Shown: positions 1-48,226 of the stretch, piece by piece
Position numbering within the stretch: the first letter of the stretch is position 1
Layout of the letters: the number at the start of each line of letters is the position of its first letter
Origin: an uncultured Bacteroidales bacterium
Lineage (GTDB): Bacteria; Bacteroidota; Bacteroidia; Bacteroidales; S143-33
DNA length: 48,226 nucleotides
Assembly (NCBI GenBank): GCA_964637235.1
Contig: CAZWVR010000005.1
Location: forward strand, 1-48,226
Direction: 5' to 3'
Program-made: the position numbers and the translations under genes
Notes under the pieces: model-generated
Told to the model about the DNA's origin: nothing
Seen by the model: the letters and a program-made list of their open reading frames with translations, nothing else
Databases searched by the model: none

Positions 1-533
1 TGACGGTGGTTTTCCTCACCGAACAATCCCGAAGGAATATCAATGGAAATAACGAGCTTCTTGTGTGCCTGATTTATTTTCTGGATAATCTCGCCGGGCA
101 ATCCCTCAGCCGGACGGGAAAGCCCAGAGCCGAAAATGGCATCAATCACCACAAAATCAGACAAATCCTGCGGAAAATCCTCGGCAGAAGTGATATAATG
201 CACCTGAACGTTAGTATTTTTCAGCCGGTCAAGGTTTGTTTTAAAGTCCTGCGAATATTTGTCCGTAAATTTCACGACAAATACAATGACCTTATTTGTA
301 AGGCTTTGCTCACGTTGAGCTTTATCAATATGCCGGGCTATTACGAGTCCGTCTCCGCCGTTATTGCCAGGACCAGCAAATATAGCAAAATCATTTTCCG
401 CCCCTATGTTTTGTAAAATCCACTCGGCGGCACGCGAGGCAGCCCTTTCCATCAGATCAATGGACAGAATAGGCTCTTTTTCAATGGTATATCTATCAGC
501 TTCTTTAACCTGGGTAGTCGAAAGGATTTTCAT
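1..533 (-). CDS. nnr: NAD(P)H-hydrate epimerase (YjeF_N domain), probably bifunctional NnrE/NnrD; runs off the left edge
   Basis: Not in the ORF track. Hand translation of the reverse strand from ATG at 533 gives MKILSTTQVKEADRYTIEKEPILSIDLMERAA...FAGPGNNGGDGLVIARH...VVIDAIFGSGLSRP...SIDIPSG, which contains the YjeF_N motifs LMExA, GxGNNGGDG, DAxxGxG and DxPSG. Confidence 0.92.
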   Translation of the reverse strand, partial: MKILSTTQVKEADRYTIEKEPILSIDLMERAASRAAEWILQNIGAENDFAIFAGPGNNGGDGLVIARHIDKAQREQSLTNKVIVFVVKFTDKYSQDFKTNLDRLKNTNVQVHYITSAEDFPQDLSDFVVIDAIFGSGLSRPAEGLPGEIIQKINQAHKKLVISIDIPSGLFGEENHR

Positions 534-540
534 TATTATT

Positions 541-1866
541 TTATTTTTTTGGAGTTTGAGAATGTTTACTTTTTAAATATCTTAGTTTTCTTCTAAGCTT
601 TTGAATTTGATTTTTATATTTTTCAATTAAGGCTTCTATTTCTTCGGGAGATTGAGGAATAATATCTCCAAATTCATTAGCTAATTTTTCTTTTATTCTG
701 AGTGTGAAATCAGTTAAAACGTTCATATAATTTATGAAAGCACTATATGGGTCATTATAGGGATTAAAATATTTATGAACATCGCCATCGGCAAAAAATT
801 TTGTGCACATATAATAGAAATGATCGCTTGTTTGTAAATATAGCCAATCTTGTTTTATTTGCGGGTCATCAATAAGTTTAACGTATTTTTCCAAATTATA
901 CAATTTTTCAAAAGCTTCGTTTTGCATTTCATTACCGAGCCAGGCTGATAAATCTCTTGCTTCGTCAGCCCAAGAAATGGGGTAAGGTACACTTAAAGCT
1001 GCTACTGGCTGAAAGTTTTCAATTACTTCTGATGGCGTCATGAATTTAAATTCTGTATTAGAAAGTACATATTTAGGTAAGGCTTTCATAAACTCAAATA
1101 TACCGGTTTCAGCCCATTGATGTTCACCGAAAGTTTCATAGTCCATGAATAAACCGATAATTTCTTCATTAGGATTTATACTATTAAGCCAAGCGACGTA
1201 TTTTTCTGCTGTTAGAGGCCATTGATCCCAGGCTCTGTTAGAGAAGCGAAAAGCTATATCGTCAGAAAGTTGATAGTTTTTTAATAATAAACGTAATTTT
1301 GGAACTCTTGCAGAATAATATAAGTAATTTGGGCTTTTCCAACCTAAAATGTGTTTAGCTCCTTCTGTTATCATTGCTTTGTATCCCATCTGGTACACAT
1401 ATTCGCCAATTTCATCTGAGTATATCAATTCTGTATTGCGGAATACTTTTGGATTTTGTTTAAAATATTTTTTTATCAGTTCTCTATGAATAGCGACTTG
1501 ATTTTGAAATTCTTGTTTACTTTTAAGTGCTGCAAGAGAATGTGAATATGTTTCTGAAATAAATTCTACTTGTCCTGTTTCTGCTAATTTTTGGAAACTT
1601 TCTAATACTTCGGGAGCATATAAACGAAATTGTTCCAAAGCTACTCCTGATATAGAAAAAGCTACTTTAAAATTTGTACCGTATTCTTGAATTAATTCAT
1701 AAAGCAGCTGATTCATAGGTAAATAGCATTTTTGTGCTACTTTATTTATAATAGTACTATTTGCAAAGTCGTCGTAATAGTAATGATCTTCTCCAATCTC
1801 AAAAAATCTATATCTTTTTAATCTGAACGGTTGGTGAACTTGAAAATAAAATACAATAGCTTTCAT
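541..1866 (-). CDS. Glycoside hydrolase family 57 (alpha-amylase-like)
   Basis: Motifs VHQP, ETYSHSL, FRNTELIY (nucleophile Glu), SDDIAFRF, MDYETFGEHQW (acid/base Asp), SWAD and TSDHFYYM. Confidence 0.92.
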   Translation of the reverse strand: MKAIVFYFQVHQPFRLKRYRFFEIGEDHYYYDDFANSTIINKVAQKCYLPMNQLLYELIQEYGTNFKVAFSISGVALEQFRLYAPEVLESFQKLAETGQVEFISETYSHSLAALKSKQEFQNQVAIHRELIKKYFKQNPKVFRNTELIYSDEIGEYVYQMGYKAMITEGAKHILGWKSPNYLYYSARVPKLRLLLKNYQLSDDIAFRFSNRAWDQWPLTAEKYVAWLNSINPNEEIIGLFMDYETFGEHQWAETGIFEFMKALPKYVLSNTEFKFMTPSEVIENFQPVAALSVPYPISWADEARDLSAWLGNEMQNEAFEKLYNLEKYVKLIDDPQIKQDWLYLQTSDHFYYMCTKFFADGDVHKYFNPYNDPYSAFINYMNVLTDFTLRIKEKLANEFGDIIPQSPEEIEALIEKYKNQIQKLRRKLRYLKSKHSQTPKK

Positions 1867-1969
1867 ATTTTTATTTTTACCAGCGAAAATTTTAGTATTC
1901 GTTTAGGAAATTTTCGAATATTTGTTTATAAAATTTTATCAACAAAAAATAGCATTTCGTCAAAATTAT

Positions 1970-2374
1970 TTATTTTGTAATACCGCCGGGAGCCAAATAC
2001 ATGCTTGCTTCGTCTCCGTCAAGATATAAAGAAAAATCAATACGTTGTAAATTATCGGCTACTGTTCCGGTACCTTCAACCTCTACATTATTTAATACTT
2101 GTTTTGGTACGGTTGCATGATATCCATTAAGTTTCACAAGAGCAGTATCTCCATTGTTAATAAAGTTAGTTACAGAAAATTCCGAAGAGTTTTTTTTGAT
2201 GATTTGCACTTCATAAGTTTGTTCTACCCCAGAGCCGTCATCTAAATGAGCAGTCCATTTACCTGTAATATTGTCAATGATGTCTGTTTCGGTAGGAGCT
2301 GGTTCTGGTTGGCATCTCCATAATCCTATTATTATCAATAATAAACCTGATAAAATTAAAAATAGTTTTTTCAT
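1970..2374 (-). CDS. Hypothetical lipoprotein (beta-rich, lipocalin-like)
   Basis: MKK plus a hydrophobic stretch ending at Cys (GLWRC), followed by an ITGKW motif. Confidence 0.7.
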   Translation of the reverse strand: MKKLFLILSGLLLIIIGLWRCQPEPAPTETDIIDNITGKWTAHLDDGSGVEQTYEVQIIKKNSSEFSVTNFINNGDTALVKLNGYHATVPKQVLNNVEVEGTGTVADNLQRIDFSLYLDGDEASMYLAPGGITK

Positions 2375-2385
2375 GGCTTTTTTCG

Positions 2386-2393
2386 CAAATATA
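2386..2393 (-). promoter_or_regulatory. Bacteroidota housekeeping promoter -7 box (TATATTTG)
   Basis: CAAATATA on the + strand matches TAnnTTTG on the - strand, just upstream of the ATG at 2374. Confidence 0.6.
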
Positions 2394-2612
2394 CTAAATT
2401 AAATTAAAATAATTGGCTTAAATTCTAATTTTTTGGTATGATTATCTAAATAAAATTGATATTTATGTGTATTTTTGTAATTTATTAATTATCAGTAAGA
2501 TATAAGATAAAGCTTTTTGAATGTGATTAATTTGTTTTTATCAAAATTAACTTGTAATAAATAAAATTAAAAACTAAATTCATCACAAAAAATAATAAAA
2601 AACATTAAGCTT

Positions 2613-3344
2613 ATGAAAAAAACACTTTATTTTTTAGGCATTATAGGTATAATCTTTGCCTTTTATGGTTGTAGGAAAGGAAAAGAAGATCCTTTCATTT
2701 CCCTTATGTCTCGGAAAGCCCGTTTAACTGGAACGTGGCAAATTTCGGGTGCCCAGTGGACAGAAGAAGTTTATTGGGATAAAGGAATACCTACGTTATT
2801 CCCCTTGCCAAGCTCCGTATATAATCATTTGGGGATTCAAAAAGATCTCGAAGTCCAATATTACGATTATTACTATGAAAATAATTCATTAACAGAGATT
2901 GACAGAAATGATAATGATACAACAATTTATAGCCCATATACTTATACGATTACTTTTAATAAAGATAACACTTTTGAACTAAATGTTTATTCTAGAACTA
3001 AAAATTCGGATGGTTATTATTCAATGGATAGCTATACCTTGAATGGCTACTGGCATTTTTTGTCTAAGACCGAGGAAGCTAAAAATAAAGAGCGGGTTAT
3101 AATGGAAGTTACTAAATATTTTTATTCTTATAAAGAGCAATATGGTGAAGATGTTTATAGCGATACGGCTACGGCTAATATTTCAGGTTCTGGCTGGATG
3201 AATAGCGATATAGTACAAGTAATTGATCTTCTGGGTCTTTCTAATAAGACATTAAAAATTAGATATAACCAGTCTATTGAGCATGTTAATGGTGATTATT
3301 TTAAAATTTATGGTTGGGTTAGTTTTAAAAAAATAGAAAAATAA
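2613..3344 (+). CDS. Hypothetical lipoprotein, tandem paralog 1
   Basis: Lipobox FYGC, then RKGKEDPFISLMSRKARLTGTW. Confidence 0.8.
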   Translation: MKKTLYFLGIIGIIFAFYGCRKGKEDPFISLMSRKARLTGTWQISGAQWTEEVYWDKGIPTLFPLPSSVYNHLGIQKDLEVQYYDYYYENNSLTEIDRNDNDTTIYSPYTYTITFNKDNTFELNVYSRTKNSDGYYSMDSYTLNGYWHFLSKTEEAKNKERVIMEVTKYFYSYKEQYGEDVYSDTATANISGSGWMNSDIVQVIDLLGLSNKTLKIRYNQSIEHVNGDYFKIYGWVSFKKIEK

Positions 3345-3369
3345 AATATAAACTTTAAAATAAAAGGCT

Positions 3370-4104
3370 ATGAAAAAAACAATTTATATCTTAACAGTCA
3401 TTGCTTTAATTTTTGCTTTTTCAAGTTGTAAAAAGGGAGCAGAGGATCCTTCAATCTCTCTTTTATCTCGTAAAGCCCGTTTAACGGGAAAATGGGAAAT
3501 GACCTCAGGTCAATGGCAAACTATAAATTACACAGATAAAAAAGGTGGTTCTTTATTTTCATTGGGTAAAAAAGATGCTAATAGCTATGACACTTATATT
3601 TATGATAATAATAAACTTACGATATATAGTGTAATAGGAGATGAGAAAGATACAGTAATATACGACCCATTTGAATTTATTATGAGGTTTAATCGTGATC
3701 ATACATTTAGAATTTTAATTTATAGTAAACAAGTTAATAATGATTACAAGGATACTTATATTGAGGAGAACTGGGAGATAATTAAAGGTAATTGGTTTTT
3801 CCTATCCAAAGCAGGAGAATATAAGAATAAAGAGCGTGTTTATTTAGAATTTAGACAAGATAGCACTAAAGTTAAATATACTTATCAAAATGGAGATAGT
3901 GATATCTCCATAGATGTATGGAATTATTCTGGTACTAGTATGAATTATGAATATACAATGTTCTTTAATTATTATTACATATTAGACTTTTTGAAATTAG
4001 CAAATAAAGAATTAAAGATTAATATTAATTACAGTATAAAAGATGATAACGGGAAATTAGAGTATAGTGAACAGGGTACTATTACCTTTAATAAAAAGAA
4101 GTAA
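3370..4104 (+). CDS. Hypothetical lipoprotein, tandem paralog 2
   Basis: Lipobox FSSC, then KKGAEDPSISLLSRKARLTGKW. Shares GxWxFLSKxxExKNKERV with the upstream gene. Confidence 0.8.
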   Translation: MKKTIYILTVIALIFAFSSCKKGAEDPSISLLSRKARLTGKWEMTSGQWQTINYTDKKGGSLFSLGKKDANSYDTYIYDNNKLTIYSVIGDEKDTVIYDPFEFIMRFNRDHTFRILIYSKQVNNDYKDTYIEENWEIIKGNWFFLSKAGEYKNKERVYLEFRQDSTKVKYTYQNGDSDISIDVWNYSGTSMNYEYTMFFNYYYILDFLKLANKELKININYSIKDDNGKLEYSEQGTITFNKKK

Positions 4105-4126
4105 AACATGGTATGATAAAAAAGAA

Positions 4127-4298
4127 GGGGATGACTAAAAAGTCAAAAATAAAAAATTGTCACTAACACAACCTATTGATTTTTAAAATGTTATCTTTTT
4201 AAGGGTTGAATAATTTTTAAAAATATATTTATCAGTTATTTTACTGGTATCTAAGCCCCCTCTGATTACAAACAGAGGGGGACTTTTTAGACAGCCTC
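4127..4298. mobile_element. MITE-like element or IS remnant bounded by 18-bp imperfect terminal inverted repeats
   Basis: GGGGATGACTAAAAAGTC (4127-4144) matches the reverse complement of GACTTTTTAGACAGCCTC (4281-4298), GAGGCTGTCTAAAAAGTC, at 15/18 positions. No ORF inside; flanked by A and T tracts. Confidence 0.55.
4256..4281. terminator. Hairpin, likely terminator between convergent genes
   Basis: CCCCCTCTG-attacaaa-CAGAGGGGG forms a 9-bp stem followed by ACTTTTT. Confidence 0.65.
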
Positions 4299-4383
4299 TT
4301 TTTTATTTTTTTTCTTATAAAATTCGATCTAAATATTTATAATTTCCTTGACTTTTGTATATCCCTACTTATGAGCGTTAGTT

Positions 4384-5304
4384 TTATTTTTTTGTACGTG
4401 CTAAACGGAAGCCGTAATTATAATTAGTATATCCTGGTTTAGGTCCGTCTCTACTTGTTACTGTTGCATATTCGGGTCTATAATGCCATGAACCGCCTCT
4501 GATAACCCTATAACCAGTAGGAGTTTCGTTGACAGGAAAATCTACTGGGCTGTTTTTATAAAAATACGGAGAATAATAATCATAGCACCATTCCCAAACA
4601 TTGCCTGTCATATCATAGATACCAAGTTCGTTAGGCTTTTTGGTACCGACAGGTCTTGGGCCGGTTTGCATAGTTGTTTCATCTACCCAGCCTACTTCTG
4701 CGTAATTATTACTACCACTGAATCTATAACCTTTTGATTTTCTTCCACCTCTTGCTGCATATTCCCATTCAGCTTCGGTAGGTAAACGATAGCCATTTTT
4801 AGTAAAGTCGCATTTTATAGCACCGTCGTCGTCTATATAATAGCATTTTTCCAGACCTTCTTTTTCGCTAAGCCAATTACAATAAGCAATAGCATCATAC
4901 CAAGTAACGTGAAACATAGGGTAGTCTGGTTTCCAGCCCCACCATTTTTCAGGTCTTACGTCGTAATATTTTTTTGTTTCTGGGTGTCCTTGCCACCACG
5001 TAGAATCTGGCTCAGGAGGTAATGTATGAGTTCGATATGAGCTAAATTCGTTAAAAGATTTATCTTTAAGGAATTCCATATATTCTTTGACAGTAACTTC
5101 ATATTTACCGATATAAAAATCTCTAACTTTTACTTCATGGGCGGGATATTCATCAGGATCGCCTTTTCGGAGTTTGTCTTTGTATGGGTTGCCCATCATA
5201 AATTTTCCACCTTTAACAAAAACCATTTCTGGTTTTATTTGAGATTGGGCTTTAAAGAAACTAATGAATAGAGCAAGTATAAGTATTAAAACAGATTTTT
5301 TCAT
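4384..5304 (-). CDS. Formylglycine-generating-enzyme (SUMF1/FGE-sulfatase) domain protein, secreted
   Basis: Signal peptide plus motifs MVFVKGGKFMMG, YEVT, VTWYDAIAYCNWLS, YRLPTEAEWEYAARGG, NELGIYDMTGNVWEWC, RGGSW and GFRL. Confidence 0.92.
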   Translation of the reverse strand: MKKSVLILILALFISFFKAQSQIKPEMVFVKGGKFMMGNPYKDKLRKGDPDEYPAHEVKVRDFYIGKYEVTVKEYMEFLKDKSFNEFSSYRTHTLPPEPDSTWWQGHPETKKYYDVRPEKWWGWKPDYPMFHVTWYDAIAYCNWLSEKEGLEKCYYIDDDGAIKCDFTKNGYRLPTEAEWEYAARGGRKSKGYRFSGSNNYAEVGWVDETTMQTGPRPVGTKKPNELGIYDMTGNVWEWCYDYYSPYFYKNSPVDFPVNETPTGYRVIRGGSWHYRPEYATVTSRDGPKPGYTNYNYGFRLARTKK

Positions 5305-5347
5305 AGTATTTTTTTAAATATTAAACCCCAAAAAATAAATTTTATTG

Positions 5348-5851
5348 TTAACCTACTGCTTGATCATCTCCGAAATCGTCTTCTGGCGTTAAACCTTCTT
5401 CAATAGGTTCTCCTATTTCACTGTTTTTATGGTTATTATTATTCTGTGCTATTTGAGCTCTTGCCAGTGCATAAGTTTTTTTCTTATCCGAAGAAGTGAT
5501 ATGATGCATAACTTTTGCACCAAAATAGAAGGCTATCATCATTTGGAAAGCTACCATAAGTTCGTGTATTTCTTGTTCAAAGCCAACTACTCTTACGTTA
5601 ACTAATTCTAATATTACTACAACAAAAAGTAGGGTTAATGTTAGGATACCTCGGAATGTTCCTCTTGGCATTCCGAAAGTTTCATCTTGATACGGATTAG
5701 GATTTTCTTTTGTCCAAGGTCCGAAAGTGTATTTAATGAACATTATTATGATAAATACCAATACCAGAAGCAACCATAGGAATATTGGTATTAATACTTG
5801 CCATAAAAATTGTTCATAAGGTAAATCAATGAAAGTCATATATTTATCCAT
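5348..5851 (-). CDS. 3-TM membrane protein, holin-like
   Basis: Three hydrophobic segments, an FGMPRGTFR loop, an IAFYFG motif at the end of TM3 (recalls GTA_holin_3TM-type xFYFG) and an acidic tail. The holin call is inferred. Confidence 0.5.
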   Translation of the reverse strand: MDKYMTFIDLPYEQFLWQVLIPIFLWLLLVLVFIIIMFIKYTFGPWTKENPNPYQDETFGMPRGTFRGILTLTLLFVVVILELVNVRVVGFEQEIHELMVAFQMMIAFYFGAKVMHHITSSDKKKTYALARAQIAQNNNNHKNSEIGEPIEEGLTPEDDFGDDQAVG

Positions 5852-5869
5852 AGCATATTGTTTTTTAAA

Positions 5870-6310
5870 TTAGTGAAATAGATATGCACCTAAGAAAAAG
5901 GAGGCTATTGAAAAAACAATTCCTCCTCCGATGGCGTATTTCATATATCTGTTGTATTTTTCTGAGATTTTATTTGAACGCGTCAGATCTTCTTCACATT
6001 CTTGCTCCATTTTTTTATAGAAATTTCTATCGCTTTTTAGTGTATCTATCAATGATTGTTGAGTATTTAGCATTTCTTTTAAAGAGTCTACTTGTTTTTT
6101 TAGTAGTAGGTTTTGTTTTTTTTCAATTTTATAAAGTTTTGAAACTTTGATAGTTTTTTTTAGTTGTTTATGTGTTATAACCCATAAAGTATCAGTTTTA
6201 CTGAAAACTTCTTTTTTATTATTCGGAAGTATATAAAAAGGGTATTTTGGTTTTTGAGCGAAAGCCACTGTATTTATAAATATGAATATTATCAGCAGTT
6301 TAAATTTCAT
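5870..6310 (-). CDS. Exported coiled-coil protein with C-terminal TM (spanin-like topology)
   Basis: Preferred start ATG at 6310 (MKFKLLIIFIFINTVAFA-Q, SPI signal). Heptad-like region, then C-terminal AIGGGIVFSIASFFLGAYLF. Confidence 0.5.
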   Translation of the reverse strand: MKFKLLIIFIFINTVAFAQKPKYPFYILPNNKKEVFSKTDTLWVITHKQLKKTIKVSKLYKIEKKQNLLLKKQVDSLKEMLNTQQSLIDTLKSDRNFYKKMEQECEEDLTRSNKISEKYNRYMKYAIGGGIVFSIASFFLGAYLFH

Positions 6311-6320
6311 TTGTATAATT

Positions 6321-6734
6321 TTATGTACCGAATTCATCAATAAAAGAATCTTTAAGTTGGTCTAAGTCCATTTGTTCGACTTGATTGTTTACTTGATTTT
6401 TTTCCAGTTCCAGTTTATCAATTTTATCTTGCAAGATATTGACTTGTGCTTGTAATTGTTGGATTTTTTTCTCTTTTTGCTCAATAATAATTCTGTAATA
6501 TTCATCGTGTTTTTTTATCAAGTCTTGTCTATTTAATTGTCGTTGCAAAATATTTTTTGTAGTTGTAGTTTGACCTGAGGAAGCTTTTCTGAGGAATTCA
6601 AAAGGACCTGCGGCAGCGGCTAAGATAATAGATAGCCACTGCCAATTTGTTTTTATGTATCCTTGTTGATATAGCCAGCCCAGTATAAAGAATATTATTG
6701 TTAGTATTATAAGTATCCAAATCCATTTTTTCAT
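6321..6734 (-). CDS. N-terminally membrane-anchored coiled-coil protein (i-spanin-like topology)
   Basis: Preferred start ATG at 6734 (MKKWIWILIIL...). One or two TM segments, then a strong coiled coil (KIQQLQAQVNILQDKIDKLELEK). Confidence 0.5.
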   Translation of the reverse strand: MKKWIWILIILTIIFFILGWLYQQGYIKTNWQWLSIILAAAAGPFEFLRKASSGQTTTTKNILQRQLNRQDLIKKHDEYYRIIIEQKEKKIQQLQAQVNILQDKIDKLELEKNQVNNQVEQMDLDQLKDSFIDEFGT

Positions 6735-6744
6735 AGGCGTGTTT

Positions 6745-7560
6745 TTAGTCAATATCAATATATTTACCGAATACCCAACCTTGGATTTCAACAGCTACTT
6801 TGTACCAGCCATTGTGTTCGTCGATAATATAAACTTTTTTGCCTTTTGGAAGTGCTTTTGCGACTCGTGGTGCATTGCTATTTGGTTGAGATCTTATATT
6901 AAGGCTTGAAGCGATTACTCTACCTACAGTAGGTTTTTCTGGCATACCATCTTCGTCTCGTTTTGTGCCTAATAATCTTTCTCTAAACTTATCGAGAGGG
7001 AAAGCTGGACCTGGGTCTAATTTTCGTTTAGGGGCTATTTCTTCATGTCCGAGAATATATTTAATTCCGTAAGTTTCTATTAGAAGTTCTACTAATTCTC
7101 TGGCGGTATCAATTTGTTCCGGAGTATATATATGCCAGAATCTTGGTCTTGTTTCGTTTCTATGTATTGCTTCAATGACTTCTGAGGGGTTAACGGCTTC
7201 TCCGAACCAAGCTCTGAATATATTGCCACTTTTTGTAAGAGGTCCGTAATTAACCATTTCAATGCCGATAGAGTATTTATTAAATCCGCTACGTCCTTTA
7301 TAATAGCTTCGTCCTGCATGCCAAGCTATAAGGTTAAAAGGTACTAATTGAGTGACGGTTCCGTCTCTGTCAATTATGACGTGTGCGGAGGCTCTTGCCC
7401 TTGGATTTGTAAGGGTATTTAAAGATGTCCTAAAAGGTCCTGCTGTATAGTGCATAATTACAGTATCCAAGTCACCTGGCTTAAATTCGCCGCTATGGTT
7501 CGGGGAGGGAACCATTTTTTTTACTTTTGTCCCGGAGAGGATATGATTTTTTATTTCCAT
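6745..7560 (-). CDS. N-acetylmuramoyl-L-alanine amidase (Amidase_2) with C-terminal SH3b domain, no signal peptide
   Basis: Motifs VIMHYT, SAH, AWHAG, SIGIE, GHEEI and RKLDPG. C-terminal LNIRSQP...GWYKV...GWV is an SH3b pattern. The N-terminus is not hydrophobic. Confidence 0.93.
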   Translation of the reverse strand: MEIKNHILSGTKVKKMVPSPNHSGEFKPGDLDTVIMHYTAGPFRTSLNTLTNPRARASAHVIIDRDGTVTQLVPFNLIAWHAGRSYYKGRSGFNKYSIGIEMVNYGPLTKSGNIFRAWFGEAVNPSEVIEAIHRNETRPRFWHIYTPEQIDTARELVELLIETYGIKYILGHEEIAPKRKLDPGPAFPLDKFRERLLGTKRDEDGMPEKPTVGRVIASSLNIRSQPNSNAPRVAKALPKGKKVYIIDEHNGWYKVAVEIQGWVFGKYIDID

Positions 7561-7577
7561 AACGTAAAAATTTTATT

Positions 7578-7585
7578 CAAATATA
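7578..7585 (-). promoter_or_regulatory. Bacteroidota -7 promoter box (TATATTTG) upstream of the amidase cassette
   Basis: CAAATATA on the + strand, 17 nt upstream of the ATG at 7560. Confidence 0.55.
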
Positions 7586-7618
7586 CAAAAAAATATAAAA
7601 AATGGAATATTTTTTTGA

Positions 7619-8392
7619 TTATTTTTTAAATCCTGTTTCTAAATTTGTCCCCACTATTGTTGGGCTTACTACATTAGGAGGTCCTTCATAACCACGTCGT
7701 TCAGTAGTTATAAGGATAGCTATTCTATCTTCATAAGGGCTGATGAAACAGCCTTTTAAAACTGCGTTTAAGATATAGTCTACCTTAGGCATTTTTTCTT
7801 CGTAAGCCACTTTTGAGCCTTTATTTGGAGATTTAATAACTATTTGCAAACCTGTAATTATATCTAAATTCATATCTGTATCGTGCTTTATTTGTTTGTG
7901 CATTTCTATTATGTAGTCTTCGCCTTTGTATTTAAAATATGGGGATTTTAGGGTGAAATGTTTCTGTTGTATTATTCCATATTGATTTAGTTTACGTTTT
8001 ATTAGTGTATAGTAACTTTTCCATGTACTTGCGCGCAGATCGTTTATATCTTCTCCACCGTTAAGTTCAATCATTTTTTCTTTATCCCAGATTATTTTAT
8101 TGTTAATCAAGTCTTTAATGACAAATCTTACTATATAAGCTCCGATAGCTTCGTCTGCTGGTTCTAATATATATGCTAATTTACCATCTTTTGACCAGCC
8201 AATAGGAAAAAGTTTATCTACCAGTACATCAGTAGATTGATTATAGACAAATTCTTCGGGGAAGAAGTATTCTTCGGTAATTGTATCGCTTTTTTGTATA
8301 TTATCTTTATTGTCTGATTTATTTTTGTTAGATTTACAGCTGCCTATAATCAATGTAATAGCAATAAGTGTAGCGAGTAAAATTCTATTCAT
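7619..8392 (-). CDS. Hypothetical lipoprotein
   Basis: Preferred start ATG at 8392 (MNRILL...). Lipobox IGSC, followed by a K/N/D-rich linker and FPIGWSKDGK. Confidence 0.75.
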   Translation of the reverse strand: MNRILLATLIAITLIIGSCKSNKNKSDNKDNIQKSDTITEEYFFPEEFVYNQSTDVLVDKLFPIGWSKDGKLAYILEPADEAIGAYIVRFVIKDLINNKIIWDKEKMIELNGGEDINDLRASTWKSYYTLIKRKLNQYGIIQQKHFTLKSPYFKYKGEDYIIEMHKQIKHDTDMNLDIITGLQIVIKSPNKGSKVAYEEKMPKVDYILNAVLKGCFISPYEDRIAILITTERRGYEGPPNVVSPTIVGTNLETGFKK

Positions 8393-8452
8393 TTTTTTAT
8401 ATTTTGCACACACAAAAATGAGAAAAAAAAGTATAAAAAAAAATTTTTTAAA

Positions 8453-9436
8453 TTGAATAATTTTTTAGAGTTAAAAAATTTAGTTATTGGGTATAGAAAG
8501 CCTTTAAGCAAACCTATAAATTTATCGGTAGGGGAATATGGTCTAACAGGTTTATTGGGCATTAATGGTATAGGAAAAACAACATTATTAAAGACTATTG
8601 CTAATCTTGTAAAACCATTTGAAGGAGAGGTACTGTTCAGGGGTAAGAAGCTTTCTGAATATTCTATTAAAGTTCTTGCACGTTATATAACATATACGAA
8701 TAATATAATGTTTCGTGCGGGTATGCTTGTTAGTGATTTTTTAGAATTAGCTTTTTTGCCGTATTCTTCTTTTCCGGAAAAGTTGAGAGATAAAAAAATA
8801 GCCTATATTGCTGAAAAATTCGAGATTGTTGATTTACTCTCTAAGCGAATGGAACAATTAAGTGATGGCCAAAGACAATTGATAAATATTGCGCGCATTC
8901 TACTTCAAGATACTGAAATAGTTTTATTAGACGAGCCGTTTAATTTTTTAGACATAAAAAATATATTTTTCGTTTTGGGCATTTTGAAGGAATTTTCTTT
9001 AAAAGGTAAATTTATTATTTTTTCTACTCATCAGTTGCGTATAGCTCTTCAATATTCTGATTTTGTGTGGGTTATAAAAGATGGTGAACTATTATATGGA
9101 GTTCCTGAGCAGATGGCTTTAAACAATGTTTTTGATAATTTATTTCATACCAATAATATTATTTTTAGCCATAAAGAGATGGATTTTCAGATTAACCAGA
9201 ATCATAAGCAGTATAAAATACAGCTTATATTCGGGAAGGATCATAAAAGGAATATGTGGACAGAGCGATTTTTGTATCGTAAAGGTTTTCAGATTGTGTC
9301 TGATGCAGAGGTTTCTGTTAAGATAGATAAAGAATATTGGTTTTTACAGACGAAAAAAGAAACATTTACGTTTAAAGATTTGGGAGGTTTAAGCAGAAAG
9401 CTAAATGAATTGTATAATATTTCAAACAATTGCTAA
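8453..9436 (+). CDS. ABC transporter ATP-binding protein (FecE/BtuD-like)
   Basis: Walker A GINGIGKT, signature LSDGQ, Walker B VLLDEP and H-loop STH. TTG start. Confidence 0.88.
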   Translation: MNNFLELKNLVIGYRKPLSKPINLSVGEYGLTGLLGINGIGKTTLLKTIANLVKPFEGEVLFRGKKLSEYSIKVLARYITYTNNIMFRAGMLVSDFLELAFLPYSSFPEKLRDKKIAYIAEKFEIVDLLSKRMEQLSDGQRQLINIARILLQDTEIVLLDEPFNFLDIKNIFFVLGILKEFSLKGKFIIFSTHQLRIALQYSDFVWVIKDGELLYGVPEQMALNNVFDNLFHTNNIIFSHKEMDFQINQNHKQYKIQLIFGKDHKRNMWTERFLYRKGFQIVSDAEVSVKIDKEYWFLQTKKETFTFKDLGGLSRKLNELYNISNNC

Positions 9437-9467
9437 TTTATAGCTTGAGTATTTAAAAAAATAAAAG

Positions 9468-10715
9468 ATGAAAAAAATAGTCGTTATTCATGTTTTTATG
9501 AGTATAGTATTTGTTTTGAATGCACAGCGTCTTGATAAAATAGATTTATTGTATAGAAAAGGGAATTATGAAAAAGCAATAGAAAAAGCGGAAAAAGTTA
9601 TAAAAAAACATCCTAAGGTACCGGATACTTATTATTATGTAGCGCTTTCTGAGTTTGGTTTATATAATAAGGCAGAGAGATTACGTAAGAAGTATTATAT
9701 GCAGAAAGCAATATCTTATACAATAAAGGGCTTTAATAGAGATAGTTCTAAAAGTGTATTTGAGGAATATAAAGACGAATATAGCATTTTACATGATAGT
9801 CTTAAACAGTTGGCTATTAGGTTATATCATTCAAAGAGACCTTCAGATGCTGAATATTTTTTGAAGTATTTAGCTATTATTTTCAATGATACGATAGCAG
9901 AATATAGAGAGTTGTTAGCTCAGCGAGAAGCGTCAAAGGTTCAAAAATATGAGCAGCAACTTGCATTTAAAGAATATTCAGGACCGATAAATCAGAAGGA
10001 TTTACAAGGCAGAAAACAAGGAGTATGGATAGAAAAATATGATGATGGAACGATTAAATCTGAGATTTTTTATAAAGATGGTCATCCTGCGGGGGTATTT
10101 AGGCTATATTATCCGGATGGAAGGTTAAAAGCGAATTTATATTTTGATCCGAGTGGTACACGAGCCTCAGCTATTTTATACAGAAAAGATGGTTCAAAAT
10201 TAGCAATGGGGTATTATTGGAAGCATAAAAAAGATAGTTTGTGGCAATATTTTCATAATGATAGCATAGTTATTGCTGAGGAACATTGGACAAAGGGGAT
10301 TAAGAACGGGGCAGAATATGTCTATTCCATATATTATTATCCAAATATTTTGGAAGAGAAGCATTGGAAAAATGGGAAATTGGATAGTATATACGTACGT
10401 TATTATCCGTGGGGTACACCTAAGTTTGTGGCTTTTTACAAGAATGGGTTAAGAGAGGGACCTATAAATGTTTTTGATGAGAATGGTAAGCTTATACAAA
10501 AAGGTTTTTATAAAGATGATTTACCGGATAGTATATGGACATATTGGAATGACAGTACTAAAACTTATGATACGCTTATATATAACAATGGGAAGCTTTT
10601 ACCCAAGTATCAGGAAATGGAAAGTAAGAAATTAGAGGAGATATTAAATAGGAAGCTTAATATTGATATCAATCAGTTTTTTATAGAAAATAGACGGGAG
10701 GAGGATAATCAGTAA
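9468..10715 (+). CDS. Secreted TPR + MORN2-like repeat protein (YwqK-like)
   Basis: Signal peptide and N-terminal TPR-like helices, then repeated GxWxxYYxxGxxKxExxYKxG units. Confidence 0.78.
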   Translation: MKKIVVIHVFMSIVFVLNAQRLDKIDLLYRKGNYEKAIEKAEKVIKKHPKVPDTYYYVALSEFGLYNKAERLRKKYYMQKAISYTIKGFNRDSSKSVFEEYKDEYSILHDSLKQLAIRLYHSKRPSDAEYFLKYLAIIFNDTIAEYRELLAQREASKVQKYEQQLAFKEYSGPINQKDLQGRKQGVWIEKYDDGTIKSEIFYKDGHPAGVFRLYYPDGRLKANLYFDPSGTRASAILYRKDGSKLAMGYYWKHKKDSLWQYFHNDSIVIAEEHWTKGIKNGAEYVYSIYYYPNILEEKHWKNGKLDSIYVRYYPWGTPKFVAFYKNGLREGPINVFDENGKLIQKGFYKDDLPDSIWTYWNDSTKTYDTLIYNNGKLLPKYQEMESKKLEEILNRKLNIDINQFFIENRREEDNQ

Positions 10716-11512
10716 GTTTTTTTGTTATAAAAAGCTGCAAGTTTTGCGTAGTAGTCTGATATAGTATTTTCGAAGTGTTGGGAATGAGCTTTTATCCATT
10801 TAAATTCTATGTATTTACCTTCTGTTAGTTTATCGTATAATTTCCAGAATTCGATATTTTTGACTTTTTTACCTTGGATTGTGAACCATTGATTTAATTT
10901 CCAGTTTTCGATCCATTCAGTTAAGCCTTTTATTACATATCTGCTATCAGTGTTAATTCGTAATTGAGAGATATTATTAAGAGATTGTAAACCTTTGATA
11001 ACAGCCATAAGTTCTAATAGTGTGCTACTCATAGGTTTTAGAGTTTGTCCCCATACAATAGATAGTTTTCCATTTAAATTTTTAATAATGGCAGCATATC
11101 CACCACGGCGTTTTTCTTTATAGTAGCAGCCGTCGGTATAAAGTTCTATGATATTTTTTTTGCCATATTTTTTAGTGTATATATTATAGTTTCCTTCTCG
11201 GCGATCTAATACGACAATTTTTGTTAAGTCATTAAAAGCTTCTACTTGTTTATTATTTTTTATAACAAAGTTAACTTTAAATCCGGGGTAATATGTTTCT
11301 GGTTTTTTATTATGGAGCATTTTTCGTAGTTGATATTCGTGGCGAATAAAAAAAAAGGTTAATTTATCGTTATTGAAAAATACCAGATTTTTAGAGATAG
11401 GGGCAAATGCAATAAATGTACTATTTCCGTTTGTATCGCTAATTTTGATTTTATAGAAGTTTGAAATTTTTTCGCTGATTTCCAAGGTAAATATTTTATT
11501 TTTATTGGCCAT
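10709..11512 (-). CDS. rnhA: Ribonuclease HI with an extra N-terminal domain
   Basis: Preferred start ATG at 11512. The C-terminal half has YTDG, ELMAVI, TDSRYV, WKLNQW, VKNIEFW and WIKAH...N..SD, covering the D-E-D-D catalytic set. Confidence 0.88.
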   Translation of the reverse strand: MANKNKIFTLEISEKISNFYKIKISDTNGNSTFIAFAPISKNLVFFNNDKLTFFFIRHEYQLRKMLHNKKPETYYPGFKVNFVIKNNKQVEAFNDLTKIVVLDRREGNYNIYTKKYGKKNIIELYTDGCYYKEKRRGGYAAIIKNLNGKLSIVWGQTLKPMSSTLLELMAVIKGLQSLNNISQLRINTDSRYVIKGLTEWIENWKLNQWFTIQGKKVKNIEFWKLYDKLTEGKYIEFKWIKAHSQHFENTISDYYAKLAAFYNKKTY

Positions 11513-12047
11513 AATTGATATTATTTTGTGGCTTTTTAATTTTTTTAAGATAAATATCGTAAACAATTATTGAGCGTGGAGGAATTTTGTTTTCATCTCC
11601 CAGCAATCCGTGTGCTAAATAGGGAGGGAATATAAAGTGGGCTCTATCTCCTTCGTGCATGAGGACAATTCCTTGATGTACACCGCTTTCTATATCGCCA
11701 TAGTTAATTTTAAACGTTTTAGGACCCAGTGAATCAGAAGTATAGCATAAAGTACCGTCAAGTAGTTCTATTCTGTATTCGATAGTAGCAATATCTCCTG
11801 GTTGTGCTTGTGCTCCGTTTCCATGTTGATATATTTCATACCAAAAGCCAGTTTTGGCTTGTTTCATATGCCATCCTTTTCGCTTGATGTAGCTTTGAAT
11901 ACGTTCCTGATCTTCTTTAACCAGAAATTTATTTATGCGAATGAGTACGCTGTCATATTTTGAGAGGTCTTTATGTTTATATGTTTCTTTATGTGCACAA
12001 GCAGCGAGAACGCTGAATAATAGTATGAAGTAGATTTTATTTTTCAT
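11502..12047 (-). CDS. FKBP-type peptidyl-prolyl isomerase lipoprotein (GldI-like)
   Basis: Lipobox LAAC; FKBP motifs LLDGT, MHEGDRAHFIFPPYLAHG and IPPRSIIVYDI. Confidence 0.88.
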   Translation of the reverse strand: MKNKIYFILLFSVLAACAHKETYKHKDLSKYDSVLIRINKFLVKEDQERIQSYIKRKGWHMKQAKTGFWYEIYQHGNGAQAQPGDIATIEYRIELLDGTLCYTSDSLGPKTFKINYGDIESGVHQGIVLMHEGDRAHFIFPPYLAHGLLGDENKIPPRSIIVYDIYLKKIKKPQNNINYGQ

Positions 12048-12156
12048 TTTGATATATTTTGGATTTATTTTTGGCTTAGGATTTTGTTAGCTTATTTAGC
12101 TTTTAGAAATTAAAAGTTGAGTGTATTTTCTTATTTTGGCGATTAATTTTGCTACT

Positions 12157-13185
12157 TTATATTTTGTTTTCATTCACTTGTAGTATAGGTAATACTTTAT
12201 ATTCAAAATATTTGATAGCTTCTGTGATATTGCCATAAAAAGTTCCACCTGAGGCATTTTTATGCCCTCCGCCGTCAAAATATTTTGCTGCTATATTATT
12301 GACCGGATAATCACCTATGGATCGTATTGATATGCGAACTTTGTTTTCTTCGTCCTCTAAAAACAAGAACGAAATATGCACCTGAGAAATTGTCAGTGGA
12401 ATATTGACTATTTCTTCGTGGTCTCCTTTTTTATAATTAAAGCGTTTTTTATCCTCGTTTGAGATAGGTATTAAGGCTATTGTTTTGTTATTGTAGATTT
12501 TCATTTTTTTGTAGAGTAGGTAGCCTAAGAAACGCGTTCTTTCTTCTGAATAATTGCGATATAATCTATTTATTATCAGTTCTTTATTTATTTTATAGCT
12601 TAAAATTTCTGCTGCTGCTTTATGGGTATTTTCGTCAGTTGAATTATAGCAGAAACAGCCTGTATCGCTTAGTATTCCTAAGTAAATAAATTCAGCCACT
12701 TTTTTGTCTATATATTTTAAATTCCATTCTTTCATTATATTCCAGATTATTTCGGCAGTGGAACTAATTTGCGGAAATGAAAAATCTATATCGGCAATTA
12801 TTTTTGGTGAGGGGTGGTGGTCTATTAAAATTTTAAAAGCATTGGTACTTTCGACGATTTCGGCTAAATTATCCATTCTTTTATAATCATTGAAATCCAG
12901 CATATAAATTATTTGGGAGTGCATAATGGCATTTGTTGTTTCAGAAGGGTCTTTTGTATGTATTAGGATATTACGATATGAGAGTATCCAGTTGAAATAT
13001 TCGGGTATATCGGTAGGACTAATTATAAACACTTCAAGGTCTGTTTTCATATTTTCTAAATAGTAAGCTAATCCGAATGAAGAGCCCAGAGCATCGCCAT
13101 CTGGATTTTTGTGGATAATTATTGAAATTTTTTTAGCGTCTGTATGAGAAAAGGTTAGTATGTCAATATTTTGTTTTTCTATCAT
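12157..13185 (-). CDS. nrnA: DHH family phosphoesterase (bifunctional oligoribonuclease/PAP phosphatase)
   Basis: Motifs HKNPDGDALGS, IDHH, SSTAE, DTG, SIRS and GGGHKNASG. Confidence 0.93.
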   Translation of the reverse strand: MIEKQNIDILTFSHTDAKKISIIIHKNPDGDALGSSFGLAYYLENMKTDLEVFIISPTDIPEYFNWILSYRNILIHTKDPSETTNAIMHSQIIYMLDFNDYKRMDNLAEIVESTNAFKILIDHHPSPKIIADIDFSFPQISSTAEIIWNIMKEWNLKYIDKKVAEFIYLGILSDTGCFCYNSTDENTHKAAAEILSYKINKELIINRLYRNYSEERTRFLGYLLYKKMKIYNNKTIALIPISNEDKKRFNYKKGDHEEIVNIPLTISQVHISFLFLEDEENKVRISIRSIGDYPVNNIAAKYFDGGGHKNASGGTFYGNITEAIKYFEYKVLPILQVNENKI

Positions 13186-13273
13186 ATAAAATGGCTTTAT
13201 AGCTTAATTGAGCAAAAAAACAATATTTTTTTGTTTAATAAAAATTTTTTTGCTTTGCAAATAAAAAAGAATT

Positions 13274-13720
13274 ATGGCAGGAAAATACACTTTAACAATG
13301 ATTAAACCCACAGCAGTAAAACGTGGGTATGCAGGTGAAATTATAAAAATGATAACAGATGGAGGTTTTCGTATTGCTGCAATGAAAATGCTTGCAATGC
13401 GTAAGGAACAAGCTATGGAATTTTACAAAGTGCATAAAGATAAACCTTTTTATAATGAGCTTGTGGAATTTATGACCTCAGGTCCTATATTTGCGGCTGT
13501 CTTAGAAAAAGAAAATGCTGTACAGGCTTTTAGGGATTATATTGGTAAAACTAATCCAGCCGAAGCTGCTCCGGACACTATACGCGGTAAATTCGGTGTA
13601 TCGATACAGGAAAACTGTGTTCATGGTTCAGACAGCGATGAGAACGCTCTCCGCGAAATAAAATTCTTTTTCTCTACAAGTGAGATCTTTGATAAAGAGG
13701 GCAATCTTATTGATTTATAA
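13274..13720 (+). CDS. ndk: Nucleoside diphosphate kinase
   Basis: Motifs TLTMIKP, FYxVHKDKPFY, MTSGP, GKTNP and NCVHGSDS (catalytic His). Confidence 0.97.
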   Translation: MAGKYTLTMIKPTAVKRGYAGEIIKMITDGGFRIAAMKMLAMRKEQAMEFYKVHKDKPFYNELVEFMTSGPIFAAVLEKENAVQAFRDYIGKTNPAEAAPDTIRGKFGVSIQENCVHGSDSDENALREIKFFFSTSEIFDKEGNLIDL

Positions 13721-13776
13721 TATCTATCCATTAAACATAGACAGAGTAAGCAGCTTTAAATTTAAAGTTTTTAAGG

Positions 13777-13800
13777 TCGGCGAGTTTTTTGGCTCGCCGA
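13777..13800. terminator. Hairpin downstream of ndk
   Basis: TCGGCGAG and CTCGCCGA form a perfect 8-bp GC-rich stem, extendable by T-G pairs. Confidence 0.6.
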
Positions 13801-13854
13801 ATTATCTTATTGAGTTATCTTTTGGCGCTAATGATGCAAAATTCTGTTTAATAG

Positions 13855-15597
13855 ATGAAACATAAAAGAAGTAAAATATTTCTTGTTTTGCTTTTATACC
13901 CCGTTGTACTCTTGGCGAATAATGGGGAAACTACACAAAAATTAAACTGGTTTTTGATAATTACTACATTATTAGGAGGTTTGGCTCTGTTCCTATATGG
14001 TATGGAGCAGATGAGTGAGAGTTTAAAACGTTCCGCAGGTAATAGATTACGTAAAATTCTTGCCAGTCTTTCTAAAAATAGGTTTATAGGACTTCTTGTT
14101 GGTGCTTTTGTAACTATGATAATACAGTCAAGCAGTGCGACCACTGTTATGCTTGTAAGTTTTGTTAATGCAGGATTGATGGATTTTGGTAGAACTCTTG
14201 GAATAATTTTAGGAGCAAATATTGGAACAACTATAACAGCCCAAATAATTGCTTTTAAAATTACCGATTATGCAATCATTATCATTACGATAGGTTTTTT
14301 ATTGATGTCTATTAGCAAAAAGCAGTATATTAAAGAGCTTGGGAATACGCTTATAGGTTTTGGTTTGCTATTTTATGGTATGGAATTGATGAGCGATGCT
14401 ATGAAGCCGCTTAGGACTTATCCTCCTTTGATAGATATGTTGAAGAATCTTAGAAATCCGCTTATTGGAGTACTTACAGGTATGATAATGACTGCTATAA
14501 TTCAGAGTAGTAGTGCATTTACAGGCATCATAATAATTTTAGCCCAACAGCATTTAGTAGGTTTACAGGAAGGAATAACACTAATTTTGGGCGCTAATAT
14601 AGGTACTTGTATTACAGCAGCTTTGGCGAGTATAAAGGGTAATAGAGCTGCAAGAAGAGTGGCAATAGCACATATAACATTTAAGACGCTTGGCGTTATA
14701 TTTTTTATTTTTTGGATACCTAAGTATGCTGAAATTGTAAAATTTGTTAGCTCTTTTATGAACGCTGATGCAGGGAGAGAAATTGCCAATGCTCATACAA
14801 TATTTAACGTGATTAACGCATTCATTTTCTTACCTTTTACCGGTAAAATTGCAGAAATTATTACTAAAATTTATCCGGATAAAAAAGTTGCATCTGAATT
14901 TGAACCACAAATTAGGCATTTAGATGAAAATGTATTGCATCATCCTTCTATTGCAATAGATTTAGCACGTGCAGAGATTGGTAATCTTATTAAATTGAAT
15001 ATTAGAATGCTTCAAGATGTTCTTAAACCTTTTTTTGAAAAATCTATGCCGTATGATAGGACTTATAAAAATATGACTATACCACAGGCAATGAAAATAC
15101 GGGAGAAAAAAGTTGATTTCCTTGAAAAAAGAATCACTGAATATTTGCTTAAAATTACTGCAAATCAACTGGATCAAAAATTATCCAATGAAGTTTTTGC
15201 TTTAATAACTACGACGAATTATTTAGAAAGTATTGCAGATGTTGTAATTGACGATATTTTACCTCTAATAGAGAAAAAGCAACAATTAAATGTAGATTTT
15301 TCCGATGAAGGCAAAAATGAATTGAAGGCATATCATACTAATCTTATAAAGCAGCTATCTCGCCTTTATGAATATTTTTCAACTCGGGATATTGAAACAG
15401 CTAAAAAGATTATGCAGAAATGGGAAAAATATAAAAAGCTTGATATTCAGTATAGAATAAGTCATTATCAAAGAATGCACAAAAATCCGCATTCTATTGC
15501 TACGCATAGATTACATATGGAACTAATGGATCATTTTGAGCAAATAGGTTTTTATATTAACAGTATTGCCAATGCATTATTAAAGTTGGAGCAATGA
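13855..15597 (+). CDS. Na+/phosphate cotransporter (SLC34/NptA family) with PhoU-like C-terminal domain
   Basis: Two QSSS repeats, two GANIGT motifs, GGLALFLYGM, ANAHTIFN and a helical C-terminal domain. Confidence 0.93.
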   Translation: MKHKRSKIFLVLLLYPVVLLANNGETTQKLNWFLIITTLLGGLALFLYGMEQMSESLKRSAGNRLRKILASLSKNRFIGLLVGAFVTMIIQSSSATTVMLVSFVNAGLMDFGRTLGIILGANIGTTITAQIIAFKITDYAIIIITIGFLLMSISKKQYIKELGNTLIGFGLLFYGMELMSDAMKPLRTYPPLIDMLKNLRNPLIGVLTGMIMTAIIQSSSAFTGIIIILAQQHLVGLQEGITLILGANIGTCITAALASIKGNRAARRVAIAHITFKTLGVIFFIFWIPKYAEIVKFVSSFMNADAGREIANAHTIFNVINAFIFLPFTGKIAEIITKIYPDKKVASEFEPQIRHLDENVLHHPSIAIDLARAEIGNLIKLNIRMLQDVLKPFFEKSMPYDRTYKNMTIPQAMKIREKKVDFLEKRITEYLLKITANQLDQKLSNEVFALITTTNYLESIADVVIDDILPLIEKKQQLNVDFSDEGKNELKAYHTNLIKQLSRLYEYFSTRDIETAKKIMQKWEKYKKLDIQYRISHYQRMHKNPHSIATHRLHMELMDHFEQIGFYINSIANALLKLEQ

Positions 15598-16364
15598 CCA
15601 TATCCAAACAAGAGATAAAATTTGTCAATAGTTTAAAAATAAAAAAGTATCGGTATAGGCATAAAAAGTTTGTATGTGAGGGTAAAAAAAATTTTGAGGC
15701 TTTATTAAAGTCTGGTTATCAAATTGATAATGTGTATCTTACAAAGTCCGCATATGAAAATTTTGGTAATAAGATAAATGATTTACCGTATAAAATTGTT
15801 TCTGAGGAAGTTTTTTCAAAAATATCGTCGTTAAAAAATCCGCAAGGGGTTTTGGCGATAGTTAATATGCCGCAGCAAGAATTTGATATTTCAGTAATTG
15901 TAAAAGAGCTTACAATTTTTTTGGATAAGATACAAGATCCGGGGAATATGGGGACAATATTGCGCTTAGCATATTGGTTCGGGGTAAAAACTGTTTTATG
16001 TTCTGTGGATACTGTGGATATATATAATCCTAAAACGATACAAGCTTCTATGGGAGCTATTTTCCAGACGCAAGTTTTTTATGTAAATGCGAAGGAAGTA
16101 TTATCCGAACTAAAAACACAAATACCTATATACGGCACTTTTGCAGATGGTGAAAATATATACAGAGGGAAGTTTAACATACCAGCTGTTGTTGTTTTTG
16201 GTAATGAAGGGAATGGTATTTCGCCAGAGTTGTATCAATTTTTTGATAAAAAAATATCGGTTCCGAGTTTATCTCAGGGAGATTTAACAGATTCGTTGAA
16301 TGTAGGAGTAGCCGCAGGGATTATACTTTCAAAGTTGTTAGAAAGTAAGTTAAAATTTTTATAG
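15594..16364 (+). CDS. TrmH/SpoU family RNA 2'-O-methyltransferase
   Basis: Motifs IQDPGNMGTILR, FGNEGNGI and SLNVGVAAGI. ATGA overlap with the upstream gene. Confidence 0.92.
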   Translation: MTISKQEIKFVNSLKIKKYRYRHKKFVCEGKKNFEALLKSGYQIDNVYLTKSAYENFGNKINDLPYKIVSEEVFSKISSLKNPQGVLAIVNMPQQEFDISVIVKELTIFLDKIQDPGNMGTILRLAYWFGVKTVLCSVDTVDIYNPKTIQASMGAIFQTQVFYVNAKEVLSELKTQIPIYGTFADGENIYRGKFNIPAVVVFGNEGNGISPELYQFFDKKISVPSLSQGDLTDSLNVGVAAGIILSKLLESKLKFL

Positions 16365-16366
16365 AT

Positions 16367-16430
16367 AGCAAAGGGACTGCGTTATTCGCCTTTATCAGTT
16401 AAAGTAGGCGTTATGCAGTCCCTTTTTGCT
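16367..16430. terminator. Long bidirectional terminator hairpin between trmH and the Mbs-like operon
   Basis: AAAGGGACTGC (16370-16380) pairs with GCAGTCCCTTT (16415-16425), with an inner CGCCT/AGGCG pair and a following T tract. Confidence 0.75.
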
Positions 16431-16434
16431 TTTT

Positions 16435-18300
16435 TTATTCTTTATTTAGCAGTAATTTTTCAATACCTTTTACAGCTCTAAAACCGTCTGCAATAGCACT
16501 TATAGCATCAGCGGTTCTATTGACTGCGTCACCACCGGCGAATATTTTAGGATCTCCGGTTTGTCTGAATTCATTAGTTTTAATTCTACCTCTTTCAATT
16601 TGGATTTTTTCCTTAAATTTATCTGGGATAAATGAGTAATCAGCACCTTGACCGATTGCGGCAATGACAGCAGTTACTTCGATTTCAGTTTCAGAGCCTT
16701 CGATAGGCACAGGACGTGGGCGACCGCCTTTTGGATCAGGAACCATTTCTGCTTTTAGGTACACGAGTTTTTTAACGTGTCCGTTTTCATCACCGATGAT
16801 TTTTACGGGGATACCTTGTGGTATAATTTTTACGCCTTCGGCTTCTGCACCTTCTATTTCTTCCCAATCAGCGGGCATATCTTTTACTCTACGGCGGTAT
16901 AGAATAGTAACATCAGCGCCGAGACGTCTGGCAACGCGAGCTGCGTCAATAGCTACATTTCCTCCACCGATTACAACTACTTTATCGCCTATTTCTACAA
17001 TTTTGTTTGGTTCTTTTATTTTAATAACATTACCTTTTTCATCTCTTACGAAATTGCCATTTTCGTCTTTGAGGAATACGTTATTTACTTCTCGCAAGAA
17101 GTTTATTGCTTGCATAGCTCCTTCAAGGTCTTCTCCTTCAATTCCGAGTTTCCAACCTACTTGAAAACCTACACCTATAAATACAGCGTCGAAGTTGTTG
17201 TATATTTCTTCAAAAGAGATGTCTTTACCTACTCTTGTATTGTATTTTATTTTGACGCCGACTTTTTCCATATATTCAATTTGCTTATACAAGCTATCTA
17301 CTGGGAAACGATATTTAGGTATTCCCCAGGTTATCATTCCACCGGCTTTATTAGTTGCTTCAAAAACAGTGACGTCAAAACCTTTAAGTTTGAGATAATA
17401 AGCAGCGGTAAGTCCAGCCGGACCTGCACCTATAATACCGACTTTAAAGCCATTATCTGGTTTAATTTCAGGATTTATGATTTCGTAAAGTATATCAGCA
17501 GTTTCGGCACGTTCAATAGCGTATCTTTTTAGCCATCTGATAGCGAGAGGTTCTCCGCGTTTCGTGACAGCGCATACTTCTTCACATCTACGTGTACATA
17601 CTTTACCACACATTTCGGGCAGCGGGTTATTATCGTATATAATTCTGATAGCATCTTCGTCGTTTCCTGCGGCGATAGCATTTATATATTCCGGTATATG
17701 CATATGTTCAGGGCAAGCTTCTGTACAAAGTCCACAACCGAGACATCTGCGAGCTTCTTCGCGTGCCTGTTCTTCTGTATATCCTAAAACAACTTCTGCG
17801 AATGATTTTACTCGTTCTTCACCTTCTAATTCAGGCATTGGCACTCTATGGAGCTCTGTAAGAGTAGTTTGCGGGGTACTTATAAATGATGCTCTTTGAT
17901 AGCCATCAGGATTACTAACGCCGGGTGTCCAGAGGAAATCCTCAGGATTTTCGCTAACAAAGATATAGTCTTTTGTCAGACGTAATGAACCAGTAGGGCA
18001 TACTTCTACGCATAGTGCACACCAACAACATCTTCCGTTATCTACTCTTGGTCTTAGACCTGAGTCTCCTTTTTTCGGTTCAATGCCTTCAACAGGCACC
18101 ATATCAATAGCCTTGTTCATACATATTGTGGAACAATTCCCACAGCCAATACATAGTTCCAGATCATTATAGTGTAGTCCTCTGTATCTATCGGAGGCTT
18201 CAACTTCAATTTGCGGGACTAATAGAGTATGGGGCTTTTTGCCCAATTGTGATAATGTTGTTAAAGGTTGAACCGTACCTTTTATATTGAAAAATCCCAT
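16435..18300 (-). CDS. MbsN/NuoI-like 2[4Fe-4S] subunit fused to a GltD-like FAD/NAD(P)H oxidoreductase
   Basis: N-terminus has [17 protein letters not shown] and [12 protein letters not shown]. Then CLGC..CTEACP and CGKVC...CEEVC (GltD/DPD Fe-S domain), GAGPAG (FAD), [11 protein letters not shown]...YRR (NADPH-type site) and FAGGD. Confidence 0.9.
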
Positions 18301-18317
18301 AATTTCATTTTTTTAAA

Positions 18318-19421
18318 TTAACGTTCTATTTCGGGTGGGCATGTACCCAGACTATTCATAATAACCGAAACATCGGCAATATTTTGCCCGACAAGTAAAT
18401 TTTCCAAGAGAGTTATTGCGTGTACGTAAGCAGGACCTTTAACGTGTACTCGTCTTGGATGTGTAGAACCATCGCTTACTACGTAATAAGCAAATTCACC
18501 TCTTGCAGATTCAGTTTTTACGAAGGCTTCTCCTGGAGGAAGTGCCCATTTATGCGGATTAGGTATTTTATTGTAATATTCGCCAGAAGGCATTTGTTCT
18601 AAGACTTGCCTAACAATATTTATTGATTGTCTGATTTCGAATCTTCTTATAAGAGCTCTTGTCCATACATCTCCGCCTTTAAAGGCTGGCACTTCAAATT
18701 TTAGCTTATCATAAACTTCGTAGGGTTCATCTATTCTGACATCACTTCTTATTCCACAAGCACGTAGAGGAGGTCCTACAACGCCCCATTCAATAGCTTT
18801 TTCAGGGTCAATAACGCCGATGCCTTGTGTTCTTTTTTGGAATATTGCATTGTCAAACATTAATCTGTCGTAATCGTCAAGTCTTTTTTCCAAGTAATCC
18901 ATTACTCTGAAAGCTTTATCTTTAAATCCTTTTGGAAGGTCTCGTCTTACGCCACCTGGCCATATATACATATGATAGACACGTCCACCTGTAAGATCTT
19001 CAAATAGGTCAAGGATATAATTTCTATCGCCGATAGACCATTGACCCATAGTATATAGTCCAGTAGATGCTGCTTGTCCACCATACCAGAGGAGATAAGC
19101 TTGTATTCGTGAGAGTTCCAGTACTAATACACGAATATATTTAGCGCGTTCAGGGACTTCTCTTCCTTCAATTTCCTCCACTGCTCTGGCATAGTTTTCT
19201 TCATTTGGATCTGGTTCAGGAACGCAGATACGGCATACTATTGTGAAGCTTTGTAGCCAGTTGCGGCGTTCCATTAGTTTTTCAAAACCTCTATGTAGAT
19301 ACCCCACGTGAGTAGTGGCTTTAACAACAGTATCGCCTTCTACTTCAAGGCGTACCATCATATTACCGGTGATACCGGGGTGTTGGGGTCCTAAGTATAT
19401 TGTAGTTGCTTTTTTTCTCAT
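18318..19421 (-). CDS. MbsL/MbxL (NuoD-like) subunit, without a complete [NiFe] ligand set
   Basis: Motifs GPQHP, GYLHRGFEK, RICVPEPD, GGVRRDL, ESARGE and C-terminal CPPEIER. Confidence 0.9.
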   Translation of the reverse strand: MRKKATTIYLGPQHPGITGNMMVRLEVEGDTVVKATTHVGYLHRGFEKLMERRNWLQSFTIVCRICVPEPDPNEENYARAVEEIEGREVPERAKYIRVLVLELSRIQAYLLWYGGQAASTGLYTMGQWSIGDRNYILDLFEDLTGGRVYHMYIWPGGVRRDLPKGFKDKAFRVMDYLEKRLDDYDRLMFDNAIFQKRTQGIGVIDPEKAIEWGVVGPPLRACGIRSDVRIDEPYEVYDKLKFEVPAFKGGDVWTRALIRRFEIRQSINIVRQVLEQMPSGEYYNKIPNPHKWALPPGEAFVKTESARGEFAYYVVSDGSTHPRRVHVKGPAYVHAITLLENLLVGQNIADVSVIMNSLGTCPPEIER

Positions 19422-19984
19422 CGTGTATATTTCTTTGCAAATTCTGGTATTTCTTCACCTGTACGATTAGCAATAGTCTCACGGACATCTTGTGCGTCCT
19501 CTCTACCAGGACGAGTGAAGTATGTCCGTTTGACATAAGAGAGAGTATCAAAATCTTTACGCATTGGAGGTATGTCTTTCCAGTCTTCAAGTATAAATTC
19601 TCTTTCACCTACAAGACCATCAAATTCAATTCCGAACATTTCTCTTATTTCACGTTCATATGTATTTGCTTGTCTCCAAATATAGTCAATATTAGGAGCG
19701 ACAGGGTTATCTCTGTTGATATAGATTTTGTTAAGGATATTTATTTTATCTTTCGGCGACCAAGTGATATATACAAGTTCAAATTTATTGTCTTCTATCC
19801 AATCTACGCAAGAGATATGTGCCAGATGGATATATCCGAGTTTTTCTTTTTCATAAAGTAGTAATTGTTCAATTGTATCTTTATTTGTTTTTGCTATTAC
19901 TCTTTTATTTCGTTGGATTTTTAGCTCTACTTTGTCGCCGAATTTTTGTTTTATTTGCTCTATTAGAATGTTTTCTTTTTCCAT
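19418..19984 (-). CDS. MbsK/MbxK (NuoC-like) subunit
   Basis: Motifs YEREIREMFGIEF and PPMRKDF. Confidence 0.9.
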   Translation of the reverse strand: MEKENILIEQIKQKFGDKVELKIQRNKRVIAKTNKDTIEQLLLYEKEKLGYIHLAHISCVDWIEDNKFELVYITWSPKDKINILNKIYINRDNPVAPNIDYIWRQANTYEREIREMFGIEFDGLVGEREFILEDWKDIPPMRKDFDTLSYVKRTYFTRPGREDAQDVRETIANRTGEEIPEFAKKYTR

Positions 19985-19995
19985 AATTAGATTTT

Positions 19996-20541
19996 TTACC
20001 AGTTATAATCGGGCATTACCCAGTTATGAATAATTTTCTTTTGATTTTGCCTGTAGAATTCAAAGTTTTCTTTATAACGTTTCCATCCGTCAGCTCTACC
20101 TTCTTGAATAAGTTTTTGGAGTTTTACGAAGCCGGCTATAACAGCTTCTGGTCTTGGCATACAGCCGTTAATATATACATCTACAGGCAGGTACATATCT
20201 AAGCGATTTATTGTATTGTAGGAGTCCCAATACATACCGCCATTGATAGTGCAGGAACCAAACCCCATAACATATTTTGGATCTTGCATCTGTTCATAAA
20301 CTCTTATAACACGTTTGAGAGTTTTTGTAGCCAGATACCCGGTAATTAATAAAACATCGGCTTGTCTTGGAGTAGCGGCACCTCTGATACCGAAACGTTC
20401 GGCATCGTAGCGAGATGTCATTGTAGGGGGAATTTCTATTGCTCCACACCCTGTCCCGTATGCTAAAACAAATAGAGAGTTTTTACGGGCAAAGTTTTTA
20501 ATTATTTCAATTATGCTTTGTGAATATTTATCGTTAATCAT
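19996..20541 (-). CDS. MbsJ/MbxJ (NuoB-like) [4Fe-4S] subunit
   Basis: Motifs TGCGAIE, RYDAERFG, PRQAD, GSCTINGG and PVDVYINGCMPRPEA. Confidence 0.92.
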   Translation of the reverse strand: MINDKYSQSIIEIIKNFARKNSLFVLAYGTGCGAIEIPPTMTSRYDAERFGIRGAATPRQADVLLITGYLATKTLKRVIRVYEQMQDPKYVMGFGSCTINGGMYWDSYNTINRLDMYLPVDVYINGCMPRPEAVIAGFVKLQKLIQEGRADGWKRYKENFEFYRQNQKKIIHNWVMPDYNW

Positions 20542-20552
20542 TTTTCAAGATT

Positions 20553-21461
20553 TTAGAATATTGTTGCTTGAATTAAACCGATTAAGCCGAAAAATAGAGG
20601 CCAACCCCAGAAATATCTTACTGCCTGTTCAGTTCTAAATCTTGGAGAAACTATGCTCCAGAGAACGGGGTACATATAAACAGCAAAAGTTTTTAGTATG
20701 AGCGTTCCTAAGTTTGTAGCACCTGCCATAAAAAGATCTACAAATAGAGTGAGTTTAACAAAGGCGAATATAGAGCCACTTGTCATCATCAAACCGAGAT
20801 ATTTCCCTCCAAATTCAGAGATTGGTCCGGAAGCCAATTCAGCAGGGGCTCCAACAATATCAAAAGGCGAATATCTAAACATCCCTGGCAGTGTCATCAA
20901 AGCAGCTAAGAAAGCAAATGGAGAACTAAATAAAAACCATGTATGTTGTTGTTGCTGAATAGCTACTAAATCAGAGACTGATGTAGTTTTATATTGAATC
21001 ATTAAACTGATTAGAGCTATCACCCAAGGTATTTCAAATCCAACCATTTGGGTTAGCCCTCTGCTAACACCGATAGTAGAGTTAGGGTTTCCCGTTTGAC
21101 CAGCACCCAATGCCATACCCAAAGGTCCAAATACCATAAGGTAAAGTAATAAGACCAAGTCGCCATTAAAAGTCAAATTTGTAAAGAAGTGACTACCATA
21201 TACTATCGGAATAAACAATAGTGTAGTAATGGACATGGCAATTAACCATAGAGGTGCCAGATGTTGCATTATTCCATGATTGATGTTTGAAGTCTTTGCC
21301 CAAAGTTTAGTAACATCAATAAAGTTCTGATATATAGGAGGACCTACACGATTTTGTGCTCTTGCTATAATTTTTCTACGAATTCCGGCATAAGTCATTC
21401 CCACAATAAAGGCTATTAATGCCGATACAGTTGCACTTAATATTAATTTCCAGATTTCCAT
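20553..21461 (-). CDS. MbsM/MbxM (NuoH-like) membrane anchor subunit
   Basis: Motifs RKIIARAQNRVGPP, PFDI...ELASGPISEFGG and PRFR; multi-TM. Confidence 0.92.
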   Translation of the reverse strand: MEIWKLILSATVSALIAFIVGMTYAGIRRKIIARAQNRVGPPIYQNFIDVTKLWAKTSNINHGIMQHLAPLWLIAMSITTLLFIPIVYGSHFFTNLTFNGDLVLLLYLMVFGPLGMALGAGQTGNPNSTIGVSRGLTQMVGFEIPWVIALISLMIQYKTTSVSDLVAIQQQQHTWFLFSSPFAFLAALMTLPGMFRYSPFDIVGAPAELASGPISEFGGKYLGLMMTSGSIFAFVKLTLFVDLFMAGATNLGTLILKTFAVYMYPVLWSIVSPRFRTEQAVRYFWGWPLFFGLIGLIQATIF

Positions 21462-21473
21462 TGTTCTTTATTT

Positions 21474-23309
21474 TTATAGGAAAAGATTTTTTAGCAGAAA
21501 CAAAATAGTTAAAAATATAACCACATAAGTGGCATAAGTTTGAGTATTACCGTTGTATATACGGCGTAAGAATTGGAAAAAGTCTTCCAGTCCAGTAGCT
21601 ATTTCATTGTAAAATTTAGATATTTTGTATTTTAATATTGGTCCTAATGCTCTTTGAAATGGACGATAAAAATCTACGGAATAGTGATAATTATCATCAG
21701 GACGAACAGGCTCACCTGCATTAGCAATATCTTTTGTAGTAACGTAGCGTGTATTTTTCCGTCCGTAAAAAGTGATTATAATCAAAAATAGAATGAATAC
21801 AGAAGCTAATGTAATAATAGTTGTTTTTAACCATATACTATTGTGCCACTCGTTTGTCAATACAGAAATTTTATAAGTAATATCAGTGAAGCCCAAATCA
21901 CCCATAGCATTTGCTATTGGTTTAAAAATCAGTCCAGGGAATGTACCTAATACTATTAGCGTAATAGCAATCAAAAGCATTGGGACTACCATTAATGGGT
22001 GAGCTTCTTTTACGTTTTCAAATTCTTTTTCTTCTTGACCTAAGAATATCCCAAATAGAAATCTAAAACTGTAAAGAAAGGCAGCTGTTGAAGATAAGAA
22101 AATTAGGATTACTAAATATACATGTCCTGATGTTATTAAAGATTCATAAAGCATCCATTTACCTACAAAGCCAGCTAATGGAGGCACTCCTGCCAGTGCA
22201 ATTATAGATATCAACGCGGCAAAGAAGGTATATGGCATTTTACGAATTAAACCTCTGAGTTCATTGAAATCAGTTGTTCCAGTTTGTTTTTCCACTGCAC
22301 CGGCTACCATAAAAAGATTTGCTTTGAACAGACCATGCATAAGTGCTAAAAATATTCCTGCAAAAATACTTAATTTAGTACCTATACCTAAACCTGTAAT
22401 AATATAACCGAGCTGTCCAATAGATGAATATGCAAGCAGTTTTCGGATATCATCTTGGAATATAGCATAGAATGTTGCTAAAACAGCAGTTATAGCACCG
22501 AACCAAGCTAATATAACACTACCAGTATGCAAACCTGAGTGGTTAAACATATTTATTGCTACAAATCCAATACCGTAGATACCCATCTTTGAGAGAGCCC
22601 CTGAAAATACATCTGTATATGCCATAGGAGCATTTGAATATGCATCAGGAGCCCATACATGCAGTGGCATCATAGCACTTTTTACTGCAAAGCCGGTTAG
22701 GAGCAATAATCCAATCAATAGTTGCATTCCGAGAGATAGGTTCGGAAATGCAGTGAAAAATTGTTCTATGTATAGAGTGCCTGTAAGTTTATTTATTAGT
22801 ACAATTCCCATAAACATAGAATATGCTCCTAATGCGCTGAATATCATATATTTCAATCCTGCTTGGTCAACATTCCTACCATTGTATATAACTAATAGAT
22901 ATGAAGACCATGTCATTATTTCCCAAAAGAAAAATAATGAGACAAAGTCTTTACTTACTAAAATTCCCAGCATTGCCCCAATAGAAAGCAGAAAATTAAA
23001 GAAAAACCAAGCTTGTCTATATTTGCTTTCCTTTTTCATATAAGGGATAGCATATAACAAAGCCAAAGACGCTAAAACAACAATTAAAATAGCAAAAATC
23101 CATGAATAGTCAGTAAATTCCCAACCTAAGGATAAATGTATTAATGAAAAATTAAATTCAGAGAATCTTACAGTGAAAAAATAAATGGGCAATGCTAACG
23201 CTTCTATCAATACAATTATTTGTCCCAATAATTTATTTAATACAAATGCGATATATGTAATTACGGCTCCTGCAAAAAGCATTAAAAGTAGTAAAACAAT
23301 AGTGTTCAT
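21474..23309 (-). CDS. MbsH'/MrpA-D-like ion-translocating subunit with C-terminal lateral-helix region
   Basis: Motifs FFWE, PLHVWAPDAY, SKMG, LLAYSSIGQLG and GVPPLAGFVGKW; extended C-terminus with GNTQTY plus a TM. Confidence 0.88.
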   Translation of the reverse strand: MNTIVLLLLMLFAGAVITYIAFVLNKLLGQIIVLIEALALPIYFFTVRFSEFNFSLIHLSLGWEFTDYSWIFAILIVVLASLALLYAIPYMKKESKYRQAWFFFNFLLSIGAMLGILVSKDFVSLFFFWEIMTWSSYLLVIYNGRNVDQAGLKYMIFSALGAYSMFMGIVLINKLTGTLYIEQFFTAFPNLSLGMQLLIGLLLLTGFAVKSAMMPLHVWAPDAYSNAPMAYTDVFSGALSKMGIYGIGFVAINMFNHSGLHTGSVILAWFGAITAVLATFYAIFQDDIRKLLAYSSIGQLGYIITGLGIGTKLSIFAGIFLALMHGLFKANLFMVAGAVEKQTGTTDFNELRGLIRKMPYTFFAALISIIALAGVPPLAGFVGKWMLYESLITSGHVYLVILIFLSSTAAFLYSFRFLFGIFLGQEEKEFENVKEAHPLMVVPMLLIAITLIVLGTFPGLIFKPIANAMGDLGFTDITYKISVLTNEWHNSIWLKTTIITLASVFILFLIIITFYGRKNTRYVTTKDIANAGEPVRPDDNYHYSVDFYRPFQRALGPILKYKISKFYNEIATGLEDFFQFLRRIYNGNTQTYATYVVIFLTILFLLKNLFL

Positions 23310-23321
23310 TTGAATCTTTTT

Positions 23322-24806
23322 TTAATTTAAACCTAAGTTTGGCAAAACGCTGTGAATATAATTTTGCTTATCTATTAAGGCATCAGTAGCCTGTTGAATA
23401 TATGAAGTGATTAAATCAGGATAAAGACCTACAACTATAATTGTCAATCCTAAGATAAGCATAGCAGCCATAGCATTCCAGCGGGGTTTTTGTACTTGAT
23501 ATTTTCCGGTATATTCTCTAAAATATAATCTGTGAATCACTCTGAAGTAATAAACTATTTCCACAATGCTGACAGAGAGTATCAAAGCTAATAGAACTAC
23601 CATACCTTTATTAGCAGTAGCCATTAACAGATATAATTTACCCCAGAAGCCAGAGAAAGGAGGCAATCCTACAATAGCGAAAGCTCCCAGAGAAAATAAC
23701 AAAGCAGTTAATGGCATTTGTTTGCCCATACCCTCTAAATCGCTGATATATTTTACTTTTGAGTTATATACCAAGAAACTGGCAGAAAGGAATAATAGAG
23801 ATTTAATGACAGCATGATTAAATAAAACAAATAAACCTGCAAAAATTCCCAATTGAGTATTTAATCCGAAAGCAATCATAATTAAGCCAATCTGCCCTAT
23901 ACTAGAATATGCTAACATTCTTTTAATTTTTTCTTGTCTAAGCGCTATTGTTTCAGCAAAAACCAGTGTTATGACGCCCATAATTAGCAAAGTCTTATAG
24001 GCAGAAGATATATCAAAGAGGGTATAAATCATTCTAATTAGGGCGTATAGACCAGCCTTTGAAGTCATAGCTGCAAATACAGAACCAATAGGTCCGGGAG
24101 CTTGTGAGTAAGCATCGGGAGCCCAGCCATTTAATGGGAACATTTCGGCTTCGATGCCAAAGCCTACAAATAATAATATGAAAATCAGAACTTTTAGTTT
24201 CGGAGGTATTTTGTCAATATTTGCAGCAATATCAGCCATGTTTAAAGTTCCTAAATGACCATAAATCAATGCAATTCCCAGAAGAATAAACACAGAGGAG
24301 AAACTCCCGACAATAAGATATTTAAATGCAGCTTCGGCACCATCTCTTCCGCGATAAAAAGCTGTTAGAGAATAAGCACTGATTGAAGTTATTTCCAAAA
24401 ATACGAACTGGTTGAAAATATCACCAGTAATTACTACGCCGATACTTCCTGCTACAATTAGCATTAGTAATACAAAGTATTTAACGGCATTGTCAAATTC
24501 TACCTTTTTGAATAAATAGCTATATGCCCATACCAAAAATGCCAGAAGTGATATTACAGTAGCAATAAATCCACTGAAAGGCGTAAACATCAGATTGATA
24601 CCCAAAGGAGGTGCCCAACCTGCTATCTCTGTAATAATGGGTTTATCTACGCTGGTTTGCATGAGTAAAACTACTGCATTGACCGCCAAGTATGCGAATA
24701 ATAAACCGGGAATTATTCTAATTAAACTTTTGTGTATTTTGCCAAATAATGGCAACAAAAAAGCGGTCAATAACGGCAATGCTATAAAATAAATTGGACT
24801 TACCAT
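23322..24806 (-). CDS. MbsH/MrpD-like ion-translocating subunit
   Basis: Motifs GWAPPLGI, TGDIFN..VFLE, EAAFKY, WAPDAY, KRMLAYSS and GLPPFSGFWGK. Confidence 0.9.
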   Translation of the reverse strand: MVSPIYFIALPLLTAFLLPLFGKIHKSLIRIIPGLLFAYLAVNAVVLLMQTSVDKPIITEIAGWAPPLGINLMFTPFSGFIATVISLLAFLVWAYSYLFKKVEFDNAVKYFVLLMLIVAGSIGVVITGDIFNQFVFLEITSISAYSLTAFYRGRDGAEAAFKYLIVGSFSSVFILLGIALIYGHLGTLNMADIAANIDKIPPKLKVLIFILLFVGFGIEAEMFPLNGWAPDAYSQAPGPIGSVFAAMTSKAGLYALIRMIYTLFDISSAYKTLLIMGVITLVFAETIALRQEKIKRMLAYSSIGQIGLIMIAFGLNTQLGIFAGLFVLFNHAVIKSLLFLSASFLVYNSKVKYISDLEGMGKQMPLTALLFSLGAFAIVGLPPFSGFWGKLYLLMATANKGMVVLLALILSVSIVEIVYYFRVIHRLYFREYTGKYQVQKPRWNAMAAMLILGLTIIVVGLYPDLITSYIQQATDALIDKQNYIHSVLPNLGLN

Positions 24807-25192
24807 TTTAGATTTTTTATTTCGTCAATATTTGTTGTATTATGATGTCTGTATAGACGCACAATAAGAGCTAATCCTACGGCTGTTACACCAAAACCGA
24901 TGACAATAGCCGTAAGAACGAGAGCCTGAGGAACGGGATCTACCATCTGTACACTTATACCTTTGTGGATTTTCTCCATAATTGATGGAGAAAAAATGGG
25001 TGCTGTACCGTTATTTATGTATCCTATCGAAATCAATAATAGATTTACACCAGAATCTACAATGGAGAATGAAAGCATAATTTTTATTAAATTCTTTTTA
25101 GTAAGCACCCCATAAAAACCTATCATTATTAACAGAAGCGAAGTACCATAAAAAGTATAAGTAAGTATCTGATTTATAGTTAATTCACTCAT
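24800..25192 (-). CDS. MbsG/MrpC (MnhC) subunit
   Basis: Motifs KNLIK and DPVPQALVLTAIVIG. Confidence 0.93.
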   Translation of the reverse strand: MSELTINQILTYTFYGTSLLLIMIGFYGVLTKKNLIKIMLSFSIVDSGVNLLLISIGYINNGTAPIFSPSIMEKIHKGISVQMVDPVPQALVLTAIVIGFGVTAVGLALIVRLYRHHNTTNIDEIKNLKW

Positions 25193-25925
25193 TATTATTA
25201 TTTTTAGAATTGGTATTTACATCGACAGAAATGGACAAAAGAGTATCCAATATACCAGTAAGTTCTGCTGCAACTTTAAATCCGACTGCAATGTATATCA
25301 ATGGGATAATACCACCGCTGAGTAAATCATTAAGTTTCCCGGTAAGCATAAAGTTTTCAAGAAAGTCTTTACCAAGTATCAAACCCATTATACCTAATCC
25401 TGCAAAAGTAGCTCCTGCTAATGATTCAATCCAAGTGATAGTATTATGTTTTACAGCAAATTTTCTATATGCTATTAAAAGGAATAGGTATCCTGTAGCA
25501 ATAATTACACCACCTTGAAAACCTCCACCGGGTGTTAAGTGTCCGTGAATGAATACATAGCCTCCTAATAAAATCATCAGAGGGAATAGAGCTTTACCTG
25601 CAACCTGAACTATCCTACTTGCCTGAACAGAACGACGTCTTGGGTTAAGTTCTGTGTGAATTTCTCTACGACGAAATAATATACTTGCTAATCCTGTTGA
25701 AGCTAAGAATAGTACAGTTACTTCTCCTAAGGTATCAAAACCTCTATAATTTACTACTACTGCCGTCACTACATTAGCTACTTGTAAATCTTTGGGAGTT
25801 TTTTCTATATAAGCTTTTGCTACGTTCATTCTATTTTTTCCAAATTGCACACTTAAAAATCCTCCTATTAGAATGAAAAAGATATAAGCAAGTAGGATAA
25901 ATATTATAACCCCTTTTAGTTTCAT
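25185..25925 (-). CDS. MbsE/MrpB (MnhB) subunit
   Basis: Motifs NVVTAVVVNYRGFDTLGE and GHLTPGGGFQGG. Confidence 0.93.
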   Translation of the reverse strand: MKLKGVIIFILLAYIFFILIGGFLSVQFGKNRMNVAKAYIEKTPKDLQVANVVTAVVVNYRGFDTLGEVTVLFLASTGLASILFRRREIHTELNPRRRSVQASRIVQVAGKALFPLMILLGGYVFIHGHLTPGGGFQGGVIIATGYLFLLIAYRKFAVKHNTITWIESLAGATFAGLGIMGLILGKDFLENFMLTGKLNDLLSGGIIPLIYIAVGFKVAAELTGILDTLLSISVDVNTNSKNNNNE

Positions 25926-25940
25926 TTGATAAAATTTTTA

Positions 25941-26192
25941 TTATTCTTCTTCTCGTTTAGTGTTTTTGATAGTAACTACAAAAATAATAGTAGTCAGAGC
26001 TACACCTATTGCAGCTTCGGTTAAAGCAACATCTGGTGCCTGTAAAACGAAATAGAAAGCCGACAGTATTAGACTAATGATAGAACTTGCAATAGTTGCT
26101 ACCAGTAAGTCTTTATGGCTCACTACATAAATGGAGACGATTATTAAAATCAAGGCACCAATTATAATTAGAGCGGTCAATAACGTTGTCAT
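25941..26192 (-). CDS. MbsD (DUF4040, MnhB-related) small subunit
   Basis: Motif QAPDVALTEAAIG; 3 TM. Confidence 0.9.
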   Translation of the reverse strand: MTTLLTALIIIGALILIIVSIYVVSHKDLLVATIASSIISLILSAFYFVLQAPDVALTEAAIGVALTTIIFVVTIKNTKREEE

Positions 26193-26533
26193 TGTTTATT
26201 ATTTTTAGGATTATCAACTTCTTCGTATGCATCGGTTATTTTTACTTTTGGTTTAATACCAGCCCGATGCGAACCTCTTGCAATAGCGTGGGAGCTTATT
26301 GGATTAGAGAGTGCTATAAACAGAATTATGATAAAAAGCTTAAAGAACCAATCTGGTTGCAAAAGAGCTACTCCAAATATTAAACTCATAGCACCCATAG
26401 TAGAAGCTTTGGTGCCTGCTTGTAAACGGGAGTATATATCAGGCATTCTTAGTATTCCCAAAGCTCCTAAAAAGAGAAATATTGCTCCCAATACAATGAA
26501 AAATGAACCTAAGTATGTAAGTATTGTATTCAT
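26189..26533 (-). CDS. MbsC/MrpG (MnhG) subunit
   Basis: Motifs GILRMPDIYSRLQAGTK and PISSHAIAR. Confidence 0.93.
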   Translation of the reverse strand: MNTILTYLGSFFIVLGAIFLFLGALGILRMPDIYSRLQAGTKASTMGAMSLIFGVALLQPDWFFKLFIIILFIALSNPISSHAIARGSHRAGIKPKVKITDAYEEVDNPKNNKQ

Positions 26534-26534
26534 A

Positions 26535-26807
26535 TTAAACCCCTCCTTCTAAATATCTTGCAATTACAACTATCCCTAAGAAGCCTAAGGCTGCATATAT
26601 CAGAGATACATCAACATAGATGAAACGTTGGAAAATATATCCGAATAGGATAAGCCCACCGATGATAGTAACAGACATTGTATCGGTAGCGACAACTCTA
26701 TCGGAGGCTTCTGGCCCTTTCATAAATCTTATAAATGCCAGAATGATCCCAATTCCTATTAGTACCAGTGCTGTATAAACAGAGTATTGAACTACAATGT
26801 TTTCCAT
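26535..26807 (-). CDS. MbsB/MrpF (MnhF) subunit
   Basis: Motifs GPEASDRVVATD and ARYL. Confidence 0.92.
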   Translation of the reverse strand: MENIVVQYSVYTALVLIGIGIILAFIRFMKGPEASDRVVATDTMSVTIIGGLILFGYIFQRFIYVDVSLIYAALGFLGIVVIARYLEGGV

Positions 26808-26817
26808 AGTATATTTT

Positions 26818-27360
26818 TTATTGATAGATTTTCAATAGTATTTTTTCAAAAGGATAAGCTATTTCTTTGTAAACTTCTTCAGGATCTGTTGCTTCTACTG
26901 TAAGCCAGTGAATGTAAAATCTATTTTCTACAATATCCACGGTAAATGTTCCGGGAGTTAGAGTGATACTATTTGCCAGAATCATTTTTGCAAAATCAGA
27001 GTTTAATTTGCTTTCAAATTCCACTATACCGGGATTGATAGGTAGTTTGGGATTTATAACTATCATTGCTACGTGAAAATTAGCTTTTATCAATGCCCAT
27101 AAGAATACGAAAATATATTCAACGATATATAACAATCTTTTGGGTGAAAGATTAGCTAAGCCGAGAGATGTGAAAGTTTTATATCCATATATTGCAATAA
27201 TAAAGCTTACTACTACTCCCATAACTACCTCTTGCAAGGCAAAAGTAGAAGTAAAGGCGAGCCATATTAAAAAGATAAATAAAAAAGTGAACAAGAATTT
27301 ACTAATAAGACTCGCATTTGTTTTTGCCTCTGCTTGTGATACTGTGTTTTTTTCTGTCAT
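26818..27360 (-). CDS. MbsA/MrpE (MnhE) subunit
   Basis: Motifs KANFHVA, INPGIV, ANSITLTPGT and YIHWL. Confidence 0.93.
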   Translation of the reverse strand: MTEKNTVSQAEAKTNASLISKFLFTFLFIFLIWLAFTSTFALQEVVMGVVVSFIIAIYGYKTFTSLGLANLSPKRLLYIVEYIFVFLWALIKANFHVAMIVINPKLPINPGIVEFESKLNSDFAKMILANSITLTPGTFTVDIVENRFYIHWLTVEATDPEEVYKEIAYPFEKILLKIYQ

Positions 27361-27362
27361 AG

Positions 27363-27641
27363 TTAACGCTTTATGTTGAAAGAATTAAATTCTTTATATT
27401 GTATATCAGAGACTTCGACGTTAGAGATGTCTGCCAATTCTGGTCCTTTATTACAGTAATAGACAAGTTTTTCAAGTTTGTTTGGTTCTCCATATGCTTC
27501 AACATATACAGATCCATCTGGCATATTTTTAACATATCCTGTGATTCCTAATCTATTAGCTCGTTCCCATATATAATAGCGAAATCCAATTCCTTGTACT
27601 TTTGGACCTGTAATATGAATTTTAATGCCTTTTTTAGTCAT
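27363..27641 (-). CDS. acyP: Acylphosphatase
   Basis: Motifs VQGIGFR, GYVKNMPDGSV and GPELA. Its stop is 2 nt before the mrpE-like start. Confidence 0.92.
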   Translation of the reverse strand: MTKKGIKIHITGPKVQGIGFRYYIWERANRLGITGYVKNMPDGSVYVEAYGEPNKLEKLVYYCNKGPELADISNVEVSDIQYKEFNSFNIKR

Positions 27642-27880
27642 CTAAAATTTTTTACGCTGGACAAAATTTTTAAAAAATGAGAAAAAAAAAAATCTTGTTG
27701 AACATAAAATACGTTATTGCAAGATATATTAAAAATTTTTTTGGGTAAAAATTTGAAGATCAGTCGCTTATTAAGCAGTGTAAATCTCTATATTTATAGC
27801 TGATTAAAAAATAATATATAAGGAAAGTATTATTAGATTAAAATTGAGTAGATTTGAGACTAAGATTATGAGTATATAAA

Positions 27881-27932
27881 ACAGGGCTGTCCGCAAAGAT
27901 TACCTTTTTTTGTATATTTGGGACAACCCTGT
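27881..27932. terminator. Inverted repeat, probable terminator of the 28621 gene or a REP/IS-end-derived hairpin
   Basis: ACAGGGCTGTCCGCAAA ... TTTGGGACAACCCTGT. Confidence 0.6.
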
Positions 27933-27940
27933 GATTTTTT

Positions 27941-28621
27941 TCAAGGTTTCTTTTTATCGTATAGTTTATTTAATTTAATTTCAATACCTATGGAGCCAAA
28001 AGTTACTGGTATTATCCCTTCTTCTATAAAGAGAGCTGGTCCTGATTGTAAAGTTAAAAAAGCATATTTATAACCTAATTTAGTTATAAATGTTGGGAAA
28101 ATCATAAACATAATGTCATCTAGATTTGTGGATTTAATAATATAAAAACGTGGGGAGAAGCCAAATTCTGTGTATTTAGAAAATGTTCCTATTTCTGGTT
28201 GAATAAATAAAAAGTTACTATGAAAATCATTATTTGCTGCATGATAATTATTCCAAGCCCTTCCTATACCTGAATAAATTTCGAAAGTAGTATTTTTATT
28301 TAATTTATTGTAATATCCAACTCCAAATTCAATTTGGGCGATTTTAAGTGAATCTTCTTCATCGAGGTAAATCTCTGAAGCTGTAGAATTAATATGATAG
28401 TAATTTGCTATTAGAGCAAATTTATTTGAAATAGCATAGCTACTTGAAAAATATGGACCTATATCTGGGAGCATATTTACTCCAGCATTGAAATGTAGTT
28501 CATTTTTATTAGTCATTAAAGGGGCGTTCATACTACTGACCGCTAATGGTAGGTCGCAAGAGCTTAAAAATAAAAAAAGTGTAGCTATAAATACTGAAAT
28601 AGGAATAAATAAGTTTCTCAT
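27941..28621 (-). CDS. Hypothetical lipoprotein / outer-membrane beta-rich protein
   Basis: Lipobox LSSC; amphipathic strands such as EFGVGYY, FEIYSGIG, FIQPEIG and EFGFSPR. Confidence 0.7.
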   Translation of the reverse strand: MRNLFIPISVFIATLFLFLSSCDLPLAVSSMNAPLMTNKNELHFNAGVNMLPDIGPYFSSSYAISNKFALIANYYHINSTASEIYLDEEDSLKIAQIEFGVGYYNKLNKNTTFEIYSGIGRAWNNYHAANNDFHSNFLFIQPEIGTFSKYTEFGFSPRFYIIKSTNLDDIMFMIFPTFITKLGYKYAFLTLQSGPALFIEEGIIPVTFGSIGIEIKLNKLYDKKKP

Positions 28622-28889
28622 AGTCTTTTTTTAGAATAAAGAACGTTTTTTTTTATATAAAGAGTTCTTTTTTTTTGATAAAATTTAATTTTTTTATGAT
28701 AAAATTACTCATTTTGATTATTAACAAAAGATTTTAATACTAAATTAAAGTAGGATGTGGATATTTAGGGGGAAGCTCACTATGGAGTAAGCTACTATGC
28801 AAATGAAAGATCATCATATACATTTCTGTTATGATAGGTGATTGTATAAGTTAAACCTTGTTATTTTTTGGTGAAAGAGTAAATGGTGG

Positions 28890-28923
28890 AGGGCTGGTTA
28901 TTATGAGAGAATTTACCAGCCCT
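28890..28923 (-). terminator. Hairpin downstream of the OmpA-family gene
   Basis: AGGGCTGGT pairs with ACCAGCCCT, a 9-bp stem starting 10 nt after the stop codon. Confidence 0.55.
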
Positions 28924-28933
28924 TGCAGATGTA

Positions 28934-30928
28934 TTAGTCGCCGAAGCGTTCATAATTTTCGTTATAGCCGCCTTCAATTACTCGGAATTCAGTGCGGCGG
29001 TTAAGTTCATTGCATATTTCTTGTTGTTCTTTTGATGGTAGTGATTTAATAAATTCTTCTGTGAGTTTTTGTCCTACTTTTAAGAAAGGATATTTTTTAG
29101 CGGTCATTTCGTCGACGACAAATGGTTCACTTTCTCCATAACCTTTTGCTACGAGTCTATCTCGGGATATACCGTGTTCTACGAGGTATTTTACGACGGA
29201 ATTAGCACGACCTTGTGAAAGTTTAAGATTAGCTTTTTCGCTACCGCGGTAGTCAGTATGAGCTCTTAGTTCTATTTTGACGTCGGGATTTATTTGGAGG
29301 AGTTCAATTAACTTTTCCAATGCAGCATATGATTCTGGGCGGAGAGTAGTATCGTTAAAGTCATAATGAATATTTGGGATTTTGATATTTCCGACAGCAG
29401 GCACTAAGTATATTTCTGTATTTAGGACTGTTCCGTCTTTTTTTATTCCTTTTGTAGAGACAGTGGCGTGTCCTTTTAGGAAAGTTTTTTTCATTGCTAA
29501 TAAGTAATAATCTACATTTTCTTTGAGGTTTACTTCAAATTTTCCCGTGACGTCGGTATGTGCGATAATAGAGGAGCCATCACTACCTTGAATTTTAATT
29601 TTTACATCAGGCAGATAAGCGTGATTTTTATCGTTCATAACATATCCTACGAGTTTAATTTTAAGGGGAATTTGCCAGAAGTAGTATATATCATCGTCTT
29701 TACCCATTTTACGTGAGCTTGCCAGATATCCCTTTATTTCCTTAGGGTAGAATACTATGGAGAAGTCATTAGCGGGGGAGTTTATAGGGTATTTTAAGTT
29801 TTCCACTTTCCAAGAGCCGTCGGGTTGTTTTGTAGCTTTGTATATATCGAAGCCACCCATTCCTTCTGGTCTATCAGAAGCGAAGTATAAATTTCCTTTG
29901 CTGTCAGTTGCGGGGAATATTTCATTAAAAGGGGTATTTATATCACCTCCAAGGGGTTGGGGATTAGACCAAGGAGCCGATTTTGATGTTCTTGTCATAA
30001 ACCAAATATCTTTTCCACCTTTGCCTTTTGGGTTATCGGTAGCGAAGTACATAGTTAACCCATCGGGGGAGAGAGCAGGTTGACCGACGGATATAGCGGT
30101 ATCGTTGAATATTTTTACTTGTCCTTGTTTTACCCATTTACCATCTTGCCATCGAGCTTTATAGATTTTACAGCCTACTTTTTTATTTTTAATGTATTGG
30201 CAAGATGTATAATACATTGTAAAACCGTCGGGAGTTAATGTGCAACTTCCGTCATCGAATTGTGTATTTACTTCTCCTTCGATAGGTTTTGGTACTGTCC
30301 AGAATCCTTTTTTATCTAATTGAGTGACGTATATATCTGCGAAGTTAGTTCCTGAGTTAGTATTTAATTTAGTTCCTTTACCATTGCTACGTGTAGAAGT
30401 AAAGAATAGGGTAAGGGTATCGTTGCTCAGGGCGGGGGCAAAATCGTTATCTCTTGAATTTATTTGTTTTACGTAAACTACCTGATATCGCGAGGGATGT
30501 TCCATCCATTTTTTAGCGTTTTCGCAGGATTTAATACCTATATCAGCTATTTTATCGTTAGGGACAAGGTCTTTGTAATTTCTATAATATTTCATAGCGT
30601 CTTCATAGAGACCTTTCATTTTTAGAGCTTCTGCTAAATAGAGGTTAGCTTTTGGGTCTTGATATTTGTACAATATAGCCCTACGGAACCATTTTATTTG
30701 TCCACCTACATCAAATAGATGTTTTGCACACATACCGGCTTTGAAGGATACTTCACCTTTTAGAGTTCTATCTTTAATTTTAGCGAAATATTGATTATAG
30801 AGCTCATAGGCTTTTGAGTATTCACCAGCTTCGTAATACTTATTAGCTTTTTGGATTTTTCTCGGTTGAGCGTTTATACCGAGGCTTATAAATAGCATAG
30901 AAAATACCAAAAAAATTGTTTTTTTCAT
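28934..30928 (-). CDS. PorE-like TPR + PD40 propeller + carboxypeptidase-regulatory-like + OmpA C-terminal domain protein
   Basis: Signal peptide, TPR, PD40 repeats (FFTSTR, YFASDRPEGMGGFDIY), then AHTDYRG...NLKLSQGRA...GYGE...NRRTEF. Confidence 0.9.
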   Translation of the reverse strand: MKKTIFLVFSMLFISLGINAQPRKIQKANKYYEAGEYSKAYELYNQYFAKIKDRTLKGEVSFKAGMCAKHLFDVGGQIKWFRRAILYKYQDPKANLYLAEALKMKGLYEDAMKYYRNYKDLVPNDKIADIGIKSCENAKKWMEHPSRYQVVYVKQINSRDNDFAPALSNDTLTLFFTSTRSNGKGTKLNTNSGTNFADIYVTQLDKKGFWTVPKPIEGEVNTQFDDGSCTLTPDGFTMYYTSCQYIKNKKVGCKIYKARWQDGKWVKQGQVKIFNDTAISVGQPALSPDGLTMYFATDNPKGKGGKDIWFMTRTSKSAPWSNPQPLGGDINTPFNEIFPATDSKGNLYFASDRPEGMGGFDIYKATKQPDGSWKVENLKYPINSPANDFSIVFYPKEIKGYLASSRKMGKDDDIYYFWQIPLKIKLVGYVMNDKNHAYLPDVKIKIQGSDGSSIIAHTDVTGKFEVNLKENVDYYLLAMKKTFLKGHATVSTKGIKKDGTVLNTEIYLVPAVGNIKIPNIHYDFNDTTLRPESYAALEKLIELLQINPDVKIELRAHTDYRGSEKANLKLSQGRANSVVKYLVEHGISRDRLVAKGYGESEPFVVDEMTAKKYPFLKVGQKLTEEFIKSLPSKEQQEICNELNRRTEFRVIEGGYNENYERFGD

Positions 30929-30939
30929 ATTTATTAGTT

Positions 30940-33039
30940 TTAGTTTATGATTTTCATTTCTTTAATAAGATGTTTTGCATTTGCGTATTTATCAATGATA
31001 AATAGTACATATCTGATGTCTAAGGTAATATTTCTGCACATTGAAGTATCGAAATCATAGTCGCTCATAGTTCCTTCCCATACTCTATCAAAATTTACAC
31101 CAATAAGGTATCCATTTTTATCGATAACCGGGCTTCCGGAGTTTCCTCCTGTTGTATGATTATCGGCGATAAAGGCTATATGCATAGTACTATCTTTTTT
31201 ATCGTAATATTTGCCGAAATCTTTTTTCTCGTATAGTGTTTTAAGTTTTTTAGGCACTTTATAGTCGTAGATTTTAGGATTTTCTTTTTCGATAACACCT
31301 TTTAGAGTAGTGAAATATCGGTAAAAAACTGCATCTCTGGGTTGATATCCTTTTACGGATCCAAAGGAAACCCTGAGAGTAAAATTTGCATCTGGATAGA
31401 ATATTTTATTTGAATCCATTTGCATCAGTAGTTTTATATATAAACGATTAAGGCTGTCTAATGCATATTTATAGGATTGATTTTTGGCTTCAAATTCATT
31501 TAATTTTTTTATAAGTGAATTATAAAGTTGAATAAGAGGATCCTCTATTGGTAAAAAGTTAAGTTTTTGGGCTTTATCCATAGATGTTAGCATAGAAGAA
31601 TTAAAGATTTCAAGTGCATATTTGATTGTATCGTTTGCGAGGGAATTAAGTTTTTGGACGATAGTTTTAGGTATAAATTTTTTTGGGGCATAATGTAGAT
31701 AGTTTTTGACAGCAGCTATAAATAGCTGTTTTTCGATAGTTGTATCGTAGTTTTTATATAAGTAATTTAGTTTTTTATAGAATTTCTCAGCAGATTGTTC
31801 ATTAAGAATGGATTTATATATATTCCACCAATCTGACAGGTAAAAACATTCGATGAAAGCATAGTATGCTTTTTTATATGGCATAGTAAGGTTGTAATAT
31901 TTTTTTAAATCGTTGAGGATGTTTTTATATTTTGCCAATTTTTTATTTTTTTTGATCCATAGTAAGAATTTTTTTTCTTGGAGCTGTTTTTTCTTAATAG
32001 TTTTTAGCCGATTTAAGCCTTGTTTTGCGCCTATCCATTTTTTCCATGCATTTGCTATTCTTGCTTGTTTTGCAGAGTACATAATTCGTAATGTAGGATT
32101 TGTTTTTATAGCATTATTTATAATATTGAGTTTATCTTCTCGTATTTTGATTCTCATGGAGTTATATATATTGTTAATTTGTTTGATAGCAAAAGACGGG
32201 AGATATTCATAGGTAATTCCGGGGTATCCCATAACCATAGTAAAATCGCCTTGTTTTATGCCATTGAGTGAAATTTTAAAGAATTTTTTAGGTTTATATG
32301 GTACATTATTGGGAGAGTATTCAGCAGGCATATTATTAGTATCTGCGTAAACTCTAAAAATTGAGAAGTCGCCAGTATGTCTGGGCCATATCCAATTATC
32401 GGTATCGCCACCGAAGCGACCTATTGCTGAGGGAGGTGCACCAACAAGTCTAACATCACGGAATACTTCATAGACCATAAGCATATACATATTGCCATTA
32501 TAGAATGAGTAAACATTTGCGTAATAGTATTTTTTAGGATATTTTTTAGTTATTTGTTGAAGGAGTTGTTCTTTATTTTGTTCAATAATATTTTGTCGTT
32601 TATATTCTGGTGTATTTTCAGTAATGCCATTAAGTATCTGTTCAGTTACGTTTTCTGCATGGACTAATATTTTGACTGTTAGTCCGGGATTTGGTAGTTC
32701 TTCGGAGAGATTTTGTGCCCAGAAGCCTGATGAAAGGTAATCATTTTCGGGGGTAGAATGTCTTTGGATAAAGGAGTGTCCGCAGTGATAATTAGTTAGT
32801 ATTAAGCCCATAGGAGATATAAATTCACCTGTGCAGCCTGTACCAAAAATTACTACTGCATCTTTTAGTGAAGGGTTATTTTCGTTATATATATCTTCTG
32901 CTGATAATATTAGTCCTTTTTTTCGCATTTGATATATTATTCCTTGTTTTTTTAGATACATTGGCAACCATAATCCTTCATCGGCATATACTGTGATGAA
33001 CATATAAAGAGCAGAAAAAAAGATTAGAAATCTTTTCAT
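30940..33039 (-). CDS. dpp11: S46 family dipeptidyl-peptidase, DPP11-type
   Basis: Motifs DEGLW, TNYHC (His), WPRHTGDF (Asp) and TTGGNSGSP (Ser). The S1 motif FDRVWE has Arg (DPP11-like), where DPP7 has Gly. Confidence 0.85.
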   Translation of the reverse strand: MKRFLIFFSALYMFITVYADEGLWLPMYLKKQGIIYQMRKKGLILSAEDIYNENNPSLKDAVVIFGTGCTGEFISPMGLILTNYHCGHSFIQRHSTPENDYLSSGFWAQNLSEELPNPGLTVKILVHAENVTEQILNGITENTPEYKRQNIIEQNKEQLLQQITKKYPKKYYYANVYSFYNGNMYMLMVYEVFRDVRLVGAPPSAIGRFGGDTDNWIWPRHTGDFSIFRVYADTNNMPAEYSPNNVPYKPKKFFKISLNGIKQGDFTMVMGYPGITYEYLPSFAIKQINNIYNSMRIKIREDKLNIINNAIKTNPTLRIMYSAKQARIANAWKKWIGAKQGLNRLKTIKKKQLQEKKFLLWIKKNKKLAKYKNILNDLKKYYNLTMPYKKAYYAFIECFYLSDWWNIYKSILNEQSAEKFYKKLNYLYKNYDTTIEKQLFIAAVKNYLHYAPKKFIPKTIVQKLNSLANDTIKYALEIFNSSMLTSMDKAQKLNFLPIEDPLIQLYNSLIKKLNEFEAKNQSYKYALDSLNRLYIKLLMQMDSNKIFYPDANFTLRVSFGSVKGYQPRDAVFYRYFTTLKGVIEKENPKIYDYKVPKKLKTLYEKKDFGKYYDKKDSTMHIAFIADNHTTGGNSGSPVIDKNGYLIGVNFDRVWEGTMSDYDFDTSMCRNITLDIRYVLFIIDKYANAKHLIKEMKIIN

Positions 33040-33182
33040 AAGTTTATAGGTTTGTTTGGTTAAATTTTCTTACAAAATAATAACATTTTTTTCAGAAATT
33101 AAACTTTTGTTTTTTTATCTTGTTTATGTATATGGATAAATAGTGTTTTTTATAGAAAAAATTTTTTGACGAAAGTATTAAA

Positions 33183-34187
33183 TTATTTGATGAAATTCAC
33201 TTCTGGTACTAAGTTTATATCAAATTTGTCTTTAATAATAGTTTTTACATATTCGGAAAGTATGACAATATCCATTGGTTCTGCATTTCCTGTATTTACT
33301 ATTACAAGGGGTTGTTTTGGATAAATCATAGCTTTACCAATAGTTTTACCTTTTAAGCCAGCTTTATCTATAAGCCAAGCAGCAGGTATTTTAATTCCTT
33401 CTGGGACTTTATAAAATGGTATTTGAGGATAATTTTTTTTCAGTTTCAAAAAAGATTTTTCGTCAATTATAGGGTTTTTAAAGAAGCTACCGCTATTGCC
33501 AAGGATGTTATAGTCTGGTAATTTACGTTTACGTATTTTTAGTATTGTATTGCGTATAGTTTTCAGGTCTTTTTTACCAATTTTTTTTATTTCTTTTTCA
33601 AGTTCTGAGTAAGACAAGTTTAGTTTTTCGTTTTTTGATAGTTTAAATATTACAGATGATATAATTCCTTTATTTTTTAAGGTATCTTTAAATATACTGT
33701 GTCTGTATGCGAAATGACATTTTTCATTTTCCAGTATAATTATTTTTTGTTTTTCAAAATCAAAGAATTTAACAGCAATGATGTTATTTTTGACTTCGGC
33801 GCCGTAAGCTCCGATATTTTGGATAGGAGCAGCTCCGACGGTGCCCGGAATTCCGGAGAGGTTTTCTAATCCAAATAGGTTTTTATCTACTGTAAATTTT
33901 ACAAAGTTATCCCAGTTTTCGCCAGCAGCAACTTCAATGATAATGTCATTTTTTGTTTCGTATAATATTTGTTTGCCTTTTATTCTATTTAGAATTACGA
34001 TACCGTTGAAATCTTGTGTAAAGAGTACATTTGTACCATCACCTAAGATTACGAATTTTTTATTTTGTATTAGTTCTGATAATTTCACAAGATCCTCTTT
34101 TGAGTTTATAGTAATAAGAAAATCAGCTTTTATGTTAAGATGAAAGCTATTGAAATTTTTGAGATTTGCATTTTTTTGTATAATCAT
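33183..34187 (-). CDS. murB: UDP-N-acetylenolpyruvoylglucosamine reductase
   Basis: Motifs GLENLSGIPGTVGAAPIQNIGAYG, YRHSIFK, GNSGSFFKNP and PEV. Confidence 0.96.
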   Translation of the reverse strand: MIIQKNANLKNFNSFHLNIKADFLITINSKEDLVKLSELIQNKKFVILGDGTNVLFTQDFNGIVILNRIKGKQILYETKNDIIIEVAAGENWDNFVKFTVDKNLFGLENLSGIPGTVGAAPIQNIGAYGAEVKNNIIAVKFFDFEKQKIIILENEKCHFAYRHSIFKDTLKNKGIISSVIFKLSKNEKLNLSYSELEKEIKKIGKKDLKTIRNTILKIRKRKLPDYNILGNSGSFFKNPIIDEKSFLKLKKNYPQIPFYKVPEGIKIPAAWLIDKAGLKGKTIGKAMIYPKQPLVIVNTGNAEPMDIVILSEYVKTIIKDKFDINLVPEVNFIK

Positions 34188-34199
34188 TTCGTGGGATTT

Positions 34200-35684
34200 T
34201 TAAAATTCCAGAATTCTTAGTGTATCTAAGTTTAAACGATATTGTAGCCATTTTGACAATTTTGTTTCTTGTTTTTTTCTGTACCATTTGCTATAACCGG
34301 GTTTCCAATGTACTAATAGGATAGGGATAGTATCAATAGTTGTATCATTTTTATACATAATTGATTTTGCAAATGCGAATTTTGTAATTTTATCATATTC
34401 TACTGATAATTCTTTTGCGATTTGTCTAATAGGAATAGTATCAGATGTTAGTTTAATTAGCTGATTTTCCAGAAATTCAATACGTTTTTCTTTATCTTGT
34501 ATTAGTTGCAGGTTTTGTTTGTATATATCTTGTAATAGGTCGTTTTTAATTTGGTCTTTTAGTTTTTGGTTTAAATTTGCTAATTGTGTTTTAAAAGCTT
34601 CTGTATTATCTTTTGCTTGGAATATTTGTAATATAGTGGTGTCAGGGAGCATAATTTTTTGCCACCAAGAACTTTTATTATTAAGTAAACCGTATTTTTT
34701 TAATTTTTTTTGTAAACTTTTAATTTGTTCGTTTTTTAAAGGTTCACCGATAAAAAATAAGTTAATATATGCGGTATCGCCGTAGATAATTTTTTTATCA
34801 ATTAATTGACTATTAGGGAATTTAGATGTTTCTTTTGTTATAAAGTGTTCAGTATTAGTTTTAAAGCGGGCTTCTTTAATTACGTTAAAGAATATAATAG
34901 CACTTGGTAAGATTACGATTATTGCCAAAATTGTGATATAAAGTTTAATTCTTTTTTCTTGTTGTTTGTTTATAAATTCTTTTTTAGGGAATTTTAAGTA
35001 TTTAACAGTTATAAAAGTAGCGATGCTGATGAATACGGAATTTATGAAGAATAGATACATAGCCCCGAGAAAGAAGTTCCATTTTGCAGTTGCTATACCG
35101 TATCCAGCAGTACAAAGAGGAGGCATAAGAGCCGTAGCAATAGCGACACCGGGGATTACATTACTTTTTTCTCTTTTTGCACCCACTATACTCCCTGCGA
35201 AGCCACCGAAAAGAGCTATCATAACGTCTAATATAGTTGGTTTAGTTCGTGCTAAGAGTTCAGAATGAGCTTCTTTTAAAGGCGTGAGCCAAAAGTATAT
35301 TGCTGAGGTTATTAAGCTTATGCTTACGGCAACAAGGAGATATTTTATTGCTTTTTGGAGCATTTTCCAGTCGTATATACCAATGGCTGTTCCGATGGCA
35401 ACAATAGGACCCATTAAGGGAGATATAAGCATAGCTCCGATTATGACAGCGGTAGAGTTAGCATTAAGTCCTATTGAAGCAATTAGTATTGAAAACATTA
35501 GTATCCATGCGGTATGCCCGCGAAAAGCCATATCTTTTTCAATATCAGAAAGTGTTTGTTGATAATCTACTTCTCCTATGCTTAAAATTTCTTTGAAAAA
35601 TAGGAATGTCAATTCTTTTATTCTAAGGAGAATATAACTCAGATGTGTTCTTTGTTTATTTTGCTTTTCGGTGTTTTTTTCCAT
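34200..35684 (-). CDS. DUF389 / TIGR00341 family membrane protein
   Basis: Motifs STAVIIGAMLISPLMGP, ELLART.P and PGVAIATALMPPLC. Confidence 0.92.
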   Translation of the reverse strand: MEKNTEKQNKQRTHLSYILLRIKELTFLFFKEILSIGEVDYQQTLSDIEKDMAFRGHTAWILMFSILIASIGLNANSTAVIIGAMLISPLMGPIVAIGTAIGIYDWKMLQKAIKYLLVAVSISLITSAIYFWLTPLKEAHSELLARTKPTILDVMIALFGGFAGSIVGAKREKSNVIPGVAIATALMPPLCTAGYGIATAKWNFFLGAMYLFFINSVFISIATFITVKYLKFPKKEFINKQQEKRIKLYITILAIIVILPSAIIFFNVIKEARFKTNTEHFITKETSKFPNSQLIDKKIIYGDTAYINLFFIGEPLKNEQIKSLQKKLKKYGLLNNKSSWWQKIMLPDTTILQIFQAKDNTEAFKTQLANLNQKLKDQIKNDLLQDIYKQNLQLIQDKEKRIEFLENQLIKLTSDTIPIRQIAKELSVEYDKITKFAFAKSIMYKNDTTIDTIPILLVHWKPGYSKWYRKKQETKLSKWLQYRLNLDTLRILEF

Positions 35685-35739
35685 AAAAGGCTTTTTTTAA
35701 ATTGTAAAAATAAAATTTTAGTTTAGCAAAAAAAATTAT

Positions 35740-36330
35740 ATGAAAATAGCAATATTTTGTAGTGCTAGTAATGCCTTGGATGAGGAATATTATGCTCTTG
35801 CTAAAAATTTGGCTTATGAGCTTGCTAATCGTAAGCATGAGGTTATAACTGGTGGAGCCAATGTGGGCATTATGAAAGTTTTATCTGAGACAGCCAGAGA
35901 ATTAGGAGTAAGGACAATTGGTATCATTCCAAAAGTAATATTTCATAAAGAACTTGCAGACCATAAAAATGATGAGCTTATAATTACTGATACTCTTTCG
36001 GAAAGAAAAAATAAAATTATTGCTTCGGCAGATGCTTTTATAGCCCTTCCGGGTGGTTTTGGGACATTAGATGAACTTATGGAAGTCATTGTTTATAAGC
36101 AGTTAGCCATTTTAGATAAACCTATTGTTATATTTAATTTTAAGGGTTTTTATGACAATTTGATACGGCAGTTTGATGTTTTCTTTAAAAATAATTTTGC
36201 AAAAAGAAAATATTCGAAGTTATTTCTTATTACAGATAATTTTTCCGATGCTTTTGCTTATATTGAAAATTATCAGAAGCAAAAGTCAATAGATTTTGAA
36301 TGGTTTAAGGTTGATAAAAATAATTTTTAA
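35740..36330 (+). CDS. LOG family nucleotide monophosphate nucleosidase (TIGR00730)
   Basis: Motifs GGANVGIM, ERK and ALPGGFGTLDE. Confidence 0.92.
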   Translation: MKIAIFCSASNALDEEYYALAKNLAYELANRKHEVITGGANVGIMKVLSETARELGVRTIGIIPKVIFHKELADHKNDELIITDTLSERKNKIIASADAFIALPGGFGTLDELMEVIVYKQLAILDKPIVIFNFKGFYDNLIRQFDVFFKNNFAKRKYSKLFLITDNFSDAFAYIENYQKQKSIDFEWFKVDKNNF

Positions 36331-36502
36331 AAGGCAAACAAGATAAAAATTTTTTCGTTTATAGAGTAAAGTAAAAAATCGTTCAAAAAGTGTGAAATCT
36401 ATTTTACAAAAGTATATACAAATAGAGAGGCAGCTACTTCATTATTTATTTTATCTTTTACCTCAATCTTTTCGTGCTTTTTTTAATAAAAAAATAGTTT
36501 TT

Positions 36503-37129
36503 ATGCGAAATATTCTTAGATTTCTGCTTATTTTCATAGTGATGTTTATTTTTAGTTTACCTTTTTTGTTTAAGAATAAATTTGATTATTATTTGCAAGA
36601 TAAAGGTTATCAGGCAGTTATAGATAATTACAAAAATGAAGTTGATAAATATGCTAAAAAATTTAACCTTCCGTCAAGCTATCTCTTAGCGCTGATTATG
36701 TTAGAATCTTCTGGTAGAAAAAATGCACCATATAGATATGAGCCACATATATATAAAAAGCTAAAATTATTGAAAGAAGGCAAAATAAAACAATTTGAAA
36801 ATTTAAAGCCGGAAGATCTTAAAGGATTTTCTAATTCTCAATTGAAAGATTTAGCCAGTTCTTGGGGTCCATTTCAAATTATGGGTTATAAAACTATAAA
36901 AATGGGCATAACGATAGATGAACTTAAAGGGAAAAATGCAGTTTATTGGGGTATAAAATGGATTAACGATGATTATGGATTTCTTCTTCGTCAGGGAAAG
37001 TTCAAAGATGCTTTTCATTGGCATAATACTGGTAAGCCTTTTCCGCGAGATGGCATACCTCAGACTTATGACGAAAACTATGTTAATAAAGGTCTCTATT
37101 ATATGAAAGTATTTAGCAAATTATATTGA
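36503..37129 (+). CDS. Membrane-anchored lysozyme-fold muramidase (DUF3380/SLT-like)
   Basis: Preferred start ATG at 36503. N-terminal TM, then ALIMLESSG (catalytic Glu), RYEPH, SSWGPFQIMG and HNTG. Confidence 0.7.
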   Translation: MRNILRFLLIFIVMFIFSLPFLFKNKFDYYLQDKGYQAVIDNYKNEVDKYAKKFNLPSSYLLALIMLESSGRKNAPYRYEPHIYKKLKLLKEGKIKQFENLKPEDLKGFSNSQLKDLASSWGPFQIMGYKTIKMGITIDELKGKNAVYWGIKWINDDYGFLLRQGKFKDAFHWHNTGKPFPRDGIPQTYDENYVNKGLYYMKVFSKLY

Positions 37130-37202
37130 TTCTTAAAATGCGTAAAAGGTAGCTAATTGAGAGCATTTTTTATAATTTAAAATTTTGATTTTAAGCGATT
37201 TG

Positions 37203-38144
37203 CTATAAAAATTTTGCTTTTTTGAATCTAAAACCGGCTAAAAATTGTTGATTATTAAGTATTTTTTTGCCTTCCAATTGTATTTCTGTGGGAATAATAA
37301 AACCGTCTGAGGTTGCTATTTTTAGACGTTTTTTTTCGATTATAATTTCGCCGGGTTCGTAAGAATGTTCAATTTTTTCAGCGATAGAGAAGTATATTTT
37401 TACTGTAAGTATGTTTCCATCTTTATTTAATAAAGTCCAAGCTGTTGGTTTTTTGCTTAATCCACGAATTAAGTTGTATATTTCTATGCTTTTTTTAGAC
37501 CAGTCAATTTTTCTATGTTGCTTTGTAATTTTAGGAGCTTTATGTAAATTATTTCCTAATTGATGTTGTGGAATAGGCGTAATATTATTGTTTTCTATCT
37601 GTTTTATTGCTTTAATTAGTAGGGGTACACCTCTTTTTATAATTTTTTCTGATAATGTATCAGCAGTATCGTCAAAATTTATAGCAATAGTTTCCTGCAA
37701 AATTATATCGCCACTGTCAATATTTTCGTTGATAAAAAATATGGTTATACCGGTTTGTGTTTCTCCATTGATTATAGCCCAATTGATTGGCGCAGCACCT
37801 CTATAATCAGGCAGATATGATGGGTGAAAGTTTATAGTTCCCATCGGTGGCATTTGCCACACTTTATTAGGGAGTTTCCTATAAGCAACTACGACAAATA
37901 AGTCAGCTTTGAATGATTGTAAAGTTGATAGAAACTCTTCGTCTGAAAGATTTTCTGGTTGTAGTAATGGATATCCTGCTTGACGTGCGTAGATAGCTAC
38001 CGGAGGAGATGTTATTTTTTTGCCTCTTCCGCTGGGTTTATCCGGTGATGATACTATTGCTGCTATTTCAATATCTTTTTGTCCTTCTATACCTTTAAGT
38101 ATTTTTAGGGCAAATTCTGGTGTCCCAAAATATATTATTCGCAT
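37203..38144 (-). CDS. fmt: Methionyl-tRNA formyltransferase
   Basis: Motifs FGTPEFA, PDKPSGRG, NFHPSYLPDYRGAAPI, DSGDI and APKI. Confidence 0.96.
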   Translation of the reverse strand: MRIIYFGTPEFALKILKGIEGQKDIEIAAIVSSPDKPSGRGKKITSPPVAIYARQAGYPLLQPENLSDEEFLSTLQSFKADLFVVVAYRKLPNKVWQMPPMGTINFHPSYLPDYRGAAPINWAIINGETQTGITIFFINENIDSGDIILQETIAINFDDTADTLSEKIIKRGVPLLIKAIKQIENNNITPIPQHQLGNNLHKAPKITKQHRKIDWSKKSIEIYNLIRGLSKKPTAWTLLNKDGNILTVKIYFSIAEKIEHSYEPGEIIIEKKRLKIATSDGFIIPTEIQLEGKKILNNQQFLAGFRFKKAKFL

Positions 38145-38279
38145 AGTTAATTTGTTATGACTAATTTTGTTTTTGGCTGCAAATATGACAAATTATTGAC
38201 GAATTTATAAAAATTTCTTTGTTAATTGTTTGTCTTTTAAAGAAAAATATCTTTTTTTGTAAAAATAAAAAATTTGTAA

Positions 38280-39884
38280 ATGAAAAAATTTATCATTGTT
38301 TTTTTGTTATTATCTTTTTTATATTATTCATGCCGCAATCGTTCTGCATCTGAGGCTCATATTGTAGGAGATTATGTAAAAATACCACTTAAAGCTGATT
38401 TATCAAGGCTTACTGAAAAACAAAAGCACTTAATAGAACTCCTTATCCGAATAACTGATTATATAGATTCAATATATTTTTACGAGAATTTTGGTAATCC
38501 TTACCCTGTTCTTGATACTATAACCGATAGTTTAAAAAGAGAACTTTTTCTAATAAACTTTGGACCTTGGAATATGATAACTATGCAAGCTTTTATAAAA
38601 GGTTTTGGTAAAAAACCTTTGGGTGGAAATTTTTATCCTTATGATATTACTATGCAAGAGTTTCTAAAATCTGCCGATGCTGATAAAAGTAGTCATTATA
38701 CATTTATTAGGCGAGACAGTTCAAATAATCTCTATTCTATACCTTACCATGTAATGTTAAAAAAATATACCGATACAATATGTTCTTTACTTATAGAAGC
38801 ATCAAAATATACTGAGAATGAGCGATTTAGAGAGTATCTAAATCAAATTGCCATAGATCTTAAAGCAGATAATTATTATAAAAGTGATTCGCTTTGGGTA
38901 CTTATAAGAAATAATCTCATAGATTTTGTTGTAGGACCATTATATATTGCTACGGATAAGCTTATGGATTTAAAAGCAGACCATATTGCCATGGTTTTAA
39001 TAAAAGATACTATCTGGACACAGAAAGTGCAGAAGTATAATGTTTGGTTAAAATATTTGCAGAAAGCCCTTCCTGTACCTCCTGAGTATAAGGAGGAAAA
39101 ACCAGGTGATGCTTCCTCAATAACCGTTTATGATGCTATTGCTATGGGAGGCTCAGCAAAAGTTTCGGGAACTTTAATGTCTATTGTATTACCAAGTTTA
39201 GACCAAAGAGTAAGCTTAAACGTGGGAATGAAAAATATTCAATTTAAAAATGTAATTGAATACAAATCTAAATATATTGTTAAGCCCCTTGCAAAAGAGA
39301 TTCTCCCGAAAGAGAATTTACAATATATTACTTCAAATGCCTTTTTTGTAAATACAATAATGTGGGAAATAGGCAATAGTTTAGGACTAAAAAATACTAT
39401 AAATGGAAAAGGAACAGTGCGTGAGGCTTTAAAAGAAACTGCTACAATAATTGAGTATGTTAAAAATAATCTTATGTCTTTATATCTTGTAAACCGACTT
39501 GCACAAGTAGATGAGATTCAAAATGATTTAAAAGAAAATTATTATACGTTTGTAGTGGATTTGATACGGGCTTTGAGATTTGGTAAATTAAATAATTACA
39601 GTAAAGCTAATTTGATTACTTTAAATTATTTTTTTAAAACAAAGGCTATAAAGATAGGCTGGGATAATAAAATTAGAATTCAAATTGATAAGTTTAAAAC
39701 CATTACAGATTCTTTGATAAGAAAAATTATTGTTATGCAGGGGAATGGCGATTATAAACAAGCTAAATCGTTTATAAAACAATACAATTATATTCCTCCT
39801 GAACTTTATAATTTATTACAAAAAGTTAATTCTAAACATATTCCTGTGGATATTTATCCCGTTAATATAAAGTTAAAACCTTAA
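38280..39884 (+). CDS. Peptidase M49/DPP-III-like lipoprotein with degenerate zinc site
   Basis: Lipobox YYSC. Family motifs INFGPW, KPLGGNFYP, GMKNIQFKNV, TVREALKE and RALRFG are present, but HExxH reads WEIGN. Confidence 0.75.
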   Translation: MKKFIIVFLLLSFLYYSCRNRSASEAHIVGDYVKIPLKADLSRLTEKQKHLIELLIRITDYIDSIYFYENFGNPYPVLDTITDSLKRELFLINFGPWNMITMQAFIKGFGKKPLGGNFYPYDITMQEFLKSADADKSSHYTFIRRDSSNNLYSIPYHVMLKKYTDTICSLLIEASKYTENERFREYLNQIAIDLKADNYYKSDSLWVLIRNNLIDFVVGPLYIATDKLMDLKADHIAMVLIKDTIWTQKVQKYNVWLKYLQKALPVPPEYKEEKPGDASSITVYDAIAMGGSAKVSGTLMSIVLPSLDQRVSLNVGMKNIQFKNVIEYKSKYIVKPLAKEILPKENLQYITSNAFFVNTIMWEIGNSLGLKNTINGKGTVREALKETATIIEYVKNNLMSLYLVNRLAQVDEIQNDLKENYYTFVVDLIRALRFGKLNNYSKANLITLNYFFKTKAIKIGWDNKIRIQIDKFKTITDSLIRKIIVMQGNGDYKQAKSFIKQYNYIPPELYNLLQKVNSKHIPVDIYPVNIKLKP

Positions 39885-39888
39885 TCCT

Positions 39889-41988
39889 ATGAGAAAAAAG
39901 CGGTTTATAATTGCACTTTTAATGCTTTTAAGTATAGCGATATTAGTATCGTGTTATTTAACTGGTAAGAGCAAGGTTAGTGAAAAGCAAAAGGAATTTT
40001 TAATTCTTTCTATTACTAGTCGCTCGTTAGAACAATATCATTATAGCGGTAAACAAATTGATGATAGTGTTTCAGTAGGTATTTATAATGATTTTTTAGA
40101 ATTTTTAGACCCTGCTAAATTGTATTTTTATCAGTCAGATATAGACCAGTTAAATATTTTTAAATATTACATAGATGATCTTATAAAAAAAGGCAGTTTG
40201 ATGTTTTTTGAACAAGTTTTATCAATTTATAATCAAAGACTTAAAGAAGCTGAGAGTTTTTATAAAGAAATTTTGCAAAAGCCATTTGATTTTACAAGAG
40301 ATGAATACATATATAAGGATGCTAAATATGTTTCTTATGCTAAAAATAAAGATGAATTGCGCGAGCATTGGAGAAAGTATCTAAAATATCAGGTTTTATT
40401 GAAATTATATACTGAATATAAAGCTAATCAAAAAGATACTGCTAAGCATAAGAGTTTTGAACAATTAGAGGAACAAGCCAGAAAGGATGTAATCAGTGAT
40501 ATGGAAGCCTATTTTAAACGTTTGAAAAAATTTACAAGACAAGATTATTTTAGTTTATTCCTAAATACTTTAACCCAGCAATTTGACGCTCATACGGAAT
40601 ATTTGGCTCCAAAGGTAAAAGAGGATTTTAAGATATATACTTCCGGAGAACTGGAAGGTATAGGAGCTACCCTTCAACAGCAAAAAGATGGGAAAGTAAA
40701 AATTATAAAATTAGTCATAGGGGGTCCTGCATATAAAAGCGGTAAAATTGAAGAAGGTGATAAAATTCTTAAAGTTGCTCAGGGCGATACAGGTCGTTGG
40801 GTGAATATCATAGGTATGAGGCTCGACGATGCCGTCAGATTGATTAGAGGTAAGAAAGGTACTAAGGTTAGACTAATGTTGGAGAAAAAAGATGGAAATA
40901 TTCAAGAAGTTTCTCTTATAAGAGATAAAATAATTATTGAAGATTCTTATGTCCGTTCTCTTATTTTATTAGATACCATCAGAAACGAAAAAATAGGCTA
41001 TATTTTTATTCCGAGTTTTTACTCCGATTTTAAAAAGCACGGTAGGAATGTATCTTCTGATTTTCTTTCAGAACTTAATAAACTTAATAATGAGAAAGTT
41101 AAAGGTATAATAATTGACCTTAGAAATGATGGAGGTGGTTCTTTGGAAGATGTTGTTAAAATGGTCGGTTATTTAATTAAAAAGGGACCTGTCGTTCAAG
41201 TTAGAGACAAAAGCAATAAAATTAGATTATTAAAGGATAATGATAAGCATGTATATTACAAAGGTAAGATTTTAGTTATGGTTAATTATAGCAGTGCTTC
41301 TGCTTCAGAAATATTTAGTGCTGCTTTACAAGATTATCATAGAGCCCTAATTTTTGGTACTACACATACTTTTGGAAAGGGTACTGTACAAGCTGTTTTA
41401 AATTATGACGATTTATCAATACCACAAGAGTATAAACCCTTAGGTGCTCTGAAAATTACATTACAGAAGTTTTATAGGATAACCGGAGGCTCAACACAGC
41501 TTAAAGGCGTTGTGCCGGATATTATATTCCCAAATCCATATCAGTATTTAAAACAAGGTGAAATCAATCTGGAAAATCCTCTCAAATGGGATAAAATTAA
41601 ACCTTCTGATTATAAGGTTTATAAATATAAATTTAATGTTGAAAAAGTCAAAAAAAGAAGTTATCAAAGAATGGAACAAGATTCCTTTTTTATTTTGACT
41701 AAGCAATATGCTAAATTTCTTAAACAACAAGATAAAGAGAAAAAGATTCCGCTTAATTTTGAAAAATATAAGCAATTGCAACAAAATATAAATGCCCATA
41801 TCAAAAAGGTAAACAAATATAAAAAGGATATACATTTAAAATTTTTATATACAAAAGATGACCAGTATATAATGCAGACTGATACAATAGTACGCCTCAG
41901 ATATGATGCTTGGAAAAAACATCTACGAAAAGATCAGCAGCTGAAAGAAGCATACAATATTATGTATGATATGCTTAATCTTAGATAG
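39889..41988 (+). CDS. prc: Carboxy-terminal processing protease (S41A, Prc/Tsp)
   Basis: Motifs DAHTEY, LEGIGA (PDZ), IIDLRNDGGG, SASASEI (Ser), FGKGTVQ (Lys) and GGSTQLKGVVPDI. Confidence 0.93.
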   Translation: MRKKRFIIALLMLLSIAILVSCYLTGKSKVSEKQKEFLILSITSRSLEQYHYSGKQIDDSVSVGIYNDFLEFLDPAKLYFYQSDIDQLNIFKYYIDDLIKKGSLMFFEQVLSIYNQRLKEAESFYKEILQKPFDFTRDEYIYKDAKYVSYAKNKDELREHWRKYLKYQVLLKLYTEYKANQKDTAKHKSFEQLEEQARKDVISDMEAYFKRLKKFTRQDYFSLFLNTLTQQFDAHTEYLAPKVKEDFKIYTSGELEGIGATLQQQKDGKVKIIKLVIGGPAYKSGKIEEGDKILKVAQGDTGRWVNIIGMRLDDAVRLIRGKKGTKVRLMLEKKDGNIQEVSLIRDKIIIEDSYVRSLILLDTIRNEKIGYIFIPSFYSDFKKHGRNVSSDFLSELNKLNNEKVKGIIIDLRNDGGGSLEDVVKMVGYLIKKGPVVQVRDKSNKIRLLKDNDKHVYYKGKILVMVNYSSASASEIFSAALQDYHRALIFGTTHTFGKGTVQAVLNYDDLSIPQEYKPLGALKITLQKFYRITGGSTQLKGVVPDIIFPNPYQYLKQGEINLENPLKWDKIKPSDYKVYKYKFNVEKVKKRSYQRMEQDSFFILTKQYAKFLKQQDKEKKIPLNFEKYKQLQQNINAHIKKVNKYKKDIHLKFLYTKDDQYIMQTDTIVRLRYDAWKKHLRKDQQLKEAYNIMYDMLNLR

Positions 41989-42052
41989 AATTTGTGCTAT
42001 ATAATCACTTATGATGTTGTTTAATTGGTGTTTCATACTAAACAAGTTTAGT

Positions 42053-43027
42053 ATGAAAAGGTTAGTTCTTTTATTGATAATTGTGATACTTGTTCTTAGT
42101 TCGTGCCATAAGAAGAGGCTTAATGTAAATTATAGGGAGCAAATGCGCCTTTTTGTAGAAAAGATAAGTCAGTATGCAAAGGATAAAAAACCTTTGTTCT
42201 ATATTATACCGCAAAATGGAGTTCAGTTAGTTGTTAGAGATGAAACGAGTTTAGAGCCCGATAATAACTATCTTAGTTCTATTGATGGTGTTGGTCAAGA
42301 GGATCTTTTCTATGGCTATGATGCTGATGATAAAGCCACTCCAAAAGATCAAACTGAATATTTGCTTCAATTTCTTAATATTGTTAAAGATCATGGCAAA
42401 AAGGTACTTATTACGGATTATTGTTATACACATTCTAAAATAGATGACTCTTATAAGAAAAATGATGAATACGGATTTTGTGGCTTTGCTGCTCCTGAGC
42501 GAGATTTAAATGTAATTCCAGATTATCCTTCTGAACCGCACAATGTGAATAATTTGGATATCAGAAACTTAGATAGTATCCGAAATTTTTTATATATAAT
42601 AAATCCAGAAAATTTTAGTAGTATTGATGATATGATTTCTCAATTGCAGCAAACTAATTATGATATGTTGCTTATAGATCTTTTTTTCAATGGGAAACAA
42701 TTAACCAGAGATCAAGTGCAGGCATTAAAGACAAAAGCCAATGGAGGTAAAAGGCTTGTTATTGCATATATGAGCATAGGCGAAGCAGAGGATTATCGCT
42801 ACTATTGGAAACCTGAATGGAAAAATAATCCTCCTCAATGGCTTGAAAACGAAAATCCTCAATGGCAAGGAAATTATAAAGTAAGATATTGGGACCCTCA
42901 GTGGCAGAAAATAATTTTTGGTACAAAAGATTCCTATTTAGATAAAATCTTGGAATCTGATTTTGATGGCGTTTACCTTGATATTATTGATGCTTTTGAA
43001 TATTTTGAACAAAAATATCAAAAATAA
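42053..43027 (+). CDS. Endo-alpha-1,4-polygalactosaminidase-like lipoprotein (GH114 / TM1410-MJ1477-like)
   Basis: Preferred start ATG at 42053, lipobox LSSC. Motifs IIPQNG, IAYMSIGEAEDYRYYW, YWDPQW and FDGVYLD. Confidence 0.85.
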   Translation: MKRLVLLLIIVILVLSSCHKKRLNVNYREQMRLFVEKISQYAKDKKPLFYIIPQNGVQLVVRDETSLEPDNNYLSSIDGVGQEDLFYGYDADDKATPKDQTEYLLQFLNIVKDHGKKVLITDYCYTHSKIDDSYKKNDEYGFCGFAAPERDLNVIPDYPSEPHNVNNLDIRNLDSIRNFLYIINPENFSSIDDMISQLQQTNYDMLLIDLFFNGKQLTRDQVQALKTKANGGKRLVIAYMSIGEAEDYRYYWKPEWKNNPPQWLENENPQWQGNYKVRYWDPQWQKIIFGTKDSYLDKILESDFDGVYLDIIDAFEYFEQKYQK

Positions 43028-43052
43028 TTTTTCTATTGTTTGCAAAAAATTC

Positions 43053-43060
43053 TAAATTTG
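43053..43060 (+). promoter_or_regulatory. Bacteroidota -7 promoter box (TAAATTTG)
   Basis: Matches TAnnTTTG, 14 nt upstream of the ATG at 43075. Confidence 0.5.
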
Positions 43061-43074
43061 TAAAAAAATAACAA

Positions 43075-43449
43075 ATGGAAGATTTAATAATAAAAGGAAC
43101 AAATAGAACCCCAGAGGTCAATTTTCGGAAAGATGGTTTAATAGAGCTCAGAGGTGTTTCTACACTTGAAAATCCTGAGCCTTTTTATAAACCGTTAATC
43201 AACTGGATAGAGGAATACGTCAAAAATCCTGCTGATAAAACAGTGGTAAATTTAGATATGGAATATTATAATACGAGCTCTCAAATGTGGATTTTTCAGA
43301 TATTGGAACTTTTAAGGGACTTAGCAAAAGTTAAAACTGATGTTGAACTAAATTGGTATTATTTTGATGAGGAGATGCAAGAATTGGGAGAGGATCTTGA
43401 AAGTTTGCTTCATATAAAATTTAATTTTGTTCAGAAGCATAAAGAATAA
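43075..43449 (+). CDS. DUF1987 / SiaC family protein
   Basis: Motifs TNRTPEV, G.S..ENP..FY.P, YYNTSS, WYY and ELGED. Confidence 0.9.
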   Translation: MEDLIIKGTNRTPEVNFRKDGLIELRGVSTLENPEPFYKPLINWIEEYVKNPADKTVVNLDMEYYNTSSQMWIFQILELLRDLAKVKTDVELNWYYFDEEMQELGEDLESLLHIKFNFVQKHKE

Positions 43450-43542
43450 AGCCTTTCTCTCATTTTTTATCCGATAAAAAATAGCTTTACGCTGATTTTA
43501 TGATTTTTGTAGTGAATTATTTTTAACTTAAACAGAAATGCT

Positions 43543-45492
43543 ATGAATGATAAAATAAAAATTACTTTTCCTGATGGCACTCAAAAAGAATATCCGAAAG
43601 GTATTACAGGCTTAGAGATAGCAAAAAGTATAAGCTCAAAACTTGCAAAGGAAGCCTTAGCTGTGGGTGTAAATGGACAGACGCGGGATCTTATGTTGCC
43701 AATAGAAACTGATGCTGAAATAAAGTTTTATACATGGGAGGATAAAGAAGGCAAAGAAACTTTTTGGCACACATCAGCTCATATAATGGCAGAAGCTTTG
43801 GAAAGTCTTTATCCGGGAATTAAGTTTGGGATAGGTCCTGCCATAGAAAATGGTTTCTATTACGATGTGGATTTACCAGAAGGCACCACTATATCCGAGA
43901 AAGATTTCCCTAAGATTGAAAAGAAAATGTTAGAGATTGCCAGGGGTAAATACCCTGTCGTTAGAAAAGAAGTTTCAAAAGAAGAAGCTCTTAAATATTA
44001 TAAACAAAAAGGTGACGAGTATAAAGTAGAACTTATAGAAGAGTTAGAAGATGGTACAATTACTTTTTATTCTCAAAATAATTTTACAGATTTATGTCGT
44101 GGTCCTCACTTGCCACATACAGGCTATATAAAAGCTGTTAAATTATTAAATATTGCAGGAGCTTTTTGGCGTGGCGATGCTTCTCGTAAACAGTTAACCC
44201 GTATATATGGCATTACTTTCCCGAAGCAGAAAATGCTTACAGAGTATTTGCAGATGCTTGAAGAAGCTAAGAAAAGAGACCATAGAAAAATTGGTAAAGA
44301 ATTGGAAATATTTTACTTTTCTCCACGTGTAGGACAAGGATTGCCTTTATGGTTGCCTAAGGGAGCAATGCTTAGAGAACGACTGGAAAATTTTTTAAAA
44401 AATATACAAAAGCAATATGGCTATTTGCCTGTAATTACTCCGCATATTGGACATAAAAATTTATATGTTACTTCGGGACATTACCAAAAGTATGGGAAAG
44501 ATTCTTTTCAGCCAATAAAAACTCCACAACCTGATGAAGAGTTTCTGTTGAAGCCAATGAATTGCCCTCACCATTGTGAGATATATCGCTCTAAGCCTCG
44601 TTCTTATCGGGATTTACCTTTACGATTGGCAGAGTTTGGCACTGTATATAGATATGAACAAAGCGGTGAGCTTCATGGTTTAACCAGAGTGCGCGGTTTC
44701 ACCCAAGATGACGCTCATATATTCTGTACACCAGAGCAACTTAAAGATGAGTTTAAAAAAGTTATTGATATAGTGCTTTATATCTTTAAAATTATGCATT
44801 TTGACGATTATACTGCGCAAATATCTCTCAGGGATCCTAATGACAAAGAAAAATATATCGGCAGTGAAGAAAACTGGGAGAAAGCAGAAAAAGCTATTAT
44901 AGAAGCCGCAGAGGAAAAAGGTCTTAAAACTACAATTGTACCGGGTGAAGCGGCTTTCTATGGTCCTAAGCTTGATTTTATGGTTAAAGATGCTTTGGGG
45001 CGTAGTTGGCAATTAGGTACTATACAAGTTGACTATAATTTACCGGAAAGATTTGATCTTGAATATATGGGACCTGATAATAAAAAGCATCGTCCTGTAA
45101 TGATACATAGGGCTCCATTTGGTTCTATGGAACGATTTGTCGCCCTTTTAATAGAGCATACAGAAGGTAAATTCCCTCTATGGCTTACCCCAGACCAGGC
45201 AATAGTACTGCCTATCAGTGATAAGTTTAATAATTATGCCCATCAAATCGCTAATGCATTGAATAGTAAGGATATACGTGTTATTGTTGATGAAAGAAAT
45301 GAAAAAATAGGTAAGAAAATCCGTGAAGCAGAATTGAAACGTATTCCTTTTATGTTGATTGTCGGTGATAGAGAATTACAAAATAATACAGTAGCAGTAC
45401 GTCGCCAAGGTAAAGGAGACTTGGGAGAGATGTCAATTGAAGAATTTGTAAATTTGGTGCAAAAAGAAATCCAGAGCGAATTGCAAGTATAA
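43543..45492 (+). CDS. thrS: Threonine--tRNA ligase
   Basis: TGS domain; motifs [40 protein letters not shown] and IHRA. Confidence 0.98.
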
Positions 45493-45527
45493 AATTTAGC
45501 GGGTATTTTAGATTACCTTTAAATTAG

Positions 45528-45587
45528 AAGCAGTACAGGGAAAAGCTCTATAATGCTATCGACTTCGGGCTTCCTGTGCTGCTTTTT
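45528..45587 (+). terminator. Intrinsic terminator after thrS
   Basis: AAGCAGTACAGG pairs with CCTGTGCTGCTT, followed by a T tract. Confidence 0.7.
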
Positions 45588-45648
45588 AATTTTTATCATA
45601 GTGGCAAGCATTATGTGAATTTTTTTACTAAATACTTGTTATTTTTAG

Positions 45649-45656
45649 TATTTTTG
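45649..45656 (+). promoter_or_regulatory. Bacteroidota -7 promoter box (TATTTTTG)
   Basis: Matches TAnnTTTG, 11 nt upstream of the ATG at 45668. Confidence 0.5.
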
Positions 45657-45667
45657 TAAAAAAAATT

Positions 45668-46855
45668 ATGTCACACCGTCAAGAGTTTTTCCGTTTATTG
45701 GGTTTACCTTCAACGGATTCCTTAGCCATAGAAATAGATAGAGCAGAAGGCGTTTATCTTTACTCAATGGATGGGAAAAAATATCTTGATTTATGTTCTG
45801 GTGTATCTGTGAGCAATCTCGGACATAATAATCCGCGAATAATTAAAGCCATAGAAGCCCAGATACATAAATATTTACATTTAATGGTATATGGCGAATT
45901 GATACAGAGCCCACAGGTAGAATTAGCTAAAAAGCTTACCGATGTACTCCCCTCGTCTCTTAATTCTGTATATTTTGTCAATTCAGGTTCTGAGGCTAAC
46001 GAAGGTGCATTGAAATTAGCCAAACGTTATACCGGACGTACAGAGATTATTGCCTTTAAAAATGCTTATCACGGTAGTACACAGGGAGTTTTAAGTGTCT
46101 TGGGAAATGAAAATATGAAACGTGCATTTCGTCCATTGATACCTGATATTAGATTTTTGGAATTTAATAATATTGACCAATTGGAGCAAATAACAGAAAA
46201 AACAGCTGGGGTTATAGTGGAACCTGTTCAGGCAGAGGCAGGTGTAATACTTCCAGAAAATGATTTTTTAAAACACCTTCGTAAACGTTGCAATCAGACC
46301 GGAGCATTATTAATTTTTGATGAGGTTCAAACAGGACTTGGTCGTACGGGAGAGCTTTTTGCTTTTCAAAGATATGATGTTGTTCCGGATATTCTAACAC
46401 TTGCAAAAGCTTTCGGTGGTGGTATGCCTATTGGTGCTTTTATTGCAGATAAAAAAATTATGGATTCTTTAAAATACAATCCTCCTTTGGGACATATAAC
46501 AACATTTGGTGGGCATCCTGTTTCAGCAGCAGCTGCTTTGGAAAGTCTTAATATTATTACTGAAACTGAGTTATACAAAGAAGCACAGCATAAAGGCGAA
46601 ATTTTTAAGGAACGTTTACAAAACAATCCTAAGGTAAAAAATATCCACGGTATAGGTTTACTTTGGGCTGTTGAATTAGAAGACGAAAAACAAGCTGCAC
46701 GTTTTATCAATATAGCAAAAGAAAAAACTTTCCTTATAACAGACAGATTTTTATTTAAACCCAATGCTTTTAGGATTGGGCCGCCTTTGAATATATCTTT
46801 TTCTGAAATTCAAGACGCAATACAACGTATTGAGCAAACTTTGGATCTATTATGA
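45668..46855 (+). CDS. Class-III PLP aminotransferase (acetylornithine aminotransferase-like)
   Basis: Motifs NSGSEANE, YHGST, EPVQAEAG, FDEVQTG.GRTG, LAKAFGGG (PLP Lys) and TTFGG. Confidence 0.92.
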   Translation: MSHRQEFFRLLGLPSTDSLAIEIDRAEGVYLYSMDGKKYLDLCSGVSVSNLGHNNPRIIKAIEAQIHKYLHLMVYGELIQSPQVELAKKLTDVLPSSLNSVYFVNSGSEANEGALKLAKRYTGRTEIIAFKNAYHGSTQGVLSVLGNENMKRAFRPLIPDIRFLEFNNIDQLEQITEKTAGVIVEPVQAEAGVILPENDFLKHLRKRCNQTGALLIFDEVQTGLGRTGELFAFQRYDVVPDILTLAKAFGGGMPIGAFIADKKIMDSLKYNPPLGHITTFGGHPVSAAAALESLNIITETELYKEAQHKGEIFKERLQNNPKVKNIHGIGLLWAVELEDEKQAARFINIAKEKTFLITDRFLFKPNAFRIGPPLNISFSEIQDAIQRIEQTLDLL

Positions 46856-47997
46856 GAAAGTTGTTTTATATTTTACTGATTATAAATATTTTTTCGCTCC
46901 GACTATATCCTCAAATAACGGTTTTTTCCGATTTTGAAGGAGGCAATGTGAATATTTTGAAAATTGATGCATTAACCAATACGATATATTTTACTCCTGA
47001 CATAGATCAAAATAATACTTTGCGATGTTGGTATTATTTTGGTGTAGCTAATGTTCGCAATAAAAAATTACATTTTGTACCATCTGGATATAATAACCTC
47101 GCAAAAGCATATATGCCAGCTTATTCATATGATAGAAAGCACTGGTATAGAGTTATCTCAAATAATTATAACTTTGAAATAAAAGCATTGCATGATACTT
47201 TATACGTTGCGATGGGGTATCCATATTTATATAGTGATTTGCAAAACTTTTTGAATAAAATAAAAAAATCCCCTTTTGTACAAGTTAAGCAACTTACTAA
47301 AAGTGAGGGCGGAAATATTGTGCCATATATAATCATAAAAAATGATAATCCAGAAGTTAGAAATTATGTTTTAATTTTAGCCAGACAGCATGCTTTTGAA
47401 ACTCTTTCTAATTATGTCTTGGAGGGTTTTATTGATTATATAATTACATCTGAAAATTTGAAGCAAATACTCAATAAGTTTTTTATAGTTATTGTGCCTA
47501 TTGTTGACGTAGATAATGTTATAAAGGGGCAAAGTGGGAGAATGCAAAAACCTTATGATTTTAATAGGGATTGGAGTGATACTCCACATTTAAATGCTGT
47601 TAAAAAAATAGAACACCTTGTTGATAGCCTTAATAAAAGCTATAAATTGAAAATTTTTTTTGATTGGCATTCAACTTATCCTTCCGTAGATTCAAATATT
47701 TTTGGCTTTTTTAATTTGTATTATTTTTATCAAAAACAATATCATAATTTAGAAAATTTTTGGAACTTAGTCTCAAAATTATCAGGTTTTAAAGTATTGC
47801 CAATTTATACCAAGTTTCAAAAAAATGTTTTTTACGCAGACCAGTATTTTTATAGAATGAAAGATATAGATTTTTCTTGCACAATAGAGTTTGATTGGAA
47901 TTATATTGAAAAAAAGCAAATATGGGATATAAAAAATTTACGTTTTCTGGGCAAAAAAATAGCTCAGGCACTAATAATTTATTCCCATCGTTGGTAA
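46852..47997 (+). CDS. M14 zinc carboxypeptidase with CCP-like N-terminal domain, probably exported
   Basis: Signal-like N-terminus; motifs DFEGGN, WYYF, YPY.Y, RQHAFE (HxxE), DFNRDW, DWH and TIE. ATGA overlap with the aminotransferase. Confidence 0.85.
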   Translation: MRKLFYILLIINIFSLRLYPQITVFSDFEGGNVNILKIDALTNTIYFTPDIDQNNTLRCWYYFGVANVRNKKLHFVPSGYNNLAKAYMPAYSYDRKHWYRVISNNYNFEIKALHDTLYVAMGYPYLYSDLQNFLNKIKKSPFVQVKQLTKSEGGNIVPYIIIKNDNPEVRNYVLILARQHAFETLSNYVLEGFIDYIITSENLKQILNKFFIVIVPIVDVDNVIKGQSGRMQKPYDFNRDWSDTPHLNAVKKIEHLVDSLNKSYKLKIFFDWHSTYPSVDSNIFGFFNLYYFYQKQYHNLENFWNLVSKLSGFKVLPIYTKFQKNVFYADQYFYRMKDIDFSCTIEFDWNYIEKKQIWDIKNLRFLGKKIAQALIIYSHRW

Positions 47998-48017
47998 TAA
48001 TGTTAATTTTTGCGACT

Positions 48018-48226
48018 ATGAAAGTTAATTTATTTGCACAGAATTCACATTTAGAAAAAATAGCTAAATGTGGAGTTGCTAAACTTACTGATTATAACTG
48101 TTTTGAGCATTGGGAGATTGAGCCTTCCTCCAACCCTTATAAATGGATAAAATCGGAGTATTATAATGTTTATGAGCCGCCTATACGGATGCTTTATTCA
48201 ATGCATTTACGCGGAACTACGGCATA
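48018..48226 (+). CDS. Hypothetical protein; runs off the right edge
   Basis: ATG at 48018 is open to the window end (MKVNLFAQNSHLEKIAKCGVAKLTDYNCFEHWEIE...). Family not recognised. Confidence 0.5.
   Translation, partial: MKVNLFAQNSHLEKIAKCGVAKLTDYNCFEHWEIEPSSNPYKWIKSEYYNVYEPPIRMLYSMHLRGTTA

Follow-up and report, generated by a model that had tools for sequence, protein, structure and literature searches.

A chromosomal operon encoding a signal-less wall amidase and a predicted three-helix membrane protein in Bacteroidota and Calditrichota

Several described systems resemble the locus reported here. Phage holin–endolysin pairs include those with class I holins such as lambda S, and spanins are known in two-component (Rz/Rz1) and unimolecular (T1 gp11) forms. 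Alphaproteobacteria phages encode endolysins that combine an amidase with an SH3 domain, among them gp056 of Roseobacter phage DSS3P8, and the Amidase_2 fold is represented among solved structures by AmpD, AmiD and AmpDh2 (PDB accession numbers 1j3g, 2bh7 and 4bj4). Type 10 secretion is represented by ChiW/ChiX of Serratia, TtsA of Salmonella and a cassette of Yersinia entomophaga (PMC4259817, PMC10847048, PMC13721041); the systems treated in these accounts are phage-derived, adjoin their cargo (chitinases, toxins) and possess canonical spanins.

The locus lies in a contig of an uncultured Bacteroidales bacterium, of which a stretch of 48,226 nucleotides (the window) was analysed. A preliminary description had listed four co-oriented genes with gaps of 10, 10 and 18 nt; the ORFs confirm this arrangement, with all four on the minus strand. 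The features are as follows.

7619..8392 (minus strand): g0, lipoprotein, 257 aa from the ATG at 8392; the ORF opens at a GTG at 8413
7578..7585 (minus strand): TATATTTG, matching TAnnTTTG; 17 nt separate it from the g1 ATG
6745..7560 (minus strand): g1, 271 aa, zinc amidase (Amidase_2) with a C-terminal SH3b domain and no signal peptide
7006..7473 (minus strand): Amidase_2 catalytic domain of g1, residues ~30–185
6754..6909 (minus strand): SH3_3 domain of g1, residues 218–269; proposed dock for the g4 tail
6321..6734 (minus strand): g2, 137 aa from the ATG; TM helix, second hydrophobic helix, coiled coil
5870..6310 (minus strand): g3, 146 aa from the ATG; signal peptide, small domain, coiled coil, C-terminal TM anchor
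5348..5851 (minus strand): g4, 167 aa, three-helix membrane module with a charged tail
5351..5377 (minus strand): last nine codons of g4, an acidic tail with terminal A-V-G

The unit shares with holin–endolysin pairs a signal-less hydrolase encoded beside a small three-helix protein of predicted N-out/C-in topology with a charged C-terminal tail and, between related systems, the interchange of catalytic domains. It differs from them in that g4 and its homologs (150–180 aa) have 45 invariant positions, are much better conserved than the holins known and belong to no holin family; in that the C-terminal peptide of g4 is tied to the SH3 domain of the hydrolase and fused module–hydrolase forms exist; and in that the unit is chromosomal and conserved across phyla, g4 not having been found in phage collections. 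As in type 10 secretion, a chromosomal holin-like protein and a signal-less peptidoglycan hydrolase appear to be combined for the cell's own use but, unlike the systems covered by the accounts cited above, g1–g4 lacks both a conserved cargo and a lipobox spanin, and g4 has no relative detectable in phages. The phage endolysins typified by DSS3P8 gp056 have the architecture of g1 (34–40% identity over 94–99%), and genes for small membrane proteins follow in both; unlike g1–g4, these phage cassettes contain a canonical TM–coiled-coil protein, in DSS3P8 also a lipobox ORF, and no g4-like module. An operon of the g4 family seems to be undescribed, no account of one having been found in the literature on DUF5675, DUF4230, type 10 secretion in Bacteroidota or Bacteroidetes holin/amidase/SH3 operons.

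Surroundings of the operon and the amidase g1

The operon had been thought to possess a box of its own. The sequence TATATTTG is indeed present and is the only minus-strand TAnnTTTG match between positions 4152 and 8508, but the window shows no enrichment of the motif (85 matches, 79.9 ± 9.5 expected), which occurs no more than 70 nt upstream of g1 in just 7 of 69 related loci (background 4.3%), so that a promoter belonging to the operon is doubtful. A scan for sigma-70 promoters and terminators gave nothing exceeding shuffled sequence. Comparison of 38 further ORFs of the window with Pfam revealed no phage, integrase or replication families, as the preliminary description had said; the neighbours of the operon are housekeeping genes. 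The same is true of related loci, with the exception of one rve transposase-type gene (L141), and the genes flanking g1–g4 vary from locus to locus. An FGE-sulfatase gene downstream of the operon specifies a protein with a signal peptide. Using tblastn no match to it was obtained in nine related loci, and among 80 further loci only one (L084) matched, several kb downstream of g4. PADLOC defence-system models gave no match for g0–g3 and two chance-level matches for g4 (E-value=0.003–0.004), leaving an anti-phage defence reading without PADLOC support.

G1 contains Amidase_2 (PF01510, E-value=4.7e-30, 105 bits against a cut-off of 26) and SH3_3 (E-value=9.8e-12) domains, and its N-terminus is not hydrophobic, in agreement with the earlier description, in which a signal peptide was wanting and SH3b followed the amidase domain. 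Residues H37, E101, H172, K180 and D182, in which we see the counterparts of the zinc-binding and catalytic residues of AmpD, are invariant in 26 aligned sequences. By its domains and conserved residues, g1 is thus predicted to be an intact zinc amidase of the AmpD/AmiD type that carries an SH3b domain and lacks an export signal. Its best curated match is NCBIfam AmpD (NF008758, an equivalog model), at 100.6 bits under a cut-off of 143 bits, and its nearest solved relatives are AmpDh2, AmpD and AmiD (E-values of 1e-16 to 1e-18). With these it shares the fold; it differs from AmpD in scoring below the equivalog cut-off, from AmpD in its C-terminal SH3_3 domain and from the other relatives in having this in place of a PG-binding domain, and from all three in that its gene occurs only alongside g4. 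The identity of g1 across families is 46–79%.

The g4 module and its coupling to wall hydrolases

Alignment of 20 g4 sequences revealed the 45 invariant columns. The AF2 model has helices at residues 12–42, 65–87 and 92–140, the second and third forming a tight TM2–TM3 hairpin. The preliminary description of a 3-TM protein ending in IAFYFG was correct as to three predicted helices, but IAFYFG lies inside helix 3 and is followed by a charged tail of 55 residues. The predicted topology is N-out/C-in, with K/R counts placing the tail inside: there are 2–8 such residues in the 25 following TM3 against 0–2 in the TM2–TM3 loop. The K/R-rich segment directly after helix 3 is found in all 20 sequences and likewise in the fused relatives described below, and K113 and K125 are invariant. 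Helix 3 is only marginally hydrophobic (1.5–1.8), and conserved polar residues lie in or near the membrane helices (E82, N85, R87, E92, E97 and Q103).

In Pfam nothing exceeded its cut-off (best Colicin_V, 18.4 against 29.3 bits), no NCBIfam family matched, and neither PHROG at E ≤0.1 nor Foldseek with the g4 model gave a match. A search of the Atlas returned sub-threshold feature matches only. A 452 aa Bacteroidota cluster with a Muramidase domain did match g4 structurally (TM 0.60), and this was later confirmed at the sequence level. Being small, with three helices, a K/R-rich tail predicted to be cytoplasmic and an operon in common with g1, g4 resembles holins in its general features, but it belongs to none of the described holin families of PHROG, Pfam and NCBIfam. 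Judged from these comparisons, g4 is the type of a new, strongly conserved family of predicted three-helix membrane proteins.

A profile search with g4 gave 201 matches, the distant ones being proteins of 250–740 aa that match over the loop–TM2–TM3 core only; in the reciprocal search a profile of the fused relatives finds g4 with an E-value of 7.8e-29. In seven of 32 distant relatives scanned, a Muramidase, DUF5675, Amidase_3 or Peptidase_M15_3 domain is C-terminal of the module. The remainder have in common an unannotated C-terminal domain similar to solved "Endolysin" chains (7q4s, E-value=1.9e-7). A long low-complexity linker rich in Pro, Ser, Glu and Lys joins module and hydrolase domain in the fusions. 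A longer form of the module is adjoined by a full g1 homolog in 15 metagenome loci, and in six more only matches to the g1-type SH3 domain lie beside it. Three of these six neighbours are cut by the contig end; the three whole ones are a GH25+PG_binding_1+SH3_3 protein and two proteins with an unannotated catalytic domain and SH3_3. By predicted domain content, then, the wall-hydrolase domains fused to relatives of g4 are of at least five kinds; other relatives lie beside signal-less hydrolases having the same type of SH3 domain and a varying catalytic domain.

Wherever g1 is kept (67 loci) the acidic tail of g4 ends in Gly; in the three loci that lack g1 it is lost, none of them showing the terminal Gly. 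These three loci, all Calditrichota-type and one of them on a long branch, lie on separate branches of the g4 tree, on which three changes are needed; since g1 and the tail are at opposite ends of the operon, a single deletion cannot take out both. Proteins of the longer-module type end in F-x4-[AS]-x-[GQMSD] in 17 of the 18 cases with an SH3 neighbour, against none of five without. Moreover, g4 and full-length g1 were found in the identical 12 of 41 genomes of the order, and neither in the other 29. This co-occurrence, the fusions and the joint loss of tail and amidase support a functional coupling of the hydrolase and g4, as far as sequence comparison can indicate it.

Gly-ended tails were also looked for on membrane proteins adjoining phage amidase–SH3 genes. 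They occur in two phage groups and are absent from five records, numbers too small for the phage tails to lend support.

The accompanying proteins g0, g2 and g3

The N-terminal TM and coiled coil previously ascribed to g2 are both present. That description omits a further, conserved hydrophobic helix in which Pro44 is invariant and after which K/R residues follow (26 aligned sequences); this suggests that g2 forms a membrane hairpin with a cytoplasmic coiled coil. No family was found in Pfam, PHROG or NCBIfam, PHROG giving a weak match to an Rz-like spanin (E-value=0.024). In related clusters, similar N-terminal hairpins stand alone or form part of fusions with DUF5675.

For g3, the signal peptide, coiled coil, Gly-rich C-terminal TM and lack of a lipobox Cys reported earlier were all confirmed. 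The signal peptide ends in AFA|QK without a Cys, and the homologs have AxA|Q-type sites (25 aligned sequences). After it comes a small domain with the pattern YP..PG...DTLWV, taken from the same alignment. A Pfam scan gave no consistent family in the 25 members, and PHROG a weak match to a holin (E-value=0.0063).

The suggestion that g2 and g3 make up a spanin pair is disfavoured by these results. G2 resembles spanins in its N-terminal TM and coiled coil, and g3 resembles a unimolecular spanin in combining an N-terminal signal with a C-terminal TM. An o-spanin is a lipoprotein of the outer membrane, its Cys provided by a lipobox, whereas the site in g3 is of the signal peptidase I type; an i-spanin is type II (N-in, C-out) and has its coiled coil in the periplasm, whereas that of g2 is predicted to be cytoplasmic, across the inner membrane from the g3 coiled coil, predicted to be periplasmic; the PHROG matches are weak; and the two genes, unlike those of Rz/Rz1, are not nested.

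All 25 aligned homologs of g0 have the Cys at position 19. Of 60 loci whose upstream sequence extends for at least 3.4 kb, 46 have a tblastn match to g0 upstream of g1; none was obtained in Calditrichota/KSB1-type loci. No family was found in Pfam, NCBIfam or PADLOC. The AF2 model is beta-rich (pLDDT 88.7) and without a clear PDB match, Foldseek giving none at E ≤0.001 (best TM 0.25) and a wide VIA search a best Z of 6.4, inside the range of unrelated matches. G0 is probably an accessory part of the system in Bacteroidota.

Distribution and possible roles

The preliminary description had staked its reading on the genes being conserved as a unit, and they are. The order g1-g2-g3-g4 is kept in synteny in 67 of 70 loci from related Bacteroidales, Calditrichota and KSB1 MAGs (those with at least 2.3 kb of upstream sequence, out of 80 kept from 97 relatives), with median intergenic gaps of 15, 0 and 35 nt in 63 loci, and complete in nine of nine loci from eight related genomes. 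The spread is patchy: in addition to the 12 of 41 genomes of the order, the module was found in one of 401 of a sample of the phylum. In the g4 tree the Bacteroidota sequences form one clade, separate from the Calditrichota-type sequences, so that phylum-level groups stand apart.

These data bear on the proposal that the genes are a lysis cassette domesticated from a prophage (endolysin g1, holin g4 and a spanin pair, g2 and g3) and now serving lysis or type 10 secretion, a proposal we consider unlikely. In its favour, g1 matches PHROG amidase/endolysin families (phrog_1794, E-value=5.8e-40), full-length homologs with 30–40% identity occur in Alphaproteobacteria phages (with coverage of 80% or more in 24 of 55 records), and the gene order recalls that of a phage amidase followed by small membrane proteins, to which the weak PHROG matches of g2 and g3 may be added. 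Against it, g4 gave neither a PHROG match at E ≤0.1 nor a tblastn match at E ≤1 in 50,697 phage records, none of 54 and 194 pattern matches to it in IMG/VR was confirmed, and no g4-like module was found in INPHARED or IMG/VR. The conservation of g4 goes beyond that usual for holins, its tree separates phylum-level groups from one another, with Bacteroidota as one clade, and g2 and g3 depart from spanins as set out above. The neighbours here and in relatives are housekeeping genes, and no conserved cargo gene adjoins the unit, which also counts against type 10 secretion. A recent phage origin of the operon is therefore not supported by the sequence comparisons, nor does the "domesticated" origin proposed earlier fit them; the holin/endolysin logic of that proposal is, however, the best fit.

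We favour, at even confidence, a cell-encoded and vertically maintained operon whose inner-membrane module would control the access of a cytoplasm-made amidase to the wall. The tail of g4 may dock the SH3 domain of g1, and g1 would thereby be held at the cytoplasmic face of the inner membrane in a non-covalent equivalent of the fused forms. The g4 module would then let g1 across, helped or restrained by g2 with its membrane hairpin and cytoplasmic coiled coil. The exported, membrane-anchored g3 might likewise help or restrain g4, perhaps meeting the lipoprotein g0. The outcome could be either cell lysis or a local, non-lethal remodelling of the wall. A bolder version, which we hold to be unlikely, is a cell-owned route by which folded signal-less hydrolases cross the inner membrane without killing, through tail–SH3b docking or covalent carriage and with g2, g3 and the lipoprotein as gate and span; this would be a translocase of Bacteroidota and Calditrichota unrelated to Sec, Tat and known holins. 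Two questions are touched: the long-standing one of how bacteria keep their own wall-cutting enzymes off the wall until needed, and that of how folded enzymes can get through holin-type proteins with the cell surviving. The system is testable, the link between enzyme and membrane being legible in sequences as covalent fusions and as a tail–SH3 pair kept or lost jointly, and it places the g4 module, DUF5675 and DUF4230, all three lacking an assigned function, in a context linked to function.

The direction of traffic could be the reverse, with oligomeric g4 importing wall fragments and tail-docked enzymes processing them in cytoplasmic muropeptide recycling (the AmpD-like amidase here; LD-peptidase-like DUF5675, M15 peptidase or muramidase in relatives). 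The AmpD match of g1, the signal-less enzymes predicted on the cytoplasmic side, the conserved polar residues of g4 and its housekeeping-type conservation agree with this. We nonetheless think it improbable, as g1 falls below the AmpD cut-off and is equally close to the sacculus-active AmpDh2 and AmiD, the wall-binding architectures of other partners (GH25+PG_binding_1+SH3, endolysin-like muramidases) suit polymeric peptidoglycan, a three-helix protein of 160 aa is unusual as a transporter, the exported g3 and the lipoprotein are left without a role, and the distribution is patchy. Should helix 3 of g4 fail to cross the membrane, the tail would face the periplasm, as would the hydrolase domains of the fusions, and gating would be unnecessary; the tail would then position g1, exported by another route, within an anchored complex for wall remodelling. 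The marginal hydropathy of helix 3 allows for this, the long linkers of the fusions would suit reaching the wall, and in one phage group an i-spanin-like protein beside a g1-like amidase has a Gly-ended C-terminus that would be periplasmic. The chances of this arrangement are small given the K/R-rich segments right after helix 3, in every g4 sequence and in the fusions, the packing of helices 2 and 3 as a hairpin by AF2, and the absence of signal peptides from g1 and other separate hydrolases. Very improbable is an effector–immunity pair, with g1 an antibacterial amidase delivered to rivals and g0 its periplasmic immunity protein. Such a pair would account for a signal-less wall amidase adjoining a conserved periplasmic lipoprotein without a fold match, but secretion-system genes are absent next to the operon, g1 is too well conserved between families for a fast-evolving effector, Calditrichota-type loci keep g1–g4 without g0, and g2–g4 are left unexplained.

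Replacement of division amidases or of Tat by the cluster was dropped as an explanation: among the 41 genomes Amidase_3 was found in 37 and TatC in 36, regardless of the presence of the cluster, so that neither hints at the need it fills. Genome G000, which is 87% complete, gave no TatC match. DUF4230 likewise gave no match in G000, but as the control genomes gave none either, this carries no weight. In genomes G013 and G020 a second g1 paralog is present, solitary and without module genes.

The four-gene operon and its conservation

Four co-oriented ORFs, as claimed in the preliminary description, lie on the minus strand in the order g1-g2-g3-g4, with intergenic gaps of 10, 10 and 18 nt:

7578-7585: TATATTTG box
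7560..6745, minus strand: g1, ORF for an amidase-SH3 hydrolase
6734..6321, minus strand: g2, ORF for a membrane hairpin plus coiled coil
6310..5870, minus strand: g3, ORF for a signal peptide, coiled coil and C-terminal TM helix
5851..5348, minus strand: g4, ORF for a three-helix membrane protein with a charged tail (the module)

The product of g1 contains Amidase_2 (E=4.7e-30) and SH3_3 (E=9.8e-12) domains. None of g2, g3 and g4 reached a family in Pfam, NCBIfam or PHROG; g2 gave a weak phage-flavoured match to an Rz-like spanin (E=0.024), g3 one to a holin (E=0.0063), and g4 not even a weak one. The reported absence of phage genes was borne out, the 38 other ORFs in the window having housekeeping families (GH57, RNase H, NDK, an Mrp/complex-I-like operon, MurB, ThrRS) and no phage families. 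The motif of the TATATTTG box, described earlier as the four genes' own, occurs at chance frequency in the window (85 observed against 79.9 +/- 9.5 expected) and precedes g1 in just 7/69 relatives.

Of 41 related genomes, 12 have g4 (5/5 in the same family, 6/35 other families of the order), and full-length g1 orthologues (52-77% identity) occur in exactly these 12; three other genomes gave only weak and partial g1 matches. At nine loci from eight of the genomes, g1 and g4 always enclose two ORFs sized like g2 and g3, and eight of the nine have a gene for a lipoprotein (g0) upstream. One genome per species was scanned, which gave 97 relatives; 80 were kept, 70 of them with at least 2.3 kb upstream. 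The genes are conserved as a unit, with a same-strand g1 in 67/70 of these loci. Where the upstream DNA extends to 3.4 kb or more (60 loci), g0 is present in 46. The intergenic gaps, with medians of 15, 0 and 35 nt, point to an operon. All 80 kept records are labelled metagenome-assembled or uncultured (Bacteroidales, Bacteroidota, also Calditrichota, KSB1 and one 'Chlorobi'). In a tree of the g4 core, one clade (91/99) takes 66/69 Bacteroidota-type rows, separate from the Calditrichota-type rows. Of 401 Bacteroidota genomes sampled, the window's own was the only one matched by the module part of the profile; 17 further matches involved just the hydrolase domain.

The cluster is a conserved, cell-encoded operon in which a wall amidase without a signal peptide is coupled to a new family of membrane modules; the coupling is well supported. 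Within the limited literature covered, no description of such a system was found.

The membrane module and its tail

Among 20 homologues, 45 positions of g4 are invariant, including the loop motif NPNPY..ETFGMPRG.FRG, AFQMMIAFYFG.KVMHH, polar residues around helices 2 and 3, and the terminal Gly. In the AF2 model (pLDDT 66.7), residues 12-42, 65-87 and 92-140 are helical, and the last two helices form a tight hairpin. Since K/R counts place the first loop and tail inside, the predicted topology is N-out/C-in, although the hydrophobicity of helix 3 is marginal.

Searching 1.84 billion representatives with a profile returned 201 matches. Past about E 1e-14 the matched proteins are 250-740 aa long and alignable in the loop-TM2-TM3 core only. 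Of 32 such long proteins scanned, six carry Muramidase (PF11860) after the module, three of them with DUF5675 and one with Amidase_3; one more carries Peptidase_M15_3, and 24 carry no family, although most of the latter have a common C-terminal domain matching solved 'Endolysin' chains (7q4s, E=1.9e-7). An SH3 domain was found in none of the 32 long or fused proteins. A fused-protein profile retrieves g4 from the window's own genome (E=7.8e-29). A 2026 preprint (10.64898/2026.04.11.717860) groups DUF5675 with C82-type peptidases; in the present searches DUF5675 also matched the Tlde1 domain weakly.

Among the 70 loci above, the terminal Gly of g4 is present in 67/67 that bear g1, and in 64 of these the protein ends [AS]-x-G after acidic residues. 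The ends differ in the three loci without g1 (L078, L082, L089). All three fall in the Calditrichota-type group, L082 on a long branch, and do not form one clade; the tree requires three changes, and well-supported branches force three. Because g1 is the first gene and the tail the last codons of the operon, a single deletion cannot account for both losses. In the longer-module type, the ending F-x4-[AS]-x-[GQMSD] occurs in 17/18 modules that have an SH3 neighbour and in none of the five that have long upstream DNA and lack one. From these sequence patterns we infer that the tail would dock the SH3 domain of g1.

In two alphaproteobacterial phage groups with a g1-like amidase-SH3 endolysin, the endolysin gene neighbours one for a membrane protein that bears no relation to g4 but also has an acidic stretch plus [AP]-x-G at its C-terminus:

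L200:5081-5440
L201:4343-4771
L202:4337-4771
L203:4337-4774

Five other phage records have no such neighbour (four lack a membrane-protein neighbour; the neighbours of one end otherwise). Tail-SH3 docking may be older than the g1-g4 system, or the phage likeness may be chance.

Proposed mode of action and alternative readings

It is an even call whether, as we propose, the module holds a cytoplasmically located hydrolase at the inner face of the membrane and lets it go in a controlled, holin-like way. A phage-derived cassette with spanins is an unlikely rival. Full-length g1 homologues (30-40% identity) occur in alphaproteobacterial phages, with at least 80% covered in 24 of 55 matching records, and by this comparison the hydrolase type is common to operon and phages. 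Two of those phage groups have small membrane proteins after the amidase gene; in phage DSS3P8, a canonical TM-coiled-coil protein and a lipobox ORF are among them. The module, on the other hand, gave no tblastn match at E 1 or better against 50,697 phage records, and 54 and 194 pattern matches in IMG/VR yielded 0 confirmed. The spanin reading of g2/g3 is weak: the signal peptidase I-type site of g3 is followed by Gln, the lipobox Cys being absent, and the predicted sides differ. In g2 a second conserved hydrophobic helix, with an invariant Pro44, precedes K/R residues, which would put the g2 coiled coil in the cytoplasm, whereas that of g3 would be periplasmic. g3 is like a unimolecular spanin solely in combining a terminal signal with a TM helix at the opposite end. 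The g0 lipoprotein might serve as the outer-membrane counterpart of g3; the model of g0 is confident (pLDDT 88.7) and had no clear fold match.

A cytoplasmic muropeptide-recycling complex is another unlikely rival. The g1 amidase is equally close to AmpDh2, AmiD and AmpD, and does not qualify as the AmpD equivalog, scoring 100.6 bits against a cut-off of 143; its putative zinc and catalytic residues, presumably corresponding to the AmpD numbering, are invariant. An ordinary periplasmic anchored complex is a third unlikely rival; g1 has no signal peptide, as stated before, a hydrophobic N-terminus being absent, and neither do whole hydrolase proteins beside longer modules. An effector-immunity pair is the least likely rival. 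Known defence systems, and replacement of AmiC-type amidases or Tat by the operon, were ruled out as far as tested.

Related clusters and neighbouring genes

Fifteen of 80 metagenome loci contain, in order, a full g1 homologue (E=1e-99 to 1e-113), a g2-like membrane hairpin (about 78 aa, or else a DUF5675 fusion) and a module of 225-275 aa. In six more, the neighbour protein has only the g1-type SH3 in common; three are whole (one GH25+PG_binding_1+SH3_3, two with an unannotated catalytic domain) and three are cut by contig ends. Several fused-module loci have g2-like and g3-like genes upstream. In 6/8 long loci two DUF4230 genes follow the module, and the neighbours are housekeeping or type IX secretion genes, with no phage genes. 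The module and DUF4230 pair were seen in the longer or fused-form loci L146 (6632-8712), L166, L118, L127, L135 and L141, and in L151, L189 and L156; one member is about 200 aa and lipoprotein-like, the other 480-720 aa, and in three loci the hydrolase is absent. This pairing suggests that the operon in the window is one variant of a wider envelope system. In L118 (1743-4953), a run of six tandem 143-148-aa ORFs without a Pfam family lies upstream of genes for a g2-DUF5675 protein and a fused module-Muramidase-DUF5675 protein.

In Calditrichota/KSB1-type loci L069, L084, L086, L090, L097 and L078, an additional ORF of about 112-157 aa separates g2 from g3, and g0 was not detected. In two loci of this type a further TM-plus-coiled-coil gene comes right after g4 (L078:7429-8091, L089:3180-3467). 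Upstream of g2 in L078, which lacks g1, is a divergent gene (3326-5347, minus strand) for a 673-aa secreted protein with, by eye, a C-terminal tail of the type IX secretion kind and a SpoIID-like central region. Two operon-bearing genomes possess second, stand-alone g1 paralogues (44-46% identity; L198:3973-5025 and L199:2727-3569, both minus strand), one with two SH3 domains, and neither with module genes nearby.

In the window, a gene for an FGE-sulfatase-domain protein with a signal peptide (4384-5304, minus strand) starts 43 nt past g4 on the same strand. The interval contains neither a terminator-like site nor a TAnnTTTG box, so the gene may be co-transcribed with g4 here; it is not kept beside the operon in relatives. 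Adjoining ORFs of 243 and 244 aa (2613-3344 and 3370-4104, plus strand) have no Pfam family, the latter with a lipoprotein-like N-terminus. A long operon (18318-27360, minus strand) encodes Mrp/Mnh antiporter-like subunits with complex I-type 20, 30 and 49 kDa and NuoH-like subunits, and is followed by a ferredoxin/pyridine-nucleotide oxidoreductase gene (16435-18300).

Follow-up and report, generated by a model that had tools for sequence, protein, structure and literature searches.

An mbsN-gltD fusion gene in an MBS-type operon of a Bacteroidales bacterium encodes a predicted electron-input subunit

The window, i.e. the whole stretch of 48,226 nt of DNA analysed here, carries a 13-gene operon on the minus strand whose last gene is an mbsN-gltD fusion (P0001). 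The fusion ORF is predicted to encode the subunit through which electrons enter a bacterial respiratory complex of the MBS type (formerly Mbx). This assignment is part of our best reading, to which we give about an even chance, namely that the complex would be an ion-pumping NAD(P)H:sulfane-sulfur oxidoreductase. We base this reading on the NfnB-like part of the protein, its 16 cysteines, the MBS-type operon with its hallmarks and the fact that fusion and operon travel together. The fusion is already known as a family, to which the window protein adds another member; many anaerobic bacteria share its layout, which NCBIfam lists as NF010590/PRK13984.

Architecture of the fusion protein

The elements of P0001 are as follows.
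16435..18300, minus strand: mbsN-gltD fusion gene (P0001), 621 aa (ORF, Pfam and NCBIfam)
17926..18276, minus strand: NuoI/MbsN-like domain, residues 9-125 (NCBIfam NuoI models; match to 6u8y_N)
Residues 50-104: Fer4_7 (Pfam)
C50-C60 and C91-C101: two CxxCxxCxxxC motifs of the NuoI/MbsN-like domain (read from the translation)
17851..17925, minus strand: inter-module linker, residues 126-150 (AlphaFold2 confidence; junction read through in 80/80 best loci)
17500..17814, minus strand: GltD/DPD-type Fe-S domain (Fer4_20, which is DPD domain II), residues 163-267 (Pfam)
C186/189/192/196 (motif 186-196) and C231/235/239/243 (motif 231-243): cysteines of the Fer4_20 domain (read from the translation)
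16483..17445, minus strand: FAD/NAD(P)H-binding module (Pyr_redox_2), residues 286-606 (Pfam; NfnB alignments; Foldseek)
17413-17430, minus strand: GAGPAG, the FAD site, residues 291-296 (read from the translation)
17008..17079, minus strand: lineage-specific 24-aa insertion, residues 408-431 (alignment)
16951-16968, minus strand: GGGNVA, residues 445-450 (read from the translation)
16888-16899, minus strand: YRRR, residues 468-471 (read from the translation)

According to the ORF listing, the gene starts with ATG and is free of internal stops. All the parts that the first-pass annotation had described in the 621-aa ORF, i.e. a NuoI-like domain for two [4Fe-4S] clusters, a GltD/DPD-type domain, GAGPAG and GGGNVA...YRR, were confirmed (it had named no strand), and the domain search that it proposed recovered the NuoI/MbsN-like, Fer4_20 and Pyr_redox_2 domains (Pfam, NCBIfam, PDB). 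When compared to PDB chains, residues 11-120 match MbsN best (6u8y_N, 76.9 bits), ahead of complex I NuoI (45.6-47) and MbhN (35), while NfnB-type chains (5jca_L, 305 bits; 4ylf_B, 298) come first for residues 151-617, ahead of GltD (6s6s_G, 193). Foldseek with the model of P0001 likewise returned 5jca_L as the top match, with a TM of 0.90 (normalised to the target) and ~39% identity. The input module had been proposed to be unrelated to NuoEFG, and the flavoprotein is indeed a GltD/NfnB-like FAD/NAD(P)H module; it displays everything by which PMC8097209 defines a GltD-like module, namely two [4Fe-4S] sites, an adrenodoxin-reductase-like FAD domain and an NAD(P)H site.

The P0001 family has 16 invariant cysteines out of 16 in an alignment of 57 sequences, and all 16 are kept in 77/77 complete related loci. 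They fit four predicted [4Fe-4S] clusters, two per module. The AlphaFold2 model has a pLDDT of 88.8 and a whole-chain pTM of 0.84, with a pLDDT of 89-92 in the blocks covering residues 121-160; such a confident linker is consistent with a fixed arrangement of both modules. When the two halves of P0001 (1-140 and 141-621) were submitted to complex prediction, the median score was 0.28, below the mark of 0.32, which speaks neither way on contact between them. The 24-aa insertion is present in P0001 and P0002 only, among the 16 aligned sequences shown, and is modelled with a pLDDT of ~51.

The NfnB/NfnI large subunit (SudA; 5JCA, 4YLF) also has two [4Fe-4S] clusters, FAD and an NADPH site with YRR. 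Three differences set it apart: the Fe-S end of NfnB, an NADH-dependent ferredoxin:NADP+ oxidoreductase, meets free ferredoxin, whereas it is fused here to a complex I-type subunit; the first cluster motif of 4ylf_B is spaced, while that of P0001 is a plain CxxCxxCxxxC; and the NfnAB transhydrogenase has its NfnA partner alongside, while no NfnA (PyrK-like, 2Fe-2S plus FAD) is encoded in the operon, as judged by ORF and Pfam inspection.

Spread of the fusion and its two clades

In order to determine how far the fusion extends, species genomes were scanned and the best 80 of at least 581 related loci were examined. Among the matches listed, at least 120 full-length relatives of P0001 share 66-90% identity with it, which shows that P0001 is no chance ORF, and the best named matches belong to Bacteroidota. 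The fusion is read through in one frame in 80/80 best loci, which come from independent records and many phyla; 71 of them span residues 10-613 or more and the remaining 9 end at contig ends. Record titles name Bacteroidota, Ignavibacteria, Calditrichaceae, Acidobacteria/Aminicenantes, Fermentibacteria, Spirochaetes, WOR-3 and Marinimicrobia. At 50% identity about 12 clusters consist of full-length fusions. The operon goes with the fusion: wherever the sequence extends more than 1200 nt upstream, L stands beside N (73 of 73 loci), and where it extends at least 9 kb, all 12 upstream genes are present in identical order in 44 of 49. The first-pass annotation had suggested a taxonomic survey and had itself doubted that the fusion was unique, recalling a similar gene in Thermotoga mbx operons. 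That doubt proved sound, since the cultured Thermosipho melanesiensis (Thermotogae) has a protein, P0127, with the same layout, and a 2015 paper (PMC4758237) describes the fusion for Thermotoga, as the last gene of an mbx-like operon.

That two separate genes were joined by faulty assembly or gene calling has next to no chance of being the explanation, an assembly artefact being one of the outcomes under which the first-pass annotation would have given up its proposal: the source is a draft genome of 254 contigs and no contig in runs X2-X4, from a second study, bridges the junction, yet the 80/80 in-frame loci, the full-length clusters, the cultured Thermosipho protein and a curated full-length NCBIfam model all speak against it. 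Run X1, possibly the source of the assembly, has the whole stretch on one contig with 0 differences, and runs X2-X4 contain identical pieces of 151-270 letters in both modules, none of those listed reaching across, so that the runs add no independent support. Apparent joints in read-derived contigs were set aside, as the sequences behind them are diverged relatives that match poorly.

The model NF010590/PRK13984 ('putative oxidoreductase') aligns from 9 to 609 of its 611 positions with residues 7-620 of P0001 at 637 bits. This score lies below the equivalog cut-off of 946, while the Thermosipho protein P0127 reaches 1195. Sequence comparison places P0001 in a different clade of the same whole-length architecture, the Thermotogae-type MbxN-GltD being exemplified by P0127. 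The clades also differ at the nucleotide site. The GGGNxA...YRR stretch of P0001 is common to both NADPH-using NfnB structures in the alignments (5JCA, 4YLF), which bears out the earlier identification of GGGxxA...YRR as an NADPH-type GltD/NfnB signature. P0127 and 11/75 readable loci, of Thermotogae type, have (S/C)LE in place of YRR; an acidic residue at this position usually goes with NADH. The YRR and SLE clades may therefore use different nucleotides.

The MBS-type operon

Thirteen genes make up the operon, the fusion being the last; the other 12 and the gene upstream of them are listed from the fusion outwards.
18318..19421, minus strand: mbsL-like (NuoD family), 367 aa (6u8y_L, 375 bits, 6-367 vs 26-391)
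19418..19984, minus strand: mbsK-like (NuoC family), 188 aa (Pfam Complex1_30kDa)
19996..20541, minus strand: mbsJ-like (NuoB family), 181 aa (6u8y_J, 237.5 bits, gap-free)
20553..21461, minus strand: mbsM-like (NuoH family), 302 aa (Pfam NADHdh)
21474..23309, minus strand: mbsH'-like antiporter-type subunit, 611 aa (6u8y_X, 300 bits, 2-604 vs 2-614)
23322..24806, minus strand: mbsH-like antiporter-type subunit, 494 aa (6u8y_H, 387.8 bits, 7-491 vs 8-491)
24800..25192, minus strand: mbsG-like (MnhC/NuoK family), 130 aa (Pfam Oxidored_q2)
25185..25925, minus strand: mbsE-like (MnhB and MbhE domains), 246 aa (Pfam MnhB, MbhE)
25941..26192, minus strand: mbsD-like (MbhD), 83 aa (Pfam MbhD)
26189..26533, minus strand: mbsC-like (MnhG), 114 aa (Pfam PhaG_MnhG_YufB)
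26535..26807, minus strand: mbsB-like (MnhF), 90 aa (Pfam MrpF_PhaF)
26818..27360, minus strand: mbsA-like (MnhE), 180 aa, first gene of the operon (Pfam MNHE)
27363..27641, minus strand: acylphosphatase gene, 2 bases upstream of mbsA (Pfam Acylphosphatase)

All 13 MBS subunit families are present (ORFs, Pfam), the Mrp-type distal module included, in an order that we take to be that of the Pyrococcus furiosus MBS (6U8Y). PMC7684303 names these subunits as A, B, C, D, E, G, H, H', M, J, K, L and N, and gives the three-Cys proximal cluster and the absence of H38/Y87 as MBS features. Both features are found here. In J, C32, C97 and C127 align without a gap with MbsJ C28, C93 and C123, which bind the cluster on a shortened loop, and a three-Cys J is found in 67/68 readable related loci. 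In L, T18 and V67 occupy the positions of Nqo4 H38 and Y87 (alignment to 6u8y_L), so that quinone-binding His and Tyr are missing as in P. furiosus, and the same replacement is found in 76/76 loci. Besides, the operon has two antiporter-like pump subunits, H and H', where MBH has one. MBS as such also reduces polysulfide or dimethyl trisulfide, builds up an ion gradient and has an L without the proton-reduction residue E21 of MbhL. As L, J, H and H' match the 6U8Y chains end to end, the earlier assignment to an MBS-type operon, rather than to complex I or an MBH-type one, is upheld.

The complex would differ from that of P. furiosus in several respects, beyond the host being a bacterium and not an archaeon. 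MbsN of P. furiosus has 208 aa and takes electrons from free ferredoxin, whereas an NfnB-like FAD/NADPH module of ~480 aa is added here. MbsJ has the non-ligand Cys25, at whose position J has Gly (G29). The archaeal L keeps two NiFe Cys positions and L here three of four: C66 and C361 align with the vestigial MbsL C85 and C385, and C63 is extra. PMC7684303 reports that the MBS mutants C25A and C85A/C385A are still active.

Complex I/NDH-1 has families I, D, C and B and the membrane H, K and L/M/N types in common with the operon, which in contrast lacks NuoEFG (none among the 14 operon products in Pfam), the NuoD quinone His/Tyr and the NuoB tandem Cys-Cys, and has an Mrp-type distal module. 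A quinone-reducing complex I analogue was ruled out by the quinone-site residues missing from L, and a hydrogenase by a Glu at the fourth NiFe Cys position together with the MBS-type operon.

The acylphosphatase gene is possibly co-transcribed with the operon; the best 80 related loci showed no such gene ahead of theirs. A promoter/terminator scan returned 40 sites against 54.8 in shuffles and 5 against 6.9, fewer than the shuffles both times.

Function of the complex

In our best reading, NADPH would hand a hydride to the FAD of the NfnB/GltD-like module, from which single electrons would run through the two GltD-type and then the two MbsN-like [4Fe-4S] clusters to the three-Cys proximal cluster of MbsJ. 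This cluster would reduce polysulfide or some other S-S compound as the sulfane-sulfur substrate in the L/J/M pocket, and the reduction would power the H/H'/Mrp-type membrane arm to translocate H+ or Na+. In this scheme we infer NADPH specificity, direction of flow, identity of the acceptor and ion pumping. Midpoint potentials allow ~10-20 kJ per 2 electrons from NADPH to polysulfide, which we count in favour, while the smallness of the span counts against. A similar value, 12 kJ, is quoted for MBH (PMC8165549). Also in favour, mbxA of Thermotoga maritima is up 4.4-fold on S0 (PMC9431562), the host genome, 87% complete, shows no second NuoD-family gene, and its NfnA/NfnB-like pair could supply NADPH.

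Other observations weigh against this reading. The clusters of NfnB have very low potentials, -718 and -513 mV (PMC8097209), and plain NADPH-to-cluster transfer would be uphill if such potentials are kept here. Cultured Melioribacter roseus was not stimulated by S0 or thiosulfate (PMC3534657), and a MAG record labelled M. roseus (L036) carries the operon; passages found of the M. roseus and Caldithrix abyssi genome papers do not describe the operon. Finally, the bacterial Mbx is described otherwise, as Fd:NAD(P)+ oxidoreductase in PMC4758237 and in a Mesotoga preprint (10.1101/322537), the latter with NADP:ferredoxin oxidoreductase activity exporting Na+. Published accounts also differ among themselves, Mbx being an Fd-dependent sulfur reductase in PMC9431562.

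The main rival is the older Mbx model, an ion-pumping ferredoxin:NADP+ oxidoreductase, which would turn the fused flavoprotein into the NADP+-reducing exit of an Rnf-like function on a complex I scaffold. The redox span from ferredoxin to NADP+ exceeds that from NADPH to polysulfide, to the advantage of this model. GltD/NfnB modules are moreover bidirectional (PMC8097209), and the Mesotoga preprint describes Mbx in these terms. Nevertheless, on a route from ferredoxin over the N-domain clusters to FAD, electrons would never reach the J cluster and the L/J/M pocket, where coupling takes place in all solved relatives; yet both are strictly conserved, the three-Cys J included. The P. furiosus enzyme is presented by structural work as a direct polysulfide reductase (PMC7684303), and the genome already holds two Rnf/Nqr-type clusters and, on contig C9 away from the operon, an NfnA-like/NfnB-like pair. 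On balance we regard this model as rather unlikely, with a minor yet real share of the probability.

Genes flanking related operons hint at redox partners outside our best reading. A DHOD-like PRK07565 gene directly adjoins the operon in 26/80 best loci, following N in 15 and preceding mbsA in 11, and a rubrerythrin-like gene follows N in 11 of the 80; by eye, the C-terminal extension of P0129 is rubrerythrin-like. In one locus (L054), N is followed by an NfnA-like, a second GltD-like and a DHOD-like gene. Such neighbours fit a three-way redox hub or flavin-based bifurcating complex, in which the NfnB-like FAD would split electrons between, or merge them from, the Fe-S chain that ends at the sulfane site and another partner, be it the DHOD-like FMN protein, an NfnA-like protein or rubrerythrin. 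The flavoprotein being closer to the bifurcating NfnB than to GltD (PDB bits, Foldseek) points the same way. In one form of this idea, to which we accord the same small chance as to the hub itself, fused N and the PRK07565 protein would make up a split, permuted dihydropyrimidine-dehydrogenase-type module on an MBS pump, with the MbsN-type clusters linking FAD/NAD(P)H, FMN with a further substrate and the sulfane-reducing cluster; DPD unites exactly such cofactor domains (PMC8097209).

Several findings make the hub doubtful. Next to the operon the window has none of the candidate partner genes; no match to the DHOD-like gene was obtained within its 48,226 nt, while the PreT/PreA dihydropyrimidine dehydrogenase type has a DHOD-like FMN subunit beside its GltD-like gene. 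The DHOD-like copies of the host genome, candidates for relocated operon partners, lie in unrelated contexts and are 36-49% identical to the operon-linked ones, lower than expected for orthologues; the partner would here be either unlinked or absent. A linked DHOD-like gene is missing from 54/80 loci, many of which do not have the flanks needed to see one. A literature search for a published link between the DHOD-like gene and Mbx found nothing relevant, and we know of no biochemical precedent for such a hub.

The complex could also work in reverse, the ion gradient lifting electrons from sulfide, polysulfide or another weak donor to NADP+. The redox gap is small, so that the reaction should be reversible in principle, and reverse operation is known from complex I relatives. 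Sulfide oxidation by the MBS cluster is nonetheless without support, the NfnA/NfnB-like pair of the host could supply NADPH, and S0, which induces T. maritima mbx (PMC9431562), is an oxidant; together these points leave this direction very improbable.

The family, with candidate cultured carriers such as Saccharicrinis sp. (L086), T. melanesiensis and T. maritima, is of value as a biochemical target, rather than the single window. Newly noted in it are the SLE/YRR split between clades and the DHOD-like gene flanking related operons. If the DPD-like module were real, bifurcation or confurcation would be tied to ion transport in a type of membrane-bound converter not yet described. Should the NAD(P)H-to-sulfane reading be true, many anaerobic bacteria would have a respiratory pump in which sulfur compounds directly oxidise NADPH, a complex I relative whose input module differs from both NuoEFG and free ferredoxin. 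The question bears on input-module swaps in the evolution of complex I and on sulfur cycling in sulfidic habitats.

Domain composition of the fusion protein

The gene at 16435..18300 on the minus strand is a single open frame of 621 codons, with an ATG start and no internal stops. The first-pass annotation had described one ORF carrying a NuoI-like domain, a GltD/DPD-type domain and the motifs GAGPAG, GGGNVA and YRR, and the domain search it proposed recovered each of them, with the MbsN-like dicluster, Fer4_20 and the Pyr-redox fold identified by Pfam, NCBIfam and solved structures.

Features of the fusion protein (residues; gene on the minus strand)
50-104, 4Fe-4S dicluster domain (Pfam)
163-267, DPD/GltD-type Fe-S domain Fer4_20 (Pfam)
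286-606, pyridine-nucleotide-disulfide oxidoreductase fold (Pfam)
291-296, GAGPAG
445-450, GGGNVA
468-471 (window 16888-16899), YRRR

Residues 9-125 are matched by NuoI models (NCBIfam), and the closest solved structure to residues 11-120 is MbsN of the Pyrococcus furiosus MBS (6u8y_N, 76.9 bits), as compared with 45.6-47 bits for complex I NuoI chains and 35 bits for MbhN. For residues 151-617 the best structural matches are NfnB-type chains (5jca_L, 305 bits; 4ylf_B, 298; 5vj7_A, 293), with glutamate synthase GltD 6s6s_G scoring lower at 193 bits. In agreement with this, Foldseek confirmed the NfnB fold (5jca_L, TM 0.90) for the fusion protein, whose AlphaFold2 model, based on a 57-sequence alignment, reached a mean pLDDT of 88.8 and a pTM of 0.84. 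The linker region (residues 121-160) was modelled at pLDDT 89-92, which would fit a fixed arrangement of the two modules. The sequence holds four Cys motifs, for four [4Fe-4S] clusters. Besides, we observed a 24-aa insertion just before the NADPH-binding strand (residues 408-431, window 17008-17079); it contains an internal near-repeat, is of low model confidence and, among the 16 aligned sequences shown, is common only to this protein and its 90%-identical relative P0002.

The architecture is already catalogued and in print, and is known and common. NF010590 (PRK13984, 'putative oxidoreductase') aligns residues 7-620 with 9-609 of its 611 positions at 637 bits, below its equivalog cut-off of 946 bits, and a Thermosipho melanesiensis protein (P0127) passes this cut-off with 1195 bits (NCBIfam). 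The suggestion of the first-pass annotation that a similar GltD-like gene occurs in Thermotoga mbx operons, and that the architecture may not be unique, was correct: PMC4758237 describes the arrangement for Thermotoga.

Conservation and distribution of the fusion

All of the 120 matches listed in a word-indexed search are full-length relatives at 66-90% identity, the named close ones being mostly Bacteroidales/Bacteroidota together with Candidatus Sulfidibacterium hydrothermale and one 'Chlorobi' MAG. In a 50%-identity library, 11 clusters match end to end at 43-51% identity (P0123-P0131, P0134, P0135), and P0122 (63% identity) is apparently a twelfth full-length cluster. A scan of one genome per species returned at least 589 stretches, 581 of them encoding relatives, and the best 80 of these 581 were examined; since the scan patterns lie within the MbsN-like domain, the fusion state is not assignable to all 581. 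In all 80 best loci the junction is read through in one frame, with residues 10-613 or more covered in 71 and contig ends cutting the remaining nine. According to their record labels, these loci belong to Bacteroidales, Rikenellaceae, Marinilabiliaceae, Flavobacteriales, Saccharicrinis, Draconibacterium, Melioribacter/Ignavibacteriales, Chlorobiota, Calditrichaceae, Neomarinimicrobiota, Acidobacteria/Aminicenantes/Thermoanaerobaculia, Fibrobacteraceae, Fermentibacteria, Spirochaetes and WOR-3. The taxonomic survey suggested by the first-pass annotation therefore places the fusion in many bacterial phyla, and an assembly artefact, which it had named as a possible refutation, is excluded for practical purposes by the 80 intact junctions, its probability being close to nil. 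It is a genuine, conserved fusion with a wide distribution. Within the phylum it is sporadic: of 400 other genomes sampled, only 2 gave a fusion-type match, at 62% identity and with about 600 aa in the open frame, while the rest had frames of the usual NuoI size with no more than 40% identity. Two MAG records labelled Leptospira biflexa and Turneriella parva (L034, L037) encode an N protein 63% identical to that of the window, close to the Melioribacter roseus-labelled L036 (64%), and their species labels look doubtful.

The MBS-type operon and its neighbours

The fusion gene is the last of thirteen minus-strand genes running from 27360 to 16435, whose families are, in order, MnhE, MnhF, MnhG, MbhD, MnhB/MbhE, MnhC, two antiporter-like proteins, NuoH, NuoB, NuoC, NuoD and the fusion. 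End-to-end matches to the chains of P. furiosus MBS (6U8Y) were obtained for L (375 bits), J (237.5), H (387.8) and H' (300). Where more than 1200 nt of upstream sequence was available (73 loci), the L gene is always the next gene upstream, on the same strand. Where at least 9 kb was available (49 loci), all twelve upstream genes keep their order in 44; of the remaining five, two show no detectable D gene (83 aa), and in three the genes are more widely spaced and extend past the fetched flank. The sequence data give good support to the structural reading, in which an NAD(P)H module is built into an MBS-type complex. Ahead of mbsA, at a distance of 2 bases, lies an acylphosphatase gene (27363-27641, minus strand) that is possibly transcribed together with the operon; none of the 80 related loci showed an equivalent gene in front of the operon.

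PMC7684303 gives as distinguishing features of MBS an MbsJ proximal cluster ligated only by C28, C93 and C123 with a shortened loop, and an MbsL without the quinone-site residues Nqo4 H38 and Y87 but with two vestigial NiFe cysteines (C85, C385); it also describes active C25A and C85A/C385A mutants. The window J aligns gap-free with MbsJ, with C32, C97 and C127 at the ligand positions and Gly at that of the non-ligand C25; this three-Cys, Gly pattern recurs in 67 of 68 readable loci, the other having Cys as in Pyrococcus. Thr18 and Val67 of the window L (18318-19421) occupy the H38/Y87 positions, and Thr and Val are found there in 76 of 76 loci. C66 and C361 correspond to the vestigial cysteines, with an extra C63 and Glu at the fourth position, so that Cys occupies three of the four NiFe-ligand positions (a CxxC pair and one more), against two in P. 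furiosus MbsL. Given the active mutants, these J and L differences need not matter; the C63/C66/C361 pattern is present in 59 of 76 readable loci and has lost one or two cysteines in 17, indicating that these positions are not essential. The 16 cysteines of N are kept in 77 of 77 complete copies.

A DHOD-like (dihydroorotate dehydrogenase-like) gene directly adjoins the operon in 26 of the 80 loci, many others ending before the needed flank. Its product (NF005741, PRK07565, 'dihydroorotate dehydrogenase-like protein') has about 329 aa and scores 385-417 bits (cut-off 303). The MbsN-type dicluster, the GltD-like module and the linked DHOD-like protein together provide all cofactor domains of dihydropyrimidine dehydrogenase, as set out in PMC8097209. 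No DHOD-like gene lies in the window; the two copies found in its own draft genome stand in unrelated contexts and share 36-49% identity with those linked to the operon. Downstream of the operon, the Flavobacteriia MAG locus L054 (9805-13101) carries an NfnA-like gene, another GltD-like match and then a DHOD-like gene, the densest grouping of candidate partner genes seen. In 11 of 80 loci, N is directly followed by a gene for a rubrerythrin-like protein of about 150 aa, in agreement with the statement in PMC4758237 that mbx-like operons often end with rubrerythrin. P0129 (764 aa) has a long C-terminal extension that appears rubrerythrin-like by eye.

Neighbouring genes and cofactor motifs by locus
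DHOD-like after N (15): L035, L038, L039, L045, L046, L054, L060, L069, L073, L075, L078, L080, L083, L087, L088
DHOD-like before mbsA (11): L010, L011, L013, L016, L017, L018, L020, L022, L026, L027, L042
Rubrerythrin-like just after N (11): L037, L040, L057, L061, L062, L066, L067, L068, L077, L085, L086
(S/C)LE-type loci (11): L069, L071-L073, L075, L078, L080, L083, L084, L087, L088; library proteins noted for the two-clade split: P0127-P0135

Proposed function and cofactor use

We give about even chances to an NAD(P)H-fed MBS-type complex that would reduce a sulfane S-S bond and drive the membrane arm. NAD(P)H would reduce the FAD, single electrons would pass through the two GltD-type and then the two MbsN-type clusters, and the site-differentiated J cluster would reduce the S-S bond in the L/J/M pocket, this redox reaction driving the H/H'/Mrp membrane arm; the fusion would then stand in for the diffusible ferredoxin linking Nfn to MBS in Pyrococcus. 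This model is the simplest one using every conserved part. The functional reading is plausible; its competitor is an older published model of ferredoxin:NADP+ oxidoreduction, as in a Mesotoga preprint (10.1101/322537), which presents Mbx as a Na+-exporting NADP:ferredoxin oxidoreductase. The very low potential reported for NfnB clusters (PMC8097209) counts against NAD(P)H input. As for T. maritima MBX, Liang et al. 2022 (PMC9431562) describe a ferredoxin-dependent sulfur reductase, with mbxA up 4.4-fold on S0. No assay of the bacterial complex was found in the literature searched, in its accessible portions, most subscription journals and supplements lying outside its coverage. The ferredoxin:NADP+ route would, however, bypass the conserved J/L pocket, the site of redox-pumping coupling in every solved relative, and we consider it unlikely. 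A further objection to sulfane reduction by NADPH is that the step from NADPH to polysulfide releases little energy: on textbook midpoint potentials, the span is similar to the 12 kJ per 2 electrons quoted for MBH (PMC8165549). Operation of the complex in reverse appears very improbable.

In the window's own draft genome (87% complete) no second NuoD-family gene was found, and the complex may thus be its only complex I relative. The same genome carries two Rnf/Nqr-type clusters (C28:1205-2364, C35:1364-2593) and an NfnA-like/NfnB-like gene pair (C9:33070-37464); NADPH could accordingly come from ferredoxin and NADH, and be spent at the complex.

The arginines of YRR motifs are associated with NADPH preference, and because the YRR stretch is common to two NADPH-using NfnB structures, a preference for NADPH is inferred here. 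YRRR is present in 64 of 75 readable loci, the window included, while the other 11, like the Thermosipho protein P0127, have (S/C)LE plus an insertion after the Rossmann helix. Judged by these motifs, the fusion protein comprises two clades, the YRRR type resembling NADPH-binding NfnB; the window belongs to it, whereas the protein passing the PRK13984 cut-off is in the (S/C)LE clade. An acidic residue at the (S/C)LE position usually goes with NADH, so the curated Thermotogae-type and the Bacteroidota-type proteins may use different nucleotides, NADH and NADPH, respectively. Altogether, the fusion family is a worthwhile biochemical target, with linkage to the DHOD-like gene and the split into YRR and SLE types as its most useful leads.

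Follow-up and report, generated by a model that had tools for sequence, protein, structure and literature searches.

The closest solved relative of the complex described here is MBS (formerly MBX; 6U8Y) of P. furiosus, a hyperthermophilic archaeon. In the portion of the structural study available, its catalysis is assigned to the proximal cluster, ligated only by MbsJ C28, C93 and C123, and the proximal-cluster loop of MbsJ is three residues shorter than that of MBH (PMC7684303). A second form has been described in the Thermotogales. According to the available part of that report, the "Mbx-like" complex of Thermotogales (T. maritima mbx) has a GltD/NfnB-type flavoprotein in place of a plain NuoI/MbsN subunit, with a rubrerythrin gene at the operon end (PMC4758237). 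For this fused form both a ferredoxin:NAD(P)+ oxidoreductase and a sulfur reductase role have been proposed in the published passages that were available.

A related operon lies in the window, the 48,226-nucleotide stretch of DNA analysed here, which comes from an uncultured Bacteroidales bacterium (contig CAZWVR010000005.1 of assembly GCA_964637235.1). The ORF listing of the window shows 13 tightly packed, co-oriented ORFs running from 27360 to 16435 on the minus strand, with spacing from an 8 nt overlap to a 17 nt gap. Their order, A,B,C,D,E,G,H,H',M,J,K,L,N, is that of the MBS/MBX set. The Pfam assignments of genes A to L all exceed the curated cut-offs, and an NCBIfam search is consistent with the Pfam assignments of the operon genes. 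The coordinates and gene order of the initial annotation proved exact against the ORF listing and Pfam. The features are:

27363..27641, minus strand: acylphosphatase gene, 92 aa (PF00708, 83.5 bits), co-oriented, ending 2 nt before gene A
26818..27360, minus strand: subunit A, MrpE-like, 180 aa (PF01899 MNHE, 141 bits)
26535..26807, minus strand: subunit B, MrpF-like, 90 aa (PF04066 MrpF_PhaF, 65 bits)
26189..26533, minus strand: subunit C, MrpG-like, 114 aa (PF03334 PhaG_MnhG, 91 bits; NF009314, 115 bits, above cut-off)
25941..26192, minus strand: subunit D, MbhD (formerly DUF4040), 83 aa (PF13244 MbhD, 70 bits)
25185..25925, minus strand: subunit E, MbhE and MnhB domains, 246 aa (PF20501 and PF04039)
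24800..25192, minus strand: subunit G, MrpC/NuoK-like, 130 aa (PF00420 Oxidored_q2, 101 bits)
23322..24806, minus strand: subunit H, antiporter-like, 494 aa (PF00361 Proton_antipo_M; 6u8y_H, 388 bits)
21474..23309, minus strand: subunit H', antiporter-like, 611 aa (Proton_antipo_N and M; 6u8y_X, 300 bits over residues 2-604)
20553..21461, minus strand: subunit M, NuoH-like membrane anchor, 302 aa (NADHdh; 6u8y_M, 158 bits)
19996..20541, minus strand: subunit J, NuoB-like, predicted three-Cys proximal [4Fe-4S], 181 aa (Oxidored_q6; 6u8y_J, 237.5 bits)
19418..19984, minus strand: subunit K, NuoC-like, 188 aa (PF00329 Complex1_30kDa, 88 bits)
18318..19421, minus strand: subunit L, NuoD-like, 367 aa (Complex1_49kDa; 6u8y_L, 375 bits)
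17926..18300, minus strand: N-terminal part of subunit N (621 aa in all), aa 1-125, MbsN/NuoI-like, 2x[4Fe-4S] (6u8y_N, 77 bits)
16435..17850, minus strand: C-terminal part of subunit N, aa ~151-621, NfnB/GltD-type (Fer4_20 and Pyr_redox_2), in the same ORF as the MbsN domain
16367..16430, minus strand: terminator-like hairpin between the gene N stop and a convergent SpoU methylase gene

The transcription unit of the operon may begin with the acylphosphatase gene. A 299-nt gap precedes it, and NCBIfam acylphosphatase models match its product, but under their cut-offs; a gene in this position (40% identical) was found only in two related loci, L030 and L031. The hairpin after gene N has an MFE of -27.2 kcal/mol (z = -6.36), and 0/200 shuffles fold as well. 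With the acylphosphatase gene 2 nt upstream of A and the hairpin after N, the unit may comprise 14 genes.

The product predicted for the operon is a bacterial membrane complex of the MBS/MBX family. A, B, C, D, E, G, H and H' would form its ion-translocating arm, a complete one of Mrp type, and M, J, K, L and N a peripheral arm resembling that of complex I. All 13 subunit types of P. furiosus MBS are present in the same gene order, and when six of the subunits (L, J, M, H, H' and N) were searched against solved structures, 6U8Y came out nearest every time. L scored 375 bits with 6u8y_L against 264 with Nqo4, 153 with MbhL and 129 with HycE; J scored 237.5 against 132.5 (NDH-K) and 111 (MbhJ), M 158 against 80 (MbhM) and 67 (HycD), H 388 against 211 (MbhH) and 179 (MrpD), and H' 300 against 205 (MbhH) and 149 (MrpA). 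Residues 11-120 of N gave 77 bits with 6u8y_N, compared with 47 and 46 for the complex I subunit I chains 8e9g_I and Nqo9 (2fug_9) and 35 for MbhN. This placement is by bit scores against solved chains rather than by a tree with named references, and on those scores no clustering with Nuo, Ehr or group 4 hydrogenases appeared. The MBS/MBX assignment of the initial annotation is thus upheld by Pfam and by the solved chains, as is its mention of related operons in Thermotogae, by the available part of PMC4758237 and by a Thermosipho protein considered below.

The complex shares with complex I/NDH-1 homologous J, K, L and M, antiporter-like subunits and a lateral-helix subunit. It differs in possessing a distal Mrp module (A, B, C, E), and Pfam found no NuoA, NuoJ or NuoE/F/G within the operon. 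Identity with complex I was rejected, J being without the tandem Cys and L having Thr and Val at the Nqo4 H38 and Y87 positions. So was a hydrogenase, since the four-Cys NiFe site of L is incomplete and HypD was not found in the 86.9%-complete genome. Both exclusions agree with the earlier annotation.

Many MAGs of Bacteroidales and Ignavibacteria carry the operon. In 80 related loci, chosen by L, the genes present were collinear in 80/80; all 13 were present in 45, the others being cut by contig ends. The arrangement is not due to chance. J (median 81% identity across relatives) and L (77%, a value biased upward because the loci were chosen by L) were the best-conserved subunits, compared with 52-64% for the membrane subunits. 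The operon is not rare in Bacteroidota MAGs, although a literature search found no paper treating it there, nor activity, expression or structure data for the operon or any fused-N homologue.

The residues of the putative catalytic site resemble those of MBS. J C32, C97 and C127 align with MbsJ C28, C93 and C123, and the proximal-cluster loop is of the shortened MBS type, aligning without a gap. Unlike MBS, J has Gly29 at the position of the non-ligand MbsJ C25; all four residues are invariant in 75/75 sequences. In L, C66 and C361 match the vestigial MbsL C85 and C385, and C63 is a third Cys that MBS does not have. T18 and V67 occupy the positions of Nqo4 H38 and Y87, so that, as in MBS, the quinone head-group ligands are missing. 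These L residues are invariant in 81/81 sequences. C63, C66 or C361 of L could serve as a fourth ligand of the J cluster, in which case the free iron site would be lost.

These residues also bear on whether the complex is an NAD(P)H:menaquinone oxidoreductase, in effect a complex I fitted with an NfnB-type module for electron input. Apart from L and M, no NuoD-like or NuoH-like gene turned up in the genome, which also encodes quinone-dependent cytochrome bd, Nqr and a UbiA-family prenyltransferase, as such a role would lead one to expect. The replacement of both quinone ligands in every sequence argues against it, as do the single MBS-type Cys of J in place of the tandem Cys, the far higher scores of each searched subunit with MBS than with complex I, and the presence of Nqr, which already connects NADH to quinone. 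We regard this role as very improbable.

MBS has 15 named charged-axis residues, and H, H' and M together keep 11 of them. H keeps the equivalents of MbsH E138, E219, K250 and K393, with Val for H330; H' keeps those of MbsH' E128, K217, K248 and K399, with Leu for H336; and M keeps those of MbsM D196, E203 and E211, but not E104 and E193. Among relatives the kept residues are invariant except D201 of M, which is Glu in 1/71. H' aligns along the full length of MbsH', which has the lateral helix HL and TMH15-16.

What sets the complex apart from MBS is subunit N. MbsN is a stand-alone protein of 208 aa; here an MbsN dicluster domain is fused to an NfnB/GltD-type module with FAD, 2x[4Fe-4S] and an NADP(H)-type Rossmann domain, giving 621 aa. 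The description of the thirteenth gene as NuoI-like thus holds for its first ~125 residues, and residues ~150-621 are a flavoprotein. The C-terminal part scored 305 bits with 5jca_L and 298 with 4ylf_B, against 193 with GltD. In the predicted model (pLDDT 87.3, pTM 0.82), residues 146-621 superimpose on NfnI-L with a VIA-align Z of 46.7 (rmsd 1.9 A, 447 aa, 41% identity). All 16 Cys ligands for four clusters are present. The eight in the dicluster domain are invariant in 66/66 sequences; the eight of the flavoprotein part, making up two [4Fe-4S] ligand sets as in NfnB (5JCA/4YLF) and GltD, are invariant among relatives. YRRR and GGGN are invariant motifs too, and those of the FAD and NADP(H)-type sites are conserved. 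This copy has a 24-aa insertion at about aa 407-430. Unlike NfnB, the module is without an NfnA partner in the operon and forms one chain with a dicluster subunit of complex-I type.

The fusion is kept in 71/72 related loci holding both parts and recurs in Thermosipho melanesiensis ABR31076.1 (616 aa), which aligns with N residues 10-617 at 47% identity; non-Bacteroidota fused forms range from 41 to 50%. The complex is the bacterial "Mbx-like" variant already in print for Thermotoga, although the rubrerythrin reported there, in the text available (PMC4758237), was not seen here. With N fused to an NADP(H)-type flavoprotein, it departs from the Thermococcales MBS, which works with ferredoxin alone and to whose subunit set and order the initial annotation matched it.

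A fused, strictly conserved NADP(H)-type module would suit an energy-conserving ferredoxin:NAD(P)+ oxidoreductase, an analogue of Rnf for which sulfur is no substrate. Reduced ferredoxin, which this genome is equipped to make, would pass electrons through the N clusters and the NfnB-type FAD to NADP+, and about 100-150 mV would drive ion export. In the passages available, the GltD-carrying "mbx-like" operon of Thermotoga (PMC4758237) and Mesotoga Mbx (bioRxiv 10.1101/322537) are both assigned this role. The path from ferredoxin to FAD, however, skips J, L and M, whereas machines of the complex I type, according to the available portion of PMC7684303, start coupling at the chamber next to the proximal cluster. 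J and L are nonetheless the best-conserved subunits, and the three-Cys cluster is invariant; the same role was once proposed for P. furiosus Mbx and then superseded by direct sulfane reduction, as far as the available sources go; and the genome already holds Rnf and a separate NfnAB. Such a function is possible but rather unlikely.

A "dihydroorotate-dehydrogenase-like" (DHOD-like) FMN protein of the PRK07565 family is probably a further component in most relatives. Its gene lies directly beside the operon in 20/23 relatives with both flanks present, and also adjoins a second, paralogous operon type. It is unlinked to the operon here, where it lies on another contig (C71), and in a genome of the same family (G449); in locus L104 it is not adjacent to the fused-N gene, with 3.4 kb of downstream sequence present. 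The C71 copy, which probably supplies the component in this organism, sits within the operon-linked clade with 100/99 support, its own branch being long (1.52), and has retained the interface loop. Complex prediction with fused N supports binding, with a median of 0.64 against 0.00 for the best control; one of three runs gave 0.11. The predicted docking is on the NADPH domain, over the nucleotide pocket (GGGN and the Arg of YRRR). If real, it calls NAD(P)H as a substrate into question. An empty nucleotide cleft can draw a modelled partner.

Together, N and this protein hold all five domain types of dihydropyrimidine dehydrogenase (pig DPD; E. coli PreT/PreA), namely dicluster, Fer4_20, FAD, NADPH and FMN TIM barrel, and DPD aligns to residues 160-621 of the N model (Z 38). 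The domains are permuted and split, and the predicted contact is not the DPD arrangement. The consensus of the DHOD-like protein is without "SCPN", the catalytic-Cys motif of class 1 DHODs. The complex might be a flavin-based multi-branch enzyme: the DHOD-like protein would dock on the FAD/NADPH domain of N, and its FMN would oxidise or reduce an organic substrate, with possible bifurcation or confurcation between this branch and the Fe-S chain to J. The gene neighbourhood, the docking score and the clade membership point this way, and, to judge from the structure titles, bifurcation takes place at the NfnB-type flavin in solved Nfn complexes. The unlinked genes, the one low run, the attraction of an empty cleft and the long branch count against it, and the family has no known substrate, none of the titles listed in a literature search concerning it. 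We consider this an improbable account.

The host is a Bacteroidota MAG of 29-39% GC, and the window DNA is present in a sequencing run labelled hydrothermal vent metagenome. Its genome encodes Rnf, 2-oxoacid:ferredoxin oxidoreductases and, on contig C9, the separate NfnAB pair, so reduced ferredoxin and NADPH would both be available. A Psr/Phs-like molybdoenzyme is also encoded, and sulfur reduction therefore need not rely on the MBS-type complex.

We tentatively favour an MBS-type reductase that translocates ions, is linked to the NADP(H) pool and probably reduces sulfane sulfur. Polysulfide reduction is what we infer from the conserved three-Cys cluster of J. Hydride from NAD(P)H would enter at the FAD of N, the fused flavoprotein acting like the NAD(P)H-oxidising N-module of complex I, and from there electrons would move one at a time along N's four clusters to reach the three-Cys cluster of J. 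The iron left free in this cluster would reduce a hydrophobic sulfane-sulfur compound (polysulfide or an organic trisulfide) in the L/J/M chamber, and this reaction would power the pumping of H+ by H and H' as well as Na+/H+ exchange by the distal Mrp module. The standard potentials of NAD(P)H and polysulfide lie only about 50-60 mV apart, a small driving force for a pump that has two antiporter-like subunits. Publications on the fused form, as far as available, mostly propose electron flow the other way, from ferredoxin to NAD(P)+ (PMC4758237; bioRxiv 10.1101/322537). In favour of a sulfur role, mbxA of T. maritima increased 4.4-fold when S0 was added, according to the accessible part of that study (PMC9431562). 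Ferredoxin may also feed in, or become reduced, at the N clusters; if so, the complex would link the ferredoxin, NADP(H) and sulfur pools of the organism.

The operon comprises 13 co-oriented open reading frames on the minus strand, running from 27360 to 16435 with gaps of at most 17 nt and overlaps of at most 8 nt. The initial annotation was exact in its coordinates, gene number and gene order, as judged by the ORF listing, Pfam and NCBIfam. The products are, in order, MrpE, MrpF, MrpG, MbhD (DUF4040), MbhE+MnhB, MrpC/NuoK, an antiporter-like pair of the MrpD/NuoL type (494 and 611 aa), NuoH, NuoB, NuoC, NuoD and a 621-aa protein. Together they make up the subunit set A, B, C, D, E, G, H, H′, M, J, K, L and N, in the order found in MBS/MBX, MBS being the membrane-bound sulfane reductase of Pyrococcus furiosus (PDB 6U8Y). 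The features that flank the operon are as follows.

Features flanking the operon
27941-28621, minus strand: ORF of 226 aa lying upstream of the operon; neither Pfam nor NCBIfam gave a match
27363-27641, minus strand: acylphosphatase gene, its stop 2 nt ahead of gene A, with a 299-nt AT-rich spacer upstream
After the stop of N and before the convergent SpoU methylase gene: hairpin of -27.2 kcal/mol, z = -6.4 (direct fold)

Between 16000 and 28900, a sigma-70 scan gave 40 promoter-like sites against 56.6 expected, and a simple scan gave 5 terminator-like sites against 6.6 expected. The GC content is 38-39% over the part of the operon that encodes N, L, K and J (16001-20000), 33-36% over the membrane-subunit genes and 29-33% in the flanks. 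The datasets listed as containing this DNA were three DNA datasets from two studies, with no RNA dataset among them; one of the three may be the source, and one sequencing run in which it is present is labelled hydrothermal vent metagenome.

Comparison with solved chains gave a consistent placement. L scored 375 bits with 6U8Y, against 264 with Nqo4, 153 with MbhL and 129 with HycE; J scored 237.5 bits, against 132.5 with NDH-K and 111 with MbhJ. The corresponding values were 158 bits for M (MbhM, 80), 388 bits for H (MbhH, 211) and, over the full length of H′, 300 bits (MbhH, 205; MrpA, 149; Nqo12, 130). By sequence, the operon belongs to the MBS/MBX family, every searched subunit being closest to 6U8Y by a wide margin; this placement is based on bit scores against solved chains, not on a phylogeny that includes named Mbh, Mbs, Ehr, Fpo and Nuo references. 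Clustering with Nuo, Ehr or group 4 hydrogenases, which would have run against the family originally proposed, was not seen in these scores, which favour Mbs/Mbx.

Respiratory complex I differs in having the NuoE/F/G N-module, NuoA and NuoJ, none of which was found by Pfam among the 13 products, and in the tandem Cys of NuoB and the His/Tyr quinone ligands of NuoD, which J and L lack. Group 4 [NiFe] hydrogenases (MBH/Ech/FHL) carry four NiFe Cys in the large subunit, whereas L has only three (C63, C66 and C361). Searches of the 86.9%-complete genome found neither the Hyp maturation gene HypD (PF01924) nor a match to NiFeSe_Hases. A hydrogenase was rejected on these three points: the incomplete four-Cys NiFe site, the missing HypD and the lack of a NiFeSe_Hases match.

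The last gene had been described as a plain NuoI-like subunit. Pfam, solved-chain scores and structural superposition reveal instead a fusion with an NfnB-type module of about 470 aa. The NuoI/MbsN-like part covers only residues ~9-125, and residues ~150-621 consist of Fer4_20 and Pyr_redox_2; the NCBIfam model NF010590 spans the whole protein end to end, yet below its cut-off. The N-terminal part scored 77 bits with MbsN, against 47 with the highest-scoring subunit I chain of complex I and 35 with MbhN. For the C-terminal part the best solved chains were the large subunit of P. furiosus NfnI (305 bits) and T. maritima NfnB (298 bits), with GltD at 193. An AlphaFold2 model from a 58-sequence alignment (pLDDT 87.3, pTM 0.82) superposes through residues 146-619 on NfnI-L with Z 46.7 and an rmsd of 1.9 Å over 447 residues; GltD (Z 40-42) and dihydropyrimidine dehydrogenase (DPD; Z 38) were weaker matches. 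All 17 Cys of N are invariant across 66 of 66 sequences, and 16 of them fit four CxxCxxCxxxC-type cluster motifs. The nucleotide domain has invariant GGGN and YRRR motifs as well, and we take YRR to mark a preference for NADP(H). In place of the stand-alone, ferredoxin-accepting MbsN of MBS/MBX, the operon therefore encodes an N fused to a 470-aa module with the NfnB-type fold, FAD, an NADP(H) site and two [4Fe-4S] clusters, as in NfnAB. No NfnA (PyrK-like) partner was found by Pfam among the 13 products. The flavoprotein part also contains a 24-residue insertion at residues ~407-430 (about 17011-17082, minus strand); over 90% of relatives lack it, and confidence in this part of the model is low (pLDDT 52-56).

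With the 'Mbx-like' complex of Thermotoga the operon shares the replacement of NuoI/MbsN by, or its fusion to, a GltD-related flavoprotein, which is described for Thermotoga in part of the text of PMC4758237. The full-length homologue of N in Thermosipho is 47% identical.

The residues around the presumed site of chemistry follow MBS closely. As set out in sections of PMC7684303, a loop that is shorter by three residues than the one of MBH leaves the proximal cluster of MbsJ ligated only by C28, C93 and C123; C25 is too distant to coordinate it, and the free iron of this cluster is the proposed catalytic site (PMC7684303). The same sections describe two vestigial NiFe Cys in MbsL, C85 and C385, which are dispensable, and the loss of the quinone ligands corresponding to Nqo4 H38 and Y87 (PMC7684303). 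In the alignments, C32, C97 and C127 of J match MbsJ C28, C93 and C123 in a gapless motif, with Gly at the C25 position and no fourth Cys; the proximal [4Fe-4S] cluster of J would thus have three Cys ligands and a shortened loop, as in MBS. C66 and C361 of L correspond to the C85/C385 pair of MbsL, and T18 and V67 occupy the Nqo4 H38/Y87 positions. These motif residues are invariant in 75 J and 81 L sequences, and conservation among the subunits is highest in J and L, although the loci were picked by L, which biases its own value upward. These bacterial motifs may already be shown in the supplementary alignments of PMC7684303 or the figures of PMC4758237. Among the charged-axis residues named in section 7 of PMC7684303, 11 of 15 are kept (four of five in H, four of five in H′ and three of five in M); those that differ are MbsH H330, MbsH′ H336, MbsM E104 and MbsM E193. 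The kept residues are near-invariant in relatives, the exception being M D201, which is Glu in 1 of 71.

A separate feature of L (18318-19421, minus strand) is that it retains Cys at three of the four NiFe positions of hydrogenases, invariant in 81 of 81 sequences, where P. furiosus MbsL has only two. The extra residue is C63, three residues ahead of C66 and Leu in MbsL; E364 presumably stands at the fourth position, by CxxC spacing.

A scan of one genome per species yielded 278 relatives of L, and the best 80 of these (73-86% identity) were examined. Almost all of the 80 are MAGs, labelled Bacteroidales, Bacteroidetes/Bacteroidota, Lentimicrobiaceae, Prolixibacteraceae, Rikenellaceae, Melioribacteraceae or Ignavibacteriales. 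Gene order is collinear in all 80 loci; 45 contain all 13 genes, and the remainder stop at contig edges. Of the 72 loci with both parts of N, 71 encode them in a single reading frame. Some of the closest records bear odd labels, namely 'Chlorobiota bacterium' (L014, L016, L017, L026, L084), 'Leptospira biflexa' (L057, L085) and 'Neomarinimicrobiota' (L081), and their operons sit amid Bacteroidales and Melioribacteraceae sequences. The odd labels of the closest records may reflect bin mislabelling or transfer.

Within the order, 120 other genomes, one per family, were surveyed, and 17 have an MbsJ-type gene. J is 78-84% identical in six, including the sole genome of the same family, and 58-67% identical in 11. 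Two of the latter loci belong to a paralogous second 13-gene operon with the same order and a fused N, in which J is 62-65% and L 49-52% identical to the proteins described here. Both operon types are present in genomes G424 and G447.

Loci of the paralogous operon
L111, G503:C1:2863000-2882900
L112, G424:C21:51000-70900

Two metagenome contigs (L109 and L110) carry an MBS-type operon of 13 genes in which MbsN is plain and unfused and L is 52% identical; the downstream sequence present revealed no GltD-like part. This unfused operon is a natural comparator for the fusion. A phylum-wide survey with the whole of N matched 291 of 401 genomes, but the N-terminus was matched only in genomes G029 and G265 besides G000, and the other matches were to ordinary GltD/NfnB genes; since this survey contained 7 genomes of the order, it understates the frequency there. 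Among 1.84 billion representatives of 50%-identity clusters, about 13 of the best 150 matches reach the MbsN part, the remainder being NfnB-like domains of other proteins. Named members with a fused N are those of Thermosipho melanesiensis, of a Spirochaetaceae MAG and of Candidatus Hydrothermae/WOR-3; all bear the name 'FAD-dependent oxidoreductase' or a similar one, and NCBI has no more specific name for the fused subunit. Literature searches found no paper on an MBS-type complex in Bacteroidota, and the top 25 of 731 ranked papers included none on Mbx in Bacteroidota or Ignavibacteria; the M. roseus respiration paper makes no mention of Mrp, antiporter or glutamate synthase.

In many relatives the operon has a neighbor, a gene for a 'dihydroorotate dehydrogenase-like' (DHOD-like) FMN protein of the PRK07565 family, about 332 aa long and above the cut-off of NCBIfam NF005741. 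It directly adjoins the operon and is co-oriented in 39 of 80 loci, lying 5′ of A in Bacteroidales-type loci (25) and 3′ of N in Melioribacteraceae-type loci (14). Where at least 1.1 kb is available on both flanks, it is present in 20 of 23 loci, and it directly follows N in both paralogous-operon loci examined (L111 and L112). The gene is not in the window, and the same-family genome has none within 19.9 kb. The slot it fills in most Bacteroidales relatives is occupied here by the acylphosphatase gene, a layout shared only with L030 and L031. Two copies lie elsewhere in the genome.

DHOD-like genes
L021:122-1114, beside the operon in a relative
L044:1016-2014, beside the operon in a relative
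L068:5391-6377, beside the operon in a relative (36 further loci are similar)
C71:10643-11635 (L101:6638-7636), own genome, away from the operon
C25:18608-19570 (L102:6600-7583), own genome, away from the operon

In a tree, the copy on contig C71 falls on a long branch within the operon-linked DHOD-like clade (100/99 support), and the copy on contig C25 is an outgroup. Complex prediction with the fused N of L021 and its adjacent DHOD-like protein, run on alignments made for this analysis, gave ipSAE values of 0.11, 0.67 and 0.64 (median 0.64), against 0.00 for the best control; runs agreed in at least 27% of contacts, and partner pLDDT was at least 79. In calibration, the mark used was reached by 58 of 80 solved complexes and by 2 of 110 mismatched pairs. 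The predicted contacts join the nucleotide-binding domain of N (GGGN and the Arg of YRRR) to a near-invariant acidic/aromatic loop of the DHOD-like protein, which is kept in the C71 copy but not in the C25 copy. A modelled partner can be drawn to the empty cofactor cleft of N. The predicted interface differs from that of dihydropyrimidine dehydrogenase, which makes it unlikely that the positive prediction reproduces a DPD structure memorized by the predictor. Docking of the FMN protein in the manner of DPD was set aside: DPD aligns only to residues 160-621 of the N model, and the interface is on the NADPH domain. By title, none of the 13 papers matched in a literature search deals with the PRK07565 family. 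The DHOD-like partner is a possible third redox terminus, and its near-constant presence beside the operon offers a testable hint of a function other than the ones already proposed.

The MAG (2.67 Mb, 254 contigs, 86.9% complete) encodes Rnf and Nqr, cytochrome bd, four genes of the 2-oxoacid:ferredoxin oxidoreductase type and, on contig C9, a separate NfnA/NfnB pair. No [FeFe] hydrogenase and no second NuoD- or NuoH-like gene was found in it, and the fused MBS-type complex is the only complex-I-like enzyme detected. One gene for the ATP synthase c subunit was found; it lacks Gln...Glu-Ser/Thr, which we take to be the Na+ motif, and thus gives no support for a Na+ cycle. Contig C21 carries a Psr/Phs-like molybdopterin oxidoreductase with an Fe-S subunit (C21:20706-23000; L115:814-3108 and L115:284-817). 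The model that it matches best, thiosulfate reductase PhsA, gives 492 bits and so falls short of its cut-off of 694; the enzyme is a second candidate reductase of sulfur compounds.

From the cofactor motifs, the three-Cys cluster, the lack of sites for quinone and NiFe, the preserved pump residues and the strictly conserved fusion, we infer that, as in MBS, the J cluster would be the site of chemistry, and that the NADP(H) pool would be tied into the same electron chain by the NfnB-type arm. NAD(P)H could be the donor, or NADP+ could be an alternative acceptor of ferredoxin electrons, and the sequence fits both directions. The standard driving force from NAD(P)H to polysulfide is small, which argues against a pump driven purely by that reaction. 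The position of the coupling site speaks against a pure ferredoxin:NADP+ pump. A sulfur link is favored by the rise of T. maritima mbxA upon addition of S0, as reported in a portion of PMC9431562.

The initial annotation had thus found a real operon and assigned it to the right family; its proposal that the organism may conserve energy by reducing polysulfide or a similar acceptor needs amending, since the operon is an NADP(H)-linked variant of the Thermotoga type, common in uncultured Bacteroidota, of a kind that is known and biochemically unstudied. A more ambitious reading, which we regard as improbable, is that the Bacteroidota/Ignavibacteria form is a new respiratory class. An MBS-type pump would be joined to a hub of NfnB-type FAD, four [4Fe-4S] clusters and a docked DHOD-like FMN subunit, whose acidic loop would fill the nucleotide pocket. 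In that case the flavin end would have as its physiological partner a small organic substrate or a bifurcating pair, not free NAD(P)H, with turnover coupled to sulfane reduction and ion translocation, and the FMN subunit in this organism would come from contig C71.

MBS is a structural link among Mrp antiporters, membrane hydrogenases and complex I. We know of no other enzyme in which a bare iron-sulfur cluster reduces sulfur, and we know of studies of MBS only as an archaeal ferredoxin-dependent enzyme. The fused NADP(H)-linked form recurs in many uncultured Bacteroidales and Ignavibacteria of vents and sediments. Should this form pump ions while it uses NAD(P)H or ferredoxin to reduce sulfane sulfur, abundant sediment heterotrophs would have an unrecognized way of conserving energy and producing sulfide.
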